Source: a bacterium (lineage in GTDB: Bacteria > AUK180). Taken from it: a stretch of 64,000 nucleotides of DNA. The position numbers and the translations under genes were made by a program. Positions within the stretch are counted from its first letter, which is position 1, and every line of letters begins with the position of its first letter. Positions 1 to 64,000 of this stretch are shown piece after piece. The notes under the pieces were generated by a model. The model had not been told where the DNA came from and did no database searches. It worked only from the letters and a program-made list of their open reading frames with translations. The DNA is taken from contig JAGLWT010000037.1 in the NCBI GenBank assembly GCA_023133295.1, forward strand, positions 8,638 to 72,637. The letters run 5' to 3'.

Positions 1-638
1 CAGGTCAAATCGCTCACGGCACCCCTCAGCCATGTCGGGGCGGTTGTTCTGCCCTGTGATCCATCGCTTCAATACATTGTACATGCATCGCGCGGTGGAG
101 AAGTCCAGATAGATTACCGTATCCGCCAGTTCCAGTCTGAGGTCAATGGTGGAGTTGAAATTGCCATCGATTATCCACTTCTCACCTTTAATGAGATCAC
201 GGACCTTTTTCTCCCACTCTTCAGTCGGAGTCTCCACCCAGCCGGGATTCCAGTAATGCTTGTCCAGATGTATTACCGGAAGATCCATGATATCTCCAAG
301 CGCCCTTGAAAGTGTTGACTTTCCGGCTCCGCTGGCAGTGTGCTGATCCATAAATACCATAACAATGGCTGATGCTATTTTTTTTTGTATTCAAGGAGCG
401 AGGAACGCCGCATACCCACAGCGGTATGCAAGCAACGATTAACGCAGAAGACAGAAAAATAGCTTCAGCCCGAAGGGAATATCATCTTTAGTAAATTTCT
501 TCCTCTCTCTTCGCTCACGGACCACAAAGGGTACGCCACGCTCATTGTTCGTTGGAATTAACTCAAATCTAAACATTCCATTGACATGGTATTTATGGAT
601 CAGTACACTAGAATTACTACTCTTTTTATATTTTTCAT
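1..638 (-). pseudogene. P-loop NTPase (adenylate-kinase / topology-modulation-like), split by a 272-bp MITE; C-terminus runs off the window
   Basis: Minus-strand translation of 1-336 gives ASGAGKSTLSRALGDIMDLPVIHLDKHYWNPGWVETPTEEWEKKVRDLIKGEKWIIDGNF... Codons 638-609 give MKNIKRVVIL. Deleting 337-608 joins them in frame as MKNIKRVVIL-ASGAGKST, an intact Walker A. Confidence 0.7.
337..608 (+). mobile_element. MITE-like element, copy 1 (272 bp, ~22-bp terminal inverted repeats)
   Basis: Left end is AGTGTGCTGATCCATAAATACC and right end is GGTATTTATGGATCAGTACACT, a near-perfect inverted pair. The whole element aligns with 44986-45258 on the opposite strand. It lies inside the P-loop NTPase gene. 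Confidence 0.75.
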
Positions 639-924
639 AGTGAAATATTATACCGCTTAGAACAGATTTTATTTCATTCCGACTATCTGCGTATCCCTCC
701 AAACGGCTATATCTTTGTTCTCATCCAGTTTCTAAGGTGACAAATTGGCACCTTAATCTCTCTTTCATTGTATTCTGTCATCCTGAGCGGATGTGAAGGA
801 TCCATCTCTCTCCATCTTTTAACCTTCTGGGTAATTGTTCATTGCATTCTGTGCGCTTGTCACTTGTGCACTTGTCACTTGTGCTCTGCGTAGCGTGTTC
901 AAGGTTGAAAGCAAAGAAGATCCG

Positions 925-1048
925 ATACCTTATTCCTATTTTTTGTAATATTTCCAACCAAGTAATTTGCCGTTACAATCATACATTGCGGTACTTACGA
1001 CATACGAGTAGTAGATCATGTCAACAATGTCAACCACCGTCCCCATAT
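925..1048 (-). repeat. GGGGACGGTG-anchored module C (GTTGACA doublet plus extended -10-like TGnTAT), reverse copy
   Basis: The reverse complement aligns with copies at 50614, 52254, 54123, 54613 and 59706. Confidence 0.7.
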
Positions 1049-1060
1049 CTCGCAGCATAA

Positions 1061-1091
1061 TTGTCCATTGTCAATTGTCCATTGTCAATTG
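1061..1091. repeat. Heptanucleotide tandem array (TTGTCCA/TTGTCAA)
   Basis: ttgtccattgtcaattgtccattgtcaattg. The same array recurs at 3419-3450, 49985-50015, 56135-56160, 59310-59335 and 62590-62635. Confidence 0.85.
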
Positions 1092-1173
1092 CGGTGAAGC
1101 CACCGTCCCCGATTTCCCCTTTTAAACCCATCAACCTCTTAGAAAGAGTATCTATTACTTTCTTCTCGATTTT

Positions 1174-3117
1174 TTATTTTGTTTTAAATTCATATATACC
1201 TTTCCACTGATTAAGATCAAAAATACCGGCATCCTTTTGCCTAATTATATTCTCACAGCGGTCTATATAAAAGTTAAGTGTTGGATCAGCACAAATATCT
1301 TCTAAATATCCGTGCTCTCCTATTTCTTTCCTTATTTCTTCATAAATCCTTAAAGCAGCACCAAACTCACCTTTTTGATAATGCTCAAATGCTTCTTTAA
1401 ACTTTTCTAAATGTTTATATTTCTTTTCTTTTATTTCATCAGGCTCAAAATCAAATACCTCATATATTTTTATAGGTTTCTTTTTTCCCTTTACTAACAC
1501 ATTATCCAACAATCTGGTATCGAATCCTTCATCAAGTTGTGCTTTGACATTTTCACCGATTATAATTCCTACCCCATAATGCCTGGTTAATCTTTCTAAT
1601 CTGGATGTCAGATTAACCACATCTCCAATTAATGTATAATCCAGCTTATCTGTTGACCCTATATTTCCCATTACACATGGGCCATGAGCAATTCCAACAC
1701 CATTACTCACTTTAAAGTAATCAACGCTTTGATCTGTCACTCCATTTTTCTGATATTCTTTTTTTCTCTCCCTGTTATAAATTCTCAGCTGTCTTTTTAT
1801 ATCTATTGCTGCACAGACAGCACTATCAACTGACTTTGAAGGATTTAATTCATCATAAAAAAAGGCCATTATGCAATCCCCCATTAACTTATCGATTTCT
1901 CCATTCCATTTTTTTATTGGTGCATTCATCTTATCGAAATAACTATTAAGAAATCTCACCAGTTCATCCGAATCCATTATTTCTGAAATATTTGTCATAT
2001 CCCTAATATCCGAGAACAATATTGTCGTATCTAATCGTTTTGATTTCTCCATTCTTGGATCCTGACCATTATCTACTCGCTCAACAAGTGATTTCTGAGT
2101 ATAGGACTGGAATATTTCAGATTTTCTTTTTGATTCTGTATATGCTATTTGCAGATTATCTTTTGTTTTTTCCAACTCAAAATGTTGCTTTCTTTGAATT
2201 GCCAATTCATCTTCCAAAGCTTCCAAATTTGATTTATCTCCGGCGATTAACCTTTTCCCTTTATTGATAATACTCCTTATTACTGATTTATTTTCTCTCC
2301 ATGATATTTTCTTAATGAAATATGGTGCGTTATATATCTGACCTTTTCTAACAATATTTTGATTATCCAATACAAGTTCTTTGGTTATTAAAATTCCTTT
2401 AACTTCCTCGGCTCCATATATTCGCCCATTATCTAATTCACAATATTTCCCCAGATAAATCGTTTTCCCGTCAATTATTTCTTTTTCTAGTAAAACTTCT
2501 TGCCCGTATACTTGTCCGTCGATATAAAATTTATTTTGTTTGTTTTCTGTTTCCAAGTTATATTTCGAATATTTATTATCTAGCAACTCTTTCAAATCAT
2601 ATTCTATAAGCGTTGTCTCTATTCTTCCTTCAGGTAAATTCCATATTAAAGGGATGCCTGCCAATATTCCATCAATAAATAACTCGCCATCAACATCTTC
2701 CGTTGGATTCACATCATCTTTAAATCTAATTTTTATTATACAGTTGCTTTTTGTAAGCCCATAAACCTCCCAATCGTTAGTGTCGTTAAACTGCGTATTA
2801 TACTTAGCAGCTTTTTTAAGAATTGCTCCGGGGGAGGCTACCATAGATACAATATTTTTGAATATACCCAAGGATTCTAAACTTCCTGAAGATAATCCAC
2901 ATTTATATAGGGCATCGGGATCATTTAATATTTTTTTAGTTTTTTTAGTTAATGTGACCCAAGTTTTGAGTGAAATCCAATTATGTGGATTGGTAAGAAA
3001 AGACTCCGAATATTCCAAACCATCTAATAACTCATCGACATTTTTGTTTTGTGCTTTGAGATATTTGATAACAATATTAGTACATTTACAATTTACGTTC
3101 TTTTTTTCTGTTTGCAT
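1174..3117 (-). CDS. Class III adenylate/guanylate cyclase domain protein with a large N-terminal domain of unknown function, a coiled coil and a C-terminal TPR-like tail
   Basis: 647-aa ORF. Cyclase core motifs are TILFSDIRDMTNISE...KLMGDCIMAFF...GIAHGPCVMGNIGS...DYTLIGDVVNLTSRLE. Confidence 0.85.
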   Translation of the reverse strand: MQTEKKNVNCKCTNIVIKYLKAQNKNVDELLDGLEYSESFLTNPHNWISLKTWVTLTKKTKKILNDPDALYKCGLSSGSLESLGIFKNIVSMVASPGAILKKAAKYNTQFNDTNDWEVYGLTKSNCIIKIRFKDDVNPTEDVDGELFIDGILAGIPLIWNLPEGRIETTLIEYDLKELLDNKYSKYNLETENKQNKFYIDGQVYGQEVLLEKEIIDGKTIYLGKYCELDNGRIYGAEEVKGILITKELVLDNQNIVRKGQIYNAPYFIKKISWRENKSVIRSIINKGKRLIAGDKSNLEALEDELAIQRKQHFELEKTKDNLQIAYTESKRKSEIFQSYTQKSLVERVDNGQDPRMEKSKRLDTTILFSDIRDMTNISEIMDSDELVRFLNSYFDKMNAPIKKWNGEIDKLMGDCIMAFFYDELNPSKSVDSAVCAAIDIKRQLRIYNRERKKEYQKNGVTDQSVDYFKVSNGVGIAHGPCVMGNIGSTDKLDYTLIGDVVNLTSRLERLTRHYGVGIIIGENVKAQLDEGFDTRLLDNVLVKGKKKPIKIYEVFDFEPDEIKEKKYKHLEKFKEAFEHYQKGEFGAALRIYEEIRKEIGEHGYLEDICADPTLNFYIDRCENIIRQKDAGIFDLNQWKGIYEFKTK

Positions 3118-3260
3118 AATTATATTACTGTTTATGTATGCAGAAAGATTCCGCCTTCAAAAAGTACATATCACTTACACCTGCATTCTCTTCTCATTTA
3201 CTTCCCCTATCCCTAATAATCGCCACAACACAACATCGTAACACCTTTCATTCCTCTTTT

Positions 3261-3289
3261 ATTATATAACTATTTTAGAATTTCTACAA
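3261..3289 (-). promoter_or_regulatory. Promoter module P2 (TTGTAG-17-TATAAT)
   Basis: On the minus strand, -35 TTGTAG is at 3289-3284 and -10 TATAAT at 3266-3261, with an exact 17-bp spacer. It lies 144 nt upstream of the cyclase start. The same module occurs at 27700-27728 and 20445-20473. Confidence 0.45.
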
Positions 3290-3505
3290 ATTCTGTATCG
3301 GGCATTTCCATTCTTTTTCTAAATCATCCCTCGTATCGTTCTGCTGCTTTGCAAAAGTATTATCAAATAATTGGATTTTGAACCTTGGTCATTGGGCTAC
3401 TGGGTCCACTTACTAATAATTGTCCATTGTCAATTGTCCATTGTCAATTGCGGTGAAGCCACCGCCCCCATATCTGTTGTACTGAGGATATCCGCCCTAG
3501 GAATT

Positions 3506-3542
3506 CTCAATTTAGGTAAAAAGTAAAGACACGCTACCCTAT
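3506..3542 (+). repeat. Module T core (CTCAATTTAGGTAAAAAGTAAAGACACGCTACCCTAT)
   Basis: One of six copies, all in the same orientation: 3506, 7024, 8049, 24355, 27902 and 35939. Confidence 0.8.
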
Positions 3543-3670
3543 TCAATTCAGACGCTCTACATTGCCTTGCTTTTTGTGTATATTTCCACATTTTTCAATG
3601 GATTATTGTGGTATTCTCCACATTTATCGAGGGAATTTGGATATTTTCTAAAATTAATGTATAATGCTGT

Positions 3671-4969
3671 ATGAAAAGAGACCTATACGAAAAACTAACT
3701 CTCTGGAAAGCTTCAACAAGAAGAAAGCCCCTTGTTCTATTGGGAGCCCGACAGGTAGGCAAGACATGGCTCCTTAGAAAATTTGGCGAAAATGAATATG
3801 AGAACACCGCCTATCTGAACTTTGAAGAAGATCCCGGACTGGCCGCTATTTTTTCAAAAGAGCTTGACCCTCTGATGCTTATACAGAAGATCTCCGCATA
3901 TCAGGGAATCAAGATAAGAAAAGATCTGGATTTGATAATATTTGACGAGATCCAGTTATGTAATAACGCTTTAAATTCTCTGAAATATTTCAATGAAAAG
4001 GCCAATGAATTTCATATTGTGTGTGCAGGTTCGACTTTGGGGATACAACACTCCGGAGATCATTCATTTCCTGTAGGCAAAGTCAATTTCCTTTCTCTGT
4101 TCCCATTGACATTTACCGAGTTTCTTAATGGATGCGATGCGAAATCCCTCGCGGAATTCGTGAAAACCGCAACGTTGGATGAATTTGTTGAGCCATTTTC
4201 AGGGAAATTATTTGACCATCTAAAAAAATATTACTTCGTTGGCGGAATGCCGGAAAGTGTTAAATATTTCATTGAATCCGGTGATCTGAATGAAGTCAGG
4301 AAGATCCAAAATGAGATAATACAGGGGTACCGGCTTGATTTTTCAAAACACGCAGAGAAAAAGGATATACCTAAGATCAATGAAGTATGGGACTCTATTC
4401 CGCGCCAGTTAGCAAAAGAAAATCATAAGTTTGTATTCCAAGTGATTAAGGAAAGTGCAAGAGGAAGAGAGTACCTTGATTCAATAAAATGGCTTGAGGA
4501 GGCAGGTTTTATAAATAGGGTTTTTGCATTGAAGGGAGTAAAGTTGCCTCTTATTTCTTACGCAAAGCGAAATTGCTTCAAAGTCTATGTTCTGGACACC
4601 GGTCTGCTTGGAGCTATGGTGAATCTCAGCGCAAAAGCCATCATCTTTGGAGAGGATAATTACAAAGACTACAAAGGGGCCTTTGTTGAGAACTATGTTG
4701 CTCAGCAGCTGAGAGCACAGCTTGATACTCAGCTTTTTTATTGGGAGAGCTCAGGAAATGCCGAAGTTGATTTTGTCATTCAAAACGATGAAGAAATCGT
4801 TCCTCTGGAAGTCAAAGCAGGTATCAATCCAAAGAGTAAAAGCCTGCGGGTATTTCAAAGCAAATTCAGTCCCCCGAAACTCTTAAGGACCACAATGCTT
4901 GATTACAGAAATGATGGTGGGATAATCAATATACCTCTTTACGCTATTTGTAGAATTGCAGATCTATAA
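3671..4969 (+). CDS. AAA+ ATPase with DUF4143-type C-terminal domain
   Basis: 432-aa ORF with Walker A LLGARQVGKTWLL and Walker B IIFDEIQ. A TTGGAT-17-TATAAT promoter ends about 5 nt before the ATG, so the mRNA may be leaderless. Confidence 0.85.
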   Translation: MKRDLYEKLTLWKASTRRKPLVLLGARQVGKTWLLRKFGENEYENTAYLNFEEDPGLAAIFSKELDPLMLIQKISAYQGIKIRKDLDLIIFDEIQLCNNALNSLKYFNEKANEFHIVCAGSTLGIQHSGDHSFPVGKVNFLSLFPLTFTEFLNGCDAKSLAEFVKTATLDEFVEPFSGKLFDHLKKYYFVGGMPESVKYFIESGDLNEVRKIQNEIIQGYRLDFSKHAEKKDIPKINEVWDSIPRQLAKENHKFVFQVIKESARGREYLDSIKWLEEAGFINRVFALKGVKLPLISYAKRNCFKVYVLDTGLLGAMVNLSAKAIIFGEDNYKDYKGAFVENYVAQQLRAQLDTQLFYWESSGNAEVDFVIQNDEEIVPLEVKAGINPKSKSLRVFQSKFSPPKLLRTTMLDYRNDGGIINIPLYAICRIADL

Positions 4970-5064
4970 CCCCTGATCAATTTTTCTTCTTAATACAAAT
5001 ACCTTCAGATCTTTATCGGTTAACTGTTAAAGGGTCTGGCGGACCGATTATGCAACTTTCGCAA

Positions 5065-5301
5065 CTACATCCCCGGATTTTCCCCAAGCTCATCTCTTAC
5101 TTTGAGAATTGCTCTCCCAGCATGGAACATTACTAAATATGATGAAATGATCGATGCATCAAAGGCATTGCCTTTCAAAGATCTTTCGGATTCTTCTATC
5201 CATTTTTCAGCTTTCTTAAATGACATTTCGGCATGCTCTTTGGATGGGGGCATTTTTCTCAATAATCCTTTTTTAATACAGTCACTAAATTTGAAGGCCA
5301 T
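5065..5301 (-). pseudogene. HEPN-domain protein, 3'-truncated (partner of the upstream MNT)
   Basis: MAFKFSDCIKKG...YLVMFHAGRAILKVRDELGENPGM*. The ORF leaves HEPN-like sequence before the expected R-x4-6-H histidine. Its last codons and stop lie inside repeat module G (5047-5085). The start overlaps the MNT stop by 17 nt. Confidence 0.55.
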
Positions 5302-5827
5302 CTTGATCTCCCATAAGGATAATTGAGCCAAAAACAAGTGAATGATAAAACATGACTTCATCATCCCGCAGTTTCATGATCTTGTCAGTAGTCAATAACA
5401 GTAGCTTACAGTTCGTATTCTTTTTCAAAATATCAGAAGTAAATTCAGCTATTTTTTCCTGATCTTCATCATCTATTCTCACCCAAATATCGATATCTGA
5501 ATCAATGTCATTATCGCCCTTTGCACAACTTCCGTATAGACCGACTGACTTTACAAAATCCATTTTGAAGGGTCGAAGGTCAACAGCATCGACATTGAGA
5601 AGAATTTTTATGCCTCTTGTAAGAGAAGATGCAATTATCATATATTTGGTATTTCGCTTTTCCAGTATTCCCTTTTTCGCTAGCAGTTCAAAATACTTGG
5701 ATACAAGTCCTTTGCTTAACTTCAATTCGGCAGCAGTACTGTTCACTCCAACCACATCGGTTCTGAAAATAATGTGCTTAAGAATCTTCATCCTTTGCTT
5801 TGTAGAAAATATGGCATCCATGTTCAC
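5285..5827 (-). CDS. Winged-helix plus minimal nucleotidyltransferase (MNT-type antitoxin-like)
   Basis: 180-aa ORF. It has the nucleotidyltransferase signature GLYGSCAKGDNDIDSDIDIWV and an N-terminal HTH-like region. Confidence 0.75.
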   Translation of the reverse strand: MNMDAIFSTKQRMKILKHIIFRTDVVGVNSTAAELKLSKGLVSKYFELLAKKGILEKRNTKYMIIASSLTRGIKILLNVDAVDLRPFKMDFVKSVGLYGSCAKGDNDIDSDIDIWVRIDDEDQEKIAEFTSDILKKNTNCKLLLLTTDKIMKLRDDEVMFYHSLVFGSIILMGDQDGLQI

Positions 5828-6114
5828 TCCCCGCGAACCAAGTGTTCACGCTACATAAACTCTTCGTTCACATTCTATAAACTTTTTACTGTTTTGTCAA
5901 GTACTTTTCCATATAAGGTTAACAGATGTCTCTTAATCTCTAACATGATTTGTCTGGCCTTTTTTCTTCTTATTCATAATTATCCCCTTCTCTCTTTCCT
6001 TCTTCACTATCTTCATTCTCCTCTGCACTTGTCCCTTGTACCTTGTGCACTTGTCACTTGTGCTCTGCGAAGCGTCATTTTGCAACAAACGCAACAACCG
6101 ACCCCTGTTTTCCC

Positions 6115-6618
6115 TTAATTAGGAAGCTGAAAAACATTCAGCCATAATATCACCATAATGGAGATACCGAATATCACAGTCACGACAGAAAATACTTTGA
6201 TCATGGATTCGGTCAACTGAATTTCACCGTTTAAGCCCTGTACTTTCGTAAGTAAATTACGATGCTTTATGAGAAATTCCGCTCCACTTTGAAAGAATAT
6301 GAAATAGAGTATATAAAGATAGATGACTAATGCTCCCACATAGAAAGGCACAACATAGGGATTCATCAGCCAGGGCTTAAAAAAGTCCAGCATATCGGTC
6401 ACATTACCAGTGAGACACCCGACAAGCATTATTATAAAAGGGATATTGAATCCAAAGGCAAAGAAATACGCCAATTTCTTGTACCCCTCTATCAATTCTG
6501 AATCGGGGTCCAGACCCTTCGTCCCTTTTGAATAAATAATATACGCATTAACAAAATTGATTATCACTGCCAAAGCAAAAAACACCACGGTCGGAAACAT
6601 CTGCGGCATAACACACAC
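6115..6618 (-). CDS. Multi-pass membrane protein, function unknown
   Basis: 167-aa ORF with about 5 hydrophobic helices. The real start is probably the ATG at 6609 (MPQMF...). Confidence 0.55.
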   Translation of the reverse strand: MCVMPQMFPTVVFFALAVIINFVNAYIIYSKGTKGLDPDSELIEGYKKLAYFFAFGFNIPFIIMLVGCLTGNVTDMLDFFKPWLMNPYVVPFYVGALVIYLYILYFIFFQSGAEFLIKHRNLLTKVQGLNGEIQLTESMIKVFSVVTVIFGISIMVILWLNVFQLPN

Positions 6619-6637
6619 CCCTTATAAACTCTACTTC

Positions 6638-6666
6638 ATTTTACTACTTTGCAAAAGCATTATCAA
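6638..6666 (-). promoter_or_regulatory. Promoter (TTGATA-17-TAAAAT)
   Basis: -35 is at 6666-6661 and -10 at 6643-6638, with a 17-bp spacer. It lies 20-29 nt upstream of the 6115-6618 gene. Confidence 0.5.
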
Positions 6667-7056
6667 ATAATTGGAGTTTGGACCTTGGAGACTGGAACAC
6701 TTGGCCCACTGGATTACTGCGTAGCATAACTTGTGCTCGTGTGCACTTGTCACTTGTGCTCTGCGAAGCATCATTTTGCAACAGATGCAACGACCGGCCC
6801 CGAGTTCTGCTTTTTGAACTTGTAAATAATCCTTACAAGTTGATTTTTCACTTAATTCCCCTCCCTGTCATGCAGAGCCACAGGCGTGGCATCCAGGTTT
6901 TCTTTTATTCTCTATTCAATATTTCTCAACCTGTGAACTTGGAACTTGCGAACATGGAACACTGCGTCTTAACTGTCAAACAGTCAAGCGACTGTTGTAC
7001 TGTGGAAATGCCTTCTCGGGGTTATCAATTTAGGTAAAAAGTAAAGATACGATACC

Positions 7057-7491
7057 CTATCCCGGTAGGGGGAAACATAATCCCAAATCAGTAAAACTGA
7101 ATTCCGCAGATGGTGTCTGCGATTTTTGGGATTTACGCGACGGTGTCGCGTATTTTAGCGTGACATCTTCAATCTCAGAAATATGCGACAGTGTCGCGGA
7201 TATTTTTTCAGGAGAATAAAGTTGATAAAATAGTCTCATTCTCTGTAAATTATCAACACCAAAACCGCGACCAAACTGTTGTCTTAGGTCCGCAGAAAGA
7301 ACTTTTAGTAACTCCTCACCGTATTCTGCCCTCTTTTTACCTTTTTGTTCATTCTCAACGATCATCCGGCCTATTTCCCAATAGGTTGCGGTCATTATTG
7401 AGTTAACTGTCTTTACAGTTGCACCACGGGCTTCATTTATTATTTGTGATACTCCAGAAAGCAAAGACGAATATTCTTTATCTTTAGCCAC
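7057..7491 (-). pseudogene. DUF1016/YhcG-type PD-(D/E)xK nuclease, N-terminal fragment only
   Basis: ...ATVKTVNSIMTATYWEIGRMIVENEQKGKKRAEYGEELLKVLSADLRQQFGRGFGVDNLQRMRLFYQLY matches the N-terminal domain of this family. The nuclease half is missing. The stop codon TAG lies inside the edge of module T. Confidence 0.55.
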
Positions 7492-7550
7492 GGCCTCTCC
7501 TATTCTTCCTTCAACTTGAGGTCACAATCTGTGATCTCATAAATCATGAT

Positions 7551-7655
7551 ATTTTACTACTTCGCAGATATATTTTCAAATTGAACTAATAACTCCGAGA
7601 ATTTCACCGGCATTTTGCAACTTGTGCAATTTATCCCGTAGTTACTTGTAAGCTT
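7551..7655 (-). promoter_or_regulatory. G+P promoter module (TTGAAA-17-TAAAAT preceded by a GTTGC-type doublet)
   Basis: -35 is at 7579-7574 and -10 at 7556-7551, 60 nt upstream of the start at 7491. Upstream sequence is AATTCTCGGAGTTATTAGTTCAATTTGAAAATAT, as in other copies. Confidence 0.55.
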
Positions 7656-7660
7656 ACCCT

Positions 7661-7696
7661 ATCTTCGTATCTTCGTATATACGAAGATACGAAGAT
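7661..7696. repeat. Perfect 36-bp palindrome
   Basis: atcttcgtatcttcgtat | atacgaagatacgaagat. The two 18-nt arms are exact reverse complements. Confidence 0.95.
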
Positions 7697-8100
7697 GCCA
7701 TTTTTCATTTACTCTACTGCCCTGGGGTGTTTATCTGCTTCACTAAGCACTGCTTTCATATGCTCTTGTATTGGCAGTTGTGGCATTTGCCGTAATTGTG
7801 ATGATTGCGCTTTATTGATCTTGGAGCGGAGGTTCGAGAGATTATTCCAAGATTTTGCACCTTTCGCAACGACCGTCCCCGAGTTTCCCCTCGTGAACGA
7901 CTGTCATCCAGAGGGAGTTGGCGACCGTGGGATCCAGTTGGTATCTGTTTCTTGTGCGTTCTTTCATTCTTCACTATTCACTGTTCACTGTTCATTTCTC
8001 AATTGTTCACTTACTACCGTTGTACTGTGGAAATGCAATCTCGGGATTCTCGATTTAGGTAAAAAGTAAAGATACGATACCCTATTCGGTACTTGTCACC

Positions 8101-8700
8101 TCATTTGTGCTTTAGCAGTTCCACAACAACTCTGTGAACTGTGGTTGAAGGATTATTTCCGAACGGATCAAATCTTTCATATTTCTTTAAAAGGTTTGTC
8201 GAGTTTGTGATTGCAATCTTCTGCCTATCGTTCAAAATTTGATACATATTAGGATCATTTTTTTCATATTTCTTTCCTAAATAAATATCTAATTTGCCAG
8301 GATATCGTTTTCTCGAAATTTCCGTATTTAGATATTCAAAATGCAATATATACCAAAGTTCAAATGATTCATTACTATAAACAATGTGAATGTTTTCATT
8401 TTTCGCTAAGGTTATTGCCTGATTTACATTGATCCTATCTGTATTGTCAATATCAAAAACACACCACAACTCGTCATACTTCTCACTATCCTTTTTCTTT
8501 ACGATATGCCTTATCATCCCGCATGGATCAACTGATTTAAATCGAATTTTGACATTGCTTAATCTTTCTATATTCTTCATCCCTTTAAAATAGTTCATTT
8601 CGGTTTCTTTCCCTTGACATACTACTAATATAGTTGGTTTTATTGTTCTCGTTTTAGATATTCTTTGATAATGTTTTCCTAATTTTCTTGTTTTACTCAT
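8101..8700 (-). CDS. RloB-like (Toprim-like) protein, AbiLii-like
   Basis: 199-aa ORF with motifs ILVVCQGKETEMNYF, LWCVFDIDNTD and IVYSNESFELWYILHF. It overlaps the upstream ATPase gene by 4 nt. Confidence 0.8.
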   Translation of the reverse strand: MSKTRKLGKHYQRISKTRTIKPTILVVCQGKETEMNYFKGMKNIERLSNVKIRFKSVDPCGMIRHIVKKKDSEKYDELWCVFDIDNTDRINVNQAITLAKNENIHIVYSNESFELWYILHFEYLNTEISRKRYPGKLDIYLGKKYEKNDPNMYQILNDRQKIAITNSTNLLKKYERFDPFGNNPSTTVHRVVVELLKHK

Positions 8701-9968
8701 TGAGTATTCTTTTTAGTAGGAAATATTTCCTCAATATTCTCTATATCATTCAATATTGGAATCCCTCCAAACTTCCCCAATAAATAATTCTTCTCAATAT
8801 TATAATCATTCCGGATATTAAATTCCTCCAATGAAAATAGCTTGGTCGCCTGATATTTATCTTTTTCAGCAAACCATATTTGATCTCTTCTCAGATTCTT
8901 CTGATTTAATAATGTCCTATCGTGTGCAACAAAAATACATTGCGCGTTTCGATTGTTTGCTTTTGAATTAAAAAGTTTTACTAAATGTGCTAAGAGCAAA
9001 GGATGAAGACTATTATCTAACTCATCAACAACCAATATCTTTCCATTTACCAGAGTATCCAATATTGGCCCTGATAATGAAAAGAATTTTCTTGTTCCTT
9101 CAGATTCTTCAGTATCCATATCTAATTCTACTTGACCAATGTGCTTTCCATCCTCATATTTCTTATGGGAAGTATTGAATTTTACGGCTCTAAGTTTACC
9201 ATCAGGCAATATTTCTACCCTCCGCCTAACGTTTGCCGGTAAAACATTGCCTTCAAGAATTTCTTCCTGAGTTTGCACATCTTCTATGAATAAATCCGCG
9301 GTCTTTAATAATTCGACAACACCTGTTTTCATTTCTCCGCTTTCCAGTAATTTTGATGTATATAATGAGAAATCTCCCATTCCTGAAATAACATTGAAAT
9401 TCTTTATCCATTTCATAATCTTATTGGAAATCACACCATTAAATTGGGCAGCTACAGAAAGAAATAGGGAATTCACTCTTGTTTTATCATCCAAATGCAA
9501 ACCTTCTTTAAATGTATTACCATTCACTTTTATATTTTTTTTCTTTCTATCAAATAGTAAATATTCCTTTTCAGCTCGTGAATAATATAGCCATTCTTTT
9601 GTCACCTCTGTAATAGTTACTTCAAAACCATAACGATAAATTATTTTGTCAATAACAAAGACAATTTCAAAAAATGAAGGTTTATTCTCTGTTTCGGCAG
9701 CCAATTTAAAGTTATTCACATTTAGTCGACTTTCATTTGAACCTAAAGAGGAAGTTGAAATCAGATCTCTAAAAAACTGCATTGCTTTGATTAAATTACT
9801 TTTACCACTCGCATTTGCACCGTATATCGCTGCGCTTTTCAATAATTTAATGTCCTTTAAAGCAGGAAATACATGTTCTTTGTTATCACGATAATTCGAA
9901 GCAACCATACTTAATGTCGCGTTATCCTTGAAAGATAGATAATTCCCTACTGTGAACTGTATTAACAT
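8697..9968 (-). CDS. AAA/ABC-type ATPase, AbiLi-like (OLD-family-type ATPase)
   Basis: 423-aa ORF with Walker A GANASGKSNLIKAM, Walker B ILVVDELDNSLHP and SD GGAG upstream. A paralogue lies at 18467-19726. Confidence 0.8.
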   Translation of the reverse strand: MLIQFTVGNYLSFKDNATLSMVASNYRDNKEHVFPALKDIKLLKSAAIYGANASGKSNLIKAMQFFRDLISTSSLGSNESRLNVNNFKLAAETENKPSFFEIVFVIDKIIYRYGFEVTITEVTKEWLYYSRAEKEYLLFDRKKKNIKVNGNTFKEGLHLDDKTRVNSLFLSVAAQFNGVISNKIMKWIKNFNVISGMGDFSLYTSKLLESGEMKTGVVELLKTADLFIEDVQTQEEILEGNVLPANVRRRVEILPDGKLRAVKFNTSHKKYEDGKHIGQVELDMDTEESEGTRKFFSLSGPILDTLVNGKILVVDELDNSLHPLLLAHLVKLFNSKANNRNAQCIFVAHDRTLLNQKNLRRDQIWFAEKDKYQATKLFSLEEFNIRNDYNIEKNYLLGKFGGIPILNDIENIEEIFPTKKNTQ

Positions 9969-10130
9969 ATTAACACTCCTGATGACTTAATTATAGCACT
10001 TTTAAATGCGAAGTCAAGGATGTAACGTGATATTATCTCGCTACACGGTCGCTTTATCCATTTTTCGGCCGCATATATCGCCTATAATTCCTATTATTCC
10101 CATTTGATCGATACTTTTTAGAAGTGCTTT

Positions 10131-10222
10131 TCTTGATTTAGAAAATATTTTCAAATTGAACTATTACTTCGAGAATTTCAGAGGCATTTTGCAACAAAAG
10201 CAACAACCGTTCCCGGATTTAC
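10131..10222 (-). promoter_or_regulatory. G+P module (degenerate -10) upstream of the AbiL-like operon
   Basis: ...cgagaatttcagaggcattttgcaacaaaagcaacaaccgttcccggattt. -35 TTGAAA is at 10154-10149. Confidence 0.4.
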
Positions 10223-10834
10223 ATGTGGCAGAAATAGCTCTTCTCATCAAGTCTTGCGCATCCTGATATATTGCATTATACAACAATCGTGCAACTCCTG
10301 CAACCACCGTCCCCATATTTTGCTCGAGAAAGAAGATGTGCTCGAGAAAGAAGATGTGAAAGAGACGAGATAGAAAAAGAGGAGATCCGAAAAACGAAGA
10401 TCAGAAATGCTCCAAGGAATATCTCTCCGGGATTTGCTGTGTGCTCCTGTGTTCATTCTTCACTTTACACTTCAGACTTCACACTTCACACTTGCTGAGC
10501 AAGCTCAGCATTGCTTGTGCTCTTGTGCTCTTGTGCACTGCGAAGCGTCATTTTGCAACAAATGCAACGACCTTCCACGAGTTACCTCAAGTCCGCATAA
10601 ACACACCAAAAAACAATCCTACCAATTGTATTGTAATCTGCATACACCCACCTACTACATATTTTACAGATTTTAGGATTGGATTGCAAATACAATGAAT
10701 ATTAATCGTATGAATAATCAACCACGGGTAGAACAGAGCTAAAAAGTCAACCTGGCACTCTATTCATGCTATTTCTCCGTAGCTGCTGCAGGTATAGGAA
10801 CTACCGACCACAAGTTTCAAATTTCTCCATAGAT

Positions 10835-12124
10835 TCAATTCCCATTAGTATTAGGTGCAAGCGCATATTCGAGCTTCGTTTCAGAAATCTTGAATTCCCA
10901 TGAAAACATGGCAACGTACGAATGATTCAAGAATGAATTCAAGGCTTTGATAGATATCTTATAATCACCATAAGGTAGTTCTTCTGAAAAGGAAAAAGAT
11001 AAAATGTCAGTTTTCTCATCATATGTGCTTTCAGAAAGCAAGTCCTTGTAGTATTTTCCTGAAATCTCATTAATCTGAAACTTGGATATTATTATATCCC
11101 CGGAACCCTCTATTTTGCATGAAATGTTTGGACTATTTATTGCTGAACGAGCTGCAGGCATCGGGTTTGAGAATTGCGGGAATATTGAGCGAAATATCCA
11201 CTTTTGCCCAGCTTCACCACATATCCATTGCGGATTATTATTATAGGATAGTTTCACATAAATATTATCTTGCGATTTGTACTTTATTTCCACTTCATCG
11301 GCTACTACATTTCTTACTGTTTTACAAGTTGAATATTTCTCCGGGGTAGCGTGAATTCCATAAAATGTTGCATGATAAAACCCATCACTGTTAAGTTTTG
11401 GTTTTGTTTTCCACCCTGTAAATAGGATTATATGTTTATCGTATCTGTTTAATATATCTCCCGGCTTTACGGCTTTAGTATCTATTTTGACAGTGAATTC
11501 AGGAAACTCTGTACTACCTTTATGACTATCAAAAAAAAGAGCCCGGGAGACCAAACCGGAACAATCTATTCCCGTGTATGCAGCATAGTCAAATCCATTA
11601 ATCGGCGTTGATGGATCACCCTCTCTTTTCCCTACAATATAGCTTTTATCTATATAAGCTCCTTGAGCATTCAACTTATCATTGAAATTATCATATGTAT
11701 TCCAGTATCCAAACGCATACGTAACTCCGGTAAAAATCCCTCCTACTTCGTAGGGCCATCTTCTTCTATTGGTTTCCGTTATATCAGCGGTTGTGATTTG
11801 TGAATCGTTGTTTGTATCTGAAATGATTACAACATCTGTATCATCCTTCGTATAAAATTGCATCCTATCGTCAATGCCATCCTGTCCTGTTCTATAAGGG
11901 TATCTTTTTATCTGTTCATTATTTGAACCAGTACTTGTTTCAACGTAATACTCCCTTATATCTAAAATATTTCTTTCTCTCACTTCCCAACCATAAGGTT
12001 TTTGAGTGTATTGTTCTGCTTCGGTTATTACTTCTTGGCGTGTAATTGAAAACGGGGATATACATATACTCAGTAGAATAATTAGGATAAATATCTTATC
12101 ATTTCTCATGTTAATTTTTCTCAA
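10835..12124 (-). CDS. Secreted NlpC/P60 (C40 peptidase)-like protein
   Basis: 429-aa ORF with an N-terminal signal-like helix. GIDCSGLVSRALFF is a catalytic-Cys-type motif, followed later by DKHIILFTG. Confidence 0.55.
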   Translation of the reverse strand: MRKINMRNDKIFILIILLSICISPFSITRQEVITEAEQYTQKPYGWEVRERNILDIREYYVETSTGSNNEQIKRYPYRTGQDGIDDRMQFYTKDDTDVVIISDTNNDSQITTADITETNRRRWPYEVGGIFTGVTYAFGYWNTYDNFNDKLNAQGAYIDKSYIVGKREGDPSTPINGFDYAAYTGIDCSGLVSRALFFDSHKGSTEFPEFTVKIDTKAVKPGDILNRYDKHIILFTGWKTKPKLNSDGFYHATFYGIHATPEKYSTCKTVRNVVADEVEIKYKSQDNIYVKLSYNNNPQWICGEAGQKWIFRSIFPQFSNPMPAARSAINSPNISCKIEGSGDIIISKFQINEISGKYYKDLLSESTYDEKTDILSFSFSEELPYGDYKISIKALNSFLNHSYVAMFSWEFKISETKLEYALAPNTNGN

Positions 12125-13305
12125 TTAGCCTTCTGATACTCATATTTTATTACCTTAAAACTGTCACCTTCATTATCAATTTCATATATGTTTCCTTCTG
12201 TATCTTGAAATTTAAGTCCAGTCCAAGATATTGTTCCATAGATACCTGTAATATTCCCATCATAATCCAAATACAGAATATACAGTCCTTTGTATTTTTG
12301 AAATAATTTAATATGTATTTCATCTTTTTCTTCAGGGATTAGAGGGGGATATATGGAAAGTTCCTTTTTGAATTTAATTCTTACTCTTTTGTTATTCATT
12401 TTCAGTTTAATATCTACCTCATTGTGATTTTCTTTCTTTATTTTCGTCCATTCCATGATTTCTTCTTCTCTTCTCTTTGTTCTTTCCTTTTTCTCTTTAT
12501 TATTTACTTTCTGTTCTTCCTTATATCTGGCAATATCAACTATTTTGTTTGATATTGGATTTATTATATTATCACCCATCCTGATAAAGATTGTCTCACC
12601 TATTCGATGTAATTTACTATCCTCCCACTTCTCCACTACCTTATCATCTATAAACTTCCATACCTCTCCCTTTGGATTATCGGTATTAAGATCTCGTTTC
12701 ATGTAATAATAAAGATTGTCCTCTGAATCAATAACGATATTGATACCTCGGAGATATACTTCACTATAGTTTACAGGCACCATATCTGAAGGGAGACTGG
12801 CTCTTTCCTTTCTCCAGGTCTCCTCTGAATAACCTTTGGGTAAACTACCTTTCAAGCTATCTACTTCAATACTCTTCAAATACTCACCGTCACCATTGAA
12901 TTTCTGTATTCTGTTATTTACTGTATCCAGGATGTAAATTTCTCCCTTACTATTCACAGCAAGGCTATCCGGCTTAATATCCATCCAGCTATCCGGCCCC
13001 AATTGTTTCAAATACTTAGCGAACACCCCTGGTTCATCACTTATCCACTTCAGAGGTGCTTCAATAACAATTTTCTCAACATACTCGTATACCGGCACAT
13101 TCATCTTATCAATATCGTCTATAACAATTTCTTTTACATCACCGGTATTATTCTGCTCTTCTACAACGACTTCCGGATATTTCACTGGTTCTTCTACCTT
13201 TATTTTCTTTTCTCCGATCGGGAGGACCCCACTCAACGCGAATGCTGCACCCGCTACCGCAATAATTCCAACTGTTACCAGCGTGATTGCCAGACCTTTT
13301 TTCAT
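12121..13305 (-). CDS. Membrane-anchored NHL/beta-propeller-repeat protein
   Basis: 394-aa ORF with an N-terminal TM helix and an NHL-like repeat, IYILDTVNNRIQKFNGDGEYL. It overlaps the downstream gene by 4 nt and has SD AGGAG. Confidence 0.5.
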   Translation of the reverse strand: MKKGLAITLVTVGIIAVAGAAFALSGVLPIGEKKIKVEEPVKYPEVVVEEQNNTGDVKEIVIDDIDKMNVPVYEYVEKIVIEAPLKWISDEPGVFAKYLKQLGPDSWMDIKPDSLAVNSKGEIYILDTVNNRIQKFNGDGEYLKSIEVDSLKGSLPKGYSEETWRKERASLPSDMVPVNYSEVYLRGINIVIDSEDNLYYYMKRDLNTDNPKGEVWKFIDDKVVEKWEDSKLHRIGETIFIRMGDNIINPISNKIVDIARYKEEQKVNNKEKKERTKRREEEIMEWTKIKKENHNEVDIKLKMNNKRVRIKFKKELSIYPPLIPEEKDEIHIKLFQKYKGLYILYLDYDGNITGIYGTISWTGLKFQDTEGNIYEIDNEGDSFKVIKYEYQKAN

Positions 13306-13404
13306 ACATGGCTCCTTATTTTTAATAATTTTATATTCCGCTCATCCCCCTAGAGAATTCGGATTTCTTATAGTTTGAGACCTCACAATAATTCCTCATG
13401 CTTA

Positions 13405-13433
13405 ATTTTACTACTTGTTGAGATTTATGTCAA
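13405..13433 (-). promoter_or_regulatory. Promoter (TTGACA-17-TAAAAT)
   Basis: -35 is at 13433-13428 and -10 at 13410-13405, 100 nt upstream of the start at 13305. Confidence 0.55.
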
Positions 13434-13895
13434 AAACAGAGATAGCCAAATAGTTAATTAACTGTTTGACTGTATGTTAATGCCGCAAGTCAAATATTTA
13501 AATCGAAATCTTTCCCGATATCCCTCACAAGATTGTAATCCTGAATCCCCTCTTTGTCAAATTTTGCCAGGATTTTAGTTACTTGCAAAATGTCTACTTT
13601 GTCTACCACCGTCCTAAGGGTTCCACAAAATAGTTTAATTAAGAAACTGGAATTTGTCAAGTTTTGCCAGGAATTTGTACCAAATGCAACTACTGTCCCC
13701 GAGTTTTAGAAGTAAGGTGTAACTGTTATCCTTTGCCATTATAACTCCAAGTGATTTCTTTTATTTTTATGCTCCTCGCAGAATGAGACAAGATCTCGAG
13801 CATTTGCTTCACCCCTCTAAACCATTCTACTGCTTTGCAAATATATCTTCAACTAATGTGATTTTGGACCTGTACACGGGATTACTGCGTAGCGT

Positions 13896-13989
13896 TACTT
13901 GATTTGCAAAGTATTTTCAAATTAATCTAATAACTTTGAGAATTTCAGAGGCATTTTGCAACTTTCGCAACAACCGTCCCCGAGTTTCC
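13896..13989 (-). repeat. G+P module copy (degenerate -10)
   Basis: ttacttgatttgcaaagtattttcaaattaatctaataactttgagaatttcagaggcattttgcaactttcgcaacaaccgtccccgagttt. Confidence 0.7.
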
Positions 13990-14088
13990 TATTTACAAGT
14001 GAAAGAAGTGAAACACCGTCCCCTATTCCTTACTAGATTTTTGAAAATGATGAAAGAAATGGTAAAATTGTATTGAATTACATATTGA

Positions 14089-15093
14089 ATGTTTTTTGAG
14101 GAGGTAATTGTGAATAGATATGTATCATGCACTTTAGTCCTGGCAATACTATTTCTCTCTCTATTTCATGTCAAAACGGATGCAGTTATTAACAAATACA
14201 CGGTTGAATTAATTAAATCAGTAGAAGATGCAAGAAACAACATTGTTGACATCAAAGTCGATGGTAATTATATATACTGCATTTTCGCAGAAGCAATAGG
14301 TAGATGTTCTTTGTATAGGTACGATACCTTGAATCAAACTTGGAAATATTTCTTTTCAGAAGAATCGTTAGAGTTTGACATAGATAGTCTTTACATTTAC
14401 ACTGGATATGCAGTATATAAAAAGGTAGACGGGAAAAAAATAAAAGAACTGAAGATGTTGTTTAACAATGATTATCACGAGGGAATATTAACTGTAGTAA
14501 AGGATGGACAATATCTCTGGGTGGGAACTGAGGATGGCGGTTTGTGCAAATATAATTTAGCTAATGATTTCTGTGTAAATTATTATGAACGGACAATTTT
14601 AGAGGCTGGAAAAGAGATTGGCGGGGAAGACATCTCAGTAGTTATACCATCAGACGAAGCTCTTTTTGTTGGTCGATGGGACGGGATGAGCATCTTATTT
14701 TATGAAGAAAACAAATGGATAAATACCTTATATACCAAATATGTTCTTAGTATGGGAATTTCAGAGAACATTTTTTGGATCGGGATTGGAAGAGAAGGTC
14801 TTCTGAGGATGGATTTCTCGCAAGAACCCGCCGGAATTAACTTTGTCAAGGAATTTGAAGGTAAATACCCAACTGATATAATTGCACTCCAAGAAGAAGT
14901 ACTTGTTCTAGGTGAAGGTTACGGTATTCTCAATATCTCTAATGATCTGAAAAATATTAAATACATTTCTAATGATGAAATATGTCAGAAACTTGAAGAA
15001 AAAGATAATTTCATTCGTTCTTTTGCTCTGGACGAAAACGTTTTATGGATCGGCACAAATAATGGCTTGATGAAATTATCTATTACTGATTAG
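14089..15093 (+). CDS. Secreted beta-propeller protein (two-component-regulator-propeller-like repeats)
   Basis: 334-aa ORF with repeats YLWVGTEDGGLCKYN, IFWIGIGREGLLRMD and VLWIGTNNGLMKLS. Confidence 0.5.
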   Translation: MFFEEVIVNRYVSCTLVLAILFLSLFHVKTDAVINKYTVELIKSVEDARNNIVDIKVDGNYIYCIFAEAIGRCSLYRYDTLNQTWKYFFSEESLEFDIDSLYIYTGYAVYKKVDGKKIKELKMLFNNDYHEGILTVVKDGQYLWVGTEDGGLCKYNLANDFCVNYYERTILEAGKEIGGEDISVVIPSDEALFVGRWDGMSILFYEENKWINTLYTKYVLSMGISENIFWIGIGREGLLRMDFSQEPAGINFVKEFEGKYPTDIIALQEEVLVLGEGYGILNISNDLKNIKYISNDEICQKLEEKDNFIRSFALDENVLWIGTNNGLMKLSITD

Positions 15094-15202
15094 TCTAGAG
15101 AGAAATAACTCATCAAAAGTTTATTAAAGTTCAGAAAATTAGATCCCATTAGTAATAATCCAAATTTCTTCCAAAGAGGTGTTGGACTACCGTCCCCGAT
15201 TT

Positions 15203-16189
15203 TCACTTTTTACTTCTTAATTTATTAATATAAACCCATTCTCCAGCATCATTTTTGTACTTCCATTTGGTCCACCCGTTTATTGTCTTTTGTTTAACTA
15301 TTGCTAATGCGGCTCTTGAGGGAGAATTGTAAATTGTATCGTTGTATTTAATTGACCCATTTTTCAGAATACATGCATAATATGTATTTCCCTTATAGCT
15401 CAATCTAATATTAATTGGCTTACTAATATACTTACTCAATTCATTGACCGTCCTCTTGCTGTTTACTTCTATTGGTTGACAAGATTTTGATTTTTTATTC
15501 AAATCCTTTTTCCCAAATAGTTGTTTCTCCTTTTTTTGACTTTCTTCCCGAAATCTTTGAATCAGTTTCCTTTTTAAATTATTAGCTGCAACGAATTTCC
15601 CTTTTTGTTTATTGCCTTTAGGGGTTGAAATCCTTAAGACAAGAGACTCCATCTCCTTTAAATAATCAGTATTTTCAGTCAAGTAAATATTGAACTTATT
15701 CCATTCGTCTTTATGCCGATCATTCAGATGTTGCTTTAATCTCTGGTGCATATAAGAAGCCAAACCAACATAGTAGAGTTTGTCTCCTTTATAGAGAGAG
15801 TAGATTCCTTGTTTACCCTTAATAAAATCTAGTATTATTTTGCTATTTGAACTAAGTAACTCCGAAGATAAATTCTCAACATATTCAATAACTAGTTTCC
15901 CTTGATATTTCTTTTGAACCTTTTTCTCCTTTGGATTCACCTCATCGGCCGAGATAGATGATTTAAGAAGAAATTTTCGCGGTTTAAATTCACTCAGCAA
16001 AAATGGACTATCCTCTTTATCGCGAATATTAACATATATCTGTGCTTGTATTGAATACCAAGGAGTTTTACCCTTTGAGTCAACGTGCTTAGAATATTTT
16101 TTACTTTCAGCGTATTTCCAAATCTCTTTTGTATTCATGGGAACACCAGTTTCTTTCAAAACCTTTAAAGCTAATTCTAAAAACGTCAT
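15203..16189 (-). CDS. HARE-HTH / GIY-YIG nuclease / RAMA-like C-terminal domain fusion protein
   Basis: 328-aa ORF. The N-terminus TFLELALKVLKETGVPMNTKEIW...GKTPWYSIQAQIY is HARE-HTH-like. The centre GIYSLYKGDKLYYVGLASYMHQRLKQH is GIY-YIG. The C-terminus YNSPSRAALAIVKQKTINGWTKWKY is RAMA-like. Confidence 0.65.
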   Translation of the reverse strand: MTFLELALKVLKETGVPMNTKEIWKYAESKKYSKHVDSKGKTPWYSIQAQIYVNIRDKEDSPFLLSEFKPRKFLLKSSISADEVNPKEKKVQKKYQGKLVIEYVENLSSELLSSNSKIILDFIKGKQGIYSLYKGDKLYYVGLASYMHQRLKQHLNDRHKDEWNKFNIYLTENTDYLKEMESLVLRISTPKGNKQKGKFVAANNLKRKLIQRFREESQKKEKQLFGKKDLNKKSKSCQPIEVNSKRTVNELSKYISKPINIRLSYKGNTYYACILKNGSIKYNDTIYNSPSRAALAIVKQKTINGWTKWKYKNDAGEWVYINKLRSKK

Positions 16190-16208
16190 CTGAATCTCCT
16201 ATATTGCT

Positions 16209-16307
16209 ATTTTACTGGATTTGGTATATATTTTCAAATTTAACCAATAACTCAGAGAATTTCAGAGGCATCTTGCAACAATTGCAGCGACCGTCCCCGA
16301 TTCTCCC
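16209..16307 (-). promoter_or_regulatory. G+P promoter module (TTGAAA-17-TAAAAT), archetypal copy
   Basis: -35 is at 16237-16232 and -10 at 16214-16209, 20 nt upstream of the start at 16189. The gene strand reads GGGAGAATCGGGGACGGTCGCTGCAATTGTTGCAAGATGCCTCTGAAATTCTCTGAGTTATTGGTTAAATTTGAAAATAT... Confidence 0.6.
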
Positions 16308-16330
16308 TTATTTTATTATCAGGTAAATTA

Positions 16331-17014
16331 TTATTTCTCTGTGAACTCCCCTTCCCCACTATCATAATAAAAATCCGTTAATCCGTACTCCATAGGGTTG
16401 GGACAATGTATAGAAAAAGCTTTGTATTTCTTAACATACTCATAATCCTTCTTACTAATTGGATCAACGATTCCCCTCTTTAAATAGCCAGTTTGCATAA
16501 GGAAACCTCCATTTTTTGCTGGTAGGTATTCATCGGGCATTTCACCTCTATTATCATCCATATACATTTCAATTGCATCTGCGATTTTCTCCATATTATC
16601 CTTTGACTTTTGCAGATATAATTTCGTTTTAACATTTTTACTCATTACTTTTTCAACAAACGCAATATCATATTCATTTTCGTCGTAGTAAAATATCGCC
16701 TTCTTCCCATCTTCCTTGAGGAATATATATGAGTACGTAACTCTATCATCTCCGAAACACAGTACCTTGTTATATGTTCGGTATTCAAGTACTGAATATT
16801 CCATGAATTCAATATCTGAAACATCTGAATCAAATATTACAATTTCATTTTGTGTAATATAAATATGTGAATCATTCTCCCATTTACCTGTACCCTTCCA
16901 ATGCCCCTGGACTTTTTCAAGATAAGAATAGTCTTTCTTAGAAAATGTCTTACCGACAAGCATTATCGCAATCACTAGAACCATAGTAAAGATGATATAC
17001 TTTTTCATATACAC
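16331..17014 (-). CDS. Secreted/lipoprotein-like hypothetical protein
   Basis: 227-aa ORF with an N-terminal hydrophobic signal, KKYIIFTMVLVIAIMLVG. Confidence 0.5.
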   Translation of the reverse strand: MYMKKYIIFTMVLVIAIMLVGKTFSKKDYSYLEKVQGHWKGTGKWENDSHIYITQNEIVIFDSDVSDIEFMEYSVLEYRTYNKVLCFGDDRVTYSYIFLKEDGKKAIFYYDENEYDIAFVEKVMSKNVKTKLYLQKSKDNMEKIADAIEMYMDDNRGEMPDEYLPAKNGGFLMQTGYLKRGIVDPISKKDYEYVKKYKAFSIHCPNPMEYGLTDFYYDSGEGEFTEK

Positions 17015-17025
17015 TCCTTAGAAAT

Positions 17026-17054
17026 ATTTTACTTGATTTGGAATACATTTGCAA
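17026..17054 (-). promoter_or_regulatory. Promoter (TTGCAA-17-TAAAAT), degenerate G+P module
   Basis: -35 is at 17054-17049 and -10 at 17031-17026, 12 nt upstream of the ATG at 17014, so the leader is very short. Confidence 0.5.
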
Positions 17055-17114
17055 ATTGACTTACTATTTAAGAAAACTCATCGGGATTTACACCAAATGC
17101 AACGACTGCATGTG

Positions 17115-17561
17115 TCAACTGTTCTTTAGTTTCCTAATCTCCTTTTCAAATTGAACAATCAATTTTTCATTTATGTGTTTTGTTATTAATACTCGGATAT
17201 CTTTTATATCTCCATCTGATCTAAACTCATCATTTGTGCAAAAATTTGTTATCATTATTCCTAATTTTCTATGTTTTCGGCTTCGGATTTGAATTGATAG
17301 ATAAATGAGATCAATAATCAACTGCCAGAACTTTTGTCTTGCTTCTATTTCATCGTTCGGCAACAATTCTTCCTCTGAAATCGACGTATTCCTACGGTAT
17401 TTCTCACTGGGGAAATTGCAGCGGTCAAGTTCTTTCATTATTTCAAGCATAATACCTCTTTCTTTGTTTTCAGTTTCTATCTTATCTTGCATCCATTGAC
17501 TGATAAGACCACCTAAGATAGCAAGAAAACCACCCAACAATACATAAAGGATTTCTTCCAT
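17115..17561 (-). CDS. Small membrane-anchored hypothetical protein
   Basis: 148-aa ORF with an N-terminal TM helix, ILYVLLGGFLAILGGLI. Confidence 0.45.
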   Translation of the reverse strand: MEEILYVLLGGFLAILGGLISQWMQDKIETENKERGIMLEIMKELDRCNFPSEKYRRNTSISEEELLPNDEIEARQKFWQLIIDLIYLSIQIRSRKHRKLGIMITNFCTNDEFRSDGDIKDIRVLITKHINEKLIVQFEKEIRKLKNS

Positions 17562-17874
17562 ATAAACTCCCTGAACTTAATACTATTTAAGATCTCTGCC
17601 TTAAGTAATTGCAATGCATTATAATTCTCATCTTAGTAATTAAACAATCTACTATTGTTTTTCTTTAACGGCTTCTCAAGTTTCTGTTTCGTTTTCTCAT
17701 CTTTCCTATTGTGTTTTCTATAGATTTTCCTTGAATTGCCTTATGCTTTCAAATTCTACAGTTTAATGCTTCAGAGGTTAGATAATACCGCACCTTTTTC
17801 AACCACAGTCCACGAAATCCCCGAAACAATCGTTTTGTCACAATGACCTCCCCGATACCCCTTATGTTTTAGAT

Positions 17875-18144
17875 TTAGATATCAAGGGTGTGTGTCCATT
17901 GAGGAACCCAGTTATCCTTTAAATATTTAACTAGCTTTTTGTCTCCAAAGAATTTCACTCGACCGCTGGATTGAAATACCAATGCTGATTGGTCGATTTT
18001 TAATCCATTTGCGCGAGCTTTCTGTGTCAATTGATCCAAAAGACCAGCATTGTCACCTGTTGTTGATTTAGCATCAAAAATAACGAAGTTAATCCACCCA
18101 CCTGTTGTTGAGCGCTCCCTGAGATGTGCCATATTAATTTTCAT
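17875..18144 (-). CDS. Hypothetical protein (89 aa)
   Basis: Uninterrupted ORF. I recognised no motif. Confidence 0.4.
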   Translation of the reverse strand: MKINMAHLRERSTTGGWINFVIFDAKSTTGDNAGLLDQLTQKARANGLKIDQSALVFQSSGRVKFFGDKKLVKYLKDNWVPQWTHTLDI

Positions 18145-18466
18145 GAATACCTCCGTAATTTCAAATTAAGGACTATATTTATAAAATACAGATCTTTCAT
18201 ATTGCTTTATTACACGCATATGGCGTGCCAGAAATACAACTCCATATATATTGGAAATCGTGTTGTTTTATAATATGTTGCAGTGTCGTATTTTGAACAC
18301 TCTAATGGAAATTTCCAGCATTATCTTTATTTTTCGCGATTTTTTCACACACACACACAACCTTTCCCCGGCATTAGCACTCCCAAAGCACTTATTCGTG
18401 ATTTTTTCACATTCTCCTTGATTTTTACTCATTTTTATGCTACTGTGAAAAGGATATGGAGGTTGT

Positions 18467-19726
18467 ATGTTAATCGAGTTTTCAGTATCTAACTGTTTTT
18501 CCTTTAAAGAAAAAGTTACCTTAAATATGGTTGCTGCGAGTTATAAGGATCTTAATGACCACAAATTTGATATTGGAAATGACATTTGTCTCCTTAAAAG
18601 CATCGCTATTTTTGGAAGTAATGCGAGTGGTAAAAGTAATTTGTTTAAAGCAATGTCTTTCTTCAGAAAATTTGTCATAAAATCTTCCGAGGGAAACAAA
18701 ACGACTGAAATTCCAATTAAGAAGTTTCGATTAGCAAAAGAAACAGTTAATTCCCCTTCTGAATTTGAAATTGTGGTAAATATTGAAGATGTATTCTATC
18801 GATACGGGTTTAAAATTAATAACCACGAAGTGATCGAAGAATGGCTATTGAGTGCCAAGAAGGAAAGAGAAACAAAGTTATTTGTTCGGAAAGATAAAAA
18901 TATTGATATTAAAAGTAAAAATTTTATTGAGGGAAAGGGGCTTGAAGAAAAAACAAGAAATAATTCATTATTTCTTTCAGTAGTTGCCCAATTTAATGGA
19001 GCGATTGCTAACAAACTTATGAATTGGTTCAATAATTTCAACCTAATCTCTGCAAGTAAAGAGGATTTTTCTGTTTACACATCAAGTTTATGCGAGAACG
19101 CTGAATTAAGAAAAGTTGTTGTACAATTCATGAAACAGGCAGATCTCCACATCGACGATATTCAAATTGAACAGGAAGTAGTAGAAGGAAACATCGGCAA
19201 ACATATACGCTCTCATAAATTACTTATGGAAAAGGATGGCTCACTTAAAATGTTAAAACTAAGTACCTTACACAAAGTATATGATAATGGGAAGATTTGT
19301 GGTAATGTCCATTTTGATATGGATACTGAAGAATCTGAAGGCACAAGGAAATTTTTCTCGCTTGTAGGACCAATTATTGACACATTAAGATATGGCAAAA
19401 CTTTGTTCATAGATGAGTTAGATAATAGTCTTCACCCTCTTCTTGTAGTATATCTTATAAAACTATTCAATTCTTCCGTTAACAAGAATAAGGCACAATT
19501 CATTTTTATCTCTCATGATAAAACACTATTTAATCAAGAGTATTTAAGAAGAGATCAGATTTGGATAACTGAAAAAGATAAGTTTCAGGCAACAAAACTA
19601 TTTTCATTGGAGGACTATAATCTCAGAAATGATTTGAAAATTGAAAAAAGTTACCTTGAAGGTCGTTTTGGTGGAATTCCTATTTTAGATAAACCTGAAA
19701 ATATAAAAAAACTTATATTCGGGTAA
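18467..19726 (+). CDS. AAA/ABC-type ATPase, AbiLi-like (second copy)
   Basis: 419-aa ORF with GSNASGKSNLFKAM and TLFIDELDNSLHP. It is collinear with the 8697-9968 product, at roughly half identical residues by eye. Confidence 0.8.
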   Translation: MLIEFSVSNCFSFKEKVTLNMVAASYKDLNDHKFDIGNDICLLKSIAIFGSNASGKSNLFKAMSFFRKFVIKSSEGNKTTEIPIKKFRLAKETVNSPSEFEIVVNIEDVFYRYGFKINNHEVIEEWLLSAKKERETKLFVRKDKNIDIKSKNFIEGKGLEEKTRNNSLFLSVVAQFNGAIANKLMNWFNNFNLISASKEDFSVYTSSLCENAELRKVVVQFMKQADLHIDDIQIEQEVVEGNIGKHIRSHKLLMEKDGSLKMLKLSTLHKVYDNGKICGNVHFDMDTEESEGTRKFFSLVGPIIDTLRYGKTLFIDELDNSLHPLLVVYLIKLFNSSVNKNKAQFIFISHDKTLFNQEYLRRDQIWITEKDKFQATKLFSLEDYNLRNDLKIEKSYLEGRFGGIPILDKPENIKKLIFG

Positions 19727-19729
19727 TGG

Positions 19730-20332
19730 ATGAATAAAAAACATACTCTACCTTACTTAAAAAAACGACCAGAAAGGAATGAAAGACTTAAAATTCTTAT
19801 CGTTACTCAAGGGGAAAAAACTGAATACAATTACTTTAATGATTTGAAAAGAATTGAACGGCTAACCAATGTTAGCGTTTCAATTAAACCAAAACCGAAA
19901 GATCCCAAGAAGATGATTCAAGCTATTTGTAAAATGAATGACATAGATTCTTATGATCGGATATGGTGTGTATTTGATATTGATGAATTTACAGAAAAAA
20001 ACATTGAAAAAGCCATCAGTGAAGCCGGAGAGAAGAAAATTAAAATTGTTTATAGCAATCAATGCTTTGAACTATGGTATCTTTTACATTATCATTTTTT
20101 CAACACTGCCATCTTGAGAAAGCAATATTTTTCTAAACTTAGTAAGCTCCTGGGAAATGAATACGAAAAGAATGCAGAGGATCTTTACGAAAAATTATCT
20201 AGCAAACAGCCAACCGCTATAAAAAACGCTAAGAGATTACTAAGTAAATATGCTTCAGATTCACCATTTAAGAATAATCCTTCCACAACTGTACACATTT
20301 TAGTAGAGGGATTAAAAAAGTATTCACCCTAA
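19730..20332 (+). CDS. RloB-like protein, AbiLii-like (second copy)
   Basis: 200-aa ORF with ILIVTQGEKTEYNYF, IWCVFDIDEF and IVYSNQCFELWYLLHY. Confidence 0.8.
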   Translation: MNKKHTLPYLKKRPERNERLKILIVTQGEKTEYNYFNDLKRIERLTNVSVSIKPKPKDPKKMIQAICKMNDIDSYDRIWCVFDIDEFTEKNIEKAISEAGEKKIKIVYSNQCFELWYLLHYHFFNTAILRKQYFSKLSKLLGNEYEKNAEDLYEKLSSKQPTAIKNAKRLLSKYASDSPFKNNPSTTVHILVEGLKKYSP

Positions 20333-20444
20333 TTCTGCTTAGGACTATGGTATATTGTTATTTTCCCCACACCTCATTAATTCGATCTATGATTTTTTGT
20401 TTAGGATTATTGCATAACATCGTAACAGCTTTCATTCTTGCTTC

Positions 20445-20473
20445 ATTATATAGTTATTTCAGAATTTCAACAA
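20445..20473 (-). promoter_or_regulatory. Orphan P2 promoter module (TTGTTG-17-TATAAT) pointing into the 3' end of the plus-strand RloB gene
   Basis: Same module as at 27700-27728 and 3261-3289. No minus-strand ORF follows it. Confidence 0.35.
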
Positions 20474-20525
20474 ATTCTGCATGGTATATTTCCATTCTTA
20501 TTCAAAATCCTCCCTGTTATCGTTC

Positions 20526-20619
20526 TACTACTTTGCAAAAACATTTTCAAATTGACTTAATAACTTGGAGAATTTTAAAAGGCATTTTGCAACAAATGCA
20601 ACTACCGCCCCCAAGTTCC
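20526..20619 (-). repeat. G+P module copy (-10 TAGAAC)
   Basis: ctactactttgcaaaaacattttcaaattgacttaataacttggagaattttaaaaggcattttgcaacaaatgcaactaccgcccccaagtt. Confidence 0.7.
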
Positions 20620-20633
20620 TTTGACAGTAATAG

Positions 20634-20915
20634 CTAGTCTTTCACAGGTACTAAATCGCTTTCCCAAGCCTCGAATACCTCCTCTTCCGGTTTGTTATTA
20701 CAGTCATAACACATTGGAAGTATATATTCCTTTCCCCCTTCACCTACTTTTATGACATGCCCTCCAACATCTGGAGATCCATCACATCCTTTAACTTCAC
20801 AAGTTGTAGCTTTCTTCCCTTTCTTCTTTTCCCAAAAATCCAACCAGCTTGTATACCCATCTGGTGGTTTTTTCCCTGCTGTTCCTTTTTTGTTCTTAAC
20901 TTCAATAAAACTCAT
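20634..20915 (-). CDS. Small Cys-rich (zinc-binding, HNH-like?) protein
   Basis: 93-aa ORF with C-x4-C...GGHV...C-x2-C spacing (TTCEVKGCDG...GGHVIKV...PMCYDCNN). Confidence 0.45.
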   Translation of the reverse strand: MSFIEVKNKKGTAGKKPPDGYTSWLDFWEKKKGKKATTCEVKGCDGSPDVGGHVIKVGEGGKEYILPMCYDCNNKPEEEVFEAWESDLVPVKD

Positions 20916-20924
20916 TTTTACCTC

Positions 20925-21065
20925 CTATCCTACTTTGACAAATTTTGTATTATTGCATATTGAGCATGGTGGAAGAGTATCTGTTCTATCATCCAAAACG
21001 ACAATTTTTCCGCATTTGGTACATTTGTACCTACCTTTCCCTGGCTTTTCACCTGTTGTTGGCAT
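20925..21065 (-). CDS. Zinc-ribbon mini-protein (46 aa), not in the ORF track
   Basis: My translation: MPTTGEKPGKGRYKCTKCGKIVVLDDRTDTLPPCSICNNTKFVKVG*. It has two CxxC pairs and 9-nt gaps to both neighbouring genes. Confidence 0.45.
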   Translation of the reverse strand: MPTTGEKPGKGRYKCTKCGKIVVLDDRTDTLPPCSICNNTKFVKVG

Positions 21066-21074
21066 AATTATCTC

Positions 21075-21440
21075 CTATATTAATGGCAATGATCTAGGAG
21101 TTGTTGAGTCAGATATCAAGTGCGTAGCATATCCCGCACCCAATCCATACAATGCCATTTTTATGCTTTCATTTTTAATATTACTAATTTTCAAACTCAT
21201 GCCTCCCAATGCACCAGAACAAGTAAGACTGTGAAAAAATTTTCTATGGTGCGGGTTTTTGGCTGGTTCGAGGATATCGGGTAATGCACTTCCAATGTAA
21301 GCAGTTACAATAAATAGCAACGCATTTCCAAAATCTTTTAGTGCGACATCTTCATCATTGATTAATTTGTTACCAATATATACCGCAGCACCTCCAAAAC
21401 CAGCGATTAATCCTAGTTGTAAGTGTTCTCTTCTATTCAT
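21075..21440 (-). CDS. YdjM/DUF457-type membrane-bound metal-dependent hydrolase
   Basis: 121-aa ORF with SALPDILEPAKNPHHRKFFHS and ATHLISDSTTPRSLPL. Confidence 0.65.
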   Translation of the reverse strand: MNRREHLQLGLIAGFGGAAVYIGNKLINDEDVALKDFGNALLFIVTAYIGSALPDILEPAKNPHHRKFFHSLTCSGALGGMSLKISNIKNESIKMALYGLGAGYATHLISDSTTPRSLPLI

Positions 21441-21455
21441 TGTTCCTTTTCAGAC

Positions 21456-21713
21456 TTACCCCTTATCATTTATATTATACTTGGGATTCTTACCTTTATG
21501 AGTTTGACGATATGTCGTTAAAGATTTTTCCTCCCACTGTTTTGCAGAGCCTCGAGTAACTTTAGATCCTACCTTGTTAACTGAAGAAAACTTCTTTCCA
21601 CCTGCTTCGTGCTCATTGACTCGTCTTTCAAGATCGTTAGTTATACCTCTATAGACTACTTTCCTTCCTTGCCTTAATTCATACTTTTCATAATCTCGCT
21701 TTTTATTAGCCAT
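21456..21713 (-). CDS. Minimal GIY-YIG-like protein
   Basis: 85-aa ORF with YELRQGRKVVYRGITNDLERRVNEHE. Confidence 0.5.
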   Translation of the reverse strand: MANKKRDYEKYELRQGRKVVYRGITNDLERRVNEHEAGGKKFSSVNKVGSKVTRGSAKQWEEKSLTTYRQTHKGKNPKYNINDKG

Positions 21714-22107
21714 TTTTCTTACCTCTGTGTTTATAATAACTTTCTATTCTGGCTCTATCCTCATTTTCCTGATCGCCTTTGAAATAGATCTGAATAAATT
21801 CGATTTTGTTCGCTTCTTTATAATATGCGTATATAACTCTAATACCGCTACTTGAGCCTCTTCCCTTCAATGATCTGCACGCAAATTTCCGTGCCTTATA
21901 TATTACAGGCGTGACAATTCCCAATCCTGAGATCTTTACAATCCCCCCATTATCCATATGATCATTGTGGAATAGTTTCAATTGCGTTTCTATGAATGTT
22001 TTAAAATCACTCGGGAGTGTTTTCTGCTTTCGTTTAAGTTTATTGAATTCTTTCGTAAATTCCGGTAGTTCCTTTACTTCATCAAATGTGTTCATCGTCG
22101 GAATCAT
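21706..22107 (-). CDS. RelE/ParE-superfamily-like toxin
   Basis: 133-aa ORF with ...KARKFACRSLKGRGSSSGIRVIYAYYKEANKIEFIQIYFKGDQEN. It overlaps the upstream antitoxin gene. Confidence 0.55.
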   Translation of the reverse strand: MIPTMNTFDEVKELPEFTKEFNKLKRKQKTLPSDFKTFIETQLKLFHNDHMDNGGIVKISGLGIVTPVIYKARKFACRSLKGRGSSSGIRVIYAYYKEANKIEFIQIYFKGDQENEDRARIESYYKHRGKKNG

Positions 22108-22906
22108 CTCTCACTGAAAATTCAGGTGTTCTATAAAACACTTTTTCATATTCAATAACTTCCTCATCTTCAGTAGTCAACCACGGTACATCTCTGTGTG
22201 ATATTTCTGAAAGTTGTTTTGCATTCATATCTGAATACTTGTCAAGCACTTCGTCAATAAGCTTAATTTCGTGAGCCATTAATTTTCTCAAGTTAGGTTT
22301 GCGTAAAGCAAGATACTTTTTCTGATTATATTTAGCATATTTAGATGGCAATTTGACTATCTCTTTTTGCTCTTCCATCATATCAACTATTTTCTTAAAC
22401 TCAATAGGCGTGGGTCCATATTTATTTTTCTGATAAATAGCTCCTATTAGTTGTTCCTCATATTTCTCGAAAAAGTTAAAATCTGCAAAATACAACAGTT
22501 TATATATTACTGTCTGCCCAACATTTTCTTTTGAGCCTACTTGATTCAAGATATATAACAGGACCTCTTTGAATTTGGCGACATTTTGAATTGGAATTTC
22601 TCGAATTTCCGGTTCATTCGATTTTTGATGCTTTTCTTCTTTTTGGAGAATGACTTGCGTTTCCCTAGCGAGATCAAGAATAATGTCAGTCGAAGTAAAG
22701 AATATTTCAGATAGCATCCTAAGTTCATTTGCGCAAACTTTACGCTTTCCCATCTCTAGTTGAGCCAGAGCCGAACGGCTTATATTAATTCTCTTTGCTA
22801 GCTCTTCTTGCGACATATCGTTCTCCTCACGCATCATTTTTATTTTCCGACCAAGGCTCTTATAGAATTTCTCCACTCTATCCTCCACTCTGGTGCAGTA
22901 TAACAT
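22082..22906 (-). CDS. XRE-HTH plus Panacea/SocA (DUF4065) domain antitoxin
   Basis: 274-aa ORF. The HTH is MSQEELAKRINISRSALAQLEMGKRK. The Panacea-like segment is YKLLYFADFNFFEKYEEQLIGAIYQKNKYGPTP. Confidence 0.7.
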   Translation of the reverse strand: MLYCTRVEDRVEKFYKSLGRKIKMMREENDMSQEELAKRINISRSALAQLEMGKRKVCANELRMLSEIFFTSTDIILDLARETQVILQKEEKHQKSNEPEIREIPIQNVAKFKEVLLYILNQVGSKENVGQTVIYKLLYFADFNFFEKYEEQLIGAIYQKNKYGPTPIEFKKIVDMMEEQKEIVKLPSKYAKYNQKKYLALRKPNLRKLMAHEIKLIDEVLDKYSDMNAKQLSEISHRDVPWLTTEDEEVIEYEKVFYRTPEFSVRDDSDDEHI

Positions 22907-23157
22907 ATGTTCGATAATAAATCAAGTAGTTGTTCTAATTTCCAACAACCGCTTTATTTAGTAAGTATTTGATAATCAAATCTATCGATTCTAAACGACT
23001 ACAGATATGTGGATTCTGGGATGATTGGAAGACTCAATCCGCTCTTCACCAAGTGAAAGAAGTGAAACACCGTCCCCCATCTCCAAAAAAAACTTGACAT
23101 TGGAAATAATAAAATGATAAAACGCTATATATGAAAAGGCATAAAATAGAAATAAGG

Positions 23158-23271
23158 AAAGGACAGATTGATATACAGGAATTATTGGGACATAAAATGG
23201 AGACAACAATGATTTATACACATGTGATTAATCAAGGAGGAAAAGGGGTAAGGAGCCCTGCAGATTTTTAG
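23158..23271 (+). pseudogene. intI: Integron-integrase-type tyrosine recombinase, C-terminal ~35 codons only
   Basis: Translation: [36 protein letters not shown]. This is the catalytic-Tyr box (LLGH...TTMIYTHV) plus the GG.GVRSP tail typical of IntI. Upstream sequence is unrelated repeat-module DNA. Confidence 0.65.
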
Positions 23272-23299
23272 TATATGTTGCTCAAGCGAGCAACATATA
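23272..23299. other. Perfect 12-bp stem hairpin immediately after the intI remnant stop
   Basis: tatatgttgctc-aagc-gagcaacatata. No U-tract follows, so a terminator role is uncertain. Confidence 0.5.
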
Positions 23300-23460
23300 C
23301 AAACTAAGAAAGAAGGAGGAAATATGTGTAATATAACTAATAATAAACAATTAAACAAAATAAGCGATATGAGTGTAGGTAGTCGGAAAGAGCAACATTT
23401 GCTATTTTCATTAGTACACCTAATCTTATGTTCGACGAAAATGATGATTAGAGGATAATT

Positions 23461-23886
23461 ATGAATATCTTTGTAAAAATACTGTCTCGGTTCAAGCCTT
23501 CTATCAGAATAGGCAGTGATGGGACTCCTGTCTTTTCCATTGACTTCCAAGAATCTCTCACTGCTGTCAAGGTCGACGAAAGAATTGCCAATCTGTCTAA
23601 GGTACATCACGACCTCCTTGAAGCTGCCCAAGCGACAGAGCAGCTTCATCAGGAGGCTATTGCAACAAAAGAAGATCTCTCCACTCTGAGAGATAGAGTC
23701 GAGCGCCTAAATAAAGACAAGAAAACATCTGAAACTGTATTGAGTCTTGACCAGGAGTCCCTCGCACGGCTGTTGGCTGATGCGAACAAACTACTAAAAG
23801 GAAGAAGCGTACTCGTTGGTATCCTCATTGGTCTTATAACGGGATTCCTCTCTAGTTGGGCAGTCTGGTATTTGACTTCTCAGTGA
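23461..23886 (+). CDS. Integron cassette ORF: coiled-coil protein with a C-terminal TM helix, function unknown
   Basis: 141-aa ORF, visibly more GC-rich than its surroundings, followed 4 nt later by a canonical attC. Confidence 0.55.
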   Translation: MNIFVKILSRFKPSIRIGSDGTPVFSIDFQESLTAVKVDERIANLSKVHHDLLEAAQATEQLHQEAIATKEDLSTLRDRVERLNKDKKTSETVLSLDQESLARLLADANKLLKGRSVLVGILIGLITGFLSSWAVWYLTSQ

Positions 23887-23889
23887 AAC

Positions 23890-23962
23890 ATCTAACAATG
23901 GCATTCACTCGGACGGCCATTCCGCTACGCTTCATGTCCGCCTGTGATGCCAAGCGTTAGGC
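23890..23962 (+). other. attC recombination site (73 nt)
   Basis: R'' is ATCTAAC (23890-23896) and R' is GTTAGGC (23956-23962). L'' AATGGCATTCAC pairs with L' GTGATGCCAAGC, leaving one unpaired T. There is a central CGGAC...GTCCG stem. Confidence 0.7.
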
Positions 23963-24354
23963 TTCGAGATCAAGATATAAATGTGAATGATTTTTAACCT
24001 GATAAAATATCATGGAAATCCGGGGACGATTGTCCCATACCATGCAAGTAGCTACGGGATAAATTGCATTTGTTGCATTTTTAGTGTTCAAATCTCAAAT
24101 ACCTCCATTCTCAACCGTTTTATTATATCACACATTGAATTGAAATCAAATCCAATTTTCTTGGCTGATCGAAATGTTCTCTCCCCACACCTTATGCCCT
24201 ATGCATAGTTATTTATTGAAAGGAAACAATCAATTTTGAAACTTCTGCAACGTCCCAATTTTCCCCAAGTGACAGAAGTGAAACACCGTCCCAGATTTTC
24301 TCCCAGTCAAACAGTCAAACGACTGTCGTACTATGGAAATGCCCTTTCTGAATT

Positions 24355-24396
24355 CTCAATTTAGGTAAAAAGTAAAGATCCGATACCATATCCCTA
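24355..24396 (+). repeat. Module T copy, 3 nt beyond the stop of the KAP NTPase gene
   Basis: ctcaatttaggtaaaaagtaaagatccgataccatatccctat. Confidence 0.8.
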
Positions 24397-24398
24397 TT

Positions 24399-27300
24399 CT
24401 ATCCTTTTGCTTGATTTTCGTCACTTTTCGCTTTTTTCCTTCTATATTTGAATTTATAGGTCTTCTCAAGGAAGTTTTGAAGATCTTTCCTTCTTACATT
24501 GTCATTAATCAATTTAGGTAATTCTTTTAGTCTAATCCTCTGTCTTTGACCAAAATATTTCTTTTGAATACTGTCCAAAATCGCTTGTACGCTTTTAATA
24601 TATGTACCATCATTAATACTTATTAACCCTTCCAATGCTGATAATAACAATCCATTAATTTCAGGCTCGAATAGCGACTGATATTCTAGAAAGGCATCCG
24701 TTGTTTCAACATAAAGAATAATTTCTCTAGCTGGCTTAGTGAAAACTTCCTGTATTTTAATATTGATTTTTGTCTTGAATAGTGCCTCTCCCAATATATT
24801 TTGAATAAAGGATAATGCCTTTCCACCTGCCTTTCTTAAATAGATATTTGAGTGAGTCGACAAATTAAAAATATAATCTGCTACAACTGTTTCGTCACCG
24901 AAGAGTTTAGATTTTTTAGATAGAAGTCCTAGGAAATGATTGACTTTTTGAGGCTCTGTTTGACTGATGCTATTCACAATGCTGTATACCTTGCTCTTAT
25001 ACCAATTATACATTTGTTCATTGTCAATTAAATCATTAAGGATCAATTCAAGTTCCATAATCTTGTTGAAACTCAGATTGATACTAGCATTAATAATTGC
25101 TTGTTTTTGTTGGTCTGAAAACGGAAAGTGATTTGTTATTAATGTATCGATCTTGTGAGTAAATGTATCGTTGTTAATATTCGCAATAAACCTGTTCACT
25201 GTATATTTGACCATAGAACTATTCAATCGATCCCACCAACTATCTTCCTTTATTTTTTGCATATTTAGTATAAATCTAATGCTCTCTTCAAAAGTTTCAT
25301 TTGAACTAAGAGAAATTAAGTTTCCCGAATCATCATATCGCCTATCATTATCACTAGAATAGTAGCACGCTATGAGAAAGGGAATAATAATTATATTTCT
25401 ATCAATTTCCTTAAATTTATTATAAATTTTCTGGAGGTTCTCAGAGATATTAGAAAATTCCTTGTGAGAATTGAAAGAAAAGGCTCCTATCAATGTAAAA
25501 TAATTATTAATATTTTCATTTGGTTCAGTATTCTGTTTAGCTGACCAGTATTGAAATGCTAATGCCATTTGAGAAATAACGGCTTGCTCAATGCTATCAT
25601 CCCAATATTTTTTCATAACAATCACCCTCTTTCTAAAATTCTTCATAGGAGTGCTGTCTGTCTTTAAATATTCTTTTATACATCTTACAATCATATCCTG
25701 ATCAAATATCCTGTGTTTGCTCTCAATCCACTTTTCATTGGCATTAATTTCTGTTCCAACGAGAACATCCATTAACCATTCATTGTCATCAATAAGCACC
25801 AAAGTTTCATCAATTCTAGTAGCTACGCTTTTTCTAAAATGCATAGCATGATTAGAATAAAATAAAGATAGAAATTCTGCGATAGTCTCGGGAAAGATAT
25901 CGGGCGTAATAAGAGAAATGCCCTTATTAAGATACTCCTCTAGAAAGTTTTGGTTTTCTGAATTTTCGGCTAAACTAATAATATCTTTTATCATAAACTC
26001 GAATATTTTATCGCTCTCCAATATACTACTAACAATTAGTTTTGAATACATTTTCTTAAGACTATAATCAGATACTTGTTCTTTGTATACGTATATTGCT
26101 GATTGTAATAAATTCAGAAGCAAAGTTCCTACAGGTTTTTTATAAAACTGGTCTTGAAATACATTTAGGATACTTCGCAGAATCGGTATGTTTTTTATAT
26201 CCAGCAACTTAAGCACTTCAATTGAATATGATCTGATTGCTTCTAATAAATTAGTATAATCAGGAATCATCAGGGCATATTTGGGATATTTTTGGAAGAT
26301 GAGAGAATTCAAGTCTTTGACATTAATAGTTCTAGTTTCCCAAAGGAACTTGTTGAAACTCCTTTCAGTCTTCGTAAATTTTCCACCCAGAAATCCCTTT
26401 GATTTAATCGCTCTAGCTTGATAGTTTTCCATAATCGTATGCTCATCTATGATTTCTTGATAGAATGTTGGAAAAACGAATTCAATTACTTTAAGTTTAG
26501 CAATTTCATCAACGATTTCAAAAGGATCATGAGCAAAAACCTGTTGCTCTTCCCTTTCCGTCAACATAAATAATGTCGTTTTAATGTTATTCAAATAGTG
26601 TTTGAGTTTTCTGGGAGTGTCAAACCCTCCATAGTAGGCGATATTCATTACTTCTTCTGGTAATCCTATTTTTGTAGATATTTCCCTTCCGTAGTCAATT
26701 AAATCCGAATTTGTTATTACATTCATTCTAAGAAATACATCAAAGAATTTTGTCAATTCTTGAATATTATCATATTTACCGGAACGCTCTTTACTTAGGA
26801 TATCTGCTACTGCGTGACCATCCATAGTAATAATGAAAAAACATCTTTTATATGTTTCAAGATCAGAGTCATTTGAAGCAAGGAATGTCTTAATCGAATC
26901 CAGAACATTCAATATCATTTCATGAGAACACCTATCTATATCGTCAATGACAAAGATATATTTCTCACTGTCGCTTCCCGTATCTTCAATAATACGAATA
27001 AATTCCTCCTCAAAGTGTTCAGGTAAGATAATCTGAGGATCTACTTTCAGCTCAAATAACTTTGGGAATATTTTTCCTATGAGAGTGTTTAATACAAAAC
27101 TACCAGATAATAATGGAAGAAAGGATAACATTAACGCCCAGAAAGACTTATTTATAAAACCGTAAATCATAAAACCAGGTATTAAAGCAATGCAAACAGC
27201 AATAAAAACAACAGCGATAAATGCCACTAACGATTTAGTACTTGATTTAATGGTTTCAAAGCTATCTGTTAGGTGGAACTCCTTTTCTAATTCCCTGATG

Positions 27301-27683
27301 AATCTTAGATTGAGTTGTTTTGTATATTGTTCTCTCTTCTTTCCTTTTAAGATATCGTTCGCAGCTTGAATCAAGAATTGTCTACGAAAACAATCATCAG
27401 CATATTTCCATGCATTGAAATATGATAATGTAAATTGCCTACCAAAACTATCTTCTTGCTTAGCGTATTGTTTAAACTTGTTAATAACAGAAGATTTCCC
27501 ACTTCCCCACGGACCCAATAATCCAATCACGAACGGAGCATTATTGGAATTGTCTAAAATTATGGATTTTAAAGTACTTGCGATAGCTTCATGATCAAAT
27601 GGATCCGTTTCATTATCTGCCCCGTGAAAAGCCGGGACATCTTTAAGTAAGTTTAAATCAAAACCATTTTTCTTCTTTGACAT
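24399..27683 (-). CDS. KAP-family P-loop NTPase
   Basis: 1094-aa ORF with Walker A GLLGPWGSGKSSVINKF, two or more TM helices inserted after the P-loop (VAFIAVVFIAVCIALIPGFMIYGF...) and Walker B IFVIDDIDRC. Confidence 0.8.
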   Translation of the reverse strand: MSKKKNGFDLNLLKDVPAFHGADNETDPFDHEAIASTLKSIILDNSNNAPFVIGLLGPWGSGKSSVINKFKQYAKQEDSFGRQFTLSYFNAWKYADDCFRRQFLIQAANDILKGKKREQYTKQLNLRFIRELEKEFHLTDSFETIKSSTKSLVAFIAVVFIAVCIALIPGFMIYGFINKSFWALMLSFLPLLSGSFVLNTLIGKIFPKLFELKVDPQIILPEHFEEEFIRIIEDTGSDSEKYIFVIDDIDRCSHEMILNVLDSIKTFLASNDSDLETYKRCFFIITMDGHAVADILSKERSGKYDNIQELTKFFDVFLRMNVITNSDLIDYGREISTKIGLPEEVMNIAYYGGFDTPRKLKHYLNNIKTTLFMLTEREEQQVFAHDPFEIVDEIAKLKVIEFVFPTFYQEIIDEHTIMENYQARAIKSKGFLGGKFTKTERSFNKFLWETRTINVKDLNSLIFQKYPKYALMIPDYTNLLEAIRSYSIEVLKLLDIKNIPILRSILNVFQDQFYKKPVGTLLLNLLQSAIYVYKEQVSDYSLKKMYSKLIVSSILESDKIFEFMIKDIISLAENSENQNFLEEYLNKGISLITPDIFPETIAEFLSLFYSNHAMHFRKSVATRIDETLVLIDDNEWLMDVLVGTEINANEKWIESKHRIFDQDMIVRCIKEYLKTDSTPMKNFRKRVIVMKKYWDDSIEQAVISQMALAFQYWSAKQNTEPNENINNYFTLIGAFSFNSHKEFSNISENLQKIYNKFKEIDRNIIIIPFLIACYYSSDNDRRYDDSGNLISLSSNETFEESIRFILNMQKIKEDSWWDRLNSSMVKYTVNRFIANINNDTFTHKIDTLITNHFPFSDQQKQAIINASINLSFNKIMELELILNDLIDNEQMYNWYKSKVYSIVNSISQTEPQKVNHFLGLLSKKSKLFGDETVVADYIFNLSTHSNIYLRKAGGKALSFIQNILGEALFKTKINIKIQEVFTKPAREIILYVETTDAFLEYQSLFEPEINGLLLSALEGLISINDGTYIKSVQAILDSIQKKYFGQRQRIRLKELPKLINDNVRRKDLQNFLEKTYKFKYRRKKAKSDENQAKG

Positions 27684-27699
27684 CTTTCATTCTTGCTTC

Positions 27700-27728
27700 A
27701 TTATATAGTTATTTCAGAATTTCTACAA
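27700..27728 (-). promoter_or_regulatory. Promoter module P2 (TTGTAG-17-TATAAT)
   Basis: -35 is at 27728-27723 and -10 at 27705-27700, only 17 nt upstream of the KAP ATG at 27683. Confidence 0.55.
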
Positions 27729-27989
27729 ATTCTGCATAGTATATATCCATTCTTTTTCTAAATCACCCTTATTATCGTTCTACTGCTTTGCAAATATATT
27801 TTCAACTAATTGGACTTTGGACCTGAGAGACTGGGACACTGGGCTACTGGATCACTGGGCTACTTACTACCGTTGTACTGTTGAAATGCCCTCTCAGAAT
27901 TCTCAATTTAGGTAAAAAGGAAAGACACGGTACCCTATCGGCACCCTATTCTCCGATTCGCGCTCATTGTTAAAACAAAATGCACTGGA

Positions 27990-29000
27990 TCAGCTTTTAT
28001 CCTCATTTTCGTTCTCATTTGGATCAGCTCCACTATCATCTATATTATCTAAATCATTTACATCTTCCAATGGTTCTTTTTCAGTAATACTCTCTGATTC
28101 ATCCTGAGGTAGTTCAGATTCTTCTTTTTGTTCAGCTGTCTCTTCAATTACCTCTTCAGGGACTTTCTCCGCTTCAGCGCCTTCTGTTTGGTCAGCTTTC
28201 TCTTCAATTACCTCTTCAGGGACTTTCTCCGCTTCAGCGCCTTCTGTTTGGTCAGCTGTCTCTTCAAATACCACTTCAGGGGCTTTCTCCGCTTCAGCGC
28301 CTTCTGTTTGGTCAGCTGTCTCTTCAATTACCTCTTCAGGGACTTTCTCCGTTTCAGCTCCTTCTGTTTGGTCAGGAATCTTTCTAGTTTCCTTCTCTTT
28401 ACTTCTTGTCGTCAAGAATTGAAATATTAAACATATGATAAATGAAACTACAAATACATAATGAATGAAATGTATCGAATACATAAGGGCCGCTGCTCCA
28501 TCTTCCAGAATGGACATAAAGAGCCAATCCAAATTGAAAAGGAAATTCCCGATACTCCCGGAAGATATTGCAGAAATCGCTAATGTCAGACAAAATGATC
28601 CTACGATAGAGGTATTACATATTGTTGCAATCCTACCCCCTTTGGCACCCCAGATGGAAAGACCTATAATCCCGGCAATACTTAATAATATAAGCATGGC
28701 ATTGGCAGTTGCAAGTTCCATTTCAGGATTGATATGTATCATAATAAGAGTAATACTGGTTGCTAAGAATCCTCCGGCGACCATACCAATAACTATCCGG
28801 GTTATCTTATGAAGAAGAAAGCTTAGTCCGACTCCGATTACTATGAAGATCAAAACTATAATTGTTCCTTGCTCACTATTATGAAACAAAGCAGCTCCCA
28901 GGAACATGAATACAAATCCCCAGATCAAGGCATTAGTAAGCTTGAATACTTTATGTCCAAAAAGTCCAAGCATGACACCAAGGAATAGTAAATAAATCAT
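27990..29000 (-). CDS. Polytopic membrane protein with an acidic 20-aa tandem-repeat C-terminal tail
   Basis: 336-aa ORF with about 7 hydrophobic helices, then 4 repeats of ADQTEGAEAEKVPEEVIEET. Confidence 0.6.
   Translation of the reverse strand: MIYLLFLGVMLGLFGHKVFKLTNALIWGFVFMFLGAALFHNSEQGTIIVLIFIVIGVGLSFLLHKITRIVIGMVAGGFLATSITLIMIHINPEMELATANAMLILLSIAGIIGLSIWGAKGGRIATICNTSIVGSFCLTLAISAISSGSIGNFLFNLDWLFMSILEDGAAALMYSIHFIHYVFVVSFIICLIFQFLTTRSKEKETRKIPDQTEGAETEKVPEEVIEETADQTEGAEAEKAPEVVFEETADQTEGAEAEKVPEEVIEEKADQTEGAEAEKVPEEVIEETAEQKEESELPQDESESITEKEPLEDVNDLDNIDDSGADPNENENEDKS
28131..28374. repeat. Four tandem 60-bp repeats (coding)
   Basis: Sequence lines 28141, 28201, 28261 and 28321 are near-identical with an exact 60-nt period. 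Confidence 0.9.
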
Positions 29001-29253
29001 AATAGCCCCCTAATCTTATTTATTGTAAGTATATCACTAAATACAAATAATCCTAAATATGAATTCCATAATATCACTGTCATCATTTTTTGCTCATCAG
29101 TGAAAGAAGTGAAACCCCGTCTTCCTGTGCATGCTATCACCTTCCCCTTGCTCCACTGGGTCCACTGGGTTACTGGGCTACTGCCGAAGGCTTCTTTTGC
29201 AACAAATTCAACAACCGTCCCCAAATTCCTGATACATTTTCTCATTATACTTC

Positions 29254-29706
29254 TTACGATTTAAATTTGACATTATTCCATATTATCCCTGCACATGCAA
29301 CCACACAAGCAACAATAAATAGTGTACACGACTGCTTTGAAAAATGTCTAAAAACACACCCAAGAGCTACTAAACTCTCTATTGAACCTATAAACATGAT
29401 CAAAACCATTAAGCAAGAAGGAGATGACTCTTTCTTAATCATCTCGGCATTATAGGCTAAAACAGTCGCTGCAAGAAAAGGAATCGCAATGGAGAGATGA
29501 ATAACAGCCATTTCAAGATACTCATCTAGCGAATTTACCATTACCAGTTGGATTAGTACATATGCGGAAATTGCCAGTAATCCTAAAGCAGATAAACGAT
29601 TTTGCAGGTTCATCATGAAATCAAATTTCTCTTCTTTCTTTCCTTCATCAACAGTCATATCTCCTCCGTTAGAAGTCTCAAATGACACACTAAAACACAT
29701 TATCAT
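29254..29706 (-). CDS. Membrane protein, function unknown
   Basis: 150-aa ORF with 3-4 hydrophobic helices. Confidence 0.45.
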   Translation of the reverse strand: MIMCFSVSFETSNGGDMTVDEGKKEEKFDFMMNLQNRLSALGLLAISAYVLIQLVMVNSLDEYLEMAVIHLSIAIPFLAATVLAYNAEMIKKESSPSCLMVLIMFIGSIESLVALGCVFRHFSKQSCTLFIVACVVACAGIIWNNVKFKS

Positions 29707-29949
29707 TTTTAATGTTCGCCTGATTGTTTTTAGGCGTAACTCCTTTGCCCTTTTCCGCTTGTGATTTTTTCATCTGAGCCTCCTTTAGCAACTAATGATT
29801 ACTTAGCATTTTGTATGCCATCTAAGGCTTTCCATATAATATTTCGCGATTGAATATTTGATTAATCTACACTTGACTGATAGTAACAAATAAGCAACAT
29901 TTGGGATATATTTTCAAATTGAATAATAAAATGAATTATTCAATGCTGC

Positions 29950-30756
29950 TTATTTGATGTACCTACTCATCTCAGAAAATTTCTCTAGTAGATTCTCTGC
30001 CAAAGTGGTTTTCTTAATAATATATTTTGCCCAACGACCTCTTGAATTGGATAATCTAGTACTTATTCTAAAACGTGGATTATTCTTATTGACAACATTC
30101 CCATTGAGAACCTTCTCGCTAGGTAGAAATATCAGATTCTCATCGATTTCAATTGTTTTAGGATCAAAATATGCACCTACAACAAAAAATGAGTGGTGGG
30201 GATTAAATGTTTTTTTCCTTACATCTATAATAAACGAGCCAGTTTCATGTAGCTTAAATCTGCTTTTGACCTGTAAAAATATCGGTTGATATATACCATT
30301 CTTTACGACGATTAAATCAATTCCTTCGGTATCTGTTACTGGTTTATAAACACTAAGAAGTCCTTGACCATATAATAAAATGAGATCCTTTATTCTATCT
30401 TCAACAATATCCCCTTTTGTAGAACTGGTTAATCCTGATGTGTCAATAATATTATCTGGTCGATGATCTATCAGTTCCTTTTCCTCAAATCCAGCCAGTT
30501 CAAGTCTATAAGTATTATTTTCCATTGATAGACCAACTTCATCTCCTGCTTCAACTTTGTTTCTTTTATACCATTGAGTTAAACCAAATATTCTCCTGTA
30601 CTGATAATTGTAAGTTAGTTTGTTAATCTTCCCATCCATTTTACATTCTATTTTACCTTTTGTATCTGGCATGAATTCTACACCTTTTGATGGAATATAT
30701 AGAAATCCCCCTTTGACCTCCACCTGTATTAATCTTCTTTTAAATATCTCTTTCAT
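29950..30756 (-). CDS. PD-(D/E)xK-like (DUF4365-like) nuclease with an N-terminal beta-barrel DNA-binding-like domain
   Basis: 268-aa ORF with a TDTEGIDLIVVKNGIYQPIFLQVKSR motif (D...QVK). The N-terminal segment RIFGLTQWYKRNKVEAGDEVGLS resembles B3/pseudobarrel domains, but only weakly. Confidence 0.5.
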   Translation of the reverse strand: MKEIFKRRLIQVEVKGGFLYIPSKGVEFMPDTKGKIECKMDGKINKLTYNYQYRRIFGLTQWYKRNKVEAGDEVGLSMENNTYRLELAGFEEKELIDHRPDNIIDTSGLTSSTKGDIVEDRIKDLILLYGQGLLSVYKPVTDTEGIDLIVVKNGIYQPIFLQVKSRFKLHETGSFIIDVRKKTFNPHHSFFVVGAYFDPKTIEIDENLIFLPSEKVLNGNVVNKNNPRFRISTRLSNSRGRWAKYIIKKTTLAENLLEKFSEMSRYIK

Positions 30757-30806
30757 TAATACACCTCCTTGAATTACAAATGTTAATCACATAATTACTA
30801 TGATAT

Positions 30807-30905
30807 ATATTACTTGATTTAAGAAATATTTTCAAATTAAACTAAGAACTCTGAGAATTTCAGCGTCATTTTGCAACTTTCGCAATTACCGGCCCCGAAT
30901 TGGCT
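30807..30905 (-). promoter_or_regulatory. G+P promoter module (TTGAAA-17-TAATAT)
   Basis: -35 is at 30835-30830 and -10 at 30812-30807, 51 nt upstream of the start at 30756. Confidence 0.55.
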
Positions 30906-30921
30906 TTCTTGCCAAATGTTA

Positions 30922-32463
30922 TTACCCATTCAATTGTCTGATGAGTATTTTTAAAACTTGAATTGCAATATTGGCTTCTTCGGAAGCAATAGTAAGTTTA
31001 TCCCGAATCTCTTTTCCAGGATGTATTAGATTTCTGTAATGCCTTAAAGAGTGAGAAAAGCCTTTAACTCCAAAATCTATTAATCCTAGTTCTTCCGATA
31101 CATCAATCAAATTTTCGAGAGTCCAAACTTCCAATTTTGTGCTCTTTTTCGTTTTTGCATCCCTCATTTTGGTAGAGTTCTTCATTAATAAATCCAGTAA
31201 TATTGCCTCAATTATAGAGCCTGTGAGAATTAATATTCCTTTGCAACAGTTCAATGAAATCATTTTATTTAATTCTGAAATATCTCTCTGAACTATTTCT
31301 TTAATACTTTCATCTTGAATGAACTCAACCGCGACACTAATTGTATTTACGGGAGAATTCTTATTCTGTCCCATTATTTCTTCCCATATAGTGCTTTCAG
31401 CTTCACCAGAGCGAGAGGATTTTTTCTTCTTCAGGAGATTGTCTAAATATGTCAACAGAAAATCACATACATTTTTCGTTTCATTTAGATCTTCAATCAT
31501 AGATGGAATCTCATATTTCCATTGAGAATAGTCAGTAGCATGATTTCCACTTCCTGTGAAATAGTAGCTAATATTTAACAGTAATCCAAGTTCTTTTATA
31601 TCTTCTTGTGATAATGAAAATAAATATCTCAACTCCTCGGACTCAATCTCAAATTTGCTTTCAATCACCCTGAATTTTCCCTTCATATAATAGAGATACA
31701 GAAGGAGGTTTTTAATATTCCTGCTCTTCAACCCTCCAATAGCAAAAATCCCAAGGAGCGTTAATTGATATTTATCATCTGGGGATTGATTGTTGTGAAT
31801 AATAAATCTTGGAGCTAATTCTTTCAGTGCATTATTTACCATTTCCCTTCCATGTTCTGTTCTAAATGGTAGCCCCGTTGGCCATTCCAACATAACTATG
31901 TATCTACTCCAAATGCTAGCTACTAGCTTCAAGTATTCCGAACTTATTTTGTTAATAGTTCTAACTATGTTATATGAAATTGAGGATTGATTTCGTATAA
32001 GTTCATCACACAATTTTTCATACTCATCCTCACTAACTATAAATATGTTTGAATCATACACAATGCTTTCGACTCGTTTTTTCATTTCAGAGAACACGTA
32101 TTTCAGTTCAGCCTTTTGAGAACCTGAGTTCATTCCTAAGTATACGGGAATGGAGATTTCATATTCCCGTATTAATTGGTCAGAAAAACCCTTAATTCGA
32201 GCTCGAACTTGATTCTTCTGATCTTCTGGAGTTTTTGATTTGCCAAGAGCTTCAATATCCAGTCTCAATTTATTACTAAGTAAATATTCTGTGCTGCCTA
32301 GGATTAAGTAAATAAGTGCGTCTTTGTGTTTTTTTGAAAACAATTGTTTTCTACCCGAATACGATGTATAGAGTTTGTTCACCTCATTTTCAAGAGCTTC
32401 TTTATGTTTCTGTGACACACCTTGAAATTGTTCATCACTTTCTTTAAATAGATTTGTATTCAC
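30922..32463 (-). CDS. Large hypothetical protein with a HEPN-like C-terminal motif
   Basis: 513-aa ORF with a GTG start. Near the C-terminus, GFSHSLRHYRNLIHPGKE has R-x(4-6)-H spacing. Confidence 0.45.
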   Translation of the reverse strand: MNTNLFKESDEQFQGVSQKHKEALENEVNKLYTSYSGRKQLFSKKHKDALIYLILGSTEYLLSNKLRLDIEALGKSKTPEDQKNQVRARIKGFSDQLIREYEISIPVYLGMNSGSQKAELKYVFSEMKKRVESIVYDSNIFIVSEDEYEKLCDELIRNQSSISYNIVRTINKISSEYLKLVASIWSRYIVMLEWPTGLPFRTEHGREMVNNALKELAPRFIIHNNQSPDDKYQLTLLGIFAIGGLKSRNIKNLLLYLYYMKGKFRVIESKFEIESEELRYLFSLSQEDIKELGLLLNISYYFTGSGNHATDYSQWKYEIPSMIEDLNETKNVCDFLLTYLDNLLKKKKSSRSGEAESTIWEEIMGQNKNSPVNTISVAVEFIQDESIKEIVQRDISELNKMISLNCCKGILILTGSIIEAILLDLLMKNSTKMRDAKTKKSTKLEVWTLENLIDVSEELGLIDFGVKGFSHSLRHYRNLIHPGKEIRDKLTIASEEANIAIQVLKILIRQLNG

Positions 32464-32481
32464 AATATCCTCTCTCTGGAT

Positions 32482-32575
32482 ATTTTACTTGATTTGCAAT
32501 AAATTTTCAAATTGAACTAAAAACCTCGTGAATTTCAGAGGCATTTTACAACAAGTTCCTGAGTTCTCCTCGGCA
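32482..32575 (-). promoter_or_regulatory. G+P promoter module (TTGAAA-17-TAAAAT)
   Basis: -35 is at 32510-32505 and -10 at 32487-32482, 19 nt upstream of the start at 32463. Confidence 0.55.
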
Positions 32576-32587
32576 AACTGCCGAGAA

Positions 32588-33217
32588 TTATTCTATTAAC
32601 TTAAGCGTATTTACTCTATCCTCACAACTAGTACACAACATGCAATGGTGACTTCCAATTGAATTACATGAAAATGTCTTTTTGTAAGGAATATCCTTCG
32701 TTGTAATATTAGCAATTACTTCTTCCCTATCTTTCTCCATAAATGGTGCTATTATTTTAAATTTTCTATCTCCCTTGTTCAATAATTTCTCAATAGCGCT
32801 AACATATTCTTTCTTTGTATCGTAATATGACTCTTTTCCAATAACCCCAATGGCTATTTCATATATATCTTTTCTATAACCATAGTTAGAGGCTAAAGTT
32901 AGCAATAAGAGGTTTCTATTTGGAAAGCATTCTTTCTGGTACCATTCACTTCTAATATAATCTTTCTCAGGAAACTCTCCTATTAGAGTACCACTACCTA
33001 TAGTTCCCATATTTTTAATATTTAATTCGTATAACCGGTCTTTGAATTTTTTATCTAGAATATTATGTATAGCTTTCTGTTCTCCCTCATATGATTTTTG
33101 TCCATAGTTTATGAAAAGGTGGTATATATCATAATTTTTCTTTAATAACCAATAATGCAGTATCGTAGAATCAATACCCCCAGAATATAGAAGGATAGCT
33201 TTTTTATTGATCACCAA
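32588..33217 (-). CDS. QueC-like PP-loop ATPase (7-cyano-7-deazaguanine-synthase family)
   Basis: 209-aa ORF with PP-loop ILLYSGGIDST, then INYGQ, FPNRNLLLLTLAS and a C-terminal C-x7-C-x2-C-x2-C zinc motif (FSCNSIGSHHCMLCTSCEDR). Confidence 0.75.
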   Translation of the reverse strand: MVINKKAILLYSGGIDSTILHYWLLKKNYDIYHLFINYGQKSYEGEQKAIHNILDKKFKDRLYELNIKNMGTIGSGTLIGEFPEKDYIRSEWYQKECFPNRNLLLLTLASNYGYRKDIYEIAIGVIGKESYYDTKKEYVSAIEKLLNKGDRKFKIIAPFMEKDREEVIANITTKDIPYKKTFSCNSIGSHHCMLCTSCEDRVNTLKLIE

Positions 33218-34481
33218 TTTCCTTTACTAACTCTTCTAAGGAATTTACTATTGAATCACAACCATGCTCTATCATATTGTTAAGTTTTACACTATTTGTC
33301 TTCAAACCAATAACTGATATACCTTTGGATTTTGCATACCCTATTTCAAAAAACGTACCAGGATCATAGACATCCACAACAGCAACAACACAATCTGCAC
33401 AGCATATTTTTTCTATGTCTTGTTTTACAATAGCTTCTTTTTCAGTTTTATCCATCCCTTCATTGATAGGGCCAATGTCTCTTACTGGAGAAATTACTTT
33501 ATAACCAGAAGCTTCTAGAACATTACATACTTTTGTTATCCAATCATACTCAGATTCAGAAAAAAACGGGCCAGCTAAATAAATAGTTTTCTCTATATGT
33601 AGATATTTTTTTCTTTCTTCCATCTCTTTTATTACTTTGTCTTCAGAAATAATATTTTCAATATTTTTTTGCTCGATAAAATTAGCGGCTACACAGGAAG
33701 CGATTTCCGCACTCTTAAAAACATTAATTCCCTTACAATAATTTGCAACTAAAGCTCCGTCATAAACATCCCCTGAGCCTAATGTGCAAAACACTTGAGA
33801 TTCGTATGAGCTTATCTTTTCCTCTTTCGTTGTATCGCATACTATACTACCTTTAATGCCTTGTTTAAGAATAATTATTTCAACATTTTTTTCTTTCAAA
33901 ATTCTAAATGCCCGTTCGGTTTCTACTTGTTCAGTAAGAAGATATAATTCCTCTTCATTAATAAGGAGTATTTTTATTTTATAATCCGTTATTATTTTTT
34001 TTGCCTGTGCAATTGAAAATTCATTCGGTTTTGGATCTAAAATTACTGGAATATTATTTTTATTTGCTTGTTTTATTGTTTTATTTGGAAAAGAATGGTC
34101 GATTGGGAAAATTACAAGTGCATCATATTTTTTGTTAAGCTTAGGTTCATAATCTATACCAATCCTACTAGTATTTGTTGGAATGCTATCTTTTTTTCCA
34201 TATTTACTATATCCGGTTACTAAATAATTTGGTAATAAGTATTTTTCGTCCATTTTTGCTTTGCTAAAATCTATTCCCATTCCACGCCATACCGACAAAC
34301 TATATTCATCTACCTTTGGGGCATATACAGTAAAAAAATCTACTTTAGCACCTTGTTTCGCTGCACTAATTGCAGAATATAACCCTGCTCCCCCCATTCT
34401 CCAAACAATTTTGTTATCATCAATTAACCAATCGGTTGCTATTTCTCCATATATTGCAAGTTCTATTTTCTCACTTTGCAT
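33204..34481 (-). CDS. Fusion protein: PfkB-family (ribokinase-like) kinase plus nucleoside 2-deoxyribosyltransferase-like domain
   Basis: 425-aa ORF. N-terminal motifs are GGAGLYSAISAAKQGAKV and GSGDVYDGALVA. C-terminal motifs are IYLAGPFFSESEYDW...CADCVVAVVDVYDPGTFFEIGYAKSKG. Confidence 0.7.
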   Translation of the reverse strand: MQSEKIELAIYGEIATDWLIDDNKIVWRMGGAGLYSAISAAKQGAKVDFFTVYAPKVDEYSLSVWRGMGIDFSKAKMDEKYLLPNYLVTGYSKYGKKDSIPTNTSRIGIDYEPKLNKKYDALVIFPIDHSFPNKTIKQANKNNIPVILDPKPNEFSIAQAKKIITDYKIKILLINEEELYLLTEQVETERAFRILKEKNVEIIILKQGIKGSIVCDTTKEEKISSYESQVFCTLGSGDVYDGALVANYCKGINVFKSAEIASCVAANFIEQKNIENIISEDKVIKEMEERKKYLHIEKTIYLAGPFFSESEYDWITKVCNVLEASGYKVISPVRDIGPINEGMDKTEKEAIVKQDIEKICCADCVVAVVDVYDPGTFFEIGYAKSKGISVIGLKTNSVKLNNMIEHGCDSIVNSLEELVKEIGDQ

Positions 34482-35184
34482 AACTTATAAATCCATTTCT
34501 ACCCAATTCCCAAATTAGAAAATCCAGCTTACCAAGACTAATTTTAATATCATCACATATTCTTTTTAATTCGTTTTCAATCTCGATGTATATTTTCTTT
34601 GTTATGGTTTTGGGTATATCAAATCCGTTATGCTTTAAGAATCGTAAAATATGAACATCTAAAACAGCTATCCTATCTGAAATATTAGTATTTCTTATGT
34701 ACCAACTTGCCGATTTCATCCCAAATCCCGGACATTCACATAACCACTCTCTTAAGTCATCAATATTTTTTGCAAACACAACCTCCTCAATCTCCCAATC
34801 ACATTCATCAAATAACCAATATCCTGCATTTGTAATTGTTCTTGGCTTAGTATTAAGGAAGCGATATTTTCGTAATTCATTGTTAATTGTTTTAGGTTCA
34901 AACTGTTTTTTTGAAAGTTCCCTTTCAATTAAGGCAAGAGTATCATTTAAAGAACTTGGAGATTTAAATAAATCCTTTTTTAAAATCCTTTTCTTGTTCA
35001 AAACTTTAAGTGCAGATTGATTCAGTTCAAAACTTATACCATAACCACCTAATATCACAAAAAAGAATTCTTTTATTAATACATCATTTGAAATCTTGCC
35101 AATAGAGTTGTTTACGCACATGCTTTCCGCATATTTACCATAACTATCCCATATTTTAAGAACTGCTTCTTTAGTCTTGTTCAA
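34471..35184 (-). CDS. OGG-like HhH-GPD DNA glycosylase (archaeal Ogg2-type)
   Basis: 237-aa ORF with ...LREWLCECPGFGMKSASWYIRNTNISDRIAVLDVHILRFL. The Lys and Asp sit at the positions of the glycosylase/lyase catalytic pair. Confidence 0.65.
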   Translation of the reverse strand: MNKTKEAVLKIWDSYGKYAESMCVNNSIGKISNDVLIKEFFFVILGGYGISFELNQSALKVLNKKRILKKDLFKSPSSLNDTLALIERELSKKQFEPKTINNELRKYRFLNTKPRTITNAGYWLFDECDWEIEEVVFAKNIDDLREWLCECPGFGMKSASWYIRNTNISDRIAVLDVHILRFLKHNGFDIPKTITKKIYIEIENELKRICDDIKISLGKLDFLIWELGRNGFISYAK

Positions 35185-35192
35185 TATTAGAT

Positions 35193-35606
35193 TTAATGAA
35201 TACCTTTTACTTCAACTTGTATTGTAGGATTATTTGCTGATCCTTGTATAGAGGTGATTTTGCCTTCATATTGCCAGCCTTTTTTAATACATTCTAAAAT
35301 AACACCTTTGCTTGGAGGGACTAATCCAATCTTAAAACTATCTTCCTTTTTTAAAACACTTAATTGTGAAACTCCGCCTTCTTCACTTAATACTATTAGA
35401 ACTTCATCATCAATGTGACATTTTTCCCATACTTCTTGCTCATTATTTTCAATTACAACATCAAATATCTGTGTTCTTGCACATTTATCATCGTTGTCTC
35501 CAGACTGGCCGGCGCCTTGAGAACCGCCTGCTCCTGCGCTTCCATTATTATCACTTTTGTTTCTATAACCACCTGAACCATAACCGGATCCTGATCCTCC
35601 GCCCAT
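35193..35606 (-). CDS. Small protein with a Gly/Ser-rich N-terminal tail (MGGGSGSGYGSGGY...) and an unknown ~90-aa C-terminal domain
   Basis: 137-aa ORF with a strong SD (AAGGAGG) 4 nt upstream of the ATG and an extended -10 TGTTATAAT about 40 nt upstream. First gene of the operon. Confidence 0.55.
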   Translation of the reverse strand: MGGGSGSGYGSGGYRNKSDNNGSAGAGGSQGAGQSGDNDDKCARTQIFDVVIENNEQEVWEKCHIDDEVLIVLSEEGGVSQLSVLKKEDSFKIGLVPPSKGVILECIKKGWQYEGKITSIQGSANNPTIQVEVKGIH

Positions 35607-35938
35607 AAGTCCTCCTTATCAATTATTCAACTATGTTTATTATAACACAAAAATAAGATTATTTCTATTTTTTTTTACCTACATATCATTTCAAAACAAA
35701 AATTAATCTTAACAGTTCGCTACGCTCACAGCTACGCCGTTCACTCCGCTATTATATTCCCTTTCGAACCCCACAAAATACCTACCCGCAACCATTCATC
35801 CACAAAGCGGCTTCCCCCTACTCTCCTACCCAAAAGAATCCATCACGCATTAACGTGATACGTGAATCCTTGTCCCTGGGTCAATGGGTTACAGGGACAC
35901 TTACTATCGTTGTCCTGTGGAAATGCCTTCTCAGGGTT

Positions 35939-35975
35939 CTCAGTTTAGGCAATAAGTAAAACCACGGTACCCTAT
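35939..35975 (+). repeat. Module T copy (divergent), 36 nt beyond the stop of the 36011-38113 gene
   Basis: ctcagtttaggcaataagtaaaaccacggtaccctat. Confidence 0.7.
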
Positions 35976-36010
35976 GTTTCTAGGAATATATTAACTATCC
36001 GTGTCAATCG

Positions 36011-38113
36011 CTAGTCTTTATTTTTTTTAAGAATCCTTTTCAAGAAACCAAGCTGTTCTTTGCAATTCCTTCCCAAAACGAAATTTACTATTATGATCCA
36101 CGAACTAGTTACGACAACAAAGAATGGCCAAAAATTACATACTTTTTGTATAATATTCTCTCCTCCGGCAAATAAATATGAAAGAAAAACCAGTACAATG
36201 TATAACAAAACTAATATAGTTATCCACATTATAAACTTTTCCTTACAATCCCTCTTCTTTTCTTTTTCCCTTTCACTTTTATCAATCTCCCTATCTTCTT
36301 CAATGCCGAAGAGCTTATTTTTTAATTTTTCTATTTGCTCATTCAAGGCTTTATTAGTGCTTGTCGTTTCTTTCAAGGTTTCATCCTTTTGGTCTATTTG
36401 ATCAATATAATTCTTGTTCTCTTCCTCTACTGATTGAACTTTTTCTTCAAGTATATATTTTTTCTCAGACAATTCTAGAACTTGTTCCTCCAACTCCTCT
36501 TCTCGTTTAGCTTCTAATTTTGCAAAAACATTTCTTAGCTTAGAAATATTGTCTGGGTTATGAATATCATATCCATGATTGAACTTAATATCATCAAGAA
36601 AATCTTCTATTTGTTCTTCTGACAATTTATCCGCATTTACTCCTATTTTTTCAAATATTTTGAAGTCCTCCAGCTCAAATATTTTTTCATTTGGCAAAAA
36701 TCTTTTCCGGATCATATCAGAAAATATCTCTTCAACTTCTCCCTTCTTACTCTTCTTCATATACGGAGAAAACCATTGTAGCAAAGTGTCCAGAGATAAG
36801 GCAATAGACTTAACATCCTTAGCACTATATAGAATTCCTGGAAGCGAGTGATCAAGTGTTAATACCCATGTTTTTTCTTTGCCTGTTTCTCTTACCTTAT
36901 CAACCCATTTCAGCATAAGAGAATCATGCAATGCACTTGTACTACTTTTCTCCCTAATACTTAAAACACTATACTTCTTTTGAAGCACCTCAGCTAATCT
37001 TGTAATATCTTTAGCTATTTTATTATCATTAAACCAGCTATTGTTTATTTTATTATCATAATCTATTAAGCTAGCAACATCCAAATATCTCTCGCAAAAC
37101 TTTTTAATATTTCCACTATTCTTTCTTTTCCAATCTAAATACTCCAAGTAAATCTCATCATCAATTTTATGGGACATGTCAGCAATTGTTTTTTGCATGT
37201 CAGAGCTCATGTCTGAGTAGATATTTTGAAACTGTTGCATTTTGCCATCTAAGAGCCGTTGTAATTCTTTAATAGATATTTCCAAAACAGTAAATTTCAC
37301 ATTGAGGGATTTAACTGAGTCAGTGAAAAATTCAAAACTTAAATGATTACGAGAATGCATAAATATTTGATTATAAATAATATTTGTATCTAAAATGAAC
37401 TCTGCGTCTTTAAAAATATCAACATTTAACGCATGTCCATTTGGATCTAAACCCAAAACCTTAGTAATATAGTAGTTTTGCGTAACTGTCCACTTTATAT
37501 AATCATATTCCGGATCTGTCACCGAAATAAATGTTGACAAACCTTTCTTAAGAATTTTCTCATTCAAATGGTTATATTTAGCGATAACATTATTAACACA
37601 AGTCTTATAATGATGGCTAGTAACAAAGTCTTTTTTCCCATCTTTTCCAGTAATGGATGCTACGTATTCTCCAGCAATTCTTGAGAAAAAATGTCCAAGA
37701 AAATCAAAAAAAGCGTCCTTATACTTTCCTGGGTGGGATGCTAAATCAAACAGTTTATTTATGATTTTCTCATATTTATAATTATGTTCTTTGTTGGTTC
37801 TGTCAATTTCATCATACCCCTTTCTTAATAGTTTAATGTTTTTACGATCAACACTTTCGATGTATCCACAATTGATTAATGATTGAAACAATCTTTTCAC
37901 TTCCTTTATTGTTAGATGTACCTGGAAATATTCTCTGACTTTTTTTTGTATTTCGTTGATTGTGAATTCTCTTTCTAAAGAAGTTTTTTCGAAATAGATT
38001 GCCTGCATTATGAACCTTTCTAAAGCATAGTCTTTCAAAGCAATAGTGGTAGGCGATAATTTAACTAAATGTGCCAACAATATTTCTCTTTTCAAATTCG
38101 AATCCGAATTCAC
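36011..38113 (-). CDS. wHTH / PIN-like / coiled-coil / C-terminal 2-TM protein, function unknown
   Basis: 700-aa ORF. AEFILDTNIIYNQIF is a PIN-type N-terminal acidic motif. It also has a long E/K coiled coil and two terminal hydrophobic helices (FIMWITILVLLYIVLVFLSYLF; FWPFFVVVTSSWIIIVNFVLG). Confidence 0.5.
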   Translation of the reverse strand: MNSDSNLKREILLAHLVKLSPTTIALKDYALERFIMQAIYFEKTSLEREFTINEIQKKVREYFQVHLTIKEVKRLFQSLINCGYIESVDRKNIKLLRKGYDEIDRTNKEHNYKYEKIINKLFDLASHPGKYKDAFFDFLGHFFSRIAGEYVASITGKDGKKDFVTSHHYKTCVNNVIAKYNHLNEKILKKGLSTFISVTDPEYDYIKWTVTQNYYITKVLGLDPNGHALNVDIFKDAEFILDTNIIYNQIFMHSRNHLSFEFFTDSVKSLNVKFTVLEISIKELQRLLDGKMQQFQNIYSDMSSDMQKTIADMSHKIDDEIYLEYLDWKRKNSGNIKKFCERYLDVASLIDYDNKINNSWFNDNKIAKDITRLAEVLQKKYSVLSIREKSSTSALHDSLMLKWVDKVRETGKEKTWVLTLDHSLPGILYSAKDVKSIALSLDTLLQWFSPYMKKSKKGEVEEIFSDMIRKRFLPNEKIFELEDFKIFEKIGVNADKLSEEQIEDFLDDIKFNHGYDIHNPDNISKLRNVFAKLEAKREEELEEQVLELSEKKYILEEKVQSVEEENKNYIDQIDQKDETLKETTSTNKALNEQIEKLKNKLFGIEEDREIDKSEREKEKKRDCKEKFIMWITILVLLYIVLVFLSYLFAGGENIIQKVCNFWPFFVVVTSSWIIIVNFVLGRNCKEQLGFLKRILKKNKD

Positions 38114-38184
38114 TTGCTCCTCCTAATACATATTTTGTCTATTGTGAAAGTCAACATAGTTTCACTGCTATCAATATTTTCATA

Positions 38185-39645
38185 TTAAGTTTCTAGCTTT
38201 TTCGTGATTTCTCTGATGCTTTCAAGAGCCGATTCGAGGGAAACGGCGATTTCGGCAGCTAAGATATCTGGATCGGGAAGATTATCAAGATCCATTAAAC
38301 TTTTATCTTTGAGCCAGAAAATGTCAAGGGATGTTTTATCTCGTTCCATGATCTCATCATAAGTGAATTTTTTAAAGCGCTCTGTTTCCTTTCTATCGTG
38401 CCTATTTACGGGATTGTAACAGTCAATAAAATCCTGCAAGTCAGCAAGTCGCATCGGGCTCTTTTTAAGAGTAAAATGGATATTAGTCCTAAAATCATAA
38501 ATCCATACTTCTTTAGTCCATGGCTTTTTACTCGCGGGATGATTATCAAAGAAGATCACATTTGCTTTAACTCCCTGTTTGTAGAATATTCCTGTCGGAA
38601 GTCGAAGTATTGTATGAAGGTCAGTAGTTTCCAGAAGTTTCTTCCTTACTATCTCTGCAGCTTTGCCCTCAAATAAAACATTATCGGGAACAACAACAGC
38701 AGCTTTGCCATCTGTTTTCAAAATTGCCCTTATATGCTGAACAAAATTCAGCTGCTTATTGGATGTAGTAGTCCAGAAATCTTGCCGATTATACACGAGA
38801 TCTTCCTTTTCCTGTTTACCTTCTTCGTTGGTAAACGTCATACTGCTTTTCTTTCCAAATGGCGGGTTGGTCAGCACATAGTCGAAGCGGTCTCCAGGGT
38901 CAGCAATAAGTGAATCGTTCCTTGTAACAGGAGGATCAGCATCCATACTACCTATATTATGCAGAAATAGATTCATCAAACATAGGCGATAGGTGTTTGC
39001 CACAAGCTCACAACCTCTAAAAGTACTGAGTTTCAGAAATTTTTTCTGTTCCTGATCAAGACTATAGTTATCAGTATTAGATAGGTATTCATATGCAGCT
39101 AAAAAGAACCCACCTGTCCCGCAAGCTGGGTCTGATATAGTTTTATTGGGCTCGGGCTTTACACACTCTACCATGGCTTTTATTAATGCTCTGGGAGTGA
39201 AGTACTGCCCGGCTCCACTTTTTACATCTTCAGCATTCTTCTCAAGCAATCCTTCATAAATAGTTCCTTTTACATCAGTACCCATCATAGCCCAGTTTTC
39301 AGAATCTATCATCTTGACTATTCGAAACAATTTAGCAGGGTCTTGAATCTGATTCTGAGCCTTTACAAATATCTGACCTATCAATCCCTTCTCCTTTCCA
39401 AGAGTTTGAAGCAATTTCACATAATGTGTTTCCAGTTCTGCGCCTTTTCTATCGGTAAGGGACTCCCAGTTATAGTCTTCTGGTATATTGAGTTTCCTGT
39501 TATATGGAGGCTTTGAATATTCATTCGCCATTTTCAAAAAGATGAGATATGTCAATTGTTCCAGATAATCTCCGTAACCCACTCCATCATCACGAAGGGT
39601 TGTGCTGAAGCTCCACACTTTCGATATTATCGTTTCTGTATTCAT
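38185..39645 (-). CDS. hsdM: Type I restriction-modification system, methyltransferase subunit
   Basis: 486-aa ORF with DPACGTGGFF (SAM binding) and the NPPFG catalytic motif. It overlaps hsdS by 4 nt. Confidence 0.9.
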   Translation of the reverse strand: MNTETIISKVWSFSTTLRDDGVGYGDYLEQLTYLIFLKMANEYSKPPYNRKLNIPEDYNWESLTDRKGAELETHYVKLLQTLGKEKGLIGQIFVKAQNQIQDPAKLFRIVKMIDSENWAMMGTDVKGTIYEGLLEKNAEDVKSGAGQYFTPRALIKAMVECVKPEPNKTISDPACGTGGFFLAAYEYLSNTDNYSLDQEQKKFLKLSTFRGCELVANTYRLCLMNLFLHNIGSMDADPPVTRNDSLIADPGDRFDYVLTNPPFGKKSSMTFTNEEGKQEKEDLVYNRQDFWTTTSNKQLNFVQHIRAILKTDGKAAVVVPDNVLFEGKAAEIVRKKLLETTDLHTILRLPTGIFYKQGVKANVIFFDNHPASKKPWTKEVWIYDFRTNIHFTLKKSPMRLADLQDFIDCYNPVNRHDRKETERFKKFTYDEIMERDKTSLDIFWLKDKSLMDLDNLPDPDILAAEIAVSLESALESIREITKKLET

Positions 39646-40970
39646 TTTTTCCTCTTTTTACTACTTACAGCAAGTTTTTCTTTCTTAATCCTCTCAAGAA
39701 GTTTTTCTGCTGATTCATCATTCGGATCTTGTGGAACGAGCTTTCCTTCAAATGCCTGTTTTAAAATACTCTGCCGAAGATATTCAATCTTTTTCAAACT
39801 CTGCCTGACTGTTTCTTCCAGTTTATCGCACACCGAAAGACGAGATTCTATTTCTCCAATAATTAGTATCTGTTTATTAATACTTTTCGGAATATAAATA
39901 TACAGATTTTTAATAATTCTTAAGTTGAGGTTGGGCTGCACCCCACCTGATGCTTTCTGACGCATTTGTTCATATTCTTTCTTCAAATAGTACTTTAAAT
40001 ACTCTTTAACTACTTTCGATGCCTTTTGAAAAGTAATTACAGCACATGCCTGATTCGTAGCTGCATCTATTCCTAATTCAGAAGTTTTTCCTCTGGTTTT
40101 TCCTTCGCCATATAAGGCAATAAGCAAACTACCTTTAACAAATATTTTACAATTTGTTTCTTTTATGGCAGCGGTTGTAATTTTTTCTTTAGATGTCATT
40201 ACTAATTCATCATTAACACAGGAACTAGTAACCCAAGGGATAGTCCCGTTCTCATAGTATTTCCTAACTCCCCTCTTAGGAGTAGAGCCCGTCCCTACAT
40301 CTGCAAAATCCTTGATTTGGCAAGTAAACATTTCCCTTTCACTAATTGTTATTAATTTCCCCTCAAAAGCAGCCTTAAGAACTGATGAGCGATAGATTAC
40401 TAACTGTTCTTGAGTTTTCTTTAAAACTCCAACGGCCTTATCTAAAGATGAAAACAATTCTTCAATTTTTTCTACAATTCGTGTTTGTTCATTAAATGGG
40501 CATAATGGAAAAGGGAAATTTCTCGTTTCAGCTAAAGGTAGTGTTTTCCTTCCTGTACCATTTGCTTTATTGTAAGAAAGTAAAAATATGTCTAAAGTAT
40601 TCATATAGCTTTCCAGATACTTCGAATTGATATATTTTCTAATAGGTTTCAGCAGTCCTAATCCTACAAAAATTGATACTTCTTCTTCAAAATCTATTCT
40701 TTTTGCAAACCCCAATGTGCCAATTCGTGGAAATAATATATCATCAATTTCTGGATTACATCTTCTGATAAGTTTTTTATGCTCTTCAATTGATATATAC
40801 TTCTCATATACTTTCCAATTTATTCGGGCAAAGGGTCTAATATTTTTTATTGAAATAAACCGAATTCCATTCTCTTTATAATTGGGTGTTTTATGTGTAC
40901 CATCTGTTATTTTAGAGCACACTTCATTTAATTTAACCTCTACCCATTCTTTTGGAATTGATAAACTCAT
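39642..40970 (-). CDS. hsdS: Type I restriction-modification system, specificity subunit
   Basis: 442-aa ORF with two target-recognition halves separated by conserved coiled-coil spacers (...EEQTRIVEKIEELFSSLD... / ...LIIGEIESRLSVCDKLEE...). Confidence 0.85.
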   Translation of the reverse strand: MSLSIPKEWVEVKLNEVCSKITDGTHKTPNYKENGIRFISIKNIRPFARINWKVYEKYISIEEHKKLIRRCNPEIDDILFPRIGTLGFAKRIDFEEEVSIFVGLGLLKPIRKYINSKYLESYMNTLDIFLLSYNKANGTGRKTLPLAETRNFPFPLCPFNEQTRIVEKIEELFSSLDKAVGVLKKTQEQLVIYRSSVLKAAFEGKLITISEREMFTCQIKDFADVGTGSTPKRGVRKYYENGTIPWVTSSCVNDELVMTSKEKITTAAIKETNCKIFVKGSLLIALYGEGKTRGKTSELGIDAATNQACAVITFQKASKVVKEYLKYYLKKEYEQMRQKASGGVQPNLNLRIIKNLYIYIPKSINKQILIIGEIESRLSVCDKLEETVRQSLKKIEYLRQSILKQAFEGKLVPQDPNDESAEKLLERIKKEKLAVSSKKRKK

Positions 40971-40971
40971 T

Positions 40972-43725
40972 CTATGCTACCAGCACCTCATTCAATTCTT
41001 CAATAAGATATCCGTAGTTCTGTCCAAATACTTGGAAGAATTTCCCTAATCCACCTAAAGCATCAAATGGAGTATAATCAAAATTTTCCGGGGTAATTCT
41101 CATTGAAGTTATCACATGGTCTTTAATCATTCTCAGCCATTCCATCTGTTCCTCTGTAAATTGGACATTTCCTGCATTTTTCTTAAATACCCACTCCTTG
41201 AAATTCCTATTGACAACATCTGAAAATGGAGTTATTTTATTATCTCTATTTAACTCGTACTTGATAAGTGATACGATATCCGTAAGCATGCGTTTCGTGC
41301 CAATTCCCTTCACCTTCTTATTATCTAATTGATAGTACGCACTCCATAACTTCTCAACTGTTAGCGAATAGGGGGTCGAATTCAATACTTCATACAGTTC
41401 TTTTATCATCTTGAAAGTGATCTCTCTTAGCCTTCGAGGCTGAGTGTAAAATATTTTCAGAACTGCAATCTCATCTTTATTTTGACTCAGGAATTCCTTG
41501 AATGTCTTCACTGTTTCCTCTGCCTGATCCTGGGACTGAGTATCCCAACCTGCATTAATAACTGTATCGATATTTACGGTATCAATTATTTGTTCATGAT
41601 TTCTTCTTACATTTTCTATGTAATCTCTTAAATCCGGTTTATCAAATATCTTACAGGCAGTGTCTTGTATTTCTTTTTTGGTTGTTTCTATTTGTTCGTC
41701 ACTAATTTTTTCTGTTCCATATTTCTCTTTGGTCTTTTCACTAATAAAATCCAGGTCATTAGAGTTGAGCAAGTCTTTTACAATTTGTGAAATAGATTTA
41801 CCGGAAGACAGAGAAACAAACTTCTCCTTTTCATTTGGCGATACTGCCCTATCTATTCGGGTAAGACGACTTGCAGTAGATATTAGTACATCTTCATCCC
41901 TGTTGCCCATAGCAATATTCATCATTAGATCCTTTAGGGAAATAGTTGGCTTTCGTTCAAGTGATCTACTATCTGTTTTTAGTGACTTACTCACTCCTAC
42001 TGCGTCTACTATTACGAAATGTGTTTTATTACCAGTCGCAGATGGAGAAACCTGCTTTAGATCTTCTTTTGAAAGCGTCCTTGTTCCTCGACCTTTCATT
42101 TGCTCAAAATAGTTTTTTGATCTGACATCACGCATAAAAAACACACATTCAATCGGTTTAACATCTGTTCCGGTAGCAATCATATCAACAGTCACCGCGA
42201 TTCTGGGATTATAGTCATTCCTAAAAGATGAAAGAATTGATTTTGGATCTTCTTCTGATTTATAGGTTACCTTTTTACAGAAATCATTGCCTTGAGCAAA
42301 TTCTTCTCTTACAATCTGAATAATGTCATCAGCATGACTATCGGATTTAGCAAATATAAGGGTTTTGGGAACTTCTTTTCTATTAGGGAATATTTCCGTT
42401 AGAAGTTTTTCTTTGAATGCTTTTATAATATTTCTGATCTGACTTGGATTTACTACATCTTTATCAAGTTGAGTCGGTGAATATTCAATTTCTTCATCAA
42501 GCTGTTCCCAACGCTGCTCCCTTGTCAGTTTATCTCTAACATCAATAAATTCCTTTGCCTCGATAACAGAACCTTGCTTGGTAATTTCTGTTTCAATAAC
42601 ATAGGTATCAAATCCCACATTAACACCATCTGCTACCGCTTGTTCGTGCGAATATTCACTTACAATATTTTCGTGGAAAAATGCAAATGTTCTTGTATCA
42701 GGCGTTGCAGTAAGTCCGATAAGAAAAGCATCAAAGTATTCTATTACTTGTCTCCATAAATTATAAATCGAGCGATGACATTCATCTATCACGATAAAAT
42801 CGAAAAATTCCGGAGGATATTTTTCATTATATACTACTTCTTTAAACTTCCCGACTACTTTCTGCTCATTTAGAGATGTCTCCTCAAGGCTTTCATCAAG
42901 GTCTTCACCTTTCAGTATTGAAAACATCCGCTGAATCGTACTTATGCAAACCTGACTATCTTCCGAAATATAACTAGAAGAAAGTCTCTGAACATTATAC
43001 AACTCAGGGAAATTTCTCGGATCGTCTTTAGGTGAATATCCTATAAACTCCTGCTCTGCTTGCTCTCCCAGATTTTTTGTATCAACAAGAAACAGTACCC
43101 GCTTCGCCTTAGCAAATTTCAGTAATCTATAAACAGAAGTAATAGATGTAAAGGTCTTTCCGCTACCTGTGGCCATCTGCACTAATGCTCTTGGACGAGA
43201 TTCCTTGAAAGATTTTTCAAGTTTAGTAATCGCGTTAATCTGACATTCTCTGAGCCCTTCGTTGTCAAGTTCTGGTATTTGAGTAAGCAAGTTTCTTAAT
43301 GTATCTTCTTGTTTTAGCCAATTTTTTAAAGTCGAGGGCTTCTGAAAAGAAAAGATCAATCTTGATCGAGATATATTATCATTAAAATCCGTGAAGCGTG
43401 TTAATACTCCTGTGCTTTCATACCTGAATCGCAAAGGGTTTTTGTCAATACACCATTTGAGCTTACTTTCTGCATATTTAGAAGTCTGCCCTTCAACAAC
43501 GGTCAGATGGACACCTTCTTCCTTTCTCTTTGCTTCAATGACACCGACAGGAGTTTTATCCACAAATAGAATATAGTCAGCCGGACCGGAATCGGTCGGG
43601 AACTCTCTAACAGCAACACCTAAACCGGCAGATAGATTTACTGAATCTCTGTCCTGAATCAGCCAACCTGTTTCTTCAAGCATCTTATCAATAATTAGGC
43701 GAGCTTTATCTTCTGGACGTATCAT
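40972..43725 (-). CDS. hsdR: Type I restriction enzyme, R (helicase/endonuclease) subunit
   Basis: 917-aa ORF with an N-terminal PD-(D/E)xK region (ADYILFVDKTPVGVIEAKR) and helicase motifs QMATGSGKT, VIDECHRS and LTATP. Confidence 0.9.
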   Translation of the reverse strand: MIRPEDKARLIIDKMLEETGWLIQDRDSVNLSAGLGVAVREFPTDSGPADYILFVDKTPVGVIEAKRKEEGVHLTVVEGQTSKYAESKLKWCIDKNPLRFRYESTGVLTRFTDFNDNISRSRLIFSFQKPSTLKNWLKQEDTLRNLLTQIPELDNEGLRECQINAITKLEKSFKESRPRALVQMATGSGKTFTSITSVYRLLKFAKAKRVLFLVDTKNLGEQAEQEFIGYSPKDDPRNFPELYNVQRLSSSYISEDSQVCISTIQRMFSILKGEDLDESLEETSLNEQKVVGKFKEVVYNEKYPPEFFDFIVIDECHRSIYNLWRQVIEYFDAFLIGLTATPDTRTFAFFHENIVSEYSHEQAVADGVNVGFDTYVIETEITKQGSVIEAKEFIDVRDKLTREQRWEQLDEEIEYSPTQLDKDVVNPSQIRNIIKAFKEKLLTEIFPNRKEVPKTLIFAKSDSHADDIIQIVREEFAQGNDFCKKVTYKSEEDPKSILSSFRNDYNPRIAVTVDMIATGTDVKPIECVFFMRDVRSKNYFEQMKGRGTRTLSKEDLKQVSPSATGNKTHFVIVDAVGVSKSLKTDSRSLERKPTISLKDLMMNIAMGNRDEDVLISTASRLTRIDRAVSPNEKEKFVSLSSGKSISQIVKDLLNSNDLDFISEKTKEKYGTEKISDEQIETTKKEIQDTACKIFDKPDLRDYIENVRRNHEQIIDTVNIDTVINAGWDTQSQDQAEETVKTFKEFLSQNKDEIAVLKIFYTQPRRLREITFKMIKELYEVLNSTPYSLTVEKLWSAYYQLDNKKVKGIGTKRMLTDIVSLIKYELNRDNKITPFSDVVNRNFKEWVFKKNAGNVQFTEEQMEWLRMIKDHVITSMRITPENFDYTPFDALGGLGKFFQVFGQNYGYLIEELNEVLVA

Positions 43726-43795
43726 GCCTCTTCCACGAGTCGATTAATTTTGATCTGTGCTTGCGCTTTTTAGACATCTTTTCCCACCATGTGAA

Positions 43796-43824
43796 ATTAT
43801 ACATCTTTTTGTATTTGCTTTCAA
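43796..43824 (-). promoter_or_regulatory. Promoter (TTGAAA-17-TATAAT) upstream of hsdR
   Basis: -35 is at 43824-43819 and -10 at 43801-43796, 71 nt upstream of the hsdR start. Confidence 0.5.
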
Positions 43825-43870
43825 GAAATAATAATTGTATTAAGGGGACGGTGTTTCACTTCTTTCACTT

Positions 43871-44112
43871 TCAAAAAGAAGGAGTTTTAAAAAAGGCGTA
43901 GCGGAGTCCAATTGTTATCTGCTGATTTTTCCAGACCCAACTGTCAAATTTCAAAATATTTGAAACTCCATAATAATAGTTTCCCTCAATTTGGAATCGG
44001 TCCGTCAGGTCAAATATCAATCCTATTCTGACACCGAAATCAAAACAGTCAATATTCAGTTTATCAAATGTATTATCCCACCAGAGTATGTCGTCTTTAT
44101 AGCCCAAATATA
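43871..44112 (-). pseudogene. Outer-membrane beta-barrel gene, C-terminal remnant (duplicate of the 3' end of 46452-47156)
   Basis: ...DKLNIDCFDFGVRIGLIFDLTDRFQIEGNYYYGVSNILKFDSWVWKNQQITIGLRYAFFKTPSF is near-identical to the C-terminus of the intact paralogue. Homology stops about 44112, where a GGTGGTTGAAAGTGTTGAATA repeat module begins. Confidence 0.65.
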
Positions 44113-44440
44113 GGGTGGTTGAAAGTGTTGAATATAAACAGCACGAATTCACATGTAATTTAACTAATGTTCGAATTTCTTTCTGCGAGCCACCTCTAAT
44201 GCGACATGGGGACGGTCGTTGAATAAGATTGTTCGCAAGTTCACAGGTTCCAGGTTCGCAAGTTGAGAAGGAGGGGACACTATTCGCAGAGTCCTTATTC
44301 CAGTCCTTCTGGAATTTTCCTTTCTCCTCTTTCTCGTATCTCCTCTCTCCTTCGCCTGATATTTTGTCAACCAAAATAGGGACGGAGGTATATTTTGTTG
44401 CATTTTGAGTTTATTTTTAGTATATAGAACAATTACACCA

Positions 44441-45626
44441 TCATTCCCAAGAAGATTTCTTAGTGTTCCACTTCACCCCGATAGTTGATTTCGTTTTAAT
44501 CGAATTAATGAGAGGTTCAAGAAAAAGGACGATTTCCTGCATGACTTCCCTAAAAGTGATATCCCCGGCATTAATATGTGATTTTCTCAAAAACGCTCGC
44601 CACATCTCCTCCCTTTTCTTATCTGCAGAGAATTCCTCCTTGAATATCGGATGGTTTTCAGGTATTGCTGTTTGCCTATTCCCAAAAGTTGCTTTAATTG
44701 CCTTTTTAAGAATGCCGCTTGATAGAGCGCGGTTTTTGGAAATATAATAAACATCATAGAAATCCTTCATCCGGCTATTCGCAATAGATAATCTTACCAT
44801 TGCTTCGAATTTTTCGGAAATAACACTTTCCACAGAATACCCGCTCACCTGAAAAGCCCCTTCAAGCAGGACCGGGAATTCTGTTTTTACCGTGCGAGGT
44901 ATAACCACATCTCCGAATCCGATATCGACCTGCAATCTTTTGCGTGCATTTTCCAAATGCGCATCGATCTTTATACGAATTCATAGGTGTTCTGATTCAT
45001 AAATACGATGACAATGGAATGCTTAGATTTGAGGTAATTCCAACGAACAATGAGTGCAGCGTACCCTTTGTGGTCCGCAAGCGAAGAGAGAGGAAGAAAT
45101 TGACCAAAGATGAGATTCCCTTCGGGCTGAAGCTCTTTTTCTGTCTTCTGCGTTGCTCGTCTCTTACATACCGCTGCGGGTATGCAGCGCTCCTCGCGTC
45201 TTGAATACGTAGCAAAATAGCGTCAGCCATTGTTACAGTCTTTATGAATCAGATCACTAGATACTCCGCATCAGACATTAAATTCTCTACTGTAATAGAG
45301 GAAGAAATAAACTCAACTCCATCATTCACATGATAGTCAGCTATTTGCTGAAATATTTCTTTGATCCTACCGAGATCATTGGGTATTTTCTTTGCCAGAA
45401 AATCGATATCTTTAGTCGAACGGCTCCTTGGCATATTTAGACATATCAGGAAAAGACCTCCTTTCAGTATGAAATTATCAGAGTACTCCGAGTTGAAAAT
45501 ACGATAAAGAAGCCTTTCCTGAAAATAGCGCAAGAGAAGTGTGTCAAAGTCCACTGATAACGACAATGCGGTATTCATAAGTTTTGCTCTGACCGACGCC
45601 GCTTTATTCTTGATTTCTCTTTCCAT
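44441..45626 (-). pseudogene. AbiEii-type nucleotidyltransferase toxin (DUF1814), interrupted by MITE copy 2
   Basis: The N-half (45626-45259) and C-half (44985-44441) each align with the intact paralogue 49030-49944, for example IRIKIDAHLENARKRLQVDIGFGD versus IRVKLKAKLGNSIISTQLDIGFGD. About 273 bp of MITE lies between them. Confidence 0.8.
44986..45258 (-). mobile_element. MITE-like element, copy 2 (~273 bp)
   Basis: The minus strand aligns end-to-end with 337-608. The terminal inverted repeats are AGTGATCTGATTCATAAA / TTTATGAATCAGAACACC. Boundaries are good to about 5 bp. Confidence 0.75.
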
Positions 45627-45641
45627 ATATTATTCCCTCGT

Positions 45642-46253
45642 TCAAACTATTATTTCAAGCCACTTTCTGAGGAGAGATCCAATCCTACATATCTCAGCAC
45701 ATCTCATAAGCTCTTCCAGATCTCTATCCCTCGTTTTCAGATACGCAGTCAGCCCTTCTTTTGCCATATCGAGTCCCAGCTTATTCCGGTATCGGATACA
45801 GTCGCAAACTGTTTTCTCAGGAGAGTAAATACGGATCTTTTGCTTATTTATTAGAACCACATCAATACATTCTTCGAACTGATGCAGGGAGAATAGATAA
45901 AACTCGACAGGTGGGTATTTGATCATCGGTTTCCAAGACTCGCGATAGATCGCAACCGAGATCACTTCAGGAGTGTAAGTAGTCAGGTCATAATATGAGA
46001 GCGCAGAAAGAAGGCAAATAACACCTTCAGGCACCGCACGGGCGATATCTATAAAACTGCGATTAGATACAGCGGGAGAATCAGAAAGCCTGTAAAGGCC
46101 ATTTTTAACCTTAATTATAATTCCATCATCCAGCATTGAACGGATTTCCCTCTGATGCATTCCTTGAGCAAGTATATCATTTGTTATAGCATAACCATTA
46201 TTAGCTTTAAACAGTTTTATTATCTTTTTTCTCTTCTTATCCATTTCCTTCAC
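45642..46253 (-). CDS. AbiEi-type antitoxin/transcriptional regulator
   Basis: 203-aa ORF with NGYAITNDILAQGMHQREIRSMLDDGIIIKVKNGLYRL. It is collinear with 48437-49033. Confidence 0.8.
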   Translation of the reverse strand: MKEMDKKRKKIIKLFKANNGYAITNDILAQGMHQREIRSMLDDGIIIKVKNGLYRLSDSPAVSNRSFIDIARAVPEGVICLLSALSYYDLTTYTPEVISVAIYRESWKPMIKYPPVEFYLFSLHQFEECIDVVLINKQKIRIYSPEKTVCDCIRYRNKLGLDMAKEGLTAYLKTRDRDLEELMRCAEICRIGSLLRKWLEIIV

Positions 46254-46330
46254 CCTTTGGTTTTTATCCTCGGCACATTATAACATATGATGAGGAATTA
46301 ATCCACTCCTTTCTCAAAGAAGAGCTTGAT

Positions 46331-46359
46331 TTGAAAAACGAGCATAAATCAAGTAAAAT
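46331..46359 (+). promoter_or_regulatory. Orphan promoter plus leader fragment (TTGAAA-17-TAAAAT), duplicate of 61564-61592
   Basis: 46325-46415 aligns with 61558-61648, including the hairpin CCGGTTTC-gagt-GAAACCGG. Here it points into the 3' end of a minus-strand gene. Confidence 0.45.
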
Positions 46360-46451
46360 GATATGAGAGGCCGGTTTCGAGTGAAACCGGAGATAGATTT
46401 TGATTTGCCGGCAAAATGTATTATGGGGACGGTGTTTCACTCCTTTCACTT

Positions 46452-47156
46452 TTAAAAGGAAGGAGATGTAAAAAAGGTGTAGCGGAGTCCAATTGTTATC
46501 TGCTGATTTTTCCAGACCCAACTGTCAAATTTCAAAATATTTGAAACTCCATAATAATAGTTTCCCTCAATTTGGAATCGGTCCGTCAGGGCAAATATCA
46601 ATCCTATTCTGACACCGAAATCAAACCAGTCAATATTCAGTTTATCAGATTTATTATCCCACAAGACTTCATCTCCTGTATATAATAGATCCCTTGTGCC
46701 ACTAAATAATGCAAACGATGTCTGAAATCCTATATTTATCATAAGCCTTTTGAATTTTATGCCATAATATATTGGTAATCCGATGTATGAAATATGTCTC
46801 CACACCTCTGATGTATATATTATACCTGAGGGATCTCCGTTAGCTAAGGTCCCCTCAAATTCTGTCAGCTCAAGGCCTTCGATCTGTAGGAAAAGCAATT
46901 CCGCTCCAAAAACTGATCTGTCATTAATTTTTACACTATAATAGATGCCTGCATTACCCGATAATGTAAATTTGTCATCAGGGAAAGAACTGGAAATTTT
47001 ACTCATACCGGGATTGATTTTTACTCCGAAACTATGCTGCACAAAAGCTACAGGATAGGTGTTAAGAAGAACCATTAAGGTCAGTATGATTGCCAGTTGT
47101 TTCAATCTCATTTTAGATTCATTAATTCTTATCCGTGCTTTGGCTTCTTTAGACAT
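46452..47156 (-). CDS. Outer-membrane beta-barrel (porin-family-like) protein
   Basis: 234-aa ORF with a signal-like LAIILTLMVLLNTYPVAFV, alternating beta-strand pattern and a C-terminal aromatic residue (..FFTSPSF). Confidence 0.65.
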   Translation of the reverse strand: MSKEAKARIRINESKMRLKQLAIILTLMVLLNTYPVAFVQHSFGVKINPGMSKISSSFPDDKFTLSGNAGIYYSVKINDRSVFGAELLFLQIEGLELTEFEGTLANGDPSGIIYTSEVWRHISYIGLPIYYGIKFKRLMINIGFQTSFALFSGTRDLLYTGDEVLWDNKSDKLNIDWFDFGVRIGLIFALTDRFQIEGNYYYGVSNILKFDSWVWKNQQITIGLRYTFFTSPSF

Positions 47157-47558
47157 CTAATCCTCGACCTTTTTCACAAATATCGTAGATAGGCGGAGGG
47201 CGCCTATGACAAGAGGGATCGAGGCCAGCCAGGTTGATACAAAGAGATGGTATTCAGGATTGAAATTAGTACTGCCCAAGAGAACAAATATCGCAGCTGC
47301 GATAATAAGAAGACCCAAACACATCAGCAGCACCCAGAAGATCTTTGAAAATATATTTCTCTCATCCCGATTGGTCTTTACTAAACCTATGCATACTGCA
47401 ATAAATACAAAGGTTAATATTACATTATCAGAACCCTCGGGAATGACACCCAACTTATTAAGGATCACAATGATAGAAAACGGAACAATAGTATAGGCTA
47501 ATACAATAGCGATCCACATCTTTGATTTCCAGACCCACTTGACTTTTTCTTTAACCAT
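47157..47558 (-). CDS. Small 4-TM membrane protein, function unknown
   Basis: 133-aa ORF, directly abutting the downstream beta-barrel gene. Confidence 0.5.
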   Translation of the reverse strand: MVKEKVKWVWKSKMWIAIVLAYTIVPFSIIVILNKLGVIPEGSDNVILTFVFIAVCIGLVKTNRDERNIFSKIFWVLLMCLGLLIIAAAIFVLLGSTNFNPEYHLFVSTWLASIPLVIGALRLSTIFVKKVED

Positions 47559-47768
47559 AGCTTACTCCTGAATAGTCGTGGGAAGAGGTTACGCTTCGCA
47601 GTGGGCCCAGTGACCCAGTGGACCCAGTGGAACAGGGGGGAAGGGACAAGTGCAAGTGAATAGTGTATAGTGATGAGTGAAGAGATAAAGAAGAGGGTAG
47701 TTGAGAAAAGATACCGTGTAAACTCATCTCTAATTTCGCTTCTTTAATCATCTTTTCCAGCATGCGTT

Positions 47769-47797
47769 AGTATACAGTATTCAGGTGCGATTTGCAA
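47769..47797 (-). promoter_or_regulatory. Promoter module P3 (TTGCAA-17-TATACT) embedded in a 9-bp-stem hairpin
   Basis: -35 is at 47797-47792 and -10 at 47774-47769. ATTCAGGTG...CACCTGAAT flanks the -35. Copies lie at 51918-51946 and 59238-59266. Confidence 0.5.
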
Positions 47798-47809
47798 AGC
47801 AAACACCTG

Positions 47810-48215
47810 AATATAGAGGTTGGAGGCTGGAGGCCTATAGAGAAGTGAACAGTGAACAATGAATAGTGAACAATTACATATAGAGGTTGGAGGCTGGAGG
47901 TTAGAGGTTGGTGCAGAAGGGAAGAGTGAAGAGTGAAGAATGAAGAGTGAAGAATGAAGAATGAAGAAGTGAATAGTGAAGAGTGAACAATTACATATAG
48001 AGGTTGGAGGCTGGAGGTTGGAGGTTGGTGCAGAAGGGAAGAGTGAAGAGTGAAGAGTGAAGAATGAAGAGTGAAGAATGAAGAATGATGCTTCGCAGAG
48101 TTTGGAGGCTGGAGGTTGGAGGTTGGTGCAGAAGGGAATAATACGGACTGCTGCGCAGAGCCTATAGAGAAATGGAGAATGAAGAATGAATAATGGGTGA
48201 AGGTAGAGAAAGTAA
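47810..48215. repeat. Heptanucleotide arrays (GGAGGTT/GGAGGCT, GAAGAAT/GAAGAGT, GTGAACA/GTGAATA) organised as a ~117-bp higher-order tandem duplication
   Basis: Units start at 47876 and 47993 (acatatagaggttggaggctggagg...), with a partial third unit from 48101. Confidence 0.85.
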
Positions 48216-48436
48216 ATGGGGGATGGATCCTTCACATCCGTTCAGAGCCTGCCCTGAGCGTATCGAAGGGATGACACGCATGGAAAAGCAAACACACAGA
48301 TTCGCCTATATCGGTGAGTCATCTTCTAAATGCGGTAAAAGTGGGCAACCTCTTGATTTTATGCTGATTTAATGATAAAGTTTAGTACAAAACCTCGGCA
48401 TATATTCACAGTTGCCGAGAGTTTGTTGGAGTACAA

Positions 48437-49033
48437 ATGAGCAGAAAGGAAGATAAGGTTCTGAAAATAGTTGAAAAAGAAGGGATGATCACACCCAAGG
48501 AAATTGAAAAGAGAAATATTTCCCGGCAATACATTTATCAACTATATAGGAAAGGAAAACTGGAGAAAGTAAGTAGAGGGCTTTATAAACTTGCTAATAG
48601 CCTGTTTTCTCAGAATGAGATGCTTATAGCGGTAGCAAATAGCATCCCCGCTGCTACTATATGTCTTCTAACTGCTCTTAGATTTCATGATATGACCGTT
48701 CAGAATTCATATAGAATATGGATATCCATTCACCACAAGAGTCATTCTCCCAGGGCTAGTATTCCCCTAAAGATCATTAGGATGACAGGAAAATCACTGA
48801 CAGAAGGACGCGAAGAATATGTTATTGATAATACCAAGATATTTGTATATAATCCCGCTAAAACCGTTGCTGATTGTTTCAAATTTAGGAATAAGATCGG
48901 GATCGACGTAGCTCTTGAAGCCCTCCGAGAATTTATTGATCAGAAGAAGGGAACAATAGACGAGCTATGGAGATATGCGAAAATAGATCGTGTTCAGAAT
49001 ATTATTAGACCATACCTTGAGGTGCAGCTTTGA
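48437..49033 (+). CDS. AbiEi-type antitoxin
   Basis: 198-aa ORF with MITPKEIEKRNISRQYIYQLYRKGKLEKVSRGLYKL. It overlaps the toxin gene by 4 nt. Confidence 0.85.
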   Translation: MSRKEDKVLKIVEKEGMITPKEIEKRNISRQYIYQLYRKGKLEKVSRGLYKLANSLFSQNEMLIAVANSIPAATICLLTALRFHDMTVQNSYRIWISIHHKSHSPRASIPLKIIRMTGKSLTEGREEYVIDNTKIFVYNPAKTVADCFKFRNKIGIDVALEALREFIDQKKGTIDELWRYAKIDRVQNIIRPYLEVQL

Positions 49034-49944
49034 AGGATATGGATCTTATTCAATCTATTAAGCAACGCCTTCTGAATCTAGCAAGGAGCAACGGCGAAGA
49101 TTATAACCATGTATTGGTTCTTTATGGTATAGAGCGCTTTTTATATAGATTAAGCCTATCAAAATATGCCAATCTCTTCATTTTGAAAGGTGCGTTACTA
49201 CTGTATTGTTTAAAAGGAAACACACATCGAATGACTTCCGATATAGACCTATTATGCTCAAGGAAATTCAATTCTGAGGAATTGGAAAGTATTATCAAAG
49301 AAATTTGTAATGTTAATGGCCAGAGTGACGGATTAGTTTTTCAAACGGAAACTTTAAAAATCTCAGCAATAAAGAAAGAGGATGATTATGGTGGAATTCG
49401 AGTAAAATTAAAGGCCAAATTGGGTAATTCCATTATATCGACACAATTGGATATTGGTTTTGGAGATTATGTATTCCCCAAACCTCATGAGTGCAAATAC
49501 CCAACACTGCTTAATCTTTCTGCTCCGCAAATAATTGCCTATTCTCTTGAAACAAGCATAGCTGAAAAATTTCACGCAATGGTAAAAAATGGAATGTTTA
49601 ACAGCAGATTGAAAGACTTCTATGATATCTGGATAATGAGTAGTAATTATGATTTTCAAGGAAATCTATTACAAACCGCAATTGCGGGGACTTTTAAAAG
49701 GAGAAGGACTCAACTTCCATCTAATACCCCGGTCGCTCTGAGTGATGAATTCGCCCAAGACCAGAATAAAAATAAGCAGTGGAAAGGATTTTGTAATAGG
49801 ATCGGCGTGGAGAAGAATTTGTTACTTGAAGACATTATTGGAGAAATTAGTATATTTTTAATGCCTATTATTAAAGCTATCAAAGATAATTGTGATATCA
49901 ATAAGAAATGGTCCCACGATAAGAATAAGTGGATAGAAGAATGA
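49030..49944 (+). CDS. AbiEii-type nucleotidyltransferase toxin (DUF1814), intact
   Basis: 304-aa ORF with FILKGALLLY...TSDIDLL...QLDIGFGD...SIAEKFHAMV...RLKDFYDIW. Confidence 0.85.
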   Translation: MKDMDLIQSIKQRLLNLARSNGEDYNHVLVLYGIERFLYRLSLSKYANLFILKGALLLYCLKGNTHRMTSDIDLLCSRKFNSEELESIIKEICNVNGQSDGLVFQTETLKISAIKKEDDYGGIRVKLKAKLGNSIISTQLDIGFGDYVFPKPHECKYPTLLNLSAPQIIAYSLETSIAEKFHAMVKNGMFNSRLKDFYDIWIMSSNYDFQGNLLQTAIAGTFKRRRTQLPSNTPVALSDEFAQDQNKNKQWKGFCNRIGVEKNLLLEDIIGEISIFLMPIIKAIKDNCDINKKWSHDKNKWIEE

Positions 49945-50613
49945 AGAATGAATAGTGAAGAATGAATAGTGGCTAAATATAATTGACAATGGACAATTGA
50001 CAGTTGACAATTAAGGAATAGAAAACAGAGAGGATGGATTCCCGATCCCCGATGTAATCGGGGTTCCCAAGGTCACAAGCCCAATAACGGGAATGACTAA
50101 TGCGATGGATCCTTCGCCGAAAAGCTCAGGATGACAGGGAATCCGGAGGAATCCTCTTTCTCATGTCTCTTCTTTTTCTCATCTCCTCTTTCTCCTGTCT
50201 CTTCTCCTTCTCATCCCCTCTTTCTTCTTGTCCCCTCTTTCTCATTCCCCGCGATTGGCAACCAGACATGGGGACGGTGGTTGAAAGTGTTGAATAAAAG
50301 CAGCGTGTTTTTGCAAGTAATTCATGTATTGTTCGATTTTCTTTCTGCGAGCTGCCTCTAATGCGACATGGGGACGGTCGTTGAATAAGATTGTTCAAAG
50401 GTTCAAAAGTTCAAGGTTCAAAGTGGTGAAATAGGTGATCGGTAAAACGGGAAAGCACAAGAGGTAAATACCAGATGGATTCTTCGGTCGCTATCGCTCT
50501 TTCAGAATGACAAACAGCTAAACAAGTGGACCCAGTGGGACACGATTTGCAGAGTCCTTATTCCAGTCCTTCTGGAATTTTCCTTTCTCCCATTCCCCGC
50601 GATTGGCAACCAG

Positions 50614-50737
50614 ATATGGGGACGGTGGTTGACATTGTTGACATGATTCACCACTCGACAGCCGTAAGTATTGCTATAATAGACTGTAACGGCGATTCAC
50701 TCATTTAGAAATATTTCAAGAAAATGGGGCCAGAAGT
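50614..50737 (+). repeat. Module C copy
   Basis: atatggggacggtggttgacattgttgacatgattc...attgctataatagactgtaacggcgattcactcatttagaaatatttcaagaaaatggggccagaagt. Confidence 0.8.
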
Positions 50738-50978
50738 TAGGAATGATGCTGCGAAAAGACGCAGCGTTCAAAGTTCAAGGTTTAAAGGAGGGAAATAACG
50801 GATGGATCCTTCAATCACTAAGGCTCACTCAGGATGACACGATAGGATAGATGATAGGTTCCGAGGTGTGATATAAAGAGGTTATAGATTTCCGCTTTCG
50901 CGGGAATGACGAAATGTAATGAAGAATCGAGAAATGAAGGATGAAGAAAAGATAATGTACGAGAGAAAAGTGGTTATT

Positions 50979-51899
50979 TTAATCTACATTCTTGTTCAAT
51001 TTTTCTATTATTTCAAAAGAACTACTATCAAATTTAGAAAATGCAAACCATTTTTTACCTAAATCCTTTAGCGATGCTCCAAAATGATAAAGATTTTCTT
51101 GGTCAATAATCAAAAACCTATCGTGTGCTTTCTTAAATTCCCTTATTTTAATTGATGGATATTGGGTATTGTACTTTTTCAAATCAAGTTCAAGTTGTTT
51201 TGTAATTTTCTTTGTGTAAATAATTACTTGTACCTTCTTCTTTCTTTTTGTTAGTAAGGTTAAAACCGAATCATCAATATAGTTATCTACTAAAATAATG
51301 GTGTTTCTTGCTGAGCGAATTAAATCAGACACAAATTTGTAGGCATCAAATATCTGTCCATCAAAAAATATTCCCTGTTTTGGAAAGTTATCCTTATTTT
51401 CTAATGCTTTGAATATACTCTCAAATTTTTTATCATATTCAAGATGCTTGTGTTCGATCCTATCCAGTTTTTGGAACATTTCTGCATTTTTGATAATAAA
51501 TTTACGCATGGCTATAAATGCTTTTATTATTTGCACGCTCATTTTAACTGCGGTATCACTTTTCAAAACAGCAGAAAGCATTGCAACGCCTTGCTCTGTA
51601 AAAACATAGGGGAGCTTTCTTCTCCCTCCATGTTGCTTTGATGTCACAGTTTGTGATATCAAGTCAGAATTTATTGAAGTGCCATTTTGGAACCTCAAAT
51701 GCTCGAACTCGGCTTTTGTCAATTGAAACATAAAATCTTCTGGAAACCTATCGATATTCCTTTTGACTGCTTGATTCAATACTCTTGTTTCTACGCCATA
51801 CAACTCAGCTAGATCACTATCCAACATAATCTGTGAACCTCTGATAGTAAAAATTAAATTTTGTAATTCATCGGCTTTTTTAATTTGATCTTTATTCAT
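50979..51899 (-). CDS. ORF6N/KilA-N-type DNA-binding domain protein
   Basis: 306-aa ORF with IFTIRGSQIMLDSDLAELYGVETRVLNQAVKRNIDRFPEDFMFQLTKAEF. Confidence 0.75.
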   Translation of the reverse strand: MNKDQIKKADELQNLIFTIRGSQIMLDSDLAELYGVETRVLNQAVKRNIDRFPEDFMFQLTKAEFEHLRFQNGTSINSDLISQTVTSKQHGGRRKLPYVFTEQGVAMLSAVLKSDTAVKMSVQIIKAFIAMRKFIIKNAEMFQKLDRIEHKHLEYDKKFESIFKALENKDNFPKQGIFFDGQIFDAYKFVSDLIRSARNTIILVDNYIDDSVLTLLTKRKKKVQVIIYTKKITKQLELDLKKYNTQYPSIKIREFKKAHDRFLIIDQENLYHFGASLKDLGKKWFAFSKFDSSSFEIIEKLNKNVD

Positions 51900-51917
51900 C
51901 TAATCCCCACATGGGAA

Positions 51918-51946
51918 ATTATACAATATTCAGGTACAATTTGCAA
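51918..51946 (-). promoter_or_regulatory. Promoter module P3 (TTGCAA-17-TATAAT)
   Basis: -35 is at 51946-51941 and -10 at 51923-51918, 19 nt upstream of the ATG at 51899. Confidence 0.55.
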
Positions 51947-52253
51947 AGCAAACACCTGAATATAGAGGTTGGAGGTTGGTGCAGAAGGGAATAATACGGA
52001 CTGCTGCACAGGGCCACAAGAGCACAAGTGACAAGTGCACAAGTGTACAAGGTACAAGGCACAGGGGACAAGGCACAAGTGCAGAAGTAAGTGTGAAGCG
52101 TAAAGTGGGAACGCACAAGAGGTAAATACAAGATGGATCCTTCGCCGAAAAGCTCAGGATGACAGGGAATCCGGAGGGATTCTCTTTCTCATGTCTCTTC
52201 TCTTTCTCATCCCCTCTTTTCCCTCCTTCCCATTCCCTGCGATTGGCAACCAG

Positions 52254-52379
52254 ATATGGGGACGGTGGTTGGCATAGTTGGCATAATTCGTCTCTATATT
52301 CCCCTGTAAGTAATGTTATAATAGACTGTAACGCCGATTTCCTCATTTAGAAATATTTCAAAAATACGGGGCCAGAAGT
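52254..52379 (+). repeat. Module C copy
   Basis: atatggggacggtggttggcatagttggcataattcg...aatgttataatagactgtaacgccgatttcctcatttagaaatatttcaaaaatacggggccagaagt. Confidence 0.8.
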
Positions 52380-52408
52380 GTGAGGAAGGTAGTTGCATCC
52401 CGGGATAA

Positions 52409-53215
52409 CTACTTCTCTGACAACTCCCCGAACAGGTCCATTATCCACCCCCAAGTGAAATCGCTCATCTCCACGTCGGGAAGGATACGGGAATTCGACA
52501 TACTGCTGAGACAGAGATTGTTCCAGAGTTTTCGGACCTTCACCTTCTTTATAGAATATTTTCGAAATACGCTTGCTATGACACTAGCATGCTGACCAGC
52601 CGCCTTCTCAATAGTTGCATCAAAATCTGCTGCAGCCATCTCGATGTTGTCGAGAACCCTATTTTCGATGCCTCTTATGAGTATAGCAGGAGCAAATCCC
52701 TTTCCCGAATCAATGATAGTGGTAAGATCTGCTATGGCTTTCTCCTTTTCTCCTTTTCTTGAATATAGATGGGCTCTTCGGAACAATGCTTCCGTTTTAA
52801 ACTCATCGGCTTCACTTGCTTTTGTAAAATCCTGGATCGCTTTCTCTTTATCCTTCTTTCTCCAATGGCATTTGCCTCTGTACAAATAGAGTACAGCTTT
52901 ATCGGGGTCAAGCTCTATTGCTTTGTCAAGTTCTGCAATTGCTTTTTCATAATCTCTAAGTATCGTATAGCATATCCCCTGTATCATGTGTACTTCTGAA
53001 TTCTCCAAATCCATTTTGAGAAACTTGTCGCATATTCCGACCGCCTGCAAATACACGTTTATTTCCGCATTCTTTCGGGCGCTTTCCACTAATGTCTTCA
53101 AATTAGCATTTTCTGCGCCCAATGCATATGCAGGAAGCACCACAATTGTAAGCAGAACGAAAAGGATGAACCTAATAGTTGAACTGTGAAACGAATTACC
53201 ATTTTTCTTAAGCAT
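52409..53215 (-). CDS. Secreted TPR-repeat protein
   Basis: I chose the start at 53215 (MLKKNG...) because AGGAGG lies upstream. It has signal peptide FILFVLLTIVVLPAYALG and several TPR units (...AIAELDKAIELDPDKAVLYLYRGKCH...). Confidence 0.7.
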   Translation of the reverse strand: MLKKNGNSFHSSTIRFILFVLLTIVVLPAYALGAENANLKTLVESARKNAEINVYLQAVGICDKFLKMDLENSEVHMIQGICYTILRDYEKAIAELDKAIELDPDKAVLYLYRGKCHWRKKDKEKAIQDFTKASEADEFKTEALFRRAHLYSRKGEKEKAIADLTTIIDSGKGFAPAILIRGIENRVLDNIEMAAADFDATIEKAAGQHASVIASVFRKYSIKKVKVRKLWNNLCLSSMSNSRILPDVEMSDFTWGWIMDLFGELSEK

Positions 53216-54122
53216 AATCTCCTCCTGTGGTATTATAACACAACAATTGGATATTGTCAATCAGACATTCCGAGCTGAAAAGTTGAAACACGTCCTTAGA
53301 AAGAACTTCGAAATCCAATAGTAAATATTGGAGACGGAGGCCTATAGGGAAGTGAATAGTGAACAGTGAACAATGAATAATGAATAATGAGAGAACGCAC
53401 AAGAAACAGATACCAACTGGATCCTTCGGTCGCTACCGCTCCTTCAGAATGACAAAAAGCTAAACAAGTGGACCCAGTGGGACACGATTTGCAGAGTCCT
53501 TATTCCAGTCCTTCTGGAATTTTCCTTTCTCCTCTTTCTCGGATCTCCTCTCTCCTTCGCCTGATATTTTGTCAACCAAAATAGGGACGGAGGTATATTT
53601 TGTTGCATTTTGAGTTTATTTTTAGTATGAGAGTGGATTGATTCCCGATCAAGTCGGGAATGACCCCGCATCTTAGTAAAAGTGCGGGGTAAACTCCATA
53701 GGAGATGGAGCCTTCGCCGAAAAGCTCAGGATGACAGGGAATCCGGAGGGATCCTCTTTCTCTTGTCTCTTCTCTTTCTCATCCCCTCTTTCCCCTTCCC
53801 ATCGCCTGACAACCATAATGGGGACGGTGGTTGAAAAGTTGAATATTGCATGTTCAAAAGTTCAAAGTGGAGCGAGATGGATCCTTCGCGCTGCTCAGGA
53901 TGACAGAATACAGTGAAAAGTGAAAAGTGAAAAATGAAGGAGGGAAAAGATGGATTATCGGGTCCCCGAAAATATCCGGGATTTCCGCTTCGCTACAACA
54001 AGCCCGATAATGACGGATTCCGGGATCTGGATGTATTCTCTTTCTGGAGTATTTCTGATCTCCTTCTCTATTAGTCTCCTCTTTCTGGTATTTCCCGGCC
54101 CCTTCGGGCATATTGGAAGCAG

Positions 54123-54246
54123 ATATGGGGACGGTGGTTGGCATAGTTGGCATAATTTGCCTCTATATTTTCCTGTAAGTATTGTTATAATAGACCGTAA
54201 CGGCGATTCACTCGTTTCGAAATATTTCAAGAAAAATGGGACCAGC
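54123..54246 (+). repeat. Module C copy
   Basis: Aligns with 50614, 52254, 54613 and 59706. Confidence 0.8.
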
Positions 54247-54612
54247 AATGCTGAGCTTGCTCAGCAAGTCTGAAGTGTGAGGTGTGAAGTGTCAAGTAGG
54301 GAAAAAGACGGGATGAAATAAAAACTGGATCCCACGGTCGCAAACTCCCTCTGGATGACACTCTTCAATTGTTCATTGTTCATTTCTGAATTGTTGACTG
54401 AATTTATCAACCTTGAACACGCTGCGCAGTGGACCCAGGGACAAGTGGACCCAGTGGAACACGCTTCGCAGAGCACAAGTGACAAGTGCACACGAGCACA
54501 AGCAGCAAATCCCGGAGGGATATTCCTCTGGAGTATTTCTGATATCCTCTTCTCTCTGTTCCCTCTCCTTCTGGTATTTCTCTCTTTCTCATTCCCCGCG
54601 ATTGGCAACCAG

Positions 54613-54737
54613 ACATGGGGACGGTGGTTGGCATAGTTGACATGATTCGCCACTCGGTAGCCGTATGTATTGCGTTATACGATTAATTCGGAGATTCGCT
54701 CATTTAGAAATATTTCAAAAATACGGGGCCAGAAGTT
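54613..54737 (+). repeat. Module C copy (degenerate centre)
   Basis: acatggggacggtggttggcatagttgacatgattcgccactcgg...catttagaaatatttcaaaaatacggggccagaagt. Confidence 0.75.
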
Positions 54738-54963
54738 AGTAATGATGCTGCGAAAAAACGCAGCGTTCAAAAGTTCAAAGTTGAGTGAGATGGATGTTTC
54801 GCGTTGCTCAGGATGACAGAATACAGTTAATAATGGAAGAAATCCTGGATGCCACGCCTGTGGCTCTGCATGACAGGGATGGGAACTGATAGAAGATATG
54901 GAACAATGGGTAGTAAGTTGCCCAGTGAAACACGCTTCGCGGAGCATCGGCAATGCTGTGTTT

Positions 54964-55425
54964 CTATTTTTTCTCTATCAGATATGAAATGAAATCTAAC
55001 CTCTCTTTTTTAAACATATTTTTTGCTTCGTTAAGTTTTTTTGCCAGGGGTTCTAATTCTTCCCACTCCAAACGAAATGAATATGAATGCCTAAAAAAAT
55101 GTCTGAAGGCAAGGAATTCGGATAAAACAGCTTTCAATCCTTCAGATATGACAGGAATACGGTCATCGGTTTCAATCACCATCTGCCTTAATAGATTTTT
55201 ATGCCAATTTTTGTTATCAAGATCTACTTTTTCATAAGCTTTTGATATGGACAATAAGGTGTTTTCTACCCCGTTATAGAAAGAATGTATAACAGTAGCG
55301 AATGCTGCTAATTCAATTTCATTAGGGGAACTGCTGTCTACCTTCTCAATTAATTTGCTATATATCTTGAATATTTCATTTATTTCTTCGATTTCGAATC
55401 GGATTTTACTTATTAATTCATTCAT
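54964..55425 (-). CDS. HEPN-domain (HepT-like) toxin
   Basis: 153-aa ORF with an R-x4-H-x-Y motif in FLAFRHFFRHSYSF. It lies 5 nt downstream of the MNT gene. Confidence 0.65.
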   Translation of the reverse strand: MNELISKIRFEIEEINEIFKIYSKLIEKVDSSSPNEIELAAFATVIHSFYNGVENTLLSISKAYEKVDLDNKNWHKNLLRQMVIETDDRIPVISEGLKAVLSEFLAFRHFFRHSYSFRLEWEELEPLAKKLNEAKNMFKKERLDFISYLIEKK

Positions 55426-55430
55426 ACTTC

Positions 55431-55730
55431 TTAAACATCAAGCCTTTTAAGCTGATTAATGCTAATCAGCAATTTTTCAAATTTTACATTCTTATCTAAA
55501 TCAATTAAATCGATTGAATGCTTTAACCTGCTAATTAACTTGCTGAAAATCCTGAAGAATTTACCTTTTGGACAACCCTTGATCGCGATATCTATATCTG
55601 AGTGATCTGTACATGTACCATTAGATAGAGAACCAAAAACATATATTTCAGAGCATCCTTCGCTCTTCAAAATCTTTAATGCCTCTGACACATCTTCCTG
55701 ATAACTTGTTGGTATGTTCATTTTCCTCAT
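55431..55730 (-). CDS. Minimal nucleotidyltransferase (MntA-like antitoxin)
   Basis: 99-aa ORF with IYVFGSLSNGTCTDHSDIDIAIKG. Confidence 0.8.
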   Translation of the reverse strand: MRKMNIPTSYQEDVSEALKILKSEGCSEIYVFGSLSNGTCTDHSDIDIAIKGCPKGKFFRIFSKLISRLKHSIDLIDLDKNVKFEKLLISINQLKRLDV

Positions 55731-56167
55731 CTTTTTAACCTAACCCTCACATTATACTACTATTTGTCAATAATTCAAGAATTCTATTCGTCAAGGGAAC
55801 GGTGACTTCAACCAGTCAACAATTCAGAAATGAACAATGGACACGCGGCGCAGAGCACAAGCGACAAGTGCAGAAGTAAGTGTGAAGTGTCAAGTAGGGA
55901 AAAAGACGGGATGAAATAAAAACTGGATCCCACGGTCGCAAACTCCCTCTGGATGACACTCTTCAATTGTTCATTTCTGAATTGTTGACTGAATTTATCA
56001 ACCTTGAACACGCTTCGTAGAGCACAAGCGACAAGTGCACAAGGCACAAGTGTGTAAGGGAAAAGGAAACACATCCGTAACCGGAAAATTGTTTAGGATA
56101 AGAATATATTTGTATTCTATCTTTTATAATTGTCAACTGTCAATTGTCCATTGTCAATTCTATTCCA

Positions 56168-57682
56168 CTAGAATCTCAAATTCAGTGTCAGGTAATGATT
56201 ATTTCGCTCGTCCATCATAATTGAGAGATAGGGGTCATTCCAGTCAAAGAATGCAGCGTCTATCATATTGTATGACCAGAAGAGAATGTGTGCAGCCAGA
56301 ACATAGTAGTAATCCATCTCAGCTTGCTCATAAGCAGATTTCAGATCCGGATCTTCTTTGTTGGCTTCATAGAGGTCTTTCTTATCAAGATAGACTATCA
56401 GATTATTTATATTGGCACCATCGAAGATCAATGTGGCTGTAATAAATGTCCACCCCTTCATTGTTTTGCCTTTGTAGAGCTGTCCCCAGCCGGGAAGTAG
56501 CGCTGAGCGCCATACAGCTCCAAACCTGGTGGCTCTTCCAATCTGTGTATTTGGGACGATCTCACCCGAAAAGCCTCTCAGATTGGATCTGCGGCGAAAT
56601 TCATCTTTGTACTTTCTGCCGGCTTCATAATCTCTGACACCCTCTATATGACCGCCTTTATCCCGGTCCTTATCTTTCTCGTGGCCGTAATGATTACCCT
56701 TGTCGCCTTTGTCCTTATCCTTGCCGTATTGGTTTCCGCTATTTTCCTTGTCATCCTTATCCTTCTTGTCTTTATCTTTGCCTTTTTCTTTATCTTCTTT
56801 CTCTTTCTTATCCTTCTTTTCTTTATCCTTGCCTTTCTCTTTATCTTCCTTGTCTTTCTTATCCTTCTTTTCTTTGTCTTTTCCCTGTTCCTTATCTTCC
56901 TTATCCTTCTTGTCCTTGTCCTCTTTATCTTTCTTTTCCTTATCTTCTTTGTCCTTCTTTTCCTTATCCTTGCCCTGTTCTTTATCTTCCTTCTCTTTCT
57001 TTTCCTTTTCCTCTTTTGCCTTCCTGTCCTTCTCTTCCTTCTCTTTCTTTTCCTTTTCTTCTTTTGCCTTCCTGTCCTTCTCTTTCTTTTCCTTTTCCTC
57101 TTTTGCTTTCCTGTCCTTCTCTTCCTTCTCTTTCTTGGCCTTTTCCTCTTTTGCCTTTTTGTCCTTCTCTTCCTTTTCTTTCTTTTCCTTTTCCTCTTTT
57201 GCTTTCTTGTCCCTTTCCTCCTTCTCTTTCTTTTCCTTTTCTTCCTTTGCCTTCTTGTCCTTTTCTTCCTTCTCTTTCTTTTCCTTTTCTTCTTTTGCCT
57301 TCTGATCCTTTTCCTCTTTATCTTTCTTTTCTTTTTCCTCTTTTACTTTCTTGTCCTTCTCTTTCTTCTCTTTCTTGGCCTTTTCTTCTTTTGCTTTCTT
57401 TTCCTTTTCTTCCTTTGCTTTTTTGTCCTTCTCTTTCTTATCTTTCTTGTCCTCTTTATCTTTCTTGTCTTCCTTATCCTTTTTGTCCTCCTTTTCTTTC
57501 TTTTCCTCCTCTTCTCTATCCTTCTTGGAGGAATCGTCCTCTTTTTTCGAATCGGATTCCTGAGCAAGCAGCATATGATCTCCGCTGAAGAGATCCTCAC
57601 CATTACCAGTAGCAGACATCTCTGTCCAAACACTTGTTACTGCGAATAAAATAATTACAATGCCTATGAGCTTCTTCATCAT
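56168..57682 (-). CDS. Secreted/membrane protein with a ~300-aa K/E/D low-complexity region and a C-terminal LPGWGQ-type membrane domain
   Basis: 504-aa ORF with signal KLIGIVIILFAVTSVW, a long (KEKEEKDKKAKEE)n region and a C-terminal WRSALLPGWGQLYKGKTMKGWTF. Confidence 0.6.
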   Translation of the reverse strand: MMKKLIGIVIILFAVTSVWTEMSATGNGEDLFSGDHMLLAQESDSKKEDDSSKKDREEEEKKEKEDKKDKEDKKDKEDKKDKKEKDKKAKEEKEKKAKEEKAKKEKKEKDKKVKEEKEKKDKEEKDQKAKEEKEKKEKEEKDKKAKEEKEKKEKEERDKKAKEEKEKKEKEEKDKKAKEEKAKKEKEEKDRKAKEEKEKKEKDRKAKEEKEKKEKEEKDRKAKEEKEKKEKEDKEQGKDKEKKDKEDKEKKDKEDKDKKDKEDKEQGKDKEKKDKKDKEDKEKGKDKEKKDKKEKEDKEKGKDKDKKDKDDKENSGNQYGKDKDKGDKGNHYGHEKDKDRDKGGHIEGVRDYEAGRKYKDEFRRRSNLRGFSGEIVPNTQIGRATRFGAVWRSALLPGWGQLYKGKTMKGWTFITATLIFDGANINNLIVYLDKKDLYEANKEDPDLKSAYEQAEMDYYYVLAAHILFWSYNMIDAAFFDWNDPYLSIMMDERNNHYLTLNLRF

Positions 57683-58072
57683 GGCCTCCTGTTTCGTGTA
57701 TTATGGCAATATATATGCCAGTTTGCAAGAGCAACAGAGCACACGAGCACAAGGCACAAGTGGACCCAGTGGAACAACAGACAAGAGAGAATGAAGAATG
57801 GAAGAAATCCTGAATGCCACGCCTGTGGCTCTGCATGACAGGGAGGAAAACTGGATTCCCGATCTAGTCGGGAATGACAGAGTGGATGGATCCTTCGCAA
57901 AAACCTCAGGATGACACGCAAGAGAGGACAGGTCCCCGATGTAATCGGGGTTTCCAAGGTCACAAGCCCTGTCCCTACGATCATTCTCTGTTGTATTTAT
58001 TTCCCTCTCCAATTATTCATTGTATTTACGCACTTGTCACTTGTGCTCGTGTGCACTTGTGCGCCTATCACC

Positions 58073-59053
58073 CTATTCCGTGCGTTTTCCGAGCATCGGG
58101 CCTTCCTTGTAGAGGATGTAGAGGACGACCGCCATGAAGATCACAGACACAATCGCGGTATAGGCGAAATCGTTAATATCCATGGTCGTTTCATTGAAGA
58201 TCCATTTCACTGCCGCGGAATCATTCACCATGCCGTGGATGGCGATACCGATCAGGATGCTTCCGCCGAGGCGGTTGTAGAAGTAGGTGATCACAATGGT
58301 GTACATTATACAGAGCATCGTGAAGATAAAATAGAAGAATACAAAATTCGCCATGCCGGTAAAGGGATTGACCTGTGTGATCTTGACGGGAATATGCCAG
58401 AGCGCCCACATAATGCCCAGGATGATACTGGCCTTGAGGGGTGTCATTTTCTTTTGAAGCCGGGGAAGGGCGAAGCCTCTCCAGCCGACCTCTTCCATCA
58501 GTCCCCCGCCGTCGAAAAAGAGGCCTGTGAGGAAGATGAATATGATCTGACCGATCGAATAAAAGGACTTGAACTCAAATAAAGCGCCGGTCGGTACATC
58601 GGTAATAAAGTTCTTCGTCACCGAGACGGCGATATTGATAAATGCGATGAGTACGATAGCCTGCATCCAGATCTTTAGGCCCTTTCTGGCGGAAATATCC
58701 GGTGCCCAGAAGCGGAATCTTGAAAAGAGCTCCTTAACACCAGCCTTTCCCTTGGTTATCGCGGAGATTATGATACCTGATAAAGTTGCTGTGAACGGCA
58801 GAGCCAAAAGGATGAAGAGGAACCACCATCCGCCCGCTACCTTTGCAACAATGGGCGCGGAATACAGTATATTGGTATTGTATCCCTTGCCGCCGGTTAT
58901 CTTGTCAACATCATCAACGAAGTTGGGGTAGTTAGTGAAGATGATCACCGCCAACGGCAAAAGCACGATTGAAAGAAGTCCCGCCAGTAGCCAGAATGAC
59001 AGTAGGTCGTGCTTTGTAATGTACGCTGCAAATTTTCCTTTTTCTTTAGGCAT
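58073..59053 (-). CDS. CPBP-family (CAAX/Abi) intramembrane protease
   Basis: 326-aa polytopic ORF with EEVGWRGFALPRL, MWALWHIP and AIHGMVN motifs. Confidence 0.8.
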   Translation of the reverse strand: MPKEKGKFAAYITKHDLLSFWLLAGLLSIVLLPLAVIIFTNYPNFVDDVDKITGGKGYNTNILYSAPIVAKVAGGWWFLFILLALPFTATLSGIIISAITKGKAGVKELFSRFRFWAPDISARKGLKIWMQAIVLIAFINIAVSVTKNFITDVPTGALFEFKSFYSIGQIIFIFLTGLFFDGGGLMEEVGWRGFALPRLQKKMTPLKASIILGIMWALWHIPVKITQVNPFTGMANFVFFYFIFTMLCIMYTIVITYFYNRLGGSILIGIAIHGMVNDSAAVKWIFNETTMDINDFAYTAIVSVIFMAVVLYILYKEGPMLGKRTE

Positions 59054-59237
59054 TTTTTGCTCCTCTTAAAATAGTTGATAGGGTGATAAGGTGATAGGTT
59101 GACAGGTGGGGAGTTATAGAGAAGTGAATAGTGTATAGTGAAGAGTTAAGAGATAAAGAAGAGGGTAGTTGAGAGAAGACAGCGAGTAAATCTATCTCTA
59201 ATTTCGCTTCTTTAGTCATCTATTCCCCGCATGGTTC

Positions 59238-59266
59238 AGTATACAGTATTCAGGTGCGATTTGCAA
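59238..59266 (-). promoter_or_regulatory. Promoter module P3 (TTGCAA-17-TATACT)
   Basis: -35 is at 59266-59261 and -10 at 59243-59238, 185 nt upstream of the start at 59053. The roughly 190 bp at 59110-59300 aligns with 47640-47830. Confidence 0.5.
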
Positions 59267-59705
59267 AGCAAACACCTGAATATAGAGGTTAGAGGCCTAT
59301 AGAGAAATTGACAATGGACAATTGACAATTAAAAGATCAAACACAATGAGATTTTTCTCAACTTTTGAACTTTTGAACATTTGAACATGCTTCGCAGTGA
59401 ACAATTACAGATAGAGGTTAGTGGGGAAGTGAAAAGTGAATAGTGAATAGTGAAAAATAAAAGAGGGAAAAGATGGATGTTTCGCGTTGCTCAACATGAC
59501 AAAGGACGGGTCCAGCCCGATAATGACGGGATACAGTGAATAGTGAACAGTGAACAATGAACAGTGAATAGTGAAAGAAATCCTGGATGCCACGCCTGTG
59601 GCTCTGCATGACAGGGAGGAAAACTGGATTCCCGATCCCCGATGTAATCGGGGTCTCCTCTTTTCCGTCTTTCCCTCTCCCCTTGCCTGATATTTCATTC
59701 AACAG

Positions 59706-59831
59706 ATATGGGGACGGTGGTTGGCATAGTTGGCATAATCCGCCTCTATATTCCCCTGTAAGTATTGTTATGATAGACTGTAACGGCGATTTACTCATTT
59801 AGAATTATTTCAAGAAAATGGGGCCAGAAGT
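59706..59831 (+). repeat. Module C copy
   Basis: atatggggacggtggttggcatagttggcataatccg...attgttatgatagactgtaacggcgatttactcatttagaattatttcaagaaaatggggccagaagt. Confidence 0.8.
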
Positions 59832-60238
59832 GAGTAGTAAGTGCCCCAGTGAACCAGTGGACCCAGTTGAACAAAAGTAAGTGCGCCAGTGACCTAGTCT
59901 TCCAGGTTCGAAAGCCGGAGGGATTCTCTTTTCCACCTCCTTGCTCTTTCTCGGATCTCTCTTATTCCCATCTTCTCCCTCCCATATTTCCCCCTCCTTC
60001 GCCTGTTATTTATTCAACAAATATGGGGACGGTGGTTGAAAGTGTTGAATAAAAACAGCGTGTTTTCGGAAGTAATTCACGCATTGTTCGACTTTCTTTC
60101 TGCTGTCTGCTTCAAATATGACATGGGGACGGAGGTTGAATAAGATTGTTCAAAGGTTCAAGGTTCCAAGTTGAGAAACAGGGAGGAGATTTTCACCGTA
60201 CAACAGTCGTTTGACTGTTTGATTGAAAGGATGAAAGC

Positions 60239-61399
60239 TTACCTAAATAGATTCAGATACGCAGTTAGCTCAAATAATCTGTTCCTTGAATGCCCGGTGA
60301 GTTCGGTCAGAAACCCGAAATCTATGAAATCTTGTATCGCCCTGGAAGCAGCAGGGAAACTCACTCCGAGGTATTGCGCTGTTTGAGTGATAGAAACTAC
60401 AGGATTGGAAAATAGAAATAATAAGAGCTTGTGTGCTTGGTTTGCTTTCTTACCCATAGATAGAATTCTTTCATCGTACTTTTGACGCAACAACAATATC
60501 GATCCGAGTGTTTCCTTTGCCTTTCTCGAAGATTCTATCATTCCGGAGAGAAAGAAATTGATCCATTGATCAAGATCATTTCCATTTCTAACCGTTGTCA
60601 AAGACGTATAGTACAAGCTTCTGTTCCTTTCGAAATAGTCGGACAGATACAAACTCGGTTTGGAAAGAATCTTTTGTTGAACAAGCTGCAGCGTGATCAG
60701 TAGGCGACCCATCCTGCCATTGCCATCGAGAAAAGGATGGATGGTCTCGAACTGATAGTGACTTATTGCTATCTTGATCAGATTTGGAGTAGAAAGATGC
60801 TTGTTGTGCCAGAATTTTTCCAGATCAGTCAGCAAATCCGGAAGATCTTCAGGATGAGGTGGAATAAATATAGCATCTTTCAGACTTGACCCGCCGATCC
60901 AATTCTGACTCCGTCTGATTTCTCCGGGATCTTTATAGTGTCCACGAACTCCAGATAGAAGAATTTTATGAGCTTCCTTAAGAAGCCGCATTGACAATGG
61001 AAGTGACTTAAGTTCAGTAACGGCATAATTCATCGCTCGGATATAATTATGCACCTCTTCCCAATCATTCCTGCTTTCAGGTGATATTTCATTAACAGGC
61101 ATTACGGCATCAATTATACTTGTCTTTGTACCTTCTATTTTACTGGAAGTTGTCGCCTCCTTCGTCACATGCATTTTAATAATGAAATCCACATCCGGAA
61201 TAAGTTCCGCATAAGCGTTCAATTCACCAAGACAATGCACCGCTTTTTCAACAAGAATTGGGATTTGCATGTCCGACCAGATGTATTCTCGGTTAACCAG
61301 AGTTGGTAAAAAACTCTGATACTCATAATTCTGACGATAATTGCCTGAATCATAAGAACTTCTCTTTTTCATATTTCCTCTCTCGATATATATTAACAC
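60239..61399 (-). CDS. Fic-family protein (AMPylase-type) with a C-terminal wHTH
   Basis: 386-aa ORF with the Fic motif HPFLDGNGRMGRLL. The real start may be the MKKRSS codon at 61372. Confidence 0.85.
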   Translation of the reverse strand: MLIYIERGNMKKRSSYDSGNYRQNYEYQSFLPTLVNREYIWSDMQIPILVEKAVHCLGELNAYAELIPDVDFIIKMHVTKEATTSSKIEGTKTSIIDAVMPVNEISPESRNDWEEVHNYIRAMNYAVTELKSLPLSMRLLKEAHKILLSGVRGHYKDPGEIRRSQNWIGGSSLKDAIFIPPHPEDLPDLLTDLEKFWHNKHLSTPNLIKIAISHYQFETIHPFLDGNGRMGRLLITLQLVQQKILSKPSLYLSDYFERNRSLYYTSLTTVRNGNDLDQWINFFLSGMIESSRKAKETLGSILLLRQKYDERILSMGKKANQAHKLLLFLFSNPVVSITQTAQYLGVSFPAASRAIQDFIDFGFLTELTGHSRNRLFELTAYLNLFR

Positions 61400-61563
61400 A
61401 TAATGAGAATGTAGTCAATACGCGACACGGTATTAACGAATTTTATACTTTGCGTTAATATAAGTGTTAATAAGTGGCATTGCTATTAACACTTCAAAGG
61501 TTAAGTATTGACAAGTAAATAAAGTATCGGCTCTTTACCTTTTACTTTCTCAAGTGCTGCAAT

Positions 61564-61592
61564 TTGAAAAACGAGCATAAATCAAGTAAAAT
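61564..61592 (+). promoter_or_regulatory. Promoter (TTGAAA-17-TAAAAT) with a hairpin-containing leader
   Basis: -35 is at 61564-61569 and -10 at 61587-61592, 82 nt upstream of the ATG at 61674. The leader hairpin is CCGGTTTC-gagt-GAAACCGG. Confidence 0.55.
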
Positions 61593-61673
61593 GATACGAG
61601 AGGCCGGTTTCGAGTGAAACCGGAGATAGATTTTGATTTGCCGGCAAAACGCGCTTTCCGGCAAGGAGGAAAA

Positions 61674-62540
61674 ATGAAAAAATTATTAATGCTCTTACTT
61701 TTGACCGTCCTGATATCCTTTAGTACAGATTCAGCAGAATTCAACTACGGAGTAAACATAGATCTCGGCGGCAGTACTCTTACCTGTAGCAACCTTAAGG
61801 ACGCTTTGGAATTTTATCAACTTGGTGATATGGATATAAAAGAATACACGACAAAAGCCACACCTGGATTTGGATTTGAGCTTGGAGGATATTTTGAATA
61901 TCTTATTTCCGAAGCTATGAATCTTCGCTTTTCAATCAATTACCTCTCAATCAGGTCCACCATCTCCATCGACAGGATCGAAGATGACTCCCATACTGAC
62001 CTCACCTGGAGGAAAGATATACAATCCAAAGCAACTTTCAGTCTCAATTTTATCAATATACCCATAGTGTGTAAATTCAAGCTCGGAGAGACAGGAAAGG
62101 TTTTTCTTCTTGGGGGATTAGAATTCAAATTTCCCATGAATGCTGAGATGTCTTCGGAAGAGATCGTATTGGACGAAACCTATACTTTGGGAGAACTCAC
62201 CGATTCACAAATCGTTACAGTCAAATATGACTCAAATATTGATTCCATCTATACTACGATGACGGACCTGATATTGGGAGCGGGGATGGAATTCCCCTTT
62301 GGCAGCTCTGTGATGGAGATCTTGATCAATATTAACATACCCCTGTCTAAGCAACAATTGTACACTTCAAATCCTTGGTTCCACGATATAGCGGAGAACA
62401 ATGAGGCATTTACATTTAACGGGAAAAATGACATCTATAAAGATACCGGCAAATTGCTGGATGACTTCACTAACTGGTCATTATTTATTACCGCCACATA
62501 TAGGCTTGGGAGTATTGGCGGAAGCAAAACCGAGCACTAG
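61674..62540 (+). CDS. Outer-membrane beta-barrel protein
   Basis: I chose the start at MKKLLMLLLLTVLISF (signal peptide). It has alternating beta-strand pattern and a C-terminal ...ITATYRLG. Confidence 0.6.
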   Translation: MKKLLMLLLLTVLISFSTDSAEFNYGVNIDLGGSTLTCSNLKDALEFYQLGDMDIKEYTTKATPGFGFELGGYFEYLISEAMNLRFSINYLSIRSTISIDRIEDDSHTDLTWRKDIQSKATFSLNFINIPIVCKFKLGETGKVFLLGGLEFKFPMNAEMSSEEIVLDETYTLGELTDSQIVTVKYDSNIDSIYTTMTDLILGAGMEFPFGSSVMEILININIPLSKQQLYTSNPWFHDIAENNEAFTFNGKNDIYKDTGKLLDDFTNWSLFITATYRLGSIGGSKTEH

Positions 62541-62937
62541 AGCACAAGCGACAAGTGCACAAGGCACAAGTGCAGAGGGGAATAAATACAATTGACAATG
62601 GACAATTGACAATGGACAATTGACAGTTGACAATTACTAAGAAATGTTCACAAGTTGAGAAATATTAATAACATTAAAAGATGTGTGGGGGATGTTTCCG
62701 TTTGATTCTAACGGGGCGAAGAGTGTACAATTGCTTCACAATTTTCAACTCTCCGCTTGGTCCTTTTACACCCGGACAGACGAACGCCTATGGCGTACGA
62801 CATGTCCCATATCTTGTTTGGGGTACGGCGTGATATGATTGTAACAGGAAGATTAGTGGGTTAATCGAAATAACGATTTTCCGGTTACGGATGTGCTTTT
62901 TTCCTTCCCCGCTAATTTCTGTTTGTTGTATCAAGTG

Positions 62938-63741
62938 TTATTTTTGGTAACGTTTGGGATTTATAAGGTTTTCACCTTTTCTTATCTTACCGGATTGCCA
63001 GACATGCCAAGTACCATTGATCTTTCCTTTTATCCCCCAATATTTATATCCGCCTTTTGGGGGTCGAGGGCCGCTGAAACTAGTCATTGTTATTAAAGCC
63101 GCATCCTTCATATTATATTTTTCAGCAATGATCTTTATAACTCTCTGCTGAAACTCCTTTGATTCCAAAATGTATTTGGGATGAATTCCCGTAATAGGCT
63201 CAAGGAATGTTTCAAGCTCTTTATCTGTGTATTCTTTATTTGGATCGTAGCATTCCCTCTTATTTTTATCAGAAGCACGAACAGCAACGGGTTTTACTAT
63301 ATTCTCCTTGACAGGTACTTGAGGGGTATAGGTTGATTGAAAATCTATTAATGTGTAAAGCGGATTCTCTCCGGAAAGATAAAATATACCACGCTCTTTG
63401 ATCTTAAGGGCGCGAAAACTCAGCAATAATTCTCTTCCTTTTACGGAAATAGAGATAGTTTCCCCATTTTTAATGGATTTTCCTTCTAAAACTGCTATAA
63501 TTTTTACTGTATAAATGATCTCTTCTAAAATGTCCGGCCTGCCCATTAAAGGATTGGACCGCCTATCCCATATTTCTTTTTTATTAAGGATCTCTCCTTT
63601 TAAAATTGCATTGGAATCTTTTGCACATTCCTTATTTATAATAGTGCCTGAATTACTCTCTTGCTTTCTCAGGTTCATGGCAAATAGGTTGTTAAATAAT
63701 AGGCAAATAGTAAGAATTTTTAAAAACATGATGTTTTTCAT
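62938..63741 (-). CDS. Secreted hypothetical protein
   Basis: 267-aa ORF with signal FLKILTICLLFNNLFA. Confidence 0.5.
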   Translation of the reverse strand: MKNIMFLKILTICLLFNNLFAMNLRKQESNSGTIINKECAKDSNAILKGEILNKKEIWDRRSNPLMGRPDILEEIIYTVKIIAVLEGKSIKNGETISISVKGRELLLSFRALKIKERGIFYLSGENPLYTLIDFQSTYTPQVPVKENIVKPVAVRASDKNKRECYDPNKEYTDKELETFLEPITGIHPKYILESKEFQQRVIKIIAEKYNMKDAALITMTSFSGPRPPKGGYKYWGIKGKINGTWHVWQSGKIRKGENLINPKRYQK

Positions 63742-63769
63742 TACTTTCTCTCTTCGTACTTCGCACTGT

Positions 63770-63925
63770 ATTTTTCATTTTTCATTCTTCATTTCTCATT
63801 CTTCATTTCTCAATTGTTCATTATTCATTCTTCATTGTACCCTGTGCTTTATCCCTTGTGCCTTGTGCCTTGTACCCTGTCCCTTGTGCTCTTGTCACTT
63901 GTGCACTTGTCCCTGGGTCACTTAC
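63770..63925. repeat. Heptanucleotide arrays (TTCATTC/TTCATTT then CCTTGTG/CCTTGTA/CACTTGT)
   Basis: tttttcatttttcattcttcatttctcattcttcatttctc... then ccttgtgccttgtgccttgtaccctgtcccttgtgctcttgtcacttgtgcacttgtccc. Confidence 0.8.
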
Positions 63926-64000
63926 TACTGACTATTTTCTTGTAGTACTCGTAGGTATCCGCGACGGTTTTCGCCACAGAGAATTTTTCGCGCACAAGCT
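63918..64000 (-). CDS. 3' end of a gene whose start lies beyond the window (tail resembles glycosyltransferase C-termini, weak)
   Basis: Minus-strand frame gives ...LVREKFSVAKTVADTYEYYKKIVSSK*. Only 27 codons are visible. Confidence 0.3.
   Translation of the reverse strand, partial: LVREKFSVAKTVADTYEYYKKIVSSK

Follow-up and report, generated by a model that had tools for sequence, protein, structure and literature searches.

In the intergenic DNA of a bacterial defence island we found a module of ~105 bases that recurs upstream of unrelated genes and is built of three parts, here called G, M and P. We consider it somewhat better than an even bet (probability about 0.55) that this module is a lineage-specific composite linker, which would provide each cassette with a promoter and, at the same time, with portable homology for cassette exchange. 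The DNA analysed (hereafter, the window) is a stretch of 64,000 nucleotides corresponding to bases 77171-141170 of a 146-kb metagenome scaffold (ENA ERZ23498665), and the sample was taken from reduced sediment at the Site-F cold seep, South China Sea (SAMN18200500 / SRR13892600; PMC9357000). The same linker arrangement is present in the ENA scaffold, in the NCBI contig and in an independent Logan contig, which excludes an assembly artefact.

Setting and gene content of the island

One accessory island of ~61 kb spans ~1.1-62.6 kb of the window. It is bordered on one side by an adenylate/guanylate cyclase gene adjoining a che operon, the distant relatives of this cyclase being found in Leptospiraceae and Spirochaeta, and on the other side by a glycosyltransferase/radical-SAM operon. 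Its defence content includes AbiL (twice), KAP NTPases, PDC-S02, a PDC-S14-like protein and a type I restriction-modification system, together with a SocA/Panacea antitoxin-domain protein, MNT/HEPN-type pairs, a QueC-containing cluster, AbiE copies, Fic and HepT. Scans against Pfam and NCBIfam detected no integrase or transposase among the ORFs scanned from the ~61-kb island, its flanks and the corresponding loci of a sister metagenome-assembled genome (MAG).

Some of the genes have features of their own. The cluster at 32588-35606 (minus strand) encodes a QueC-like protein, a fusion of a PfkB kinase and a nucleoside 2-deoxyribosyltransferase, an Ogg-like glycosylase and a 137-aa ORF, and may be a DNA-modification-type defence module. 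In-frame tandem repeats of 60-nt units lie inside a TM7S3-like gene (28053-28412), and 9/15-nt periodic repeats extend over ~700 nt (56754-57440) of a 504-aa ORF (56168-57682) whose C-terminus matches the LIC11435 family weakly. AbiEii is found as two ORFs (44441-44956 and 45249-45626, minus strand) adjoining an AbiEi gene and, given this split, the AbiEii at 44441-45626 has probably been disrupted; on the plus strand, AbiEi and AbiEii are both intact in a pair at 48437-49944. The DUF1016/PDC-S02 gene at 7057-7491 (minus strand) encodes the N-terminal domain only (144 aa) and its end coincides exactly with the start of a second repeat unit, module T, described below; no C-terminal remainder was noticed downstream when the sequence was read.

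Copies of the module in the window

The focal copy (16202-16314, minus strand; nhmmer E=1.6e-30) is bounded by the stop of ORF 16331-17014 and by the start (16189) of a HARE-HTH/RAMA (PDC-S14-like) gene, annotated with Pfam and PADLOC. Read on the minus strand, it comprises the anchor GGGGACGGT (16298-16290), a tandem 9-mer pair, CGCTGCAAT/TGTTGCAAG (16289-16272, the 'GTTGC doublet'), a middle segment M of 34 nt, ATGCCTCTGAAATTCTCTGAGTTATTGGTTAAAT (16271-16238), a TTGAAA -35 box (16237-16232) followed by a 17-nt spacer, and a TAAAAT -10 box (16214-16209) that was also called by a promoter scan. Anchor and 9-mer pair make up G, and TTGAAA-17-TAAAAT makes up P. An AGGAG stands at 16200-16196 and the ATG at 16189 on the same strand, so that the start codon is 19 nt downstream of the -10.

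A first-pass annotation had listed eight full or near-full copies. The nhmmer profile that we built from these eight and ran on the window recovered all of them (E 1.4e-17 to 2.5e-31) plus at least eight partial copies, but the copies listed at 17026 and 32482 turned out to lack the GGGGACGG anchor. All copies read on the minus strand and fall within the 5-33 kb interval. Patterns of the module, exact or near-exact, gave 6 and 7 matches versus 0.00 expected by chance. The copies are 65-90% identical to each other over ~100 nt, and the proteins encoded downstream belong to unrelated families.

Besides the focal one, four copies carry a good -10 close to a gene: 7545-7652, which has a variant anchor (TAAAAT, 59 nt before the truncated DUF1016/PDC-S02 gene); 17017-17108, a partial copy without anchor and with TTGCAA as -35 (TAAAAT, 11 nt before a 227-aa ORF); 30802-30910, a full copy (TAATAT, 50 nt before a PD-(D/E)xK-like gene); and 32474-32573, which has a hairpin instead of the anchor (TAAAAT, 18 nt before a 513-aa ORF), all of them on the minus strand. 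In the remaining three, also minus-stranded (listed before as 10131, 13896 and 20526), the -10 box is degenerate and there is no adjacent gene. In the full copy at 10120-10233 the -10 is AAAAGC and lies 157-162 nt before an AbiLi/AbiLii pair; in that at 13887-14001 it is disrupted to TAACGC, followed by the lead-in of a heptamer array; and the full copy at 20515-20631 is an orphan, fused to the P-b/leader type described below, that points into the 3' end of an AbiL pair encoded on the plus strand. Only five window copies, then, combine a good -10 with a start codon at 11-59 nt. The genes served are indeed unrelated, with AbiLi/ii, PDC-S02, PDC-S14-like and PD-(D/E)xK-like genes in the window. 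The view that each cassette is flanked by standardised linkers was overstated, as plus-strand cassettes lack the module and G+P is combined with T at two cassettes only (7057-7491 and 8101-9968).

G also occurs alone. One such piece (6071-6123, minus strand) abuts the stop of ORF 6115-6618 and is followed by a heptamer array, and nhmmer detected further minus-strand pieces at 5047-5083, 6771-6813, 7844-7891, 10287-10321, 10544-10588, 13665-13706 and 29195-29233; six of these eight had been proposed before and two (10287-10321 and 13665-13706) are additions. The sites previously regarded as promoter-only relatives were weak (E 0.004-0.2) and heterogeneous: that at 13405 was undetected, that at 6638 belongs to the P-b kind, and that at 29905 is a P without G and M. 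Both plus-strand sites of this group (46331-46359 and 61564-61592) lie in a duplicated upstream region of OMP genes and have only AAATCAAGTAAAAT in common with P, followed in either case by GAGAGGCCGGTTTCGAGTGAAACCG. The OMP beta-barrel genes themselves are duplicated with near-identical flanks (43833-44101 and 46414-46682).

Anatomy of the module and of its sibling units

The module is a composite of three separable parts. G begins 14-32 nt past the stop codon of the upstream ORF in 6 of the 8 full copies. M is restricted to full copies, and an inverted relative of it is found inside module T. P is seen with or without G and M, in two main forms and a third, -10-proximal variant. The P-a form has TAAAAT as -10; the P-b form reads TTGAAA-17-TAGAAC and is followed by a leader of ~150 nt, in which a further promoter-like site (TTGTAG-17-TATAAT) and an ATGAAAG start are found; the third form, CCCAAATGTTG..., lacks a good -10. 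P-b with its leader was found upstream of the KAP NTPase gene (27680-27843, minus strand), and siblings from the same repeat family lie, also on the minus strand, at 3241-3404 (before the cyclase gene) and 20425-20588. Four copies of P-b/leader were counted in locus L001. The ATG of P-b is the KAP gene's own start codon, and in the copy before the cyclase gene the same ATG begins an upstream ORF of 12 codons.

Module T is a sibling unit located at gene 3' ends, with a copy at 27839-27938 and others at 3443-3542, 6961-7060, 7986-8085, 24292-24391 and 35876-35975, all on the minus strand and identified as a repeat family and by profile. Read on that strand, T has an anchor-like ATAGGGTAYCGT, then a TCTTTAC/TTTTTAC pair and then the inverted M-like segment, with the same polarity as G. 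The alignment of T with inverted M scored 31.5, versus 18.0±3.4 in shuffles, and 6 of 2000 shuffles reached 31.5. T has no hairpin and in this it is unlike an intrinsic terminator.

P as a putative promoter

The TTGAAA-17-TAAAAT at 16237-16209 matches the sigma-70 type at 10 of 12 positions, and the same holds for 5 window copies and 2 MAG copies. When window and MAG copies were taken together, a TA...T -10 went with a start codon within 60 nt and a degenerate -10 with the lack of a nearby gene (6/1/1/8; Fisher p=0.009). The canonical promoter proposed by the first-pass annotation is therefore supported indirectly, by the sequence of its -35, its 17-nt spacing and its -10, whose integrity tracks an adjacent start codon, and transcription probably starts at P. 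The -35 is equally conserved in gene-less copies, and hence its conservation may simply reflect a young age. Allowing one mismatch at most, TTGAAA-N16-18-TAAAAT occurs 25 times in the window versus 6.5 in shuffles; as it also precedes hsdR and a plus-strand gene, it is probably the general promoter form of the organism.

Distribution beyond the window

Exact patterns, which catch only ~40% of copies, were searched among 185,579 species-representative genomes and matched only the sister MAG (RS_10_39, JAGLGN01, from the same seep), on two contigs. A scan for CheA likewise matched this MAG alone, and the affiliation of the lineage is hinted at weakly by the spirochaete-like relatives of the cyclase and by the labels 'bacterium' and 'Candidatus Calescamantes bacterium' on proteins of its cluster. 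The MAG copies lie again on the gene strand and in defence-gene regions: GmrSD/HEC-05 is found directly behind one of them, and the module-bearing regions also hold Abi_2, a Cas4-like nuclease, an ATPase with a D12 methylase, and KAP. In JGI metagenomes, the 65 pattern matches were all non-significant by profile and are thus chance matches; in IMG/VR, there was no match to the T pattern, and five matches to the G+P one, judged by pattern alone, are presumed to be chance. Literal strings of the module sequence gave no match in the literature searched. Within these searches, the module family is lineage-restricted and appears tied to defence contexts.

A larger unit, of 280 nt, starts with a G piece and ends in a perfect 17-bp hairpin (7660-7697). 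The window has one copy of it (7608-7887); the sister MAG has two, on either side of a TPR gene (12465-12713 and 14240-14518 of the reverse complement of locus L009). The window copy contains a Cys-rich plus-strand ORF, which a stop interrupts in the MAG copy.

G belongs to a family of polar anchor units

G is a member of a polar anchor family. Sites of the GGGGNCGGT anchor number 27 in the window versus 0.3 expected, 15 of them on the minus strand (1044-30896) and 12 on the plus strand (43844-60025), so that the anchors change strand completely between 30.9 and 43.8 kb, a flip in which the minus-strand genes take no part. Most heptamer arrays flip along with the anchors, and the cumulative GC skew drops until ~46 kb and is flat beyond. 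Most anchors are then followed by a tandem short-repeat pair whose two members match within a unit and differ between units, the 9-mer variants being GTTGC, GTTGGCATA, GTTGACAT and TTTCACTT.

The right half of the island has a plus-strand repeat family of its own (50130-50790, 52120-52400, 53690-54790 and 59570-60190), in which the order is a CT-rich tract, GCGATTGGCAACCAGATAT, the anchor, GTTGRCATA twice and TGTTATAAT, an extended -10 located ~59 nt past the anchor start. These right-half units point into the 3' ends of minus-strand toxin/defence genes, and no conserved fold was found downstream of their promoters.

The association of anchor and doublet with P could mean that GGGGACGG and the GTTGC repeats bind one regulator, which would co-regulate all the cassettes from P. 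A shared operator would fit the fixed distance at which the direct repeats stand upstream of the -35 in full copies, the joint change of both half-sites in one copy and the presence of a Peptidase_S24 (LexA/CI-like) gene in the sister island. However, in half of the G copies what follows is not P but a heptamer array with a GCTTCGCAG lead-in or the 280-nt unit, and this occurrence of G without P weakens the idea of a shared regulator. The 9-mer pair also differs from one anchor unit to another and stands at anything from 34 to 84 nt from the nearest -10, the right-half units are oriented opposite to the genes, and no candidate binding protein was identified. Such co-regulation therefore seems unlikely to us.

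The strict polarity, which flips mid-island when gene orientation does not, would be expected of selfish mobile repeats, that is, of non-autonomous units copying themselves just downstream of genes, possibly by a single-strand, replication-coupled insertion, with the promoter being incidental or occasionally co-opted. The position of units immediately 3' of stop codons, the six copies of T in the window, with no exact match outside the window's strain in the sister MAG and other genomes searched, and the tandem duplication of M+P in one sister-MAG copy point in the same direction. Yet the units have no terminal inverted repeats, hairpins or target-site duplications, and no transposase was found. 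Neither anchors nor module copies are present in ~15 kb of flanking core DNA, the copies appearing confined to the island (and the MAG pattern matches to the two contigs); their identity of 65-90% does not correspond to a recent burst; and the integrity of the -10 tracks the presence of a gene. On balance, a selfish origin of the units is improbable.

Comparison with known element classes

No known RNA was recognized: the whole window gave 0 matches to Rfam 15 at the gathering threshold and an empty tRNA scan, and no conserved fold, whether as RNA or as ssDNA, was found in T or in G+P, for which alifold gave -1.8 kcal/mol and 0 covarying pairs. The module is not an attC site, since its ssDNA folds (-7 to -12 kcal/mol) have z-scores of -1.2 to +1.4 versus shuffles, there is no hairpin dyad, and the boundary strings GGGGACGGT and GTTGCAA depart from the GTTRRRY core, the C at position 5 of GTTGCAA breaking the RRR. 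Neither is it a MITE, given that self-complementarity and terminal inverted repeats are lacking and no flanking duplications were seen in the aligned copies, nor a palindromic repeat of the REP/BIME/Correia type, as it forms no stable stem-loop.

Regulatory and coding readings of its parts were discarded as well. A sigma-54 promoter at the doublet would need GG at -24, where TT stands. There is some resemblance to an RfaH ops/JUMPStart-like element (GGGGCGGTAGCGTG vs GGGGACGGTAGTTGC), but G is placed upstream of P, and a paralogue of NusG was not seen. Two doubtful ORFs read through G, usually without a start codon, and the ORF is unconserved in the MAG. Of a palindromic operator TTCAA-T-TTGAA at the -35, the -35 half alone is conserved. 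Finally, inversion of cassettes between M and the inverted M in T was rejected, as the plus-strand cassettes do not have the expected flanks.

Linkers at the junctions between strains

The comparison of strains was a single one, between two haplotypes, the window and the sister MAG; according to look-ups of the cyclase protein cluster, all other samples are one of these two. The genes common to both haplotypes are 95-97% identical. A block of cassettes of 24.5 kb (3435-27928) is replaced by 2.3 kb in the sister haplotype, with both junctions in linker units, and the remaining cassettes are unrelated between haplotypes. On the right, the haplotypes part exactly after ATAGGGTACCG, which is followed by T in the window and by G in the MAG. 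Moreover, the linker upstream of the MAG cyclase gene is chimeric: of the informative sites, 13 of 15 in its upstream half agree with the window copy upstream of the KAP gene, and 11 of 13 in its downstream half with the window copy upstream of the cyclase gene (Fisher p=0.003 for the best of ~30 possible breakpoints, uncorrected for this choice). A further linker with its leader (29748-29923) is 85% identical between haplotypes, the homology stops at the -35, and the upstream cassette is unrelated.

The gene behind this last linker encodes a small membrane protein (29254-29706 in the window and 5379-5834 in MAG locus L002), equivalent in position and with 32% protein identity, and the next gene, TM7S3-like, is 97% identical between haplotypes. 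P is dispensable for TM7S3, since the orthologous gene has M+P in the MAG and G with a heptamer array in the window.

Linkers are therefore common to the strains and their cassettes differ, the indel junctions lie at sub-boundaries of linkers, and one linker is a chimera, all of which supports, from one strain comparison, the earlier proposal that linkers act as homology arms for cassette shuffling. The linker has taken part in recombination, and this recombination was probably homologous and not site-specific.

Chromosomal integrons (attC / VCR) are unidirectional arrays with ~100-nt lineage-specific repeats and strain-variable cassettes rich in defence and toxin-antitoxin genes, and their cassettes are mostly promoterless. 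As in integrons, unrelated ORFs in one direction are split here by ~100-nt repeats and the content is variable; unlike them, the linker has no dyad, no GTTRRRY core and no nearby intI, carries a predicted promoter and sits 5' of the gene it serves. A site-specific system of this general kind, in which the anchor and 9-mer pair (and their T variant) would serve as the recombination site for an enzyme encoded elsewhere and cassettes would be captured or excised anchor-to-anchor with the promoter travelling inside the unit, could explain why cassette turnover between strains is near-total in a unidirectional array with ~100-nt lineage-specific repeats between unrelated ORFs. Repeated units span anchor to anchor in three different contexts, one junction lies exactly beside an anchor-like sequence, the polarity of anchors is perfect (15 minus and 12 plus), and both 9-mers have changed together in one MAG copy (to GTAGAAAAA twice). 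There is also a precedent in rAID-1, the orphan-immunity arrays of Bacteroidales, in which repetitive intergenic sequences 'reminiscent of integrons' accompany T6SS immunity genes and a conserved XerD-family recombinase (bioRxiv 10.1101/471110). The present array resembles rAID-1 in being a large array of defence-type genes with repetitive intergenic sequence, but its cargo consists of anti-phage and toxin-antitoxin genes and the 61-kb island, together with 5-10 kb on either side of it, yielded no recombinase, the XerD-family recombinase characteristic of rAID-1 being absent at both island boundaries. In addition, attC-like dyad symmetry is lacking, the crossover of the chimeric linker is inside P, away from the anchor, and the right-half anchors point against the genes. 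We regard a dedicated site-specific system as quite doubtful.

Discussion

Our preferred reading is that of a composite linker with a double role. P would be a sigma-70-type promoter, so that each defence or toxin-antitoxin cassette, acquired separately, would have a transcription start of its own near the ribosome-binding site. G, apart from the promoter, would mark the boundary just after the upstream gene, and the units would fill the intergenic DNA of the island. As linkers recur between unrelated cassettes and are common to strains, they would serve as portable homology: cassettes would be inserted, deleted and swapped by recombination between linker copies, in the simplest case homologous and of the RecA type, and an incoming gene would land behind a ready-made promoter. 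Homologous recombination leaves the polarity, the copy-specific 9-mers and the exact junction by an anchor-like sequence unexplained, and these hint at a dedicated mechanism; neither does it account for the first arrival of the units between unrelated genes. A more speculative proposal, to which we give a low probability, is that the units of GGGGNCGGT anchor and 9-mers are boundary or recombination sites of an undescribed, non-attC cassette-capture system for defence genes, which would supply every cassette with a promoter and, in P-b, with a full translation start as well. The opposite polarity of the two arrays would then result from outward growth from the island centre or from replication-coupled single-strand insertion.

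Other modular repeats are known to accompany exchangeable regions. The Correia elements and NIMEs of Neisseria, with minimal mobile elements, and the BIMEs of E. coli and ERIC are genome-wide sequences with palindromic or terminal inverted repeats; they are modular, can carry promoters and flank regions that are exchanged by homologous recombination. The linker is like them in being modular, in carrying a promoter and in flanking strain-variable genes, but its units are non-palindromic, polar and apparently island-confined. Reuse of promoters before different genes has been described under the name of putative mobile promoters, defined by similar promoter-bearing upstream regions before non-homologous genes in one genome and its close relatives (Nijveen, Matus-Garcia and van Passel 2012, PMC3575422). 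The linker shows the same promoter reuse and, unlike putative mobile promoters, it has three parts, spans the whole intergenic gap, lies in one defence island in a single orientation and is found at cassette breakpoints between strains.

Defence islands turn over fast, which raises, outside integrons and mobile-element hotspots, the question of how new genes are both integrated and expressed. One short linker could do both, as it combines a promoter with homology common to all cassettes and to related strains. If transcription and recombination at the linkers prove true, this would be an integrase-free, integron-like assembly of an immune gene array in an uncultured cold-seep lineage, and the polar anchor units would offer a handle for finding similar arrays, as well as new defence genes by their position behind a linker.

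Follow-up and report, generated by a model that had tools for sequence, protein, structure and literature searches.

A probable chromosomal integron stump that keeps its attI site and a single gene cassette in a defence island of a cold-seep bacterium

Does the short 3' end of a tyrosine recombinase gene, standing ahead of one GC-richer ORF and a 73-nt palindromic site, mark a former integron, and if so, which of its parts survive? The question is raised by a 64,000-nt stretch of bacterial DNA (the window), for which an initial annotation had proposed a decayed integron, deprived of its integrase but still carrying a single cassette that ends in a canonical attC. This main reading is supported by the attI site described below, by attC models, and by the ancestry of the recombinase remnant. 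The locus is very probably the stump of a chromosomal integron in which intI and cassettes share one orientation and attI lies just downstream of the intI stop codon. Its features, in window positions, are as follows.

23045-23076, + strand: left copy of a dispersed host repeat of 32 nt, TTCACCAAGTGAAAGAAGTGAAACACCGTCCC
23169-23271, + strand: intI 3' remnant, the last ~33 codons, from Box II through the stop codon TAG (23269-23271)
23271-23300, + strand: perfect 13-bp hairpin (stem 23271-23283 / 23288-23300, loop of 4 nt), overlapping the intI stop codon
23313-23458, + strand: Shine-Dalgarno sequence AAGGAGG (23313-23319) and predicted leader ORF (ATG at 23324, 44 codons, TAA at 23456-23458)
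23373-23432 (approximate), + strand: attI, ...TAGGTAGTC...AGCAACATTTGCTATTTTCATTAGTACACCTAATCTTATG followed by TT, with the crossover between G23430 and T23431
23431-23956, + strand: gene cassette of 526 bp, starting with the TT at the attI junction and ending with the G in the R' core of attC
23461-23886, + strand: cassette ORF of 141 aa, predicted to comprise a beta-hairpin at the N terminus, a long coiled-coil helix and a TM helix at the C terminus (GILIGLITGFLSSWAVWYL)
23890-23962, + strand (top strand): attC of 73 nt, with R'' ATCTAAC (23890-23896), a central stem and R' GTTAGGC (23956-23962)
23899-23908 and 23944-23952, + strand: paired attC boxes L'' TGGCAT[T]CAC and L' GTGATGCCA, with one extrahelical base
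24016-24085: inverted, interrupted copy of another host repeat (family D5), GGAAATCCGGGGACG...TTGCATTTGTTGCATTTT, matched by eye
24261-24292, + strand: right copy of the 32-nt host repeat, 94% identical to the left copy and 1216 nt from it

The ancestry of the remnant is the first point to settle. It is contained in an ORF at 23131-23271, and both tblastn and DNA alignment place the beginning of IntI homology at about 23169-23173; the intI 3' end claimed initially is present, but it does not begin at 23161 as had been proposed. The catalytic tyrosine codon (23215-23217) is followed by an IntI-specific tail that has the same residues as the IntI of close relatives, and the whole reads as Box II with its tyrosine and then the tail GG.GV.SP.D. 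The NCBIfam model for integron integrases, TIGR02249, aligns to the remnant over profile positions 281-313 of 315 with 39.2 bits (E 5e-10; far under the cut-off of 265 bits, which applies to full-length proteins), versus 20.5 bits (E 2.5e-4) for XerC and an E value of 1.2e-3 for XerD. Among solved structures, the best match is VchIntIA (IntI4, 2a3v), which aligns through the tail to residue 317 of 320 (E 1.2e-4), whereas XerC and XerD entries of the PDB reach only E 0.05-0.26 and their alignments stop at the tyrosine. The remnant thus derives from an integron integrase rather than from XerC/D, and the earlier recognition of a catalytic-tyrosine box joined to an IntI-type C-terminal tail was sound.

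Approximately 860 nt of the intI 5' part, or ~90% of the gene, are missing. The 103 nt of the 3' part that are left carry two further in-frame deletions relative to intact relatives, one of 9 nt after 23176, between two ATAC repeats, and one of 3 nt near 23197, which turns KNVE into KME (these deletions and the start of homology were read from an alignment with loci L005, L001 and L004). Everything 5' of the remnant was initially thought to have been replaced by repeat-module DNA; the loss is evident, but the 91 nt directly upstream (23078-23168) are unique AT-rich DNA. Part of this stretch, 23131-23168 (ATGAAAAGGCATAAAATAG...GGACAGATT), resembled by eye a kept intI 5' end joined to the remnant, as in locus L121; this candidate was rejected, since an nhmmer profile that covers the intI promoter and the initial ~50 codons in 26 family loci had no match there at E <= 100. 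As for an intact intI elsewhere, a tblastn search of the 64-kb window with 11 full-length IntIs found no other piece of the gene, matching 23173-23268 only; weak tblastn matches at 53576-53686 (- strand) and 58442-58495 (+ strand) were rejected as intI pieces, their translations being without recombinase likeness. The locus is unable to make its own recombinase.

The region beyond the intI stop codon is far better preserved. Its first 160 nt match at least 120 loci of genome and metagenome assemblies base for base, as far as the GTT at 23430-23432, past which these loci diverge from each other and the next 30 nt differ. The loci were collected with a search pattern that fixes part of attI, and the ~35 nt upstream of that part are 70-99% conserved among them. 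Similarly, the collinearity of the window with L001, L003, L004 and L005 ends at the GTT and the sequences are unrelated afterwards; the 260 nt from the remnant to the GTT are collinear with loci that bear a full-length IntI and attC arrays. Contigs of other metagenomes contain 23370-23432 at high depth with dissimilar continuations after 23432, and those of the source sample behave likewise. By these comparisons, the window holds an attI (...CATTAGTACACCTAATCTTATGTT) that adjoins intI and has its insertion point at G/TT. The predicted crossover point is G23430/T23431, which places the start of the cassette at 23431 and not at the start of its ORF. The cassette 5' end is TTCGAC, and the resulting junction GTTCGAC departs from GTTRRRY by one mismatch; a C at that position is also found in about 8 of ~120 family loci. 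The first reading had overlooked attI, which sits between the intI stop codon and the cassette.

At the far end of the cassette, every element of the attC originally described (73 nt, both R cores, the L''/L' pair and a single bulged T) is in place. In the top strand, the extrahelical base lies on the 5' arm, where the arrays of relatives have it too and where it would be expected if the bottom strand recombines; on the bottom strand it is an A, and that of the aadA attC is a G. Folding also favours the bottom strand, at -16 kcal/mol against -12.1 for the top strand. Two covariance models score the site, both on the + strand only. R1, built from 36 attCs adjoining intI in other genomes, gave 32.9 bits (E 7.7e-6), which was the sole match at E <= 10 when the whole 64-kb window was searched with filters off, and R2, for which attCs belonging to this attI family were used, gave 40.2 bits (E 5.7e-8) with a runner-up of 9.6 bits. 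The window's own site was left out of both models, and held-out real attCs score 25-48 bits. Since the seeds of R1 and R2 were chosen by the RYYYAAC...GTTRRRY rule, the very rule that found the site in the window, the support of the models is not wholly independent of the core sequences. Locus L122, which shares this attI, has an attC that matches the site at 85.5% identity across 69 nt. Rfam gave no family at gathering score and no attC-type match in the window. With its R''/R' cores, paired L boxes, extrahelical base on the '' arm and better-folding bottom strand, 23890-23962 qualifies as a canonical attC and is a predicted IntI substrate in the form of folded single-stranded DNA. In agreement with the initial annotation, neither model, with filters off, detects a second attC in the 64 kb.

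These findings determine where the locus stands among recognized classes. A complete integron combines an intI of functional length, including the IntI-specific additional domain near patch III, with one or more cassettes that end in an attC; here, the second component is present (32.9 and 40.2 bits), while the first is reduced to ~33 codons. CALINs are defined by two or more attC sites with no intI nearby, and IntegronFinder by default drops single attC sites (PMC4889954); with one attC in 64 kb, the locus falls short of this class as well.

The cassette itself, its borders set by the attI crossover and the alignment to the attC model, has a GC content of 45%. The GC-richer ORF noted initially between remnant and attC stands at 44.8% vs 32-36% in the flanks, and by this contrast the cassette looks foreign in origin. 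Its product is predicted to be a tail-anchored coiled-coil protein of an unnamed family (AF2 model, mean pLDDT 88). Pfam, NCBIfam and PHROGs yielded no assignment, only coiled-coil noise, and a Foldseek search of the PDB returned nothing below E 1. A word-index search had made the protein seem an orphan, a view overturned by an exhaustive HMMER search, in which 81 clusters matched at E <= 1e-3 and 48 at <= 1e-10; the family comprises at least 81 clusters, this number being a lower bound, and homologues are of equal length and 30-61% identical. Behind the gene for one homologue (P0129, locus L208) stands an attC of 43.3 bits, the only clear one among five inspected homologue loci; the protein family is thus cassette-borne elsewhere too.

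The platform beyond intI survives in the form typical of the family, with its hairpin, its leader ORF preceded by a Shine-Dalgarno sequence, and the G/TT of attI. The hairpin after the intI remnant, already noticed in the initial annotation, is a strong one (-19.6 kcal/mol, z = -9.4) with no U tract after it, and its core GTTGC...GCAAC is kept in the family, both in the alignment with relatives and in one of ~100 loci. The sequence GAGCAACAT of the hairpin region recurs at 23390-23398 within attI. The leader ORF begins in the platform, spans the attI crossover and stops 2 nt ahead of the cassette ATG. Among relatives, it has 36 codons (...LLFSLVHLILC), and its stop codon is the TAG within GT-TAG, the cassette core. 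Of 111 family loci, 47 have this form with its Shine-Dalgarno sequence, 69 have one with 31 or more codons, and 39 have a leader that is shortened or without an ATG. Conservation along the ORF has no codon periodicity, so constraint at the DNA level, that is, on attI, dominates in this region.

Leader ORFs over the crossover are known from ORF-11 and ORF-18 of attI1, which are known to couple their translation to that of the first cassette (PMC8876359). The leader in the window shares their defining arrangement, with a Shine-Dalgarno sequence and ATG inside the attI platform, an ORF that crosses the recombination point and a stop codon supplied by the cassette. In the ORF-11 type, this stop is usually a TAG at positions 3-5 of the cassette GTTRRRY core, which equals the 36-codon family form, whereas a cassette devoid of that TAG lets an ORF-18 type read through into the cassette 5' UTR, which equals the 44-codon form in the window. 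Unlike attI1 ORF-11, the family leader has 36 codons instead of 11 and no sequence similarity to attI1, and a coupling function here is proposed by analogy. As for a Pc promoter, a scan of 23078-23324 for the sigma-70 consensus gave no convincing site, with counts at the level of shuffled sequence.

Remnant, attI, cassette ORF and attC are all on the + strand. This co-orientation was initially taken for the less common, inverted layout; it is real, but it is the norm for this IntI clade, in which 157/162 model-detected attCs from 80 loci are co-oriented with intI and nearly all are downstream of it. In attI-family loci with a recorded attI strand, the attCs are likewise on that strand and, except in L093, downstream. 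Archaeal integrons with attI directly downstream of intI and Spirochaetota IntIs in 'reverse orientation' have been described (PMC9668308). Like these 'reverse' or 'inverted' integrase chromosomal integrons (Treponema/Spirochaetota; archaeal), the locus has intI, attI, ORF and attC on one strand, and it shares with co-oriented integrons an attI ~160 nt past the intI stop, a G/TT crossover and an R''/L''/L'/R' attC with an extrahelical base. It differs from them in that its integrase amounts to 33 codons and its cassettes to one.

Loss of the integrase with retention of attI and cassette is an ordinary fate of integrons, and the locus is one more case of an already known kind of decayed integron. 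Roughly a third of all intI genes have been reported to be pseudogenes (Nemergut et al. 2008, PMC2426708), and an intI pseudogene lies within 10 kb of 15/279 CALINs (Cury et al. 2016, PMC4889954). The locus resembles such 'pseudo-integrons' and intI pseudogenes beside CALINs in having lost integrase function and kept its cassette; most described intI pseudogenes have frameshifts or stop codons, whereas here ~90% of the gene is deleted. Within the attI family, a conserved attI often stands next to a degraded intI. The majority of the ~120 loci found through attI have an intI that is truncated, frameshifted, internally deleted or absent, and only ~1/7 of those with at least 1.3 kb of upstream sequence have an intact, single-frame intI; family members with an intact IntI include L097, L117 and L194. 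Several of the loci have internal deletions that leave the intI promoter end and attI, and some have two attI copies. The breakpoint in the window, 261 nt from the crossover, coincides with that of L137/L146 and L200 and is near that of the L090 group; since the breakpoints of family loci lie anywhere between 27 and 911 nt and many of these loci are mutually related, a breakpoint hot spot is not supported. In view of these frequent losses, of the deletions that spare both ends, of the doubled attI copies and of the conserved ~35 nt mentioned above, we also considered whether the segment that runs from the intI stop codon through attI (hairpin, Shine-Dalgarno sequence, 36-codon leader and crossover) is under selection after integrase loss, an idea that we hold to be doubtful. 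Such a stretch may act as a docking site for IntI supplied in trans, or as an expression or translation-coupling head for the first cassette. If so, the stump would be one case of a recurrent, functional 'integrase-less platform' and not plain debris.

Based upon these features, a plausible history can be outlined. In the past, an IntI of this family would have recombined the folded bottom strand of the attC with attI, delivering the cassette to the first position. At present, the piece would be frozen, as far as intI was searched for in the 64-kb window, and expression of the cassette gene would still be possible, perhaps via translational coupling to the leader that ends 2 nt before its ATG.

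The two 32-nt host repeats are direct copies that bracket the integron piece, with further copies at 13997, 43845 (- strand) and 46426 (- strand), and such repeats may have caused the loss of intI. They would also suit an arrival in the truncated state, in which stump, attI and cassette were imported as one fragment through recombination between dispersed repeats, with no decay in place. We lean against this account while regarding it as possible: the island is a mosaic of genes between recurring 5' and 3' modules, and the attI family often has truncated platforms preceded by unrelated DNA, but neither a target duplication nor element ends can be defined. Candidate terminal inverted repeats of 11-12 nt (23103-23124 / 24116-24135) are at the level expected by chance in AT-rich DNA. 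The GC content of remnant and attI (30-36%) fits family and host alike and therefore does not discriminate between import and decay in place. Sequence related to 23957-24400 was found in none of the loci compared.

It is unlikely, though conceivable, that the stump is instead a live substrate, with an intact IntI of its family, encoded at another place in the genome, acting on its attI and attC and keeping cassette exchange possible. Both sites agree with the consensus and models of the family and look undamaged, further integrons with the same attI occur in the same sample and study, and half of the studied integrase-less cassette clusters are in genomes that encode IntI elsewhere (PMC4889954). 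Against this, the source sample has one contig form at even depth across the locus, and no contig joins a near-identical attI to another cassette, the remaining attI contigs differing at 3-6 of ~56 nt; because Logan contigs drop rare variants, cassette events of low frequency would be missed by this comparison. The presence of a single cassette and the lack of another intI in the 64-kb window also argue for the frozen stump. An assembly chimera joining an integron fragment from another organism to the scaffold is highly improbable: the source is a metagenome, and a multi-copy attI (depth in the source sample 242 vs 33.6) can provoke misjoins, but a 7275-nt Logan contig from a second assembler is identical to 20439-27713, spanning both flanks at flank-level, even depth and reproducing the junctions, and a 146-kb ENA scaffold, ZHAN22-2_SAMN18200500 scaffold_27, holds the same order, with the reservation that the same reads underlie both assemblies, which are not fully independent. 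Finally, it is hardly tenable that the locus is no integron and pairs the remnant of a generic Xer or phage recombinase with an unrelated palindromic repeat or terminator, since, for all the shortness of the remnant, its weak Xer matches (E 2.5e-4 to 1e-3) and the repeat-rich window, the IntI model scores ~19 bits above any Xer model and alone aligns the tail, the 260 nt up to the GTT run collinear with loci in which a full-length IntI goes with attC arrays, and the 73-nt site occurs once in the window, bears no relation to the host repeats and is recognized by attC models on a single strand.

Read as an integron stump, the locus provides an annotation with exact borders for intI stump, attI crossover, cassette and attC, a fossil integron in the defence and toxin-antitoxin island of a cold-seep bacterium, and indicates that this genome formerly acquired genes through an integron. 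Shine-Dalgarno sites and an OMP beta-barrel domain give the host a bacterial look. It also points to a large integron family in low-GC organisms of sediment and groundwater, for which we found no name as far as we checked, and whose traits are a sharply conserved attI, an ORF-11-like leader and, in many members, integrase loss. Should this pattern reflect selection and not sampling, it would bear on the origin of integrase-less cassette clusters as well as on the expression of first cassettes outside the clinical class 1 integrons. Loci of this kind would escape tools that demand two attC sites, or no less than 50% of the integrase profile. Within the island, which is rich in repeats and carries both defence and toxin-antitoxin genes, the integron piece is positioned between a SocA-type antitoxin operon and a KAP NTPase gene.

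The locus is a decayed integron of the co-oriented type, in which intI is reduced to a stump, the attI, with its ORF-11-like leader, is intact, and a single cassette with a single attC remains. The initial annotation had correctly recognised a decayed integron with a single cassette, without seeing the attI. Lacking an integrase, it does not qualify as a complete integron, nor is it a CALIN, because its one attC stands alone. Host DNA flanks the integron piece on both sides, and the relevant features are as follows:

22082-22906, divergent: HTH-XRE/SocA-Panacea antitoxin operon, upstream of the integron piece
23045-23076 and 24261-24292: 32-nt host repeat in two copies, which bracket the integron piece
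23131-23271, + strand: ORF with the integrase remnant, its C-terminal end matching IntI
23271-23300, + strand: hairpin with a perfect 13-bp stem and 4-nt loop (-19.6 kcal/mol, z -9.4), overlapping the intI stop
23313-23319, + strand: strong Shine-Dalgarno sequence AAGGAGG, followed by an ATG at 23324
23431-23956, + strand: gene cassette of 526 bp, from attI crossover to attC
24399-27683: KAP NTPase gene (1094 aa), downstream of the integron piece

Among NCBIfam families, TIGR02249 ('integron integrase') ranks first for the remnant at 39.2 bits (E 5e-10, profile positions 281-313 of 315), with XerC, XerD and XerA below it at 18-20 bits. Of the solved structures, that of the Vibrio integron integrase, 2a3v, matches it best (E 1.2e-4), with an alignment that includes the post-tyrosine tail (THVLDRGASGVLSP), whereas the alignments to XerC-like and XerD chains (E 0.05-0.26) end at the tyrosine. 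Generic Xer recombinases, named at the outset as the competing assignment, therefore fit less well than IntI. Of the remnant originally placed at 23161-23271 with a catalytic-tyrosine box and IntI tail, the identity stands, but not the start, as intI similarity begins only at ~23169. The nearest database proteins are intI fragments with an identical C-terminal tail, those listed in this word-indexed search with a 46-aa query all being 80 aa or shorter. Relative to these fragments and to L005, a related locus from a MAG labelled archaeal, the window copy has a 9-nt deletion between two ATAC repeats (GATATAC[GAACAATAC]AGGAA) and a second deletion of 3 nt (KNVE to KME). With 11 full-length IntIs from other genomes as tblastn queries, 23173-23268 was the sole match of note anywhere in the window, at E 1e-9 to 3e-11; no other intI pieces, and hence no intact intI, were found in the 64 kb, the next matches having E > 0.08 and meaningless translations. 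Hence ~860 nt of intI have been lost, and the leftover has decayed further.

A script search of the window yielded one convincing RYYYAAC...GTTRRRY site with a paired bottom strand, at 23890-23962, which folds as DNA at -16 kcal/mol (z -2.9) on the bottom strand and -12.1 on the top strand. This is the attC claimed in the initial annotation, which had also suggested scoring it with an attC covariance model; we used two, both built without the window's own site. The first, R1, drew upon candidate attCs harvested beside the intI of 80 genome loci encoding relatives of the integrase C-terminus, and was seeded with 36 attCs from ~20 phylogenetically scattered assemblies, leaving out the L041 site, which is closest to that of the window. 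In its alignment, 92% of cells in the R''/R' and L''/L' helices are paired, compared to 22-42% in slid controls, and 6 of 15 pairs show compensatory changes, including 4 of the 8 L-box pairs. With filters off, R1 returned a single match of E <= 10 in the 64 kb, namely 23890-23962 (+) at full length (32.9 bits, E 7.7e-6), real attCs outside the model scoring 25-48 bits. The second, R2, was seeded with 36 attCs from loci sharing the window's attI, and gave the site 40.2 bits (E 5.7e-8), with the runner-up place in the window at 9.6 bits; the earlier remark that the window has no second canonical attC thus holds as well. The 5' arm of the site, read on the + strand, also has an unpaired extra base (TGGCAT[T]CAC / GTGATGCCA), the same arm as in relatives' arrays; in L049, a locus with the classic arrangement, the extra base is in the opposite arm and the model matches the opposite strand. 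This position identifies the + strand as the top strand, which places the ORF and attC in proper cassette order. One attC of L122, which has the same attI, is 85.5% identical to that of the window over 69 nt.

From the remnant to 23432, the window is collinear with L005, L001/L003 and L004, sharing the order of intI 3' end, stop codon, hairpin, ATATACAA, Shine-Dalgarno sequence, ATG and ...TTTTCATTAGTACACCTAATCTTATGTT, and similarity ends directly after GTT. Similarly, in four unrelated sediment/groundwater metagenomes, 23173-23282 and 23370-23432 are covered to high depth by contigs that diverge past 23432. A pattern scan for CATNAGTACANCTNATNTTATGTT found at least 120 stretches in public metagenome contigs; among those listed, the 36 nt upstream are 70-99% conserved per column, while the 30 nt past GTT differ in nearly every locus (commonest starts AGGC, AGCC, ATGC and AGAC). 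A constant left side, a G|TT crossover and a different cassette per locus are the behaviour of an attI, and the crossover at G23430|T23431 thus sets the cassette at 23431-23956. The cassette starts TTCGAC, giving a GTTCGAC junction, and ~8 other listed loci have C at that position. Wherever the attI strand of a family locus was recorded, model-detected attCs lie on it and, with a single exception in L093, downstream of the attI. In L093, an attC-like site at 3162-3245 (-) (26.5 bits) lies ~900 nt upstream of the attI crossover and coincides with a break in intI homology (IntI residue ~68), as if recombination that involved an attC had severed intI. In some attI-family loci there is a further C-terminal relic of intI, or a pair of attI copies on the same strand at a distance of 0.9-5.8 kb (L004 5826-5966; L145 6427-6450 and 12236-12259; L176; contig 18 of run X12), which suggests tandem or nested platforms.

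In attI-family loci the leader ORF typically has 36 codons (M..NN.KQLT.N.Q.RLGSHEEQ.LLFSLVHLILC), ending in a TAG formed by the GT-TAG of the cassette core; this form is intact in 47 of 111 loci, and 69 of 111 retain at least 31 codons. The window cassette supplies no TAG, and the ORF therefore reads on for 8 codons to the TAA at 23456-23458, 2 nt 5' of the cassette ATG at 23461. The arrangement is the same as that of ORF-11/ORF-18 of attI1, which enhance first-cassette translation by coupling (PMC8876359), and we infer that the leader is translated. Conservation along it lacks three-base periodicity and rises steadily toward the crossover, which argues for constraint mainly at the level of the DNA site. 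The hairpin noted earlier between remnant and cassette is present, but is not a typical intrinsic terminator, as no U tract follows it. Its GTTGC...GCAAC core is conserved in the attI family and GAGCAACAT recurs within attI; that it acts as an integrase-binding repeat or RNA element is speculation.

Remnant and cassette are co-oriented, as originally described, but the layout considered 'less common' is the rule for this IntI clade, since 157 of 162 attC matches across the 80 loci with relatives of this IntI lie on the intI strand, nearly all 3' of intI. Exceptions come from L049, which has the classic divergent layout and departs in all four of its matches, and from L036, L058 and L063, with one weaker match each on the opposite strand; a fifth minus-strand row, from L059, represents the second, weaker strand of a site on the plus strand. 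Published comments on Spirochaetota IntIs in reverse orientation and on archaeal attIs directly 3' of intI are in line with this (PMC9668308).

Loss of the integrase is frequent among relatives. Of the closest loci, L005 has a frameshifted intI, L004 (which carries a second small intI relic) has its last ~126 codons and L001-L003 have its last ~70. Among the listed metagenome matches that extend 1.3 kb or more to the 5' side of attI, intI is full and single-frame in ~8, full-length but frameshifted in ~7, 5'-truncated in ~20 and without a protein-level match in at least 24. This sample was recruited through an intact attI pattern, to which decayed attIs are invisible; some of its loci are mutually redundant, and metagenome assembly is biased. 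Integrase-less platforms are thus frequent in the attI family, but their frequency does not show them to be favoured. Several no-match loci (e.g. L121) are internal deletions in which the promoter region of intI and its initial ~15 codons abut the hairpin/attI; the window has no such 5' piece. A conserved motif, CGTTATCGGTAAGATTTTGGAG, occurs ~30-50 nt upstream of the intI ATG (L097, L117, L160, L194, L165, L108, L121), both in intact members and where the intI interior is deleted, and may be a promoter or operator common to intI and the co-oriented cassettes. Pseudogenes of intI are already known to be common (PMC2426708; PMC4889954), and the extra interest here is modest, lying in the attI family revealed and the frequency of its integrase-less platforms.

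The GC-richer ORF described at 23461-23886 ahead of the attC is likewise evident, the cassette having 45% GC and the attC 55%, compared to 32-36% in the flanks. A word-indexed search returned only the 141-aa query, an 'orphan' status overturned by exhaustive HMMER against 1.8 billion representatives, which found 81 related clusters, 48 of them below 1e-10, that equal the query in size and are 30-61% identical to it; 'orphan' calls from indexed searches alone are unsafe for small coiled-coil proteins. The family alignment contains a coiled-coil region and a conserved C-terminal TM helix (G..IGL.TG..SS..VW..T), and from it AlphaFold predicts a beta-hairpin, a helix of 60 residues and another helix that takes in the membrane anchor (mean pLDDT 88). 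Pfam, NCBIfam and PHROGs gave nothing consistent and Foldseek against PDB nothing below E 1; we would call the product a predicted small tail-anchored membrane protein. Behind the gene for P0129, a 50% identical homologue, a 43.3-bit attC starts 8 nt past the stop; four other homologues checked have no detectable attC there.

The window derives from a 146-kb scaffold of a cold-seep metagenome. A 7275-nt Logan contig is identical to 20439-27713, and the source run covers the locus at an even depth of 33.6 without variants. Other contigs of this run share only the attI with the locus (3-6 differences in ~56 nt) before diverging, and represent further attI-family integrons in the community. Related intI-3'/attI contigs in a marine-sediment metatranscriptome lend weak support to transcription of such platforms.

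Defence/toxin-antitoxin-type genes are dense in the window (8697-9968, 18467-20332, 22082-22906, 24399-27683, 32588-34481, 38185-43725, 49030-49944, 60239-61399), including two AAA_21 ATPases (one paired with RloB), the HTH-XRE/SocA-Panacea antitoxin, the KAP NTPase with its QatA-like N-terminus, QueC beside a PfkB-nucleoside 2-deoxyribosyltransferase fusion, a type I restriction-modification system (HsdM/S/R), AbiEii and Fic.

Repeats are also abundant. Across 3400-36000, minus-strand genes are bracketed by recurring modules, all on the same strand: a ~100-nt 3' module ending ...TCTCAATTTAGGTAAAAAGTAAAGA.ACG.TACCCTAT just beyond stop codons (6 copies) and a ~90-nt 5' module (TTACTTGATTT...TATTTTCAAATT.AACTAATAACT..GAGAATTTCAG) just ahead of start codons (7 copies), with examples at 24354-24378, 27901-27925 and 35938-35962, and at 16229-16252, 30827-30850 and 32502-32525. 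The arrangement looks cassette-like, and these modules have no attC features. The 9-mer ACCGTCCCC occurs 22 times from 1036 to 60033 (0.05 expected), with every copy as far as 29 kb on the + strand and every copy beyond, starting at 43.8 kb, on the - strand, the switch lying near a change in cumulative GC skew (~44-47 kb); two direct copies of a variable 5-7-mer precede each (TTGCAAC....GCAAC, TGCCAACTATGCCAAC, AGTGAAAGAAGTGAAA, TTCAACACTTTCAAC). Intergenic tandem heptamer arrays, typical of filamentous cyanobacteria and large sulfur bacteria, lie at 47650-48200, 49930-50010, 53350-53395, 59120-59580 and 62540-62635 (AGTGAAT/AGTGAAC/AATGAAG, ATTGTCC/ATTGTCA and CAAGTGC-type). A 504-aa ORF at 56168-57682 (-), with no Pfam match, contains a long run of 9-/15-nt periodic repeats at 56750-57440, in 42 copies that overlap, where AT and GC skew are extreme, and the ORF at 27990-29000 (-), encoding a TM7S3/TM198-like domain, contains five tandem 60-nt repeats (28053-28412) that are 77-92% identical.

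Follow-up and report, generated by a model that had tools for sequence, protein, structure and literature searches.

The window analyzed here, a 64,000-nt stretch of bacterial DNA, carries a real and widely conserved operon of four tightly packed minus-strand genes in the order A-B-C-D (35606..32588). At odds slightly better than even (about 0.55), comparison with known systems suggests that it encodes a stand-alone protein-deazaguanylation module, probably acting as an anti-phage or other conflict system. The proposal draws on the conservation of the unit, the acceptor motif of A, the likeness of D to Cap9, and the retention of catalytic residues (with an invariant aspartate in GSGD and at least 90% conservation of the NDT glutamate). 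An earlier note on this DNA had seen a coherent nucleobase-centered module in a defense island, a view that held up. The features are as follows.

35876-35975: repeat copy, 100-nt family
35639..35667, minus strand: promoter-like site, TAGAAA-17-TATAAT with TG just upstream (extended -10, TGTTATAAT), a consensus match only
35611..35617, minus strand: Shine-Dalgarno AAGGAGG, 4 nt before the gene A ATG, read from the sequence
35193..35606, minus strand: gene A, 137 aa, predicted substrate protein (ORF; family from context and profile)
35484..35606, minus strand: gene A acceptor motif plus flexible tether, aa 1-41 (motif statistics)
34471..35184, minus strand: gene B, 237 aa, Ogg2-type HhH-GPD DNA glycosylase/lyase-like (Ogg-HhH PF22175, E = 1e-22)
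33204..34481, minus strand: gene C, 425 aa, PfkB::NDT fusion (PfkB PF00294, E = 2e-18; Nuc_deoxyrib_tr PF05014, E = 5e-19)
33612-34481, minus strand: PfkB ribokinase-family part of C, about aa 1-290
33207-33590, minus strand: nucleoside 2-deoxyribosyltransferase (NDT) part of C, about aa 298-425
32588..33217, minus strand: gene D, 209 aa, compact Cap9-like QueC-family PP-loop ATPase, predicted ligase (QueC PF06508, E = 7e-36)
32569..32585, no strand assigned: inverted repeat CTCGGCAAACTGCCGAG, candidate 3' stem-loop, 2 nt past the gene D stop (sequence)
32485-32576: repeat copy, 92-nt family
38185-43725: Type I R-M
24399-27683: KAP NTPase with a QatA-like N-terminus, in a separate cassette 5 kb off

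A conserved operon in a defense island

Four ORFs were recovered with the packing that the earlier note had described: an 8-nt gap from A to B, an 11-nt overlap of B with C and a 14-nt overlap of C with D, the last shrinking to 11 nt if D starts one codon later, at the GTG used in the public gene call. The unit also has the extended -10 (TATAAT with TG) and the strong Shine-Dalgarno sequence (AAGGAGG) previously ascribed to it. The promoter is a consensus match only, the top score in the region (10/12 matches plus TG), where promoter-like sites are no more numerous than in shuffled controls. The position of the Shine-Dalgarno sequence fixes the N-terminus of A as MGGGSGSG. At the other end, no T-run follows the inverted repeat on the coding strand; only the plus strand gives a terminator-like call, with a T/A-rich tail. 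Repeat modules do lie on both sides of the unit, as had been noted, and seem to belong to the neighboring cassettes, as their 3' and 5' ends, rather than to the operon.

Conservation was assessed in 73 genomic loci that carry the PfkB::NDT fusion, from about ten bacterial phyla. A QueC-like gene overlaps the 3' end of the fusion in 65 of them, and 51 include an OGG-like gene no more than 4 kb away. The most constant partner is the A-family gene, translationally coupled to the fusion and directly upstream of it in 66/73 loci, four of the seven misses being contig ends. This co-occurrence argues that the four-gene set is not a chance neighborhood, and the co-conservation that the earlier note had proposed to check is borne out. 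The eight closest loci (41-47% identity) keep the same A-B-C-D order wherever the contig reaches.

In the window, the defense-island setting proposed before was confirmed for the Type I R-M, the KAP NTPase and the AbiL genes (two AbiLi/AbiLii pairs). Relatives adjoin TIR, DUF262, OLD/Gabija-like ATPase, R-M and dGTPase genes, and their distribution is patchy, plasmid-borne and often within defense islands; related loci were found on 16 plasmids, and the related plasmid loci include haloarchaea. The association with defense islands, which the earlier note had proposed to test, is common without being universal. The island in the window, the defense-gene neighbors of relatives and the 16 plasmids all argue for a conflict system. 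None of A, B and C has a model in PADLOC 2.0, and the four-gene operon contains no recognizable killing effector.

A glycine-tipped protein and a Cap9-like ATPase

Protein A has no family match in Pfam, NCBIfam or PADLOC. Its N-terminal MGGGSG opens a Gly/Ser-rich disordered tether (aa 1-41), which is followed by a beta-rich HIRAN-like domain (aa 44-137); Cys42 and Cys106, the latter inside this domain, are invariant. In the AF2 model residues 1-36 form no secondary structure (pLDDT about 50), and the domain reaches a pLDDT of about 70-90. The family comprises 1563 clusters at 50% identity (E <= 1e-3), with the consensus start M-[S/G]-G-[S/G]-G-G. Among 120 database members, 111 are annotated with an N-terminal M[GSTAC]G[GSTA], and a stricter start, M[GS]G[GSTA][GSD], occurs in none of 777 non-family genes of the same loci. 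The tether spans about 15 to 50 aa, and the motif is kept even in a haloarchaeal homolog, from Halorubrum, whose tether reaches about 190 aa. Some members start with MKGG or MTGT, so Gly2 is not universal.

The HIRAN-like label comes from fold matches in two libraries, with marginal E-values of 0.001-0.07. The top match in the PDB is 3K2Y (TM 0.63 by target, probability 1.0, marginal E = 0.018), with HLTF HIRAN also among the top matches, again at marginal E-values; in BFVD the matches include 'HIRAN domain' proteins (E = 2.5e-3 to 6e-3, marginal). Among the 25 Pfam families with the most matches to the 120 members (E <= 1), HIRAN does not appear, and the family profile matched no PDB sequence at E <= 10. 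A may be a small DNA-end-binding-like protein, and its glycine tip most likely serves as a base acceptor.

A precedent for such an acceptor is type IV CBASS, in which Cap9 ligates 7-carboxy-7-deazaguanine onto the motif M(G/S)G(G/S)GG; CdnD (GGSGGSFGSGFDPR) is modified on G2, the motif is essential there, and the NDG adduct on Gly2 amounts to +176 Da (10.1101/2025.04.06.647259). Protein deazaguanylation has thus been known as a mechanism class since 2025. The earlier note had listed the MGGGSGSG tail of A as one possible acceptor; it matches this motif, the motif is conserved across the A family, and this is now the best-supported reading.

All four domain calls of that note (QueC, PfkB, Nuc_deoxyrib_tr and Ogg-HhH) are significant Pfam matches, and the motifs of B, C and D that it took to be intact align to catalytic positions. 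D matches the PADLOC 'QueC' model (E = 1.4e-32) and scores under the cutoffs of the QueC equivalog TIGR00364 (106.3 vs 150.3 bits), of NF008317 (56.5 vs 378) and of the NCBIfam QatC NF041925 (26.5 bits vs 280); the match to the PADLOC QatC is weak (4.5e-4 over 60 residues only). Its best PDB match is Cap9 (9NTO_B, E = 8.8e-13), ahead of QueC (2PG3, 2e-11). Y131 and D133 of D align with Cap9 Y115 and D117, the pair that contacts the NDG nucleobase (10.1101/2025.04.06.647259). D has SGGIDS (SxGxDS loop), an RN motif and a Zn Cys4 site, its cysteine signature CNSIGSHHCMLCTSCEDR is the Cap9-like C(x)7CxxCxSCxDR, plus a YxD motif, and S12, D16, S17, R101, N102 and D133 are kept in 64-66 of 66 relatives. 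Taken with the start of A, these features suggest that D most likely deazaguanylates Gly2 of A. A result that speaks against this reading comes from QatC, whose partner is Gly-tailed as well and which showed no use of CDG in vitro (PMC13376578).

Variant loci, the fusion enzyme and competing explanations

In the window's own clade (10 loci), a dGTP triphosphohydrolase or HD dNTPase gene follows QueC in six loci, a fifth gene of close relatives that the earlier note had missed. Such enzymes release deoxynucleosides, usable as NDT donors, and this sugar-donor link favors deazaguanylation as proposed here. Five actinobacterial loci have adjacent QueD and QueE, the makers of CDG, which again supports it as a source of substrate. 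In five Bacteroidota loci QueC is swapped for an adenylosuccinate-synthetase-like enzyme at the same position, and OGG is missing in exactly these five. Enzymes of the adenylosuccinate-synthetase family couple a purine carbon to an amine, and this exchange of ligases also fits deazaguanylation.

The larger sister clade differs from that of the window. Its QueC-like proteins have the signature CH(x)5CxxCxGCxK (53/73 loci, 53/65 QueC partners), which D lacks; the position of the Cap9 Tyr is His in 50/66 sequences, so the base may differ there; and a SagB-type nitroreductase-like gene, also overlooked before, follows QueC in 33/53 loci. That gene could point to RiPP-like maturation, in which the PP-loop ATPase would activate the tail of A for a heterocycle or other backbone modification, with no nucleobase adduct, and a SagB-type dehydrogenase would then oxidize the tail in most relatives. 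Gly/Ser-rich peptides are classic azole-forming substrates (cf. microcin B17), but we regard this explanation as highly improbable: neither the window nor any of the 10 loci of its clade has the SagB-like gene, a YcaO or cyclodehydratase is missing, no leader peptide precedes the motif, which lies right at the N-terminus, and the NDT, kinase and OGG genes are left without explanation.

The sister clade corresponds to QueC 'Cluster 4', in which a PF00294-PF05014 fusion occurs in about 89% of neighborhoods and the pairing has been read as purine salvage (Libby 2026, Biochem J 483:1357, PMC13329287). The window resembles it in having a short QueC-like protein beside the fusion, C overlapping D by 14 nt, and differs in that its clade has no nitroreductase gene and often a dGTPase. 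This paper, the only prior mention found in the literature, is silent on both protein A and the OGG gene. The earlier note's statement that no described system has this gene set thus stands for A and OGG and no longer for the QueC plus PfkB::NDT pair. As a small-molecule 7-deazapurine/purine salvage or nucleoside-biosynthesis cassette, of the kind proposed for 'Cluster 4', the operon would use D to make or amidate free 7-deazaguanine, the NDT to add deoxyribose, the kinase to form the nucleotide and OGG to clear DNA, with A an unrelated or regulatory small protein. An NDT and a nucleoside-type kinase are a natural salvage pair, and QueD/QueE adjoin some loci. QueC and PurA homologs both occur in toyocamycin-type deazapurine pathways, which would also suit salvage. 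We nevertheless find it quite unlikely, since it leaves A unexplained, with its exact NDG acceptor motif, disordered tether, presence in 66/73 loci and translational coupling. D scores under the QueC equivalog cutoff and is nearest to Cap9, the window has no queD/queE and the adjacent genes scanned no TGT or transporter, and the distribution is patchy, plasmid-borne and often within defense islands.

Both halves of C keep conserved catalytic residues. The kinase, which resembles ribokinase, nucleoside kinase and KDG kinase, has invariant D17, GG30-31, N175/E178 (NxxE) and GSGD235-238. In the NDT half, Y301 and D355 never vary, and D373 and E379 are conserved to at least 90%; the motif YLAGPFF...GTFFEIGYA is present, and the Tyr, the two Asp and the Glu nucleophile match NDT requirements. 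The AF2 model has a pLDDT of 93. Could C be a toxic effector instead? With the same first step, the NDT::PfkB protein would be a purine-depleting N-glycosidase held off by a tethered NDG plug, and the HIRAN-like domain of A would sense phage DNA ends and release the plug from the NDT pocket. In retron Ec86 (type II-A), an anti-phage system with an NDT-fold domain that acts on purine nucleotides, the NDT-like effector depletes adenine derivatives (10.1101/2023.08.16.553469), and the NDG tail of type IV CBASS sits in the Cap10 pocket of the inactive complex (10.1101/2025.04.06.647259). The operon is otherwise without an effector, and dGTPase neighbors fit nucleotide depletion. We consider this alternative unlikely, however, as alignments place the NDT domain with genuine transferases (6EVS, 7M5H, 1S2D) instead of the retron effector, and a pure hydrolase role leaves the fused, invariant and apparently active kinase unexplained. 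Nor is there a reverse transcriptase or msDNA here, and the NDT is transferase-like and kinase-fused. Under the deazaguanylation reading, C probably stands in for the TGT-like Cap10 by analogy, acting on the free N9 of the base.

B falls below the cutoff of NF002305 (95.9 vs 183 bits), an NCBIfam equivalog, so it is a divergent Ogg2 member. Its best solved relatives are the Ogg2 enzymes 9O00, 3FHF and 3KNT, to which its catalytic Lys (GFGMKSAS) and Asp (VLDVH) align. By analogy, B is probably the counterpart of Cap11, in Cap11's place.

Relation to known systems and a proposed mechanism

In type IV CBASS the Cap9/Cap10/Cap11 module acts on a CD-NTase (Wassarman et al. 2025, Science 389:1347; 10.1101/2025.04.06.647259). 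The operon shares with it a compact QueC-family ligase that keeps Cap9's NDG-contacting Tyr and Asp, a partner N-terminus of the M(G/S)G(G/S)GG type on a flexible tail (MGGGSGSG in A, on a carrier that is not a CD-NTase), an OGG-family gene and a defense-island setting. In contrast, it has no CD-NTase match (Pfam and PADLOC, across the four genes and the six adjacent ones) and no cyclic-nucleotide effector. A TGT-like Cap10 is unmatched in the operon and the adjacent genes scanned, with the PfkB::NDT fusion in its place, and the substrate would be a 105-140 aa stand-alone HIRAN-like protein. OGG is found in 51/73 fusion loci, against roughly a third of CBASS IV operons for Cap11.

QatABCD likewise couples a QueC-family enzyme to a small partner of no known family (PMC13279940, PMC13376578, PMC13639016). 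[quoted passage not shown] QatC, however, is about 400 aa long with N- and C-terminal extensions (D has 209 aa), Thr replaces its nucleobase-binding Tyr and Asp, and it does not use CDG in vitro (PMC13376578); QatB is all-helical and starts with MGTS, a motif analogous to the A-family start. QatA (KAP ATPase) and QatD (TatD nuclease) have no counterpart in the operon: among the genes scanned, the only QatA-like match falls 5 kb away, in the N-terminal part of the KAP NTPase, and TatD is unmatched.

D also shares the QueC fold, and would share ATP-dependent CDG activation and 7-deazaguanine chemistry, with canonical queuosine/preQ0 QueC and Dpd, and differs in scoring under the QueC equivalog cutoff and in having a protein partner with an acceptor motif. 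Queries with related-locus representatives of queD, queE, PurA-like and dGTPase genes found no relatives in the whole 64 kb, and the six adjacent genes (29254-32463, 36011-43725) have no TGT, CD-NTase, TatD or transporter match, nor anything tgt/dpdA-like, in agreement with the earlier note's claim that no queD, queE, tgt or CD-NTase gene is adjacent.

We propose the following sequence of events. In a first step, for which the comparative evidence is strong, methionine aminopeptidase would expose Gly2 of A, and D would take 7-carboxy-7-deazaguanine (CDG) from the host queuosine pathway, adenylate its carboxylate and attach the 7-deazaguanine base to the glycine tip. In a second, suggested by analogy and by the logic of the gene set, the base on its tether, with N9 free, would enter the NDT base pocket of C, whose Glu nucleophile would draw on a nucleoside donor to place a (deoxy)ribosyl group on N9, and the fused PfkB kinase would phosphorylate the sugar to give a protein-tethered nucleotide. 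A third step is speculative: the HIRAN-like domain of A may deliver the adduct to a nucleic-acid target such as DNA 3' ends, and B, like Cap11, may recognize a 7-substituted guanine analog and remove or reverse it. Sugar, DNA and protein had been ranked equally as destinations of the base; on comparative evidence the protein is now favored as the first, and the equal ranking is given up. Most likely, the operon adds a third and largely undescribed relative to the "deazaguanylation" anti-phage systems of 2025.

A conserved four-gene operon

The four ORFs are spaced as the earlier note had described, with a gap of 8 nt followed by overlaps of 11 nt and 14 nt. Profile searches returned every domain it had assigned to them: QueC in protein D (PF06508, E = 7e-36), PfkB and Nuc_deoxyrib_tr within the same protein C (E = 2e-18 and E = 5e-19) and Ogg-HhH in protein B (E = 1e-22). 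Gene A matched no family in these searches, and PADLOC 2.0 lacks models for A, B and C.

Genes of the operon
35606..35193, minus strand: gene A, 137-aa ORF, Gly-rich small protein
35184..34471, minus strand: gene B, 237-aa ORF, Ogg2-type glycosylase
34481..33204, minus strand: gene C, 425-aa ORF, fusion of a PfkB kinase and a nucleoside 2-deoxyribosyltransferase (NDT)
33217..32588, minus strand: gene D, 209-aa ORF, QueC-family ATPase

On the 5' side of gene A, TGTTATAAT forms an extended -10 with TAGAAA 17 nt before it, and an AAGGAGG follows downstream, ending 4 nt before the ATG. The N-terminus of protein A, MGGGSGSG, is therefore well defined.

Unlike gene A, the fusion has many homologues detectable by sequence search. 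Scanning one genome from each species yielded 187 confirmed relatives, from which 80 loci were taken; 73 of these carry the PfkB::NDT fusion and form the basis of our counts, the other 7 being plain lactobacillus NDTs. The four genes are kept together across the fusion loci: a QueC-like gene overlaps the 3' end of the fusion in 65/73, a small ORF of the protein A family (family A) lies directly upstream in 66/73, usually overlapping by a few bases, and an OGG-like gene is found within 4 kb in 51/73. Four of the seven loci missing family A are contig ends. Gene order varies with lineage: Bacillota-type loci share the window's A-B-C-D, Verrucomicrobiota and Planctomycetota have B-A-C-D, and in Pseudomonadota A-C-D is accompanied by a divergent OGG. 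A constant gene set in shuffled order like this marks a functional module. The flanking 513-aa, 700-aa and 268-aa ORFs were considered as further members and rejected, as none of the 73 related loci contains relatives of them and recurring intergenic modules stand between them and the operon. Genes A to D therefore form the unit here, and its status as a conserved operon is well supported.

The surrounding defense island

Scans of the window's ORFs recovered the Type I R-M, KAP and AbiL genes reported previously, and no AbiE was seen among the ORFs scanned. A SocA/Panacea antitoxin-like gene is also present, and the island is richer in defense genes than the earlier note stated.

Defense genes and repeat modules of the island (profile and PADLOC scan of window ORFs for the genes)
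1174-3117: 647-aa protein with a PycC-like cyclase domain
8101-9968, minus strand: AbiLi+AbiLii pair
15203-16189: PDC-S14 candidate
18467-20332, plus strand: AbiLi+AbiLii pair
24399-27683, minus strand: 1094-aa KAP NTPase, its first ~70-95 residues matching QatA models (2e-15)
38185-43725: Type I R-M
3443-3542, 6961-7060, 7986-8085, 24292-24391, 27839-27938, 35876-35975: 100-nt repeat family
7554, 10128, 13895, 16212, 30810, 32485: 92-nt repeat family
between 5047 and 30904: 37-nt core, 15 copies

The nearby KAP NTPase prompted us to consider a Qat system, which we rejected: no QatB, QatC or QatD lies beside it, and it belongs to a separate cassette. A retron or CBASS was likewise set aside, with neither a reverse transcriptase nor a CD-NTase among the neighbors scanned.

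The repeat modules said to bound the operon on both sides do exist (a 100-nt copy at 35876-35975 and a promoter-like 92-nt copy at 32485-32576), but they recur between many island cassettes and belong to the neighbors. One module family is placed after the stop codons of minus-strand genes, and the promoter-like family, with the core ATTTTGCAAC...GCAAC...CCGTCCCCGAG, precedes minus-strand genes. The island appears to be a row of gene cassettes split by these modules, which may mark cassette exchange or a shared regulatory architecture. Exact matches to the island's repeat module were absent from the reference genomes scanned; the window itself is a metagenome scaffold.

Directly downstream of the operon, the 513-aa ORF (30922-32463, minus strand) carries a C-terminal LRHYRNLIHPG that resembles a HEPN Rx4-6H motif; it has no Pfam or NCBIfam match and no relatives near the system elsewhere. 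Other repeats in the window include a long array with 9/15-nt periodicity (56754-57440) inside the ORF at 56168-57682, five copies of a 60-nt tandem repeat (28053-28412) inside the ORF at 27990-29000, and (AGTGAAN)n-type heptamer runs in several intergenic regions (47655-48201, 49933-49991, 53351-53395 and 59123-59579).

A putative acceptor protein and its predicted ligase

When gene A alone was used in a word-indexed homologue search, it matched only itself, so family A was recovered through gene context and then by profile. It comprises at least 224 clusters at 90% identity and at least 1563 at 50% identity (E <= 1e-3), nearly all members being 105-130 aa long; those with a source name are all called hypothetical, and none of the listed members has a Pfam domain. 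Members share one architecture: M-[S/G]-G-[S/G]-G-G opens the protein, a low-complexity tether (Gly/Ser/Pro, ~15-50 residues) leads to an invariant Cys, and a second invariant Cys lies in the beta-rich domain of ~90 aa that follows. In gene A these cysteines are C42 (codon 35483-35481) and C106 (codon 35291-35289). The N-terminal motif stands at the annotated start in 111/120 database members and is absent from all 777 other genes of the same loci. A homologue on the Halorubrum lacusprofundi plasmid pHLAC01 (3388-4476 of its locus), flanked by TIR and DUF262 genes, retains MGGGSGG, after which come ~190 aa of acidic, disordered linker and the domain in two tandem copies; the conserved part is therefore the tip and not the linker. 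The 383-aa metagenomic gene call P0195 joins, in frame, a stretch of 257 residues that bears a nucleotidyltransferase-like G-G...DxD motif to a family A protein with its own internal start, MSGGSGS, through either a true fusion or an overlooked stop codon.

Judged by its sequence, the family A tip is the published deazaguanylation acceptor motif. In type IV CBASS, the accessory protein Cap9 ligates 7-carboxy-7-deazaguanine (CDG) onto Gly2 of the CD-NTase, whose N-terminal extension universally starts M(G/S)G(G/S)GG, and deletion of the extension or mutation of G2 abolishes defense (10.1101/2025.04.06.647259). The MGTS tail of QatB is equivalent, being essential and inserting into the QatC active site (PMC13279940, PMC13376578).

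The AF2 model of protein A leaves residues 1-36 without secondary structure (pLDDT ~50) ahead of a folded domain (pLDDT ~70-90). Its best fold matches in two independent libraries are HIRAN domains, namely 3K2Y and HLTF HIRAN in the PDB and proteins named HIRAN domain in BFVD, with probabilities of 0.97-1.0 and marginal E-values (1e-3 to 7e-2). Given these E-values, and as family A has no sequence-level link to any Pfam or PDB family, we take as a lead that the domain is HIRAN-like and possibly binds DNA 3' ends.

Protein D falls below the NCBI QueC equivalog cutoff (106 bits vs 150), and among solved structures its closest relative is Cap9 (9NTO_B, 8.8e-13), followed by QueC (2PG3, 2e-11). 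The pyrophosphate loop and four-Cys Zn site noticed earlier are intact: D has SxGxDS (S12, D16, S17), an RN motif (R101, N102) and the Cys4 site, and the retained residues are those described for Cap9. Y131 and D133 align to Cap9 Y115 and D117, which contact the deazaguanine base once it is ligated to protein (NDG) (Wassarman et al., 10.1101/2025.04.06.647259), whereas QatC is without this Tyr/Asp pair.

Two clades stand out among the QueC partners. Ten of the 65, the window's type included, carry the Cap9-like C(x)7CxxCxSCxDR and YxDT, and 53/65 carry CH(x)5CxxCxGCxK and H-x-D-G; going by these motifs, the latter clade corresponds exactly to Cluster 4 of Libby et al. 2026 (PMC13329287). That paper briefly mentions the QueC and PfkB/NDT pairing, the sole mention we found in the literature, so the earlier claim of an undescribed gene set holds except for this pair. 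Its interpretation, purine salvage, leaves protein A, the Cap9-like features and the genomic contexts unaccounted for, and the operon family suggests that such annotations of the clade are wrong. The names given to these genes in RefSeq and NCBI probably mislead as well; in L082 (P. aeruginosa plasmid pPUV-6) and L083 (the Halorubrum locus), RefSeq calls the QueC-like genes 7-cyano-7-deazaguanine synthase, the fusion PfkB family carbohydrate kinase, and the small protein and OGG-like gene hypothetical.

Accessory genes in related loci bear on the substrate. QueD and QueE, which make CDG, adjoin five actinobacterial loci, pointing to CDG. In five Bacteroidota loci (L015, L016, L029, L054 and L065), and just those, the OGG is absent and the QueC-like gene is swapped for an adenylosuccinate-synthetase-like one in the same position just after the fusion (PF00709, 8e-45); their small protein often begins MKGGG instead of M[S/G]GG. 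Enzymes of that family activate a purine carbon and add an amine, and the swap is difficult to account for unless what is conserved is the joining of an amine to a purine. The PurA-like enzyme may perform a second, chemically different protein-to-purine ligation analogous to the reaction of D. A dGTP triphosphohydrolase or HD dNTPase follows QueC in 6/10 loci of the window's clade; its product is a deoxynucleoside, the sugar donor of NDT enzymes, and dGTPase activity is known to be anti-phage. A SagB-type nitroreductase follows QueC in 33/53 Cluster 4 loci; no locus of the window's clade has this arrangement. A Dam-like methylase accompanies the divergent OGG in 13 proteobacterial loci. The 64-kb window itself contains none of these extras.

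Possible fates of the tethered base

Together these comparisons place the operon, at the level of sequence, in an already known class, protein-deazaguanylation-type systems. Ligation of CDG to Gly2 of A by D would be its best-supported step, with strong comparative evidence.

The kinase half of C retains D17, the GG lid, N175/E178 and the catalytic Asp of GSGD, and the NDT half retains Y301, D355, D373 and the Glu379 nucleophile, aligning with true transferases; the motifs called intact earlier include conserved catalytic residues. The model of C is confident (pLDDT 93), and a fold search with it did not discriminate between a nucleoside-kinase and a sugar-kinase specificity. Protein B is an Ogg2-type enzyme whose catalytic Lys and Asp, as had been proposed, are intact in alignment to solved relatives.

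In CBASS, TGT-like Cap10 holds the NDG base with N9 poised for transfer, and a reversing role has been proposed for Cap11 (10.1101/2025.04.06.647259). By position and chemistry the fusion could stand in for Cap10, and B would take the role of Cap11. With NDG on Gly2 of the HIRAN-like protein, the NDT could set a deoxyribosyl group on the free N9 through a glycosyl-enzyme intermediate, with deoxynucleosides as the sugar source, which in relatives the linked dGTPase would release. The fused kinase could then add a 5'-phosphate, giving a protein-tethered 7-deaza-dGMP. Joined to DNA 3' ends, or incorporated there, it would form a protein-DNA adduct that blocks replication, and the OGG-like enzyme would excise it from self DNA. 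We give this whole sequence of events roughly one chance in four. The main rival for the downstream step, drawn by analogy with retron Ec86, also employs the NDT, here as a nucleotide-depleting effector that the tethered base would restrain.

The system occurs on 16 plasmids, including a P. aeruginosa IncP megaplasmid, where it lies beside a TIR protein, and haloarchaeal plasmids with TIR and DUF262 neighbors. Among the immediate neighbors in 66 non-redundant loci are dGTPases, DNA methylases, OLD/Gabija/PARIS-like ATPases, restriction enzymes, a SLFN-type helicase, DUF4917, a transposase and a phage portal gene. No record in the phage collection contains a relative of the fusion.

Protein deazaguanylation was discovered only in 2025. 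The operon family, which spans bacteria and haloarchaea with at least 1563 substrate-protein clusters at 50% identity, joins the same logic of ligase and Gly tail to enzymes whose chemistry is well understood (N-glycosyl transfer, sugar 5'-phosphorylation and base excision). It is therefore a compact and tractable model of four genes, and mass spectrometry can show directly what becomes of the tag. If a nucleotide is indeed built on protein A, this would show the purpose of the free N9 of NDG, a question left by the work on type IV CBASS.
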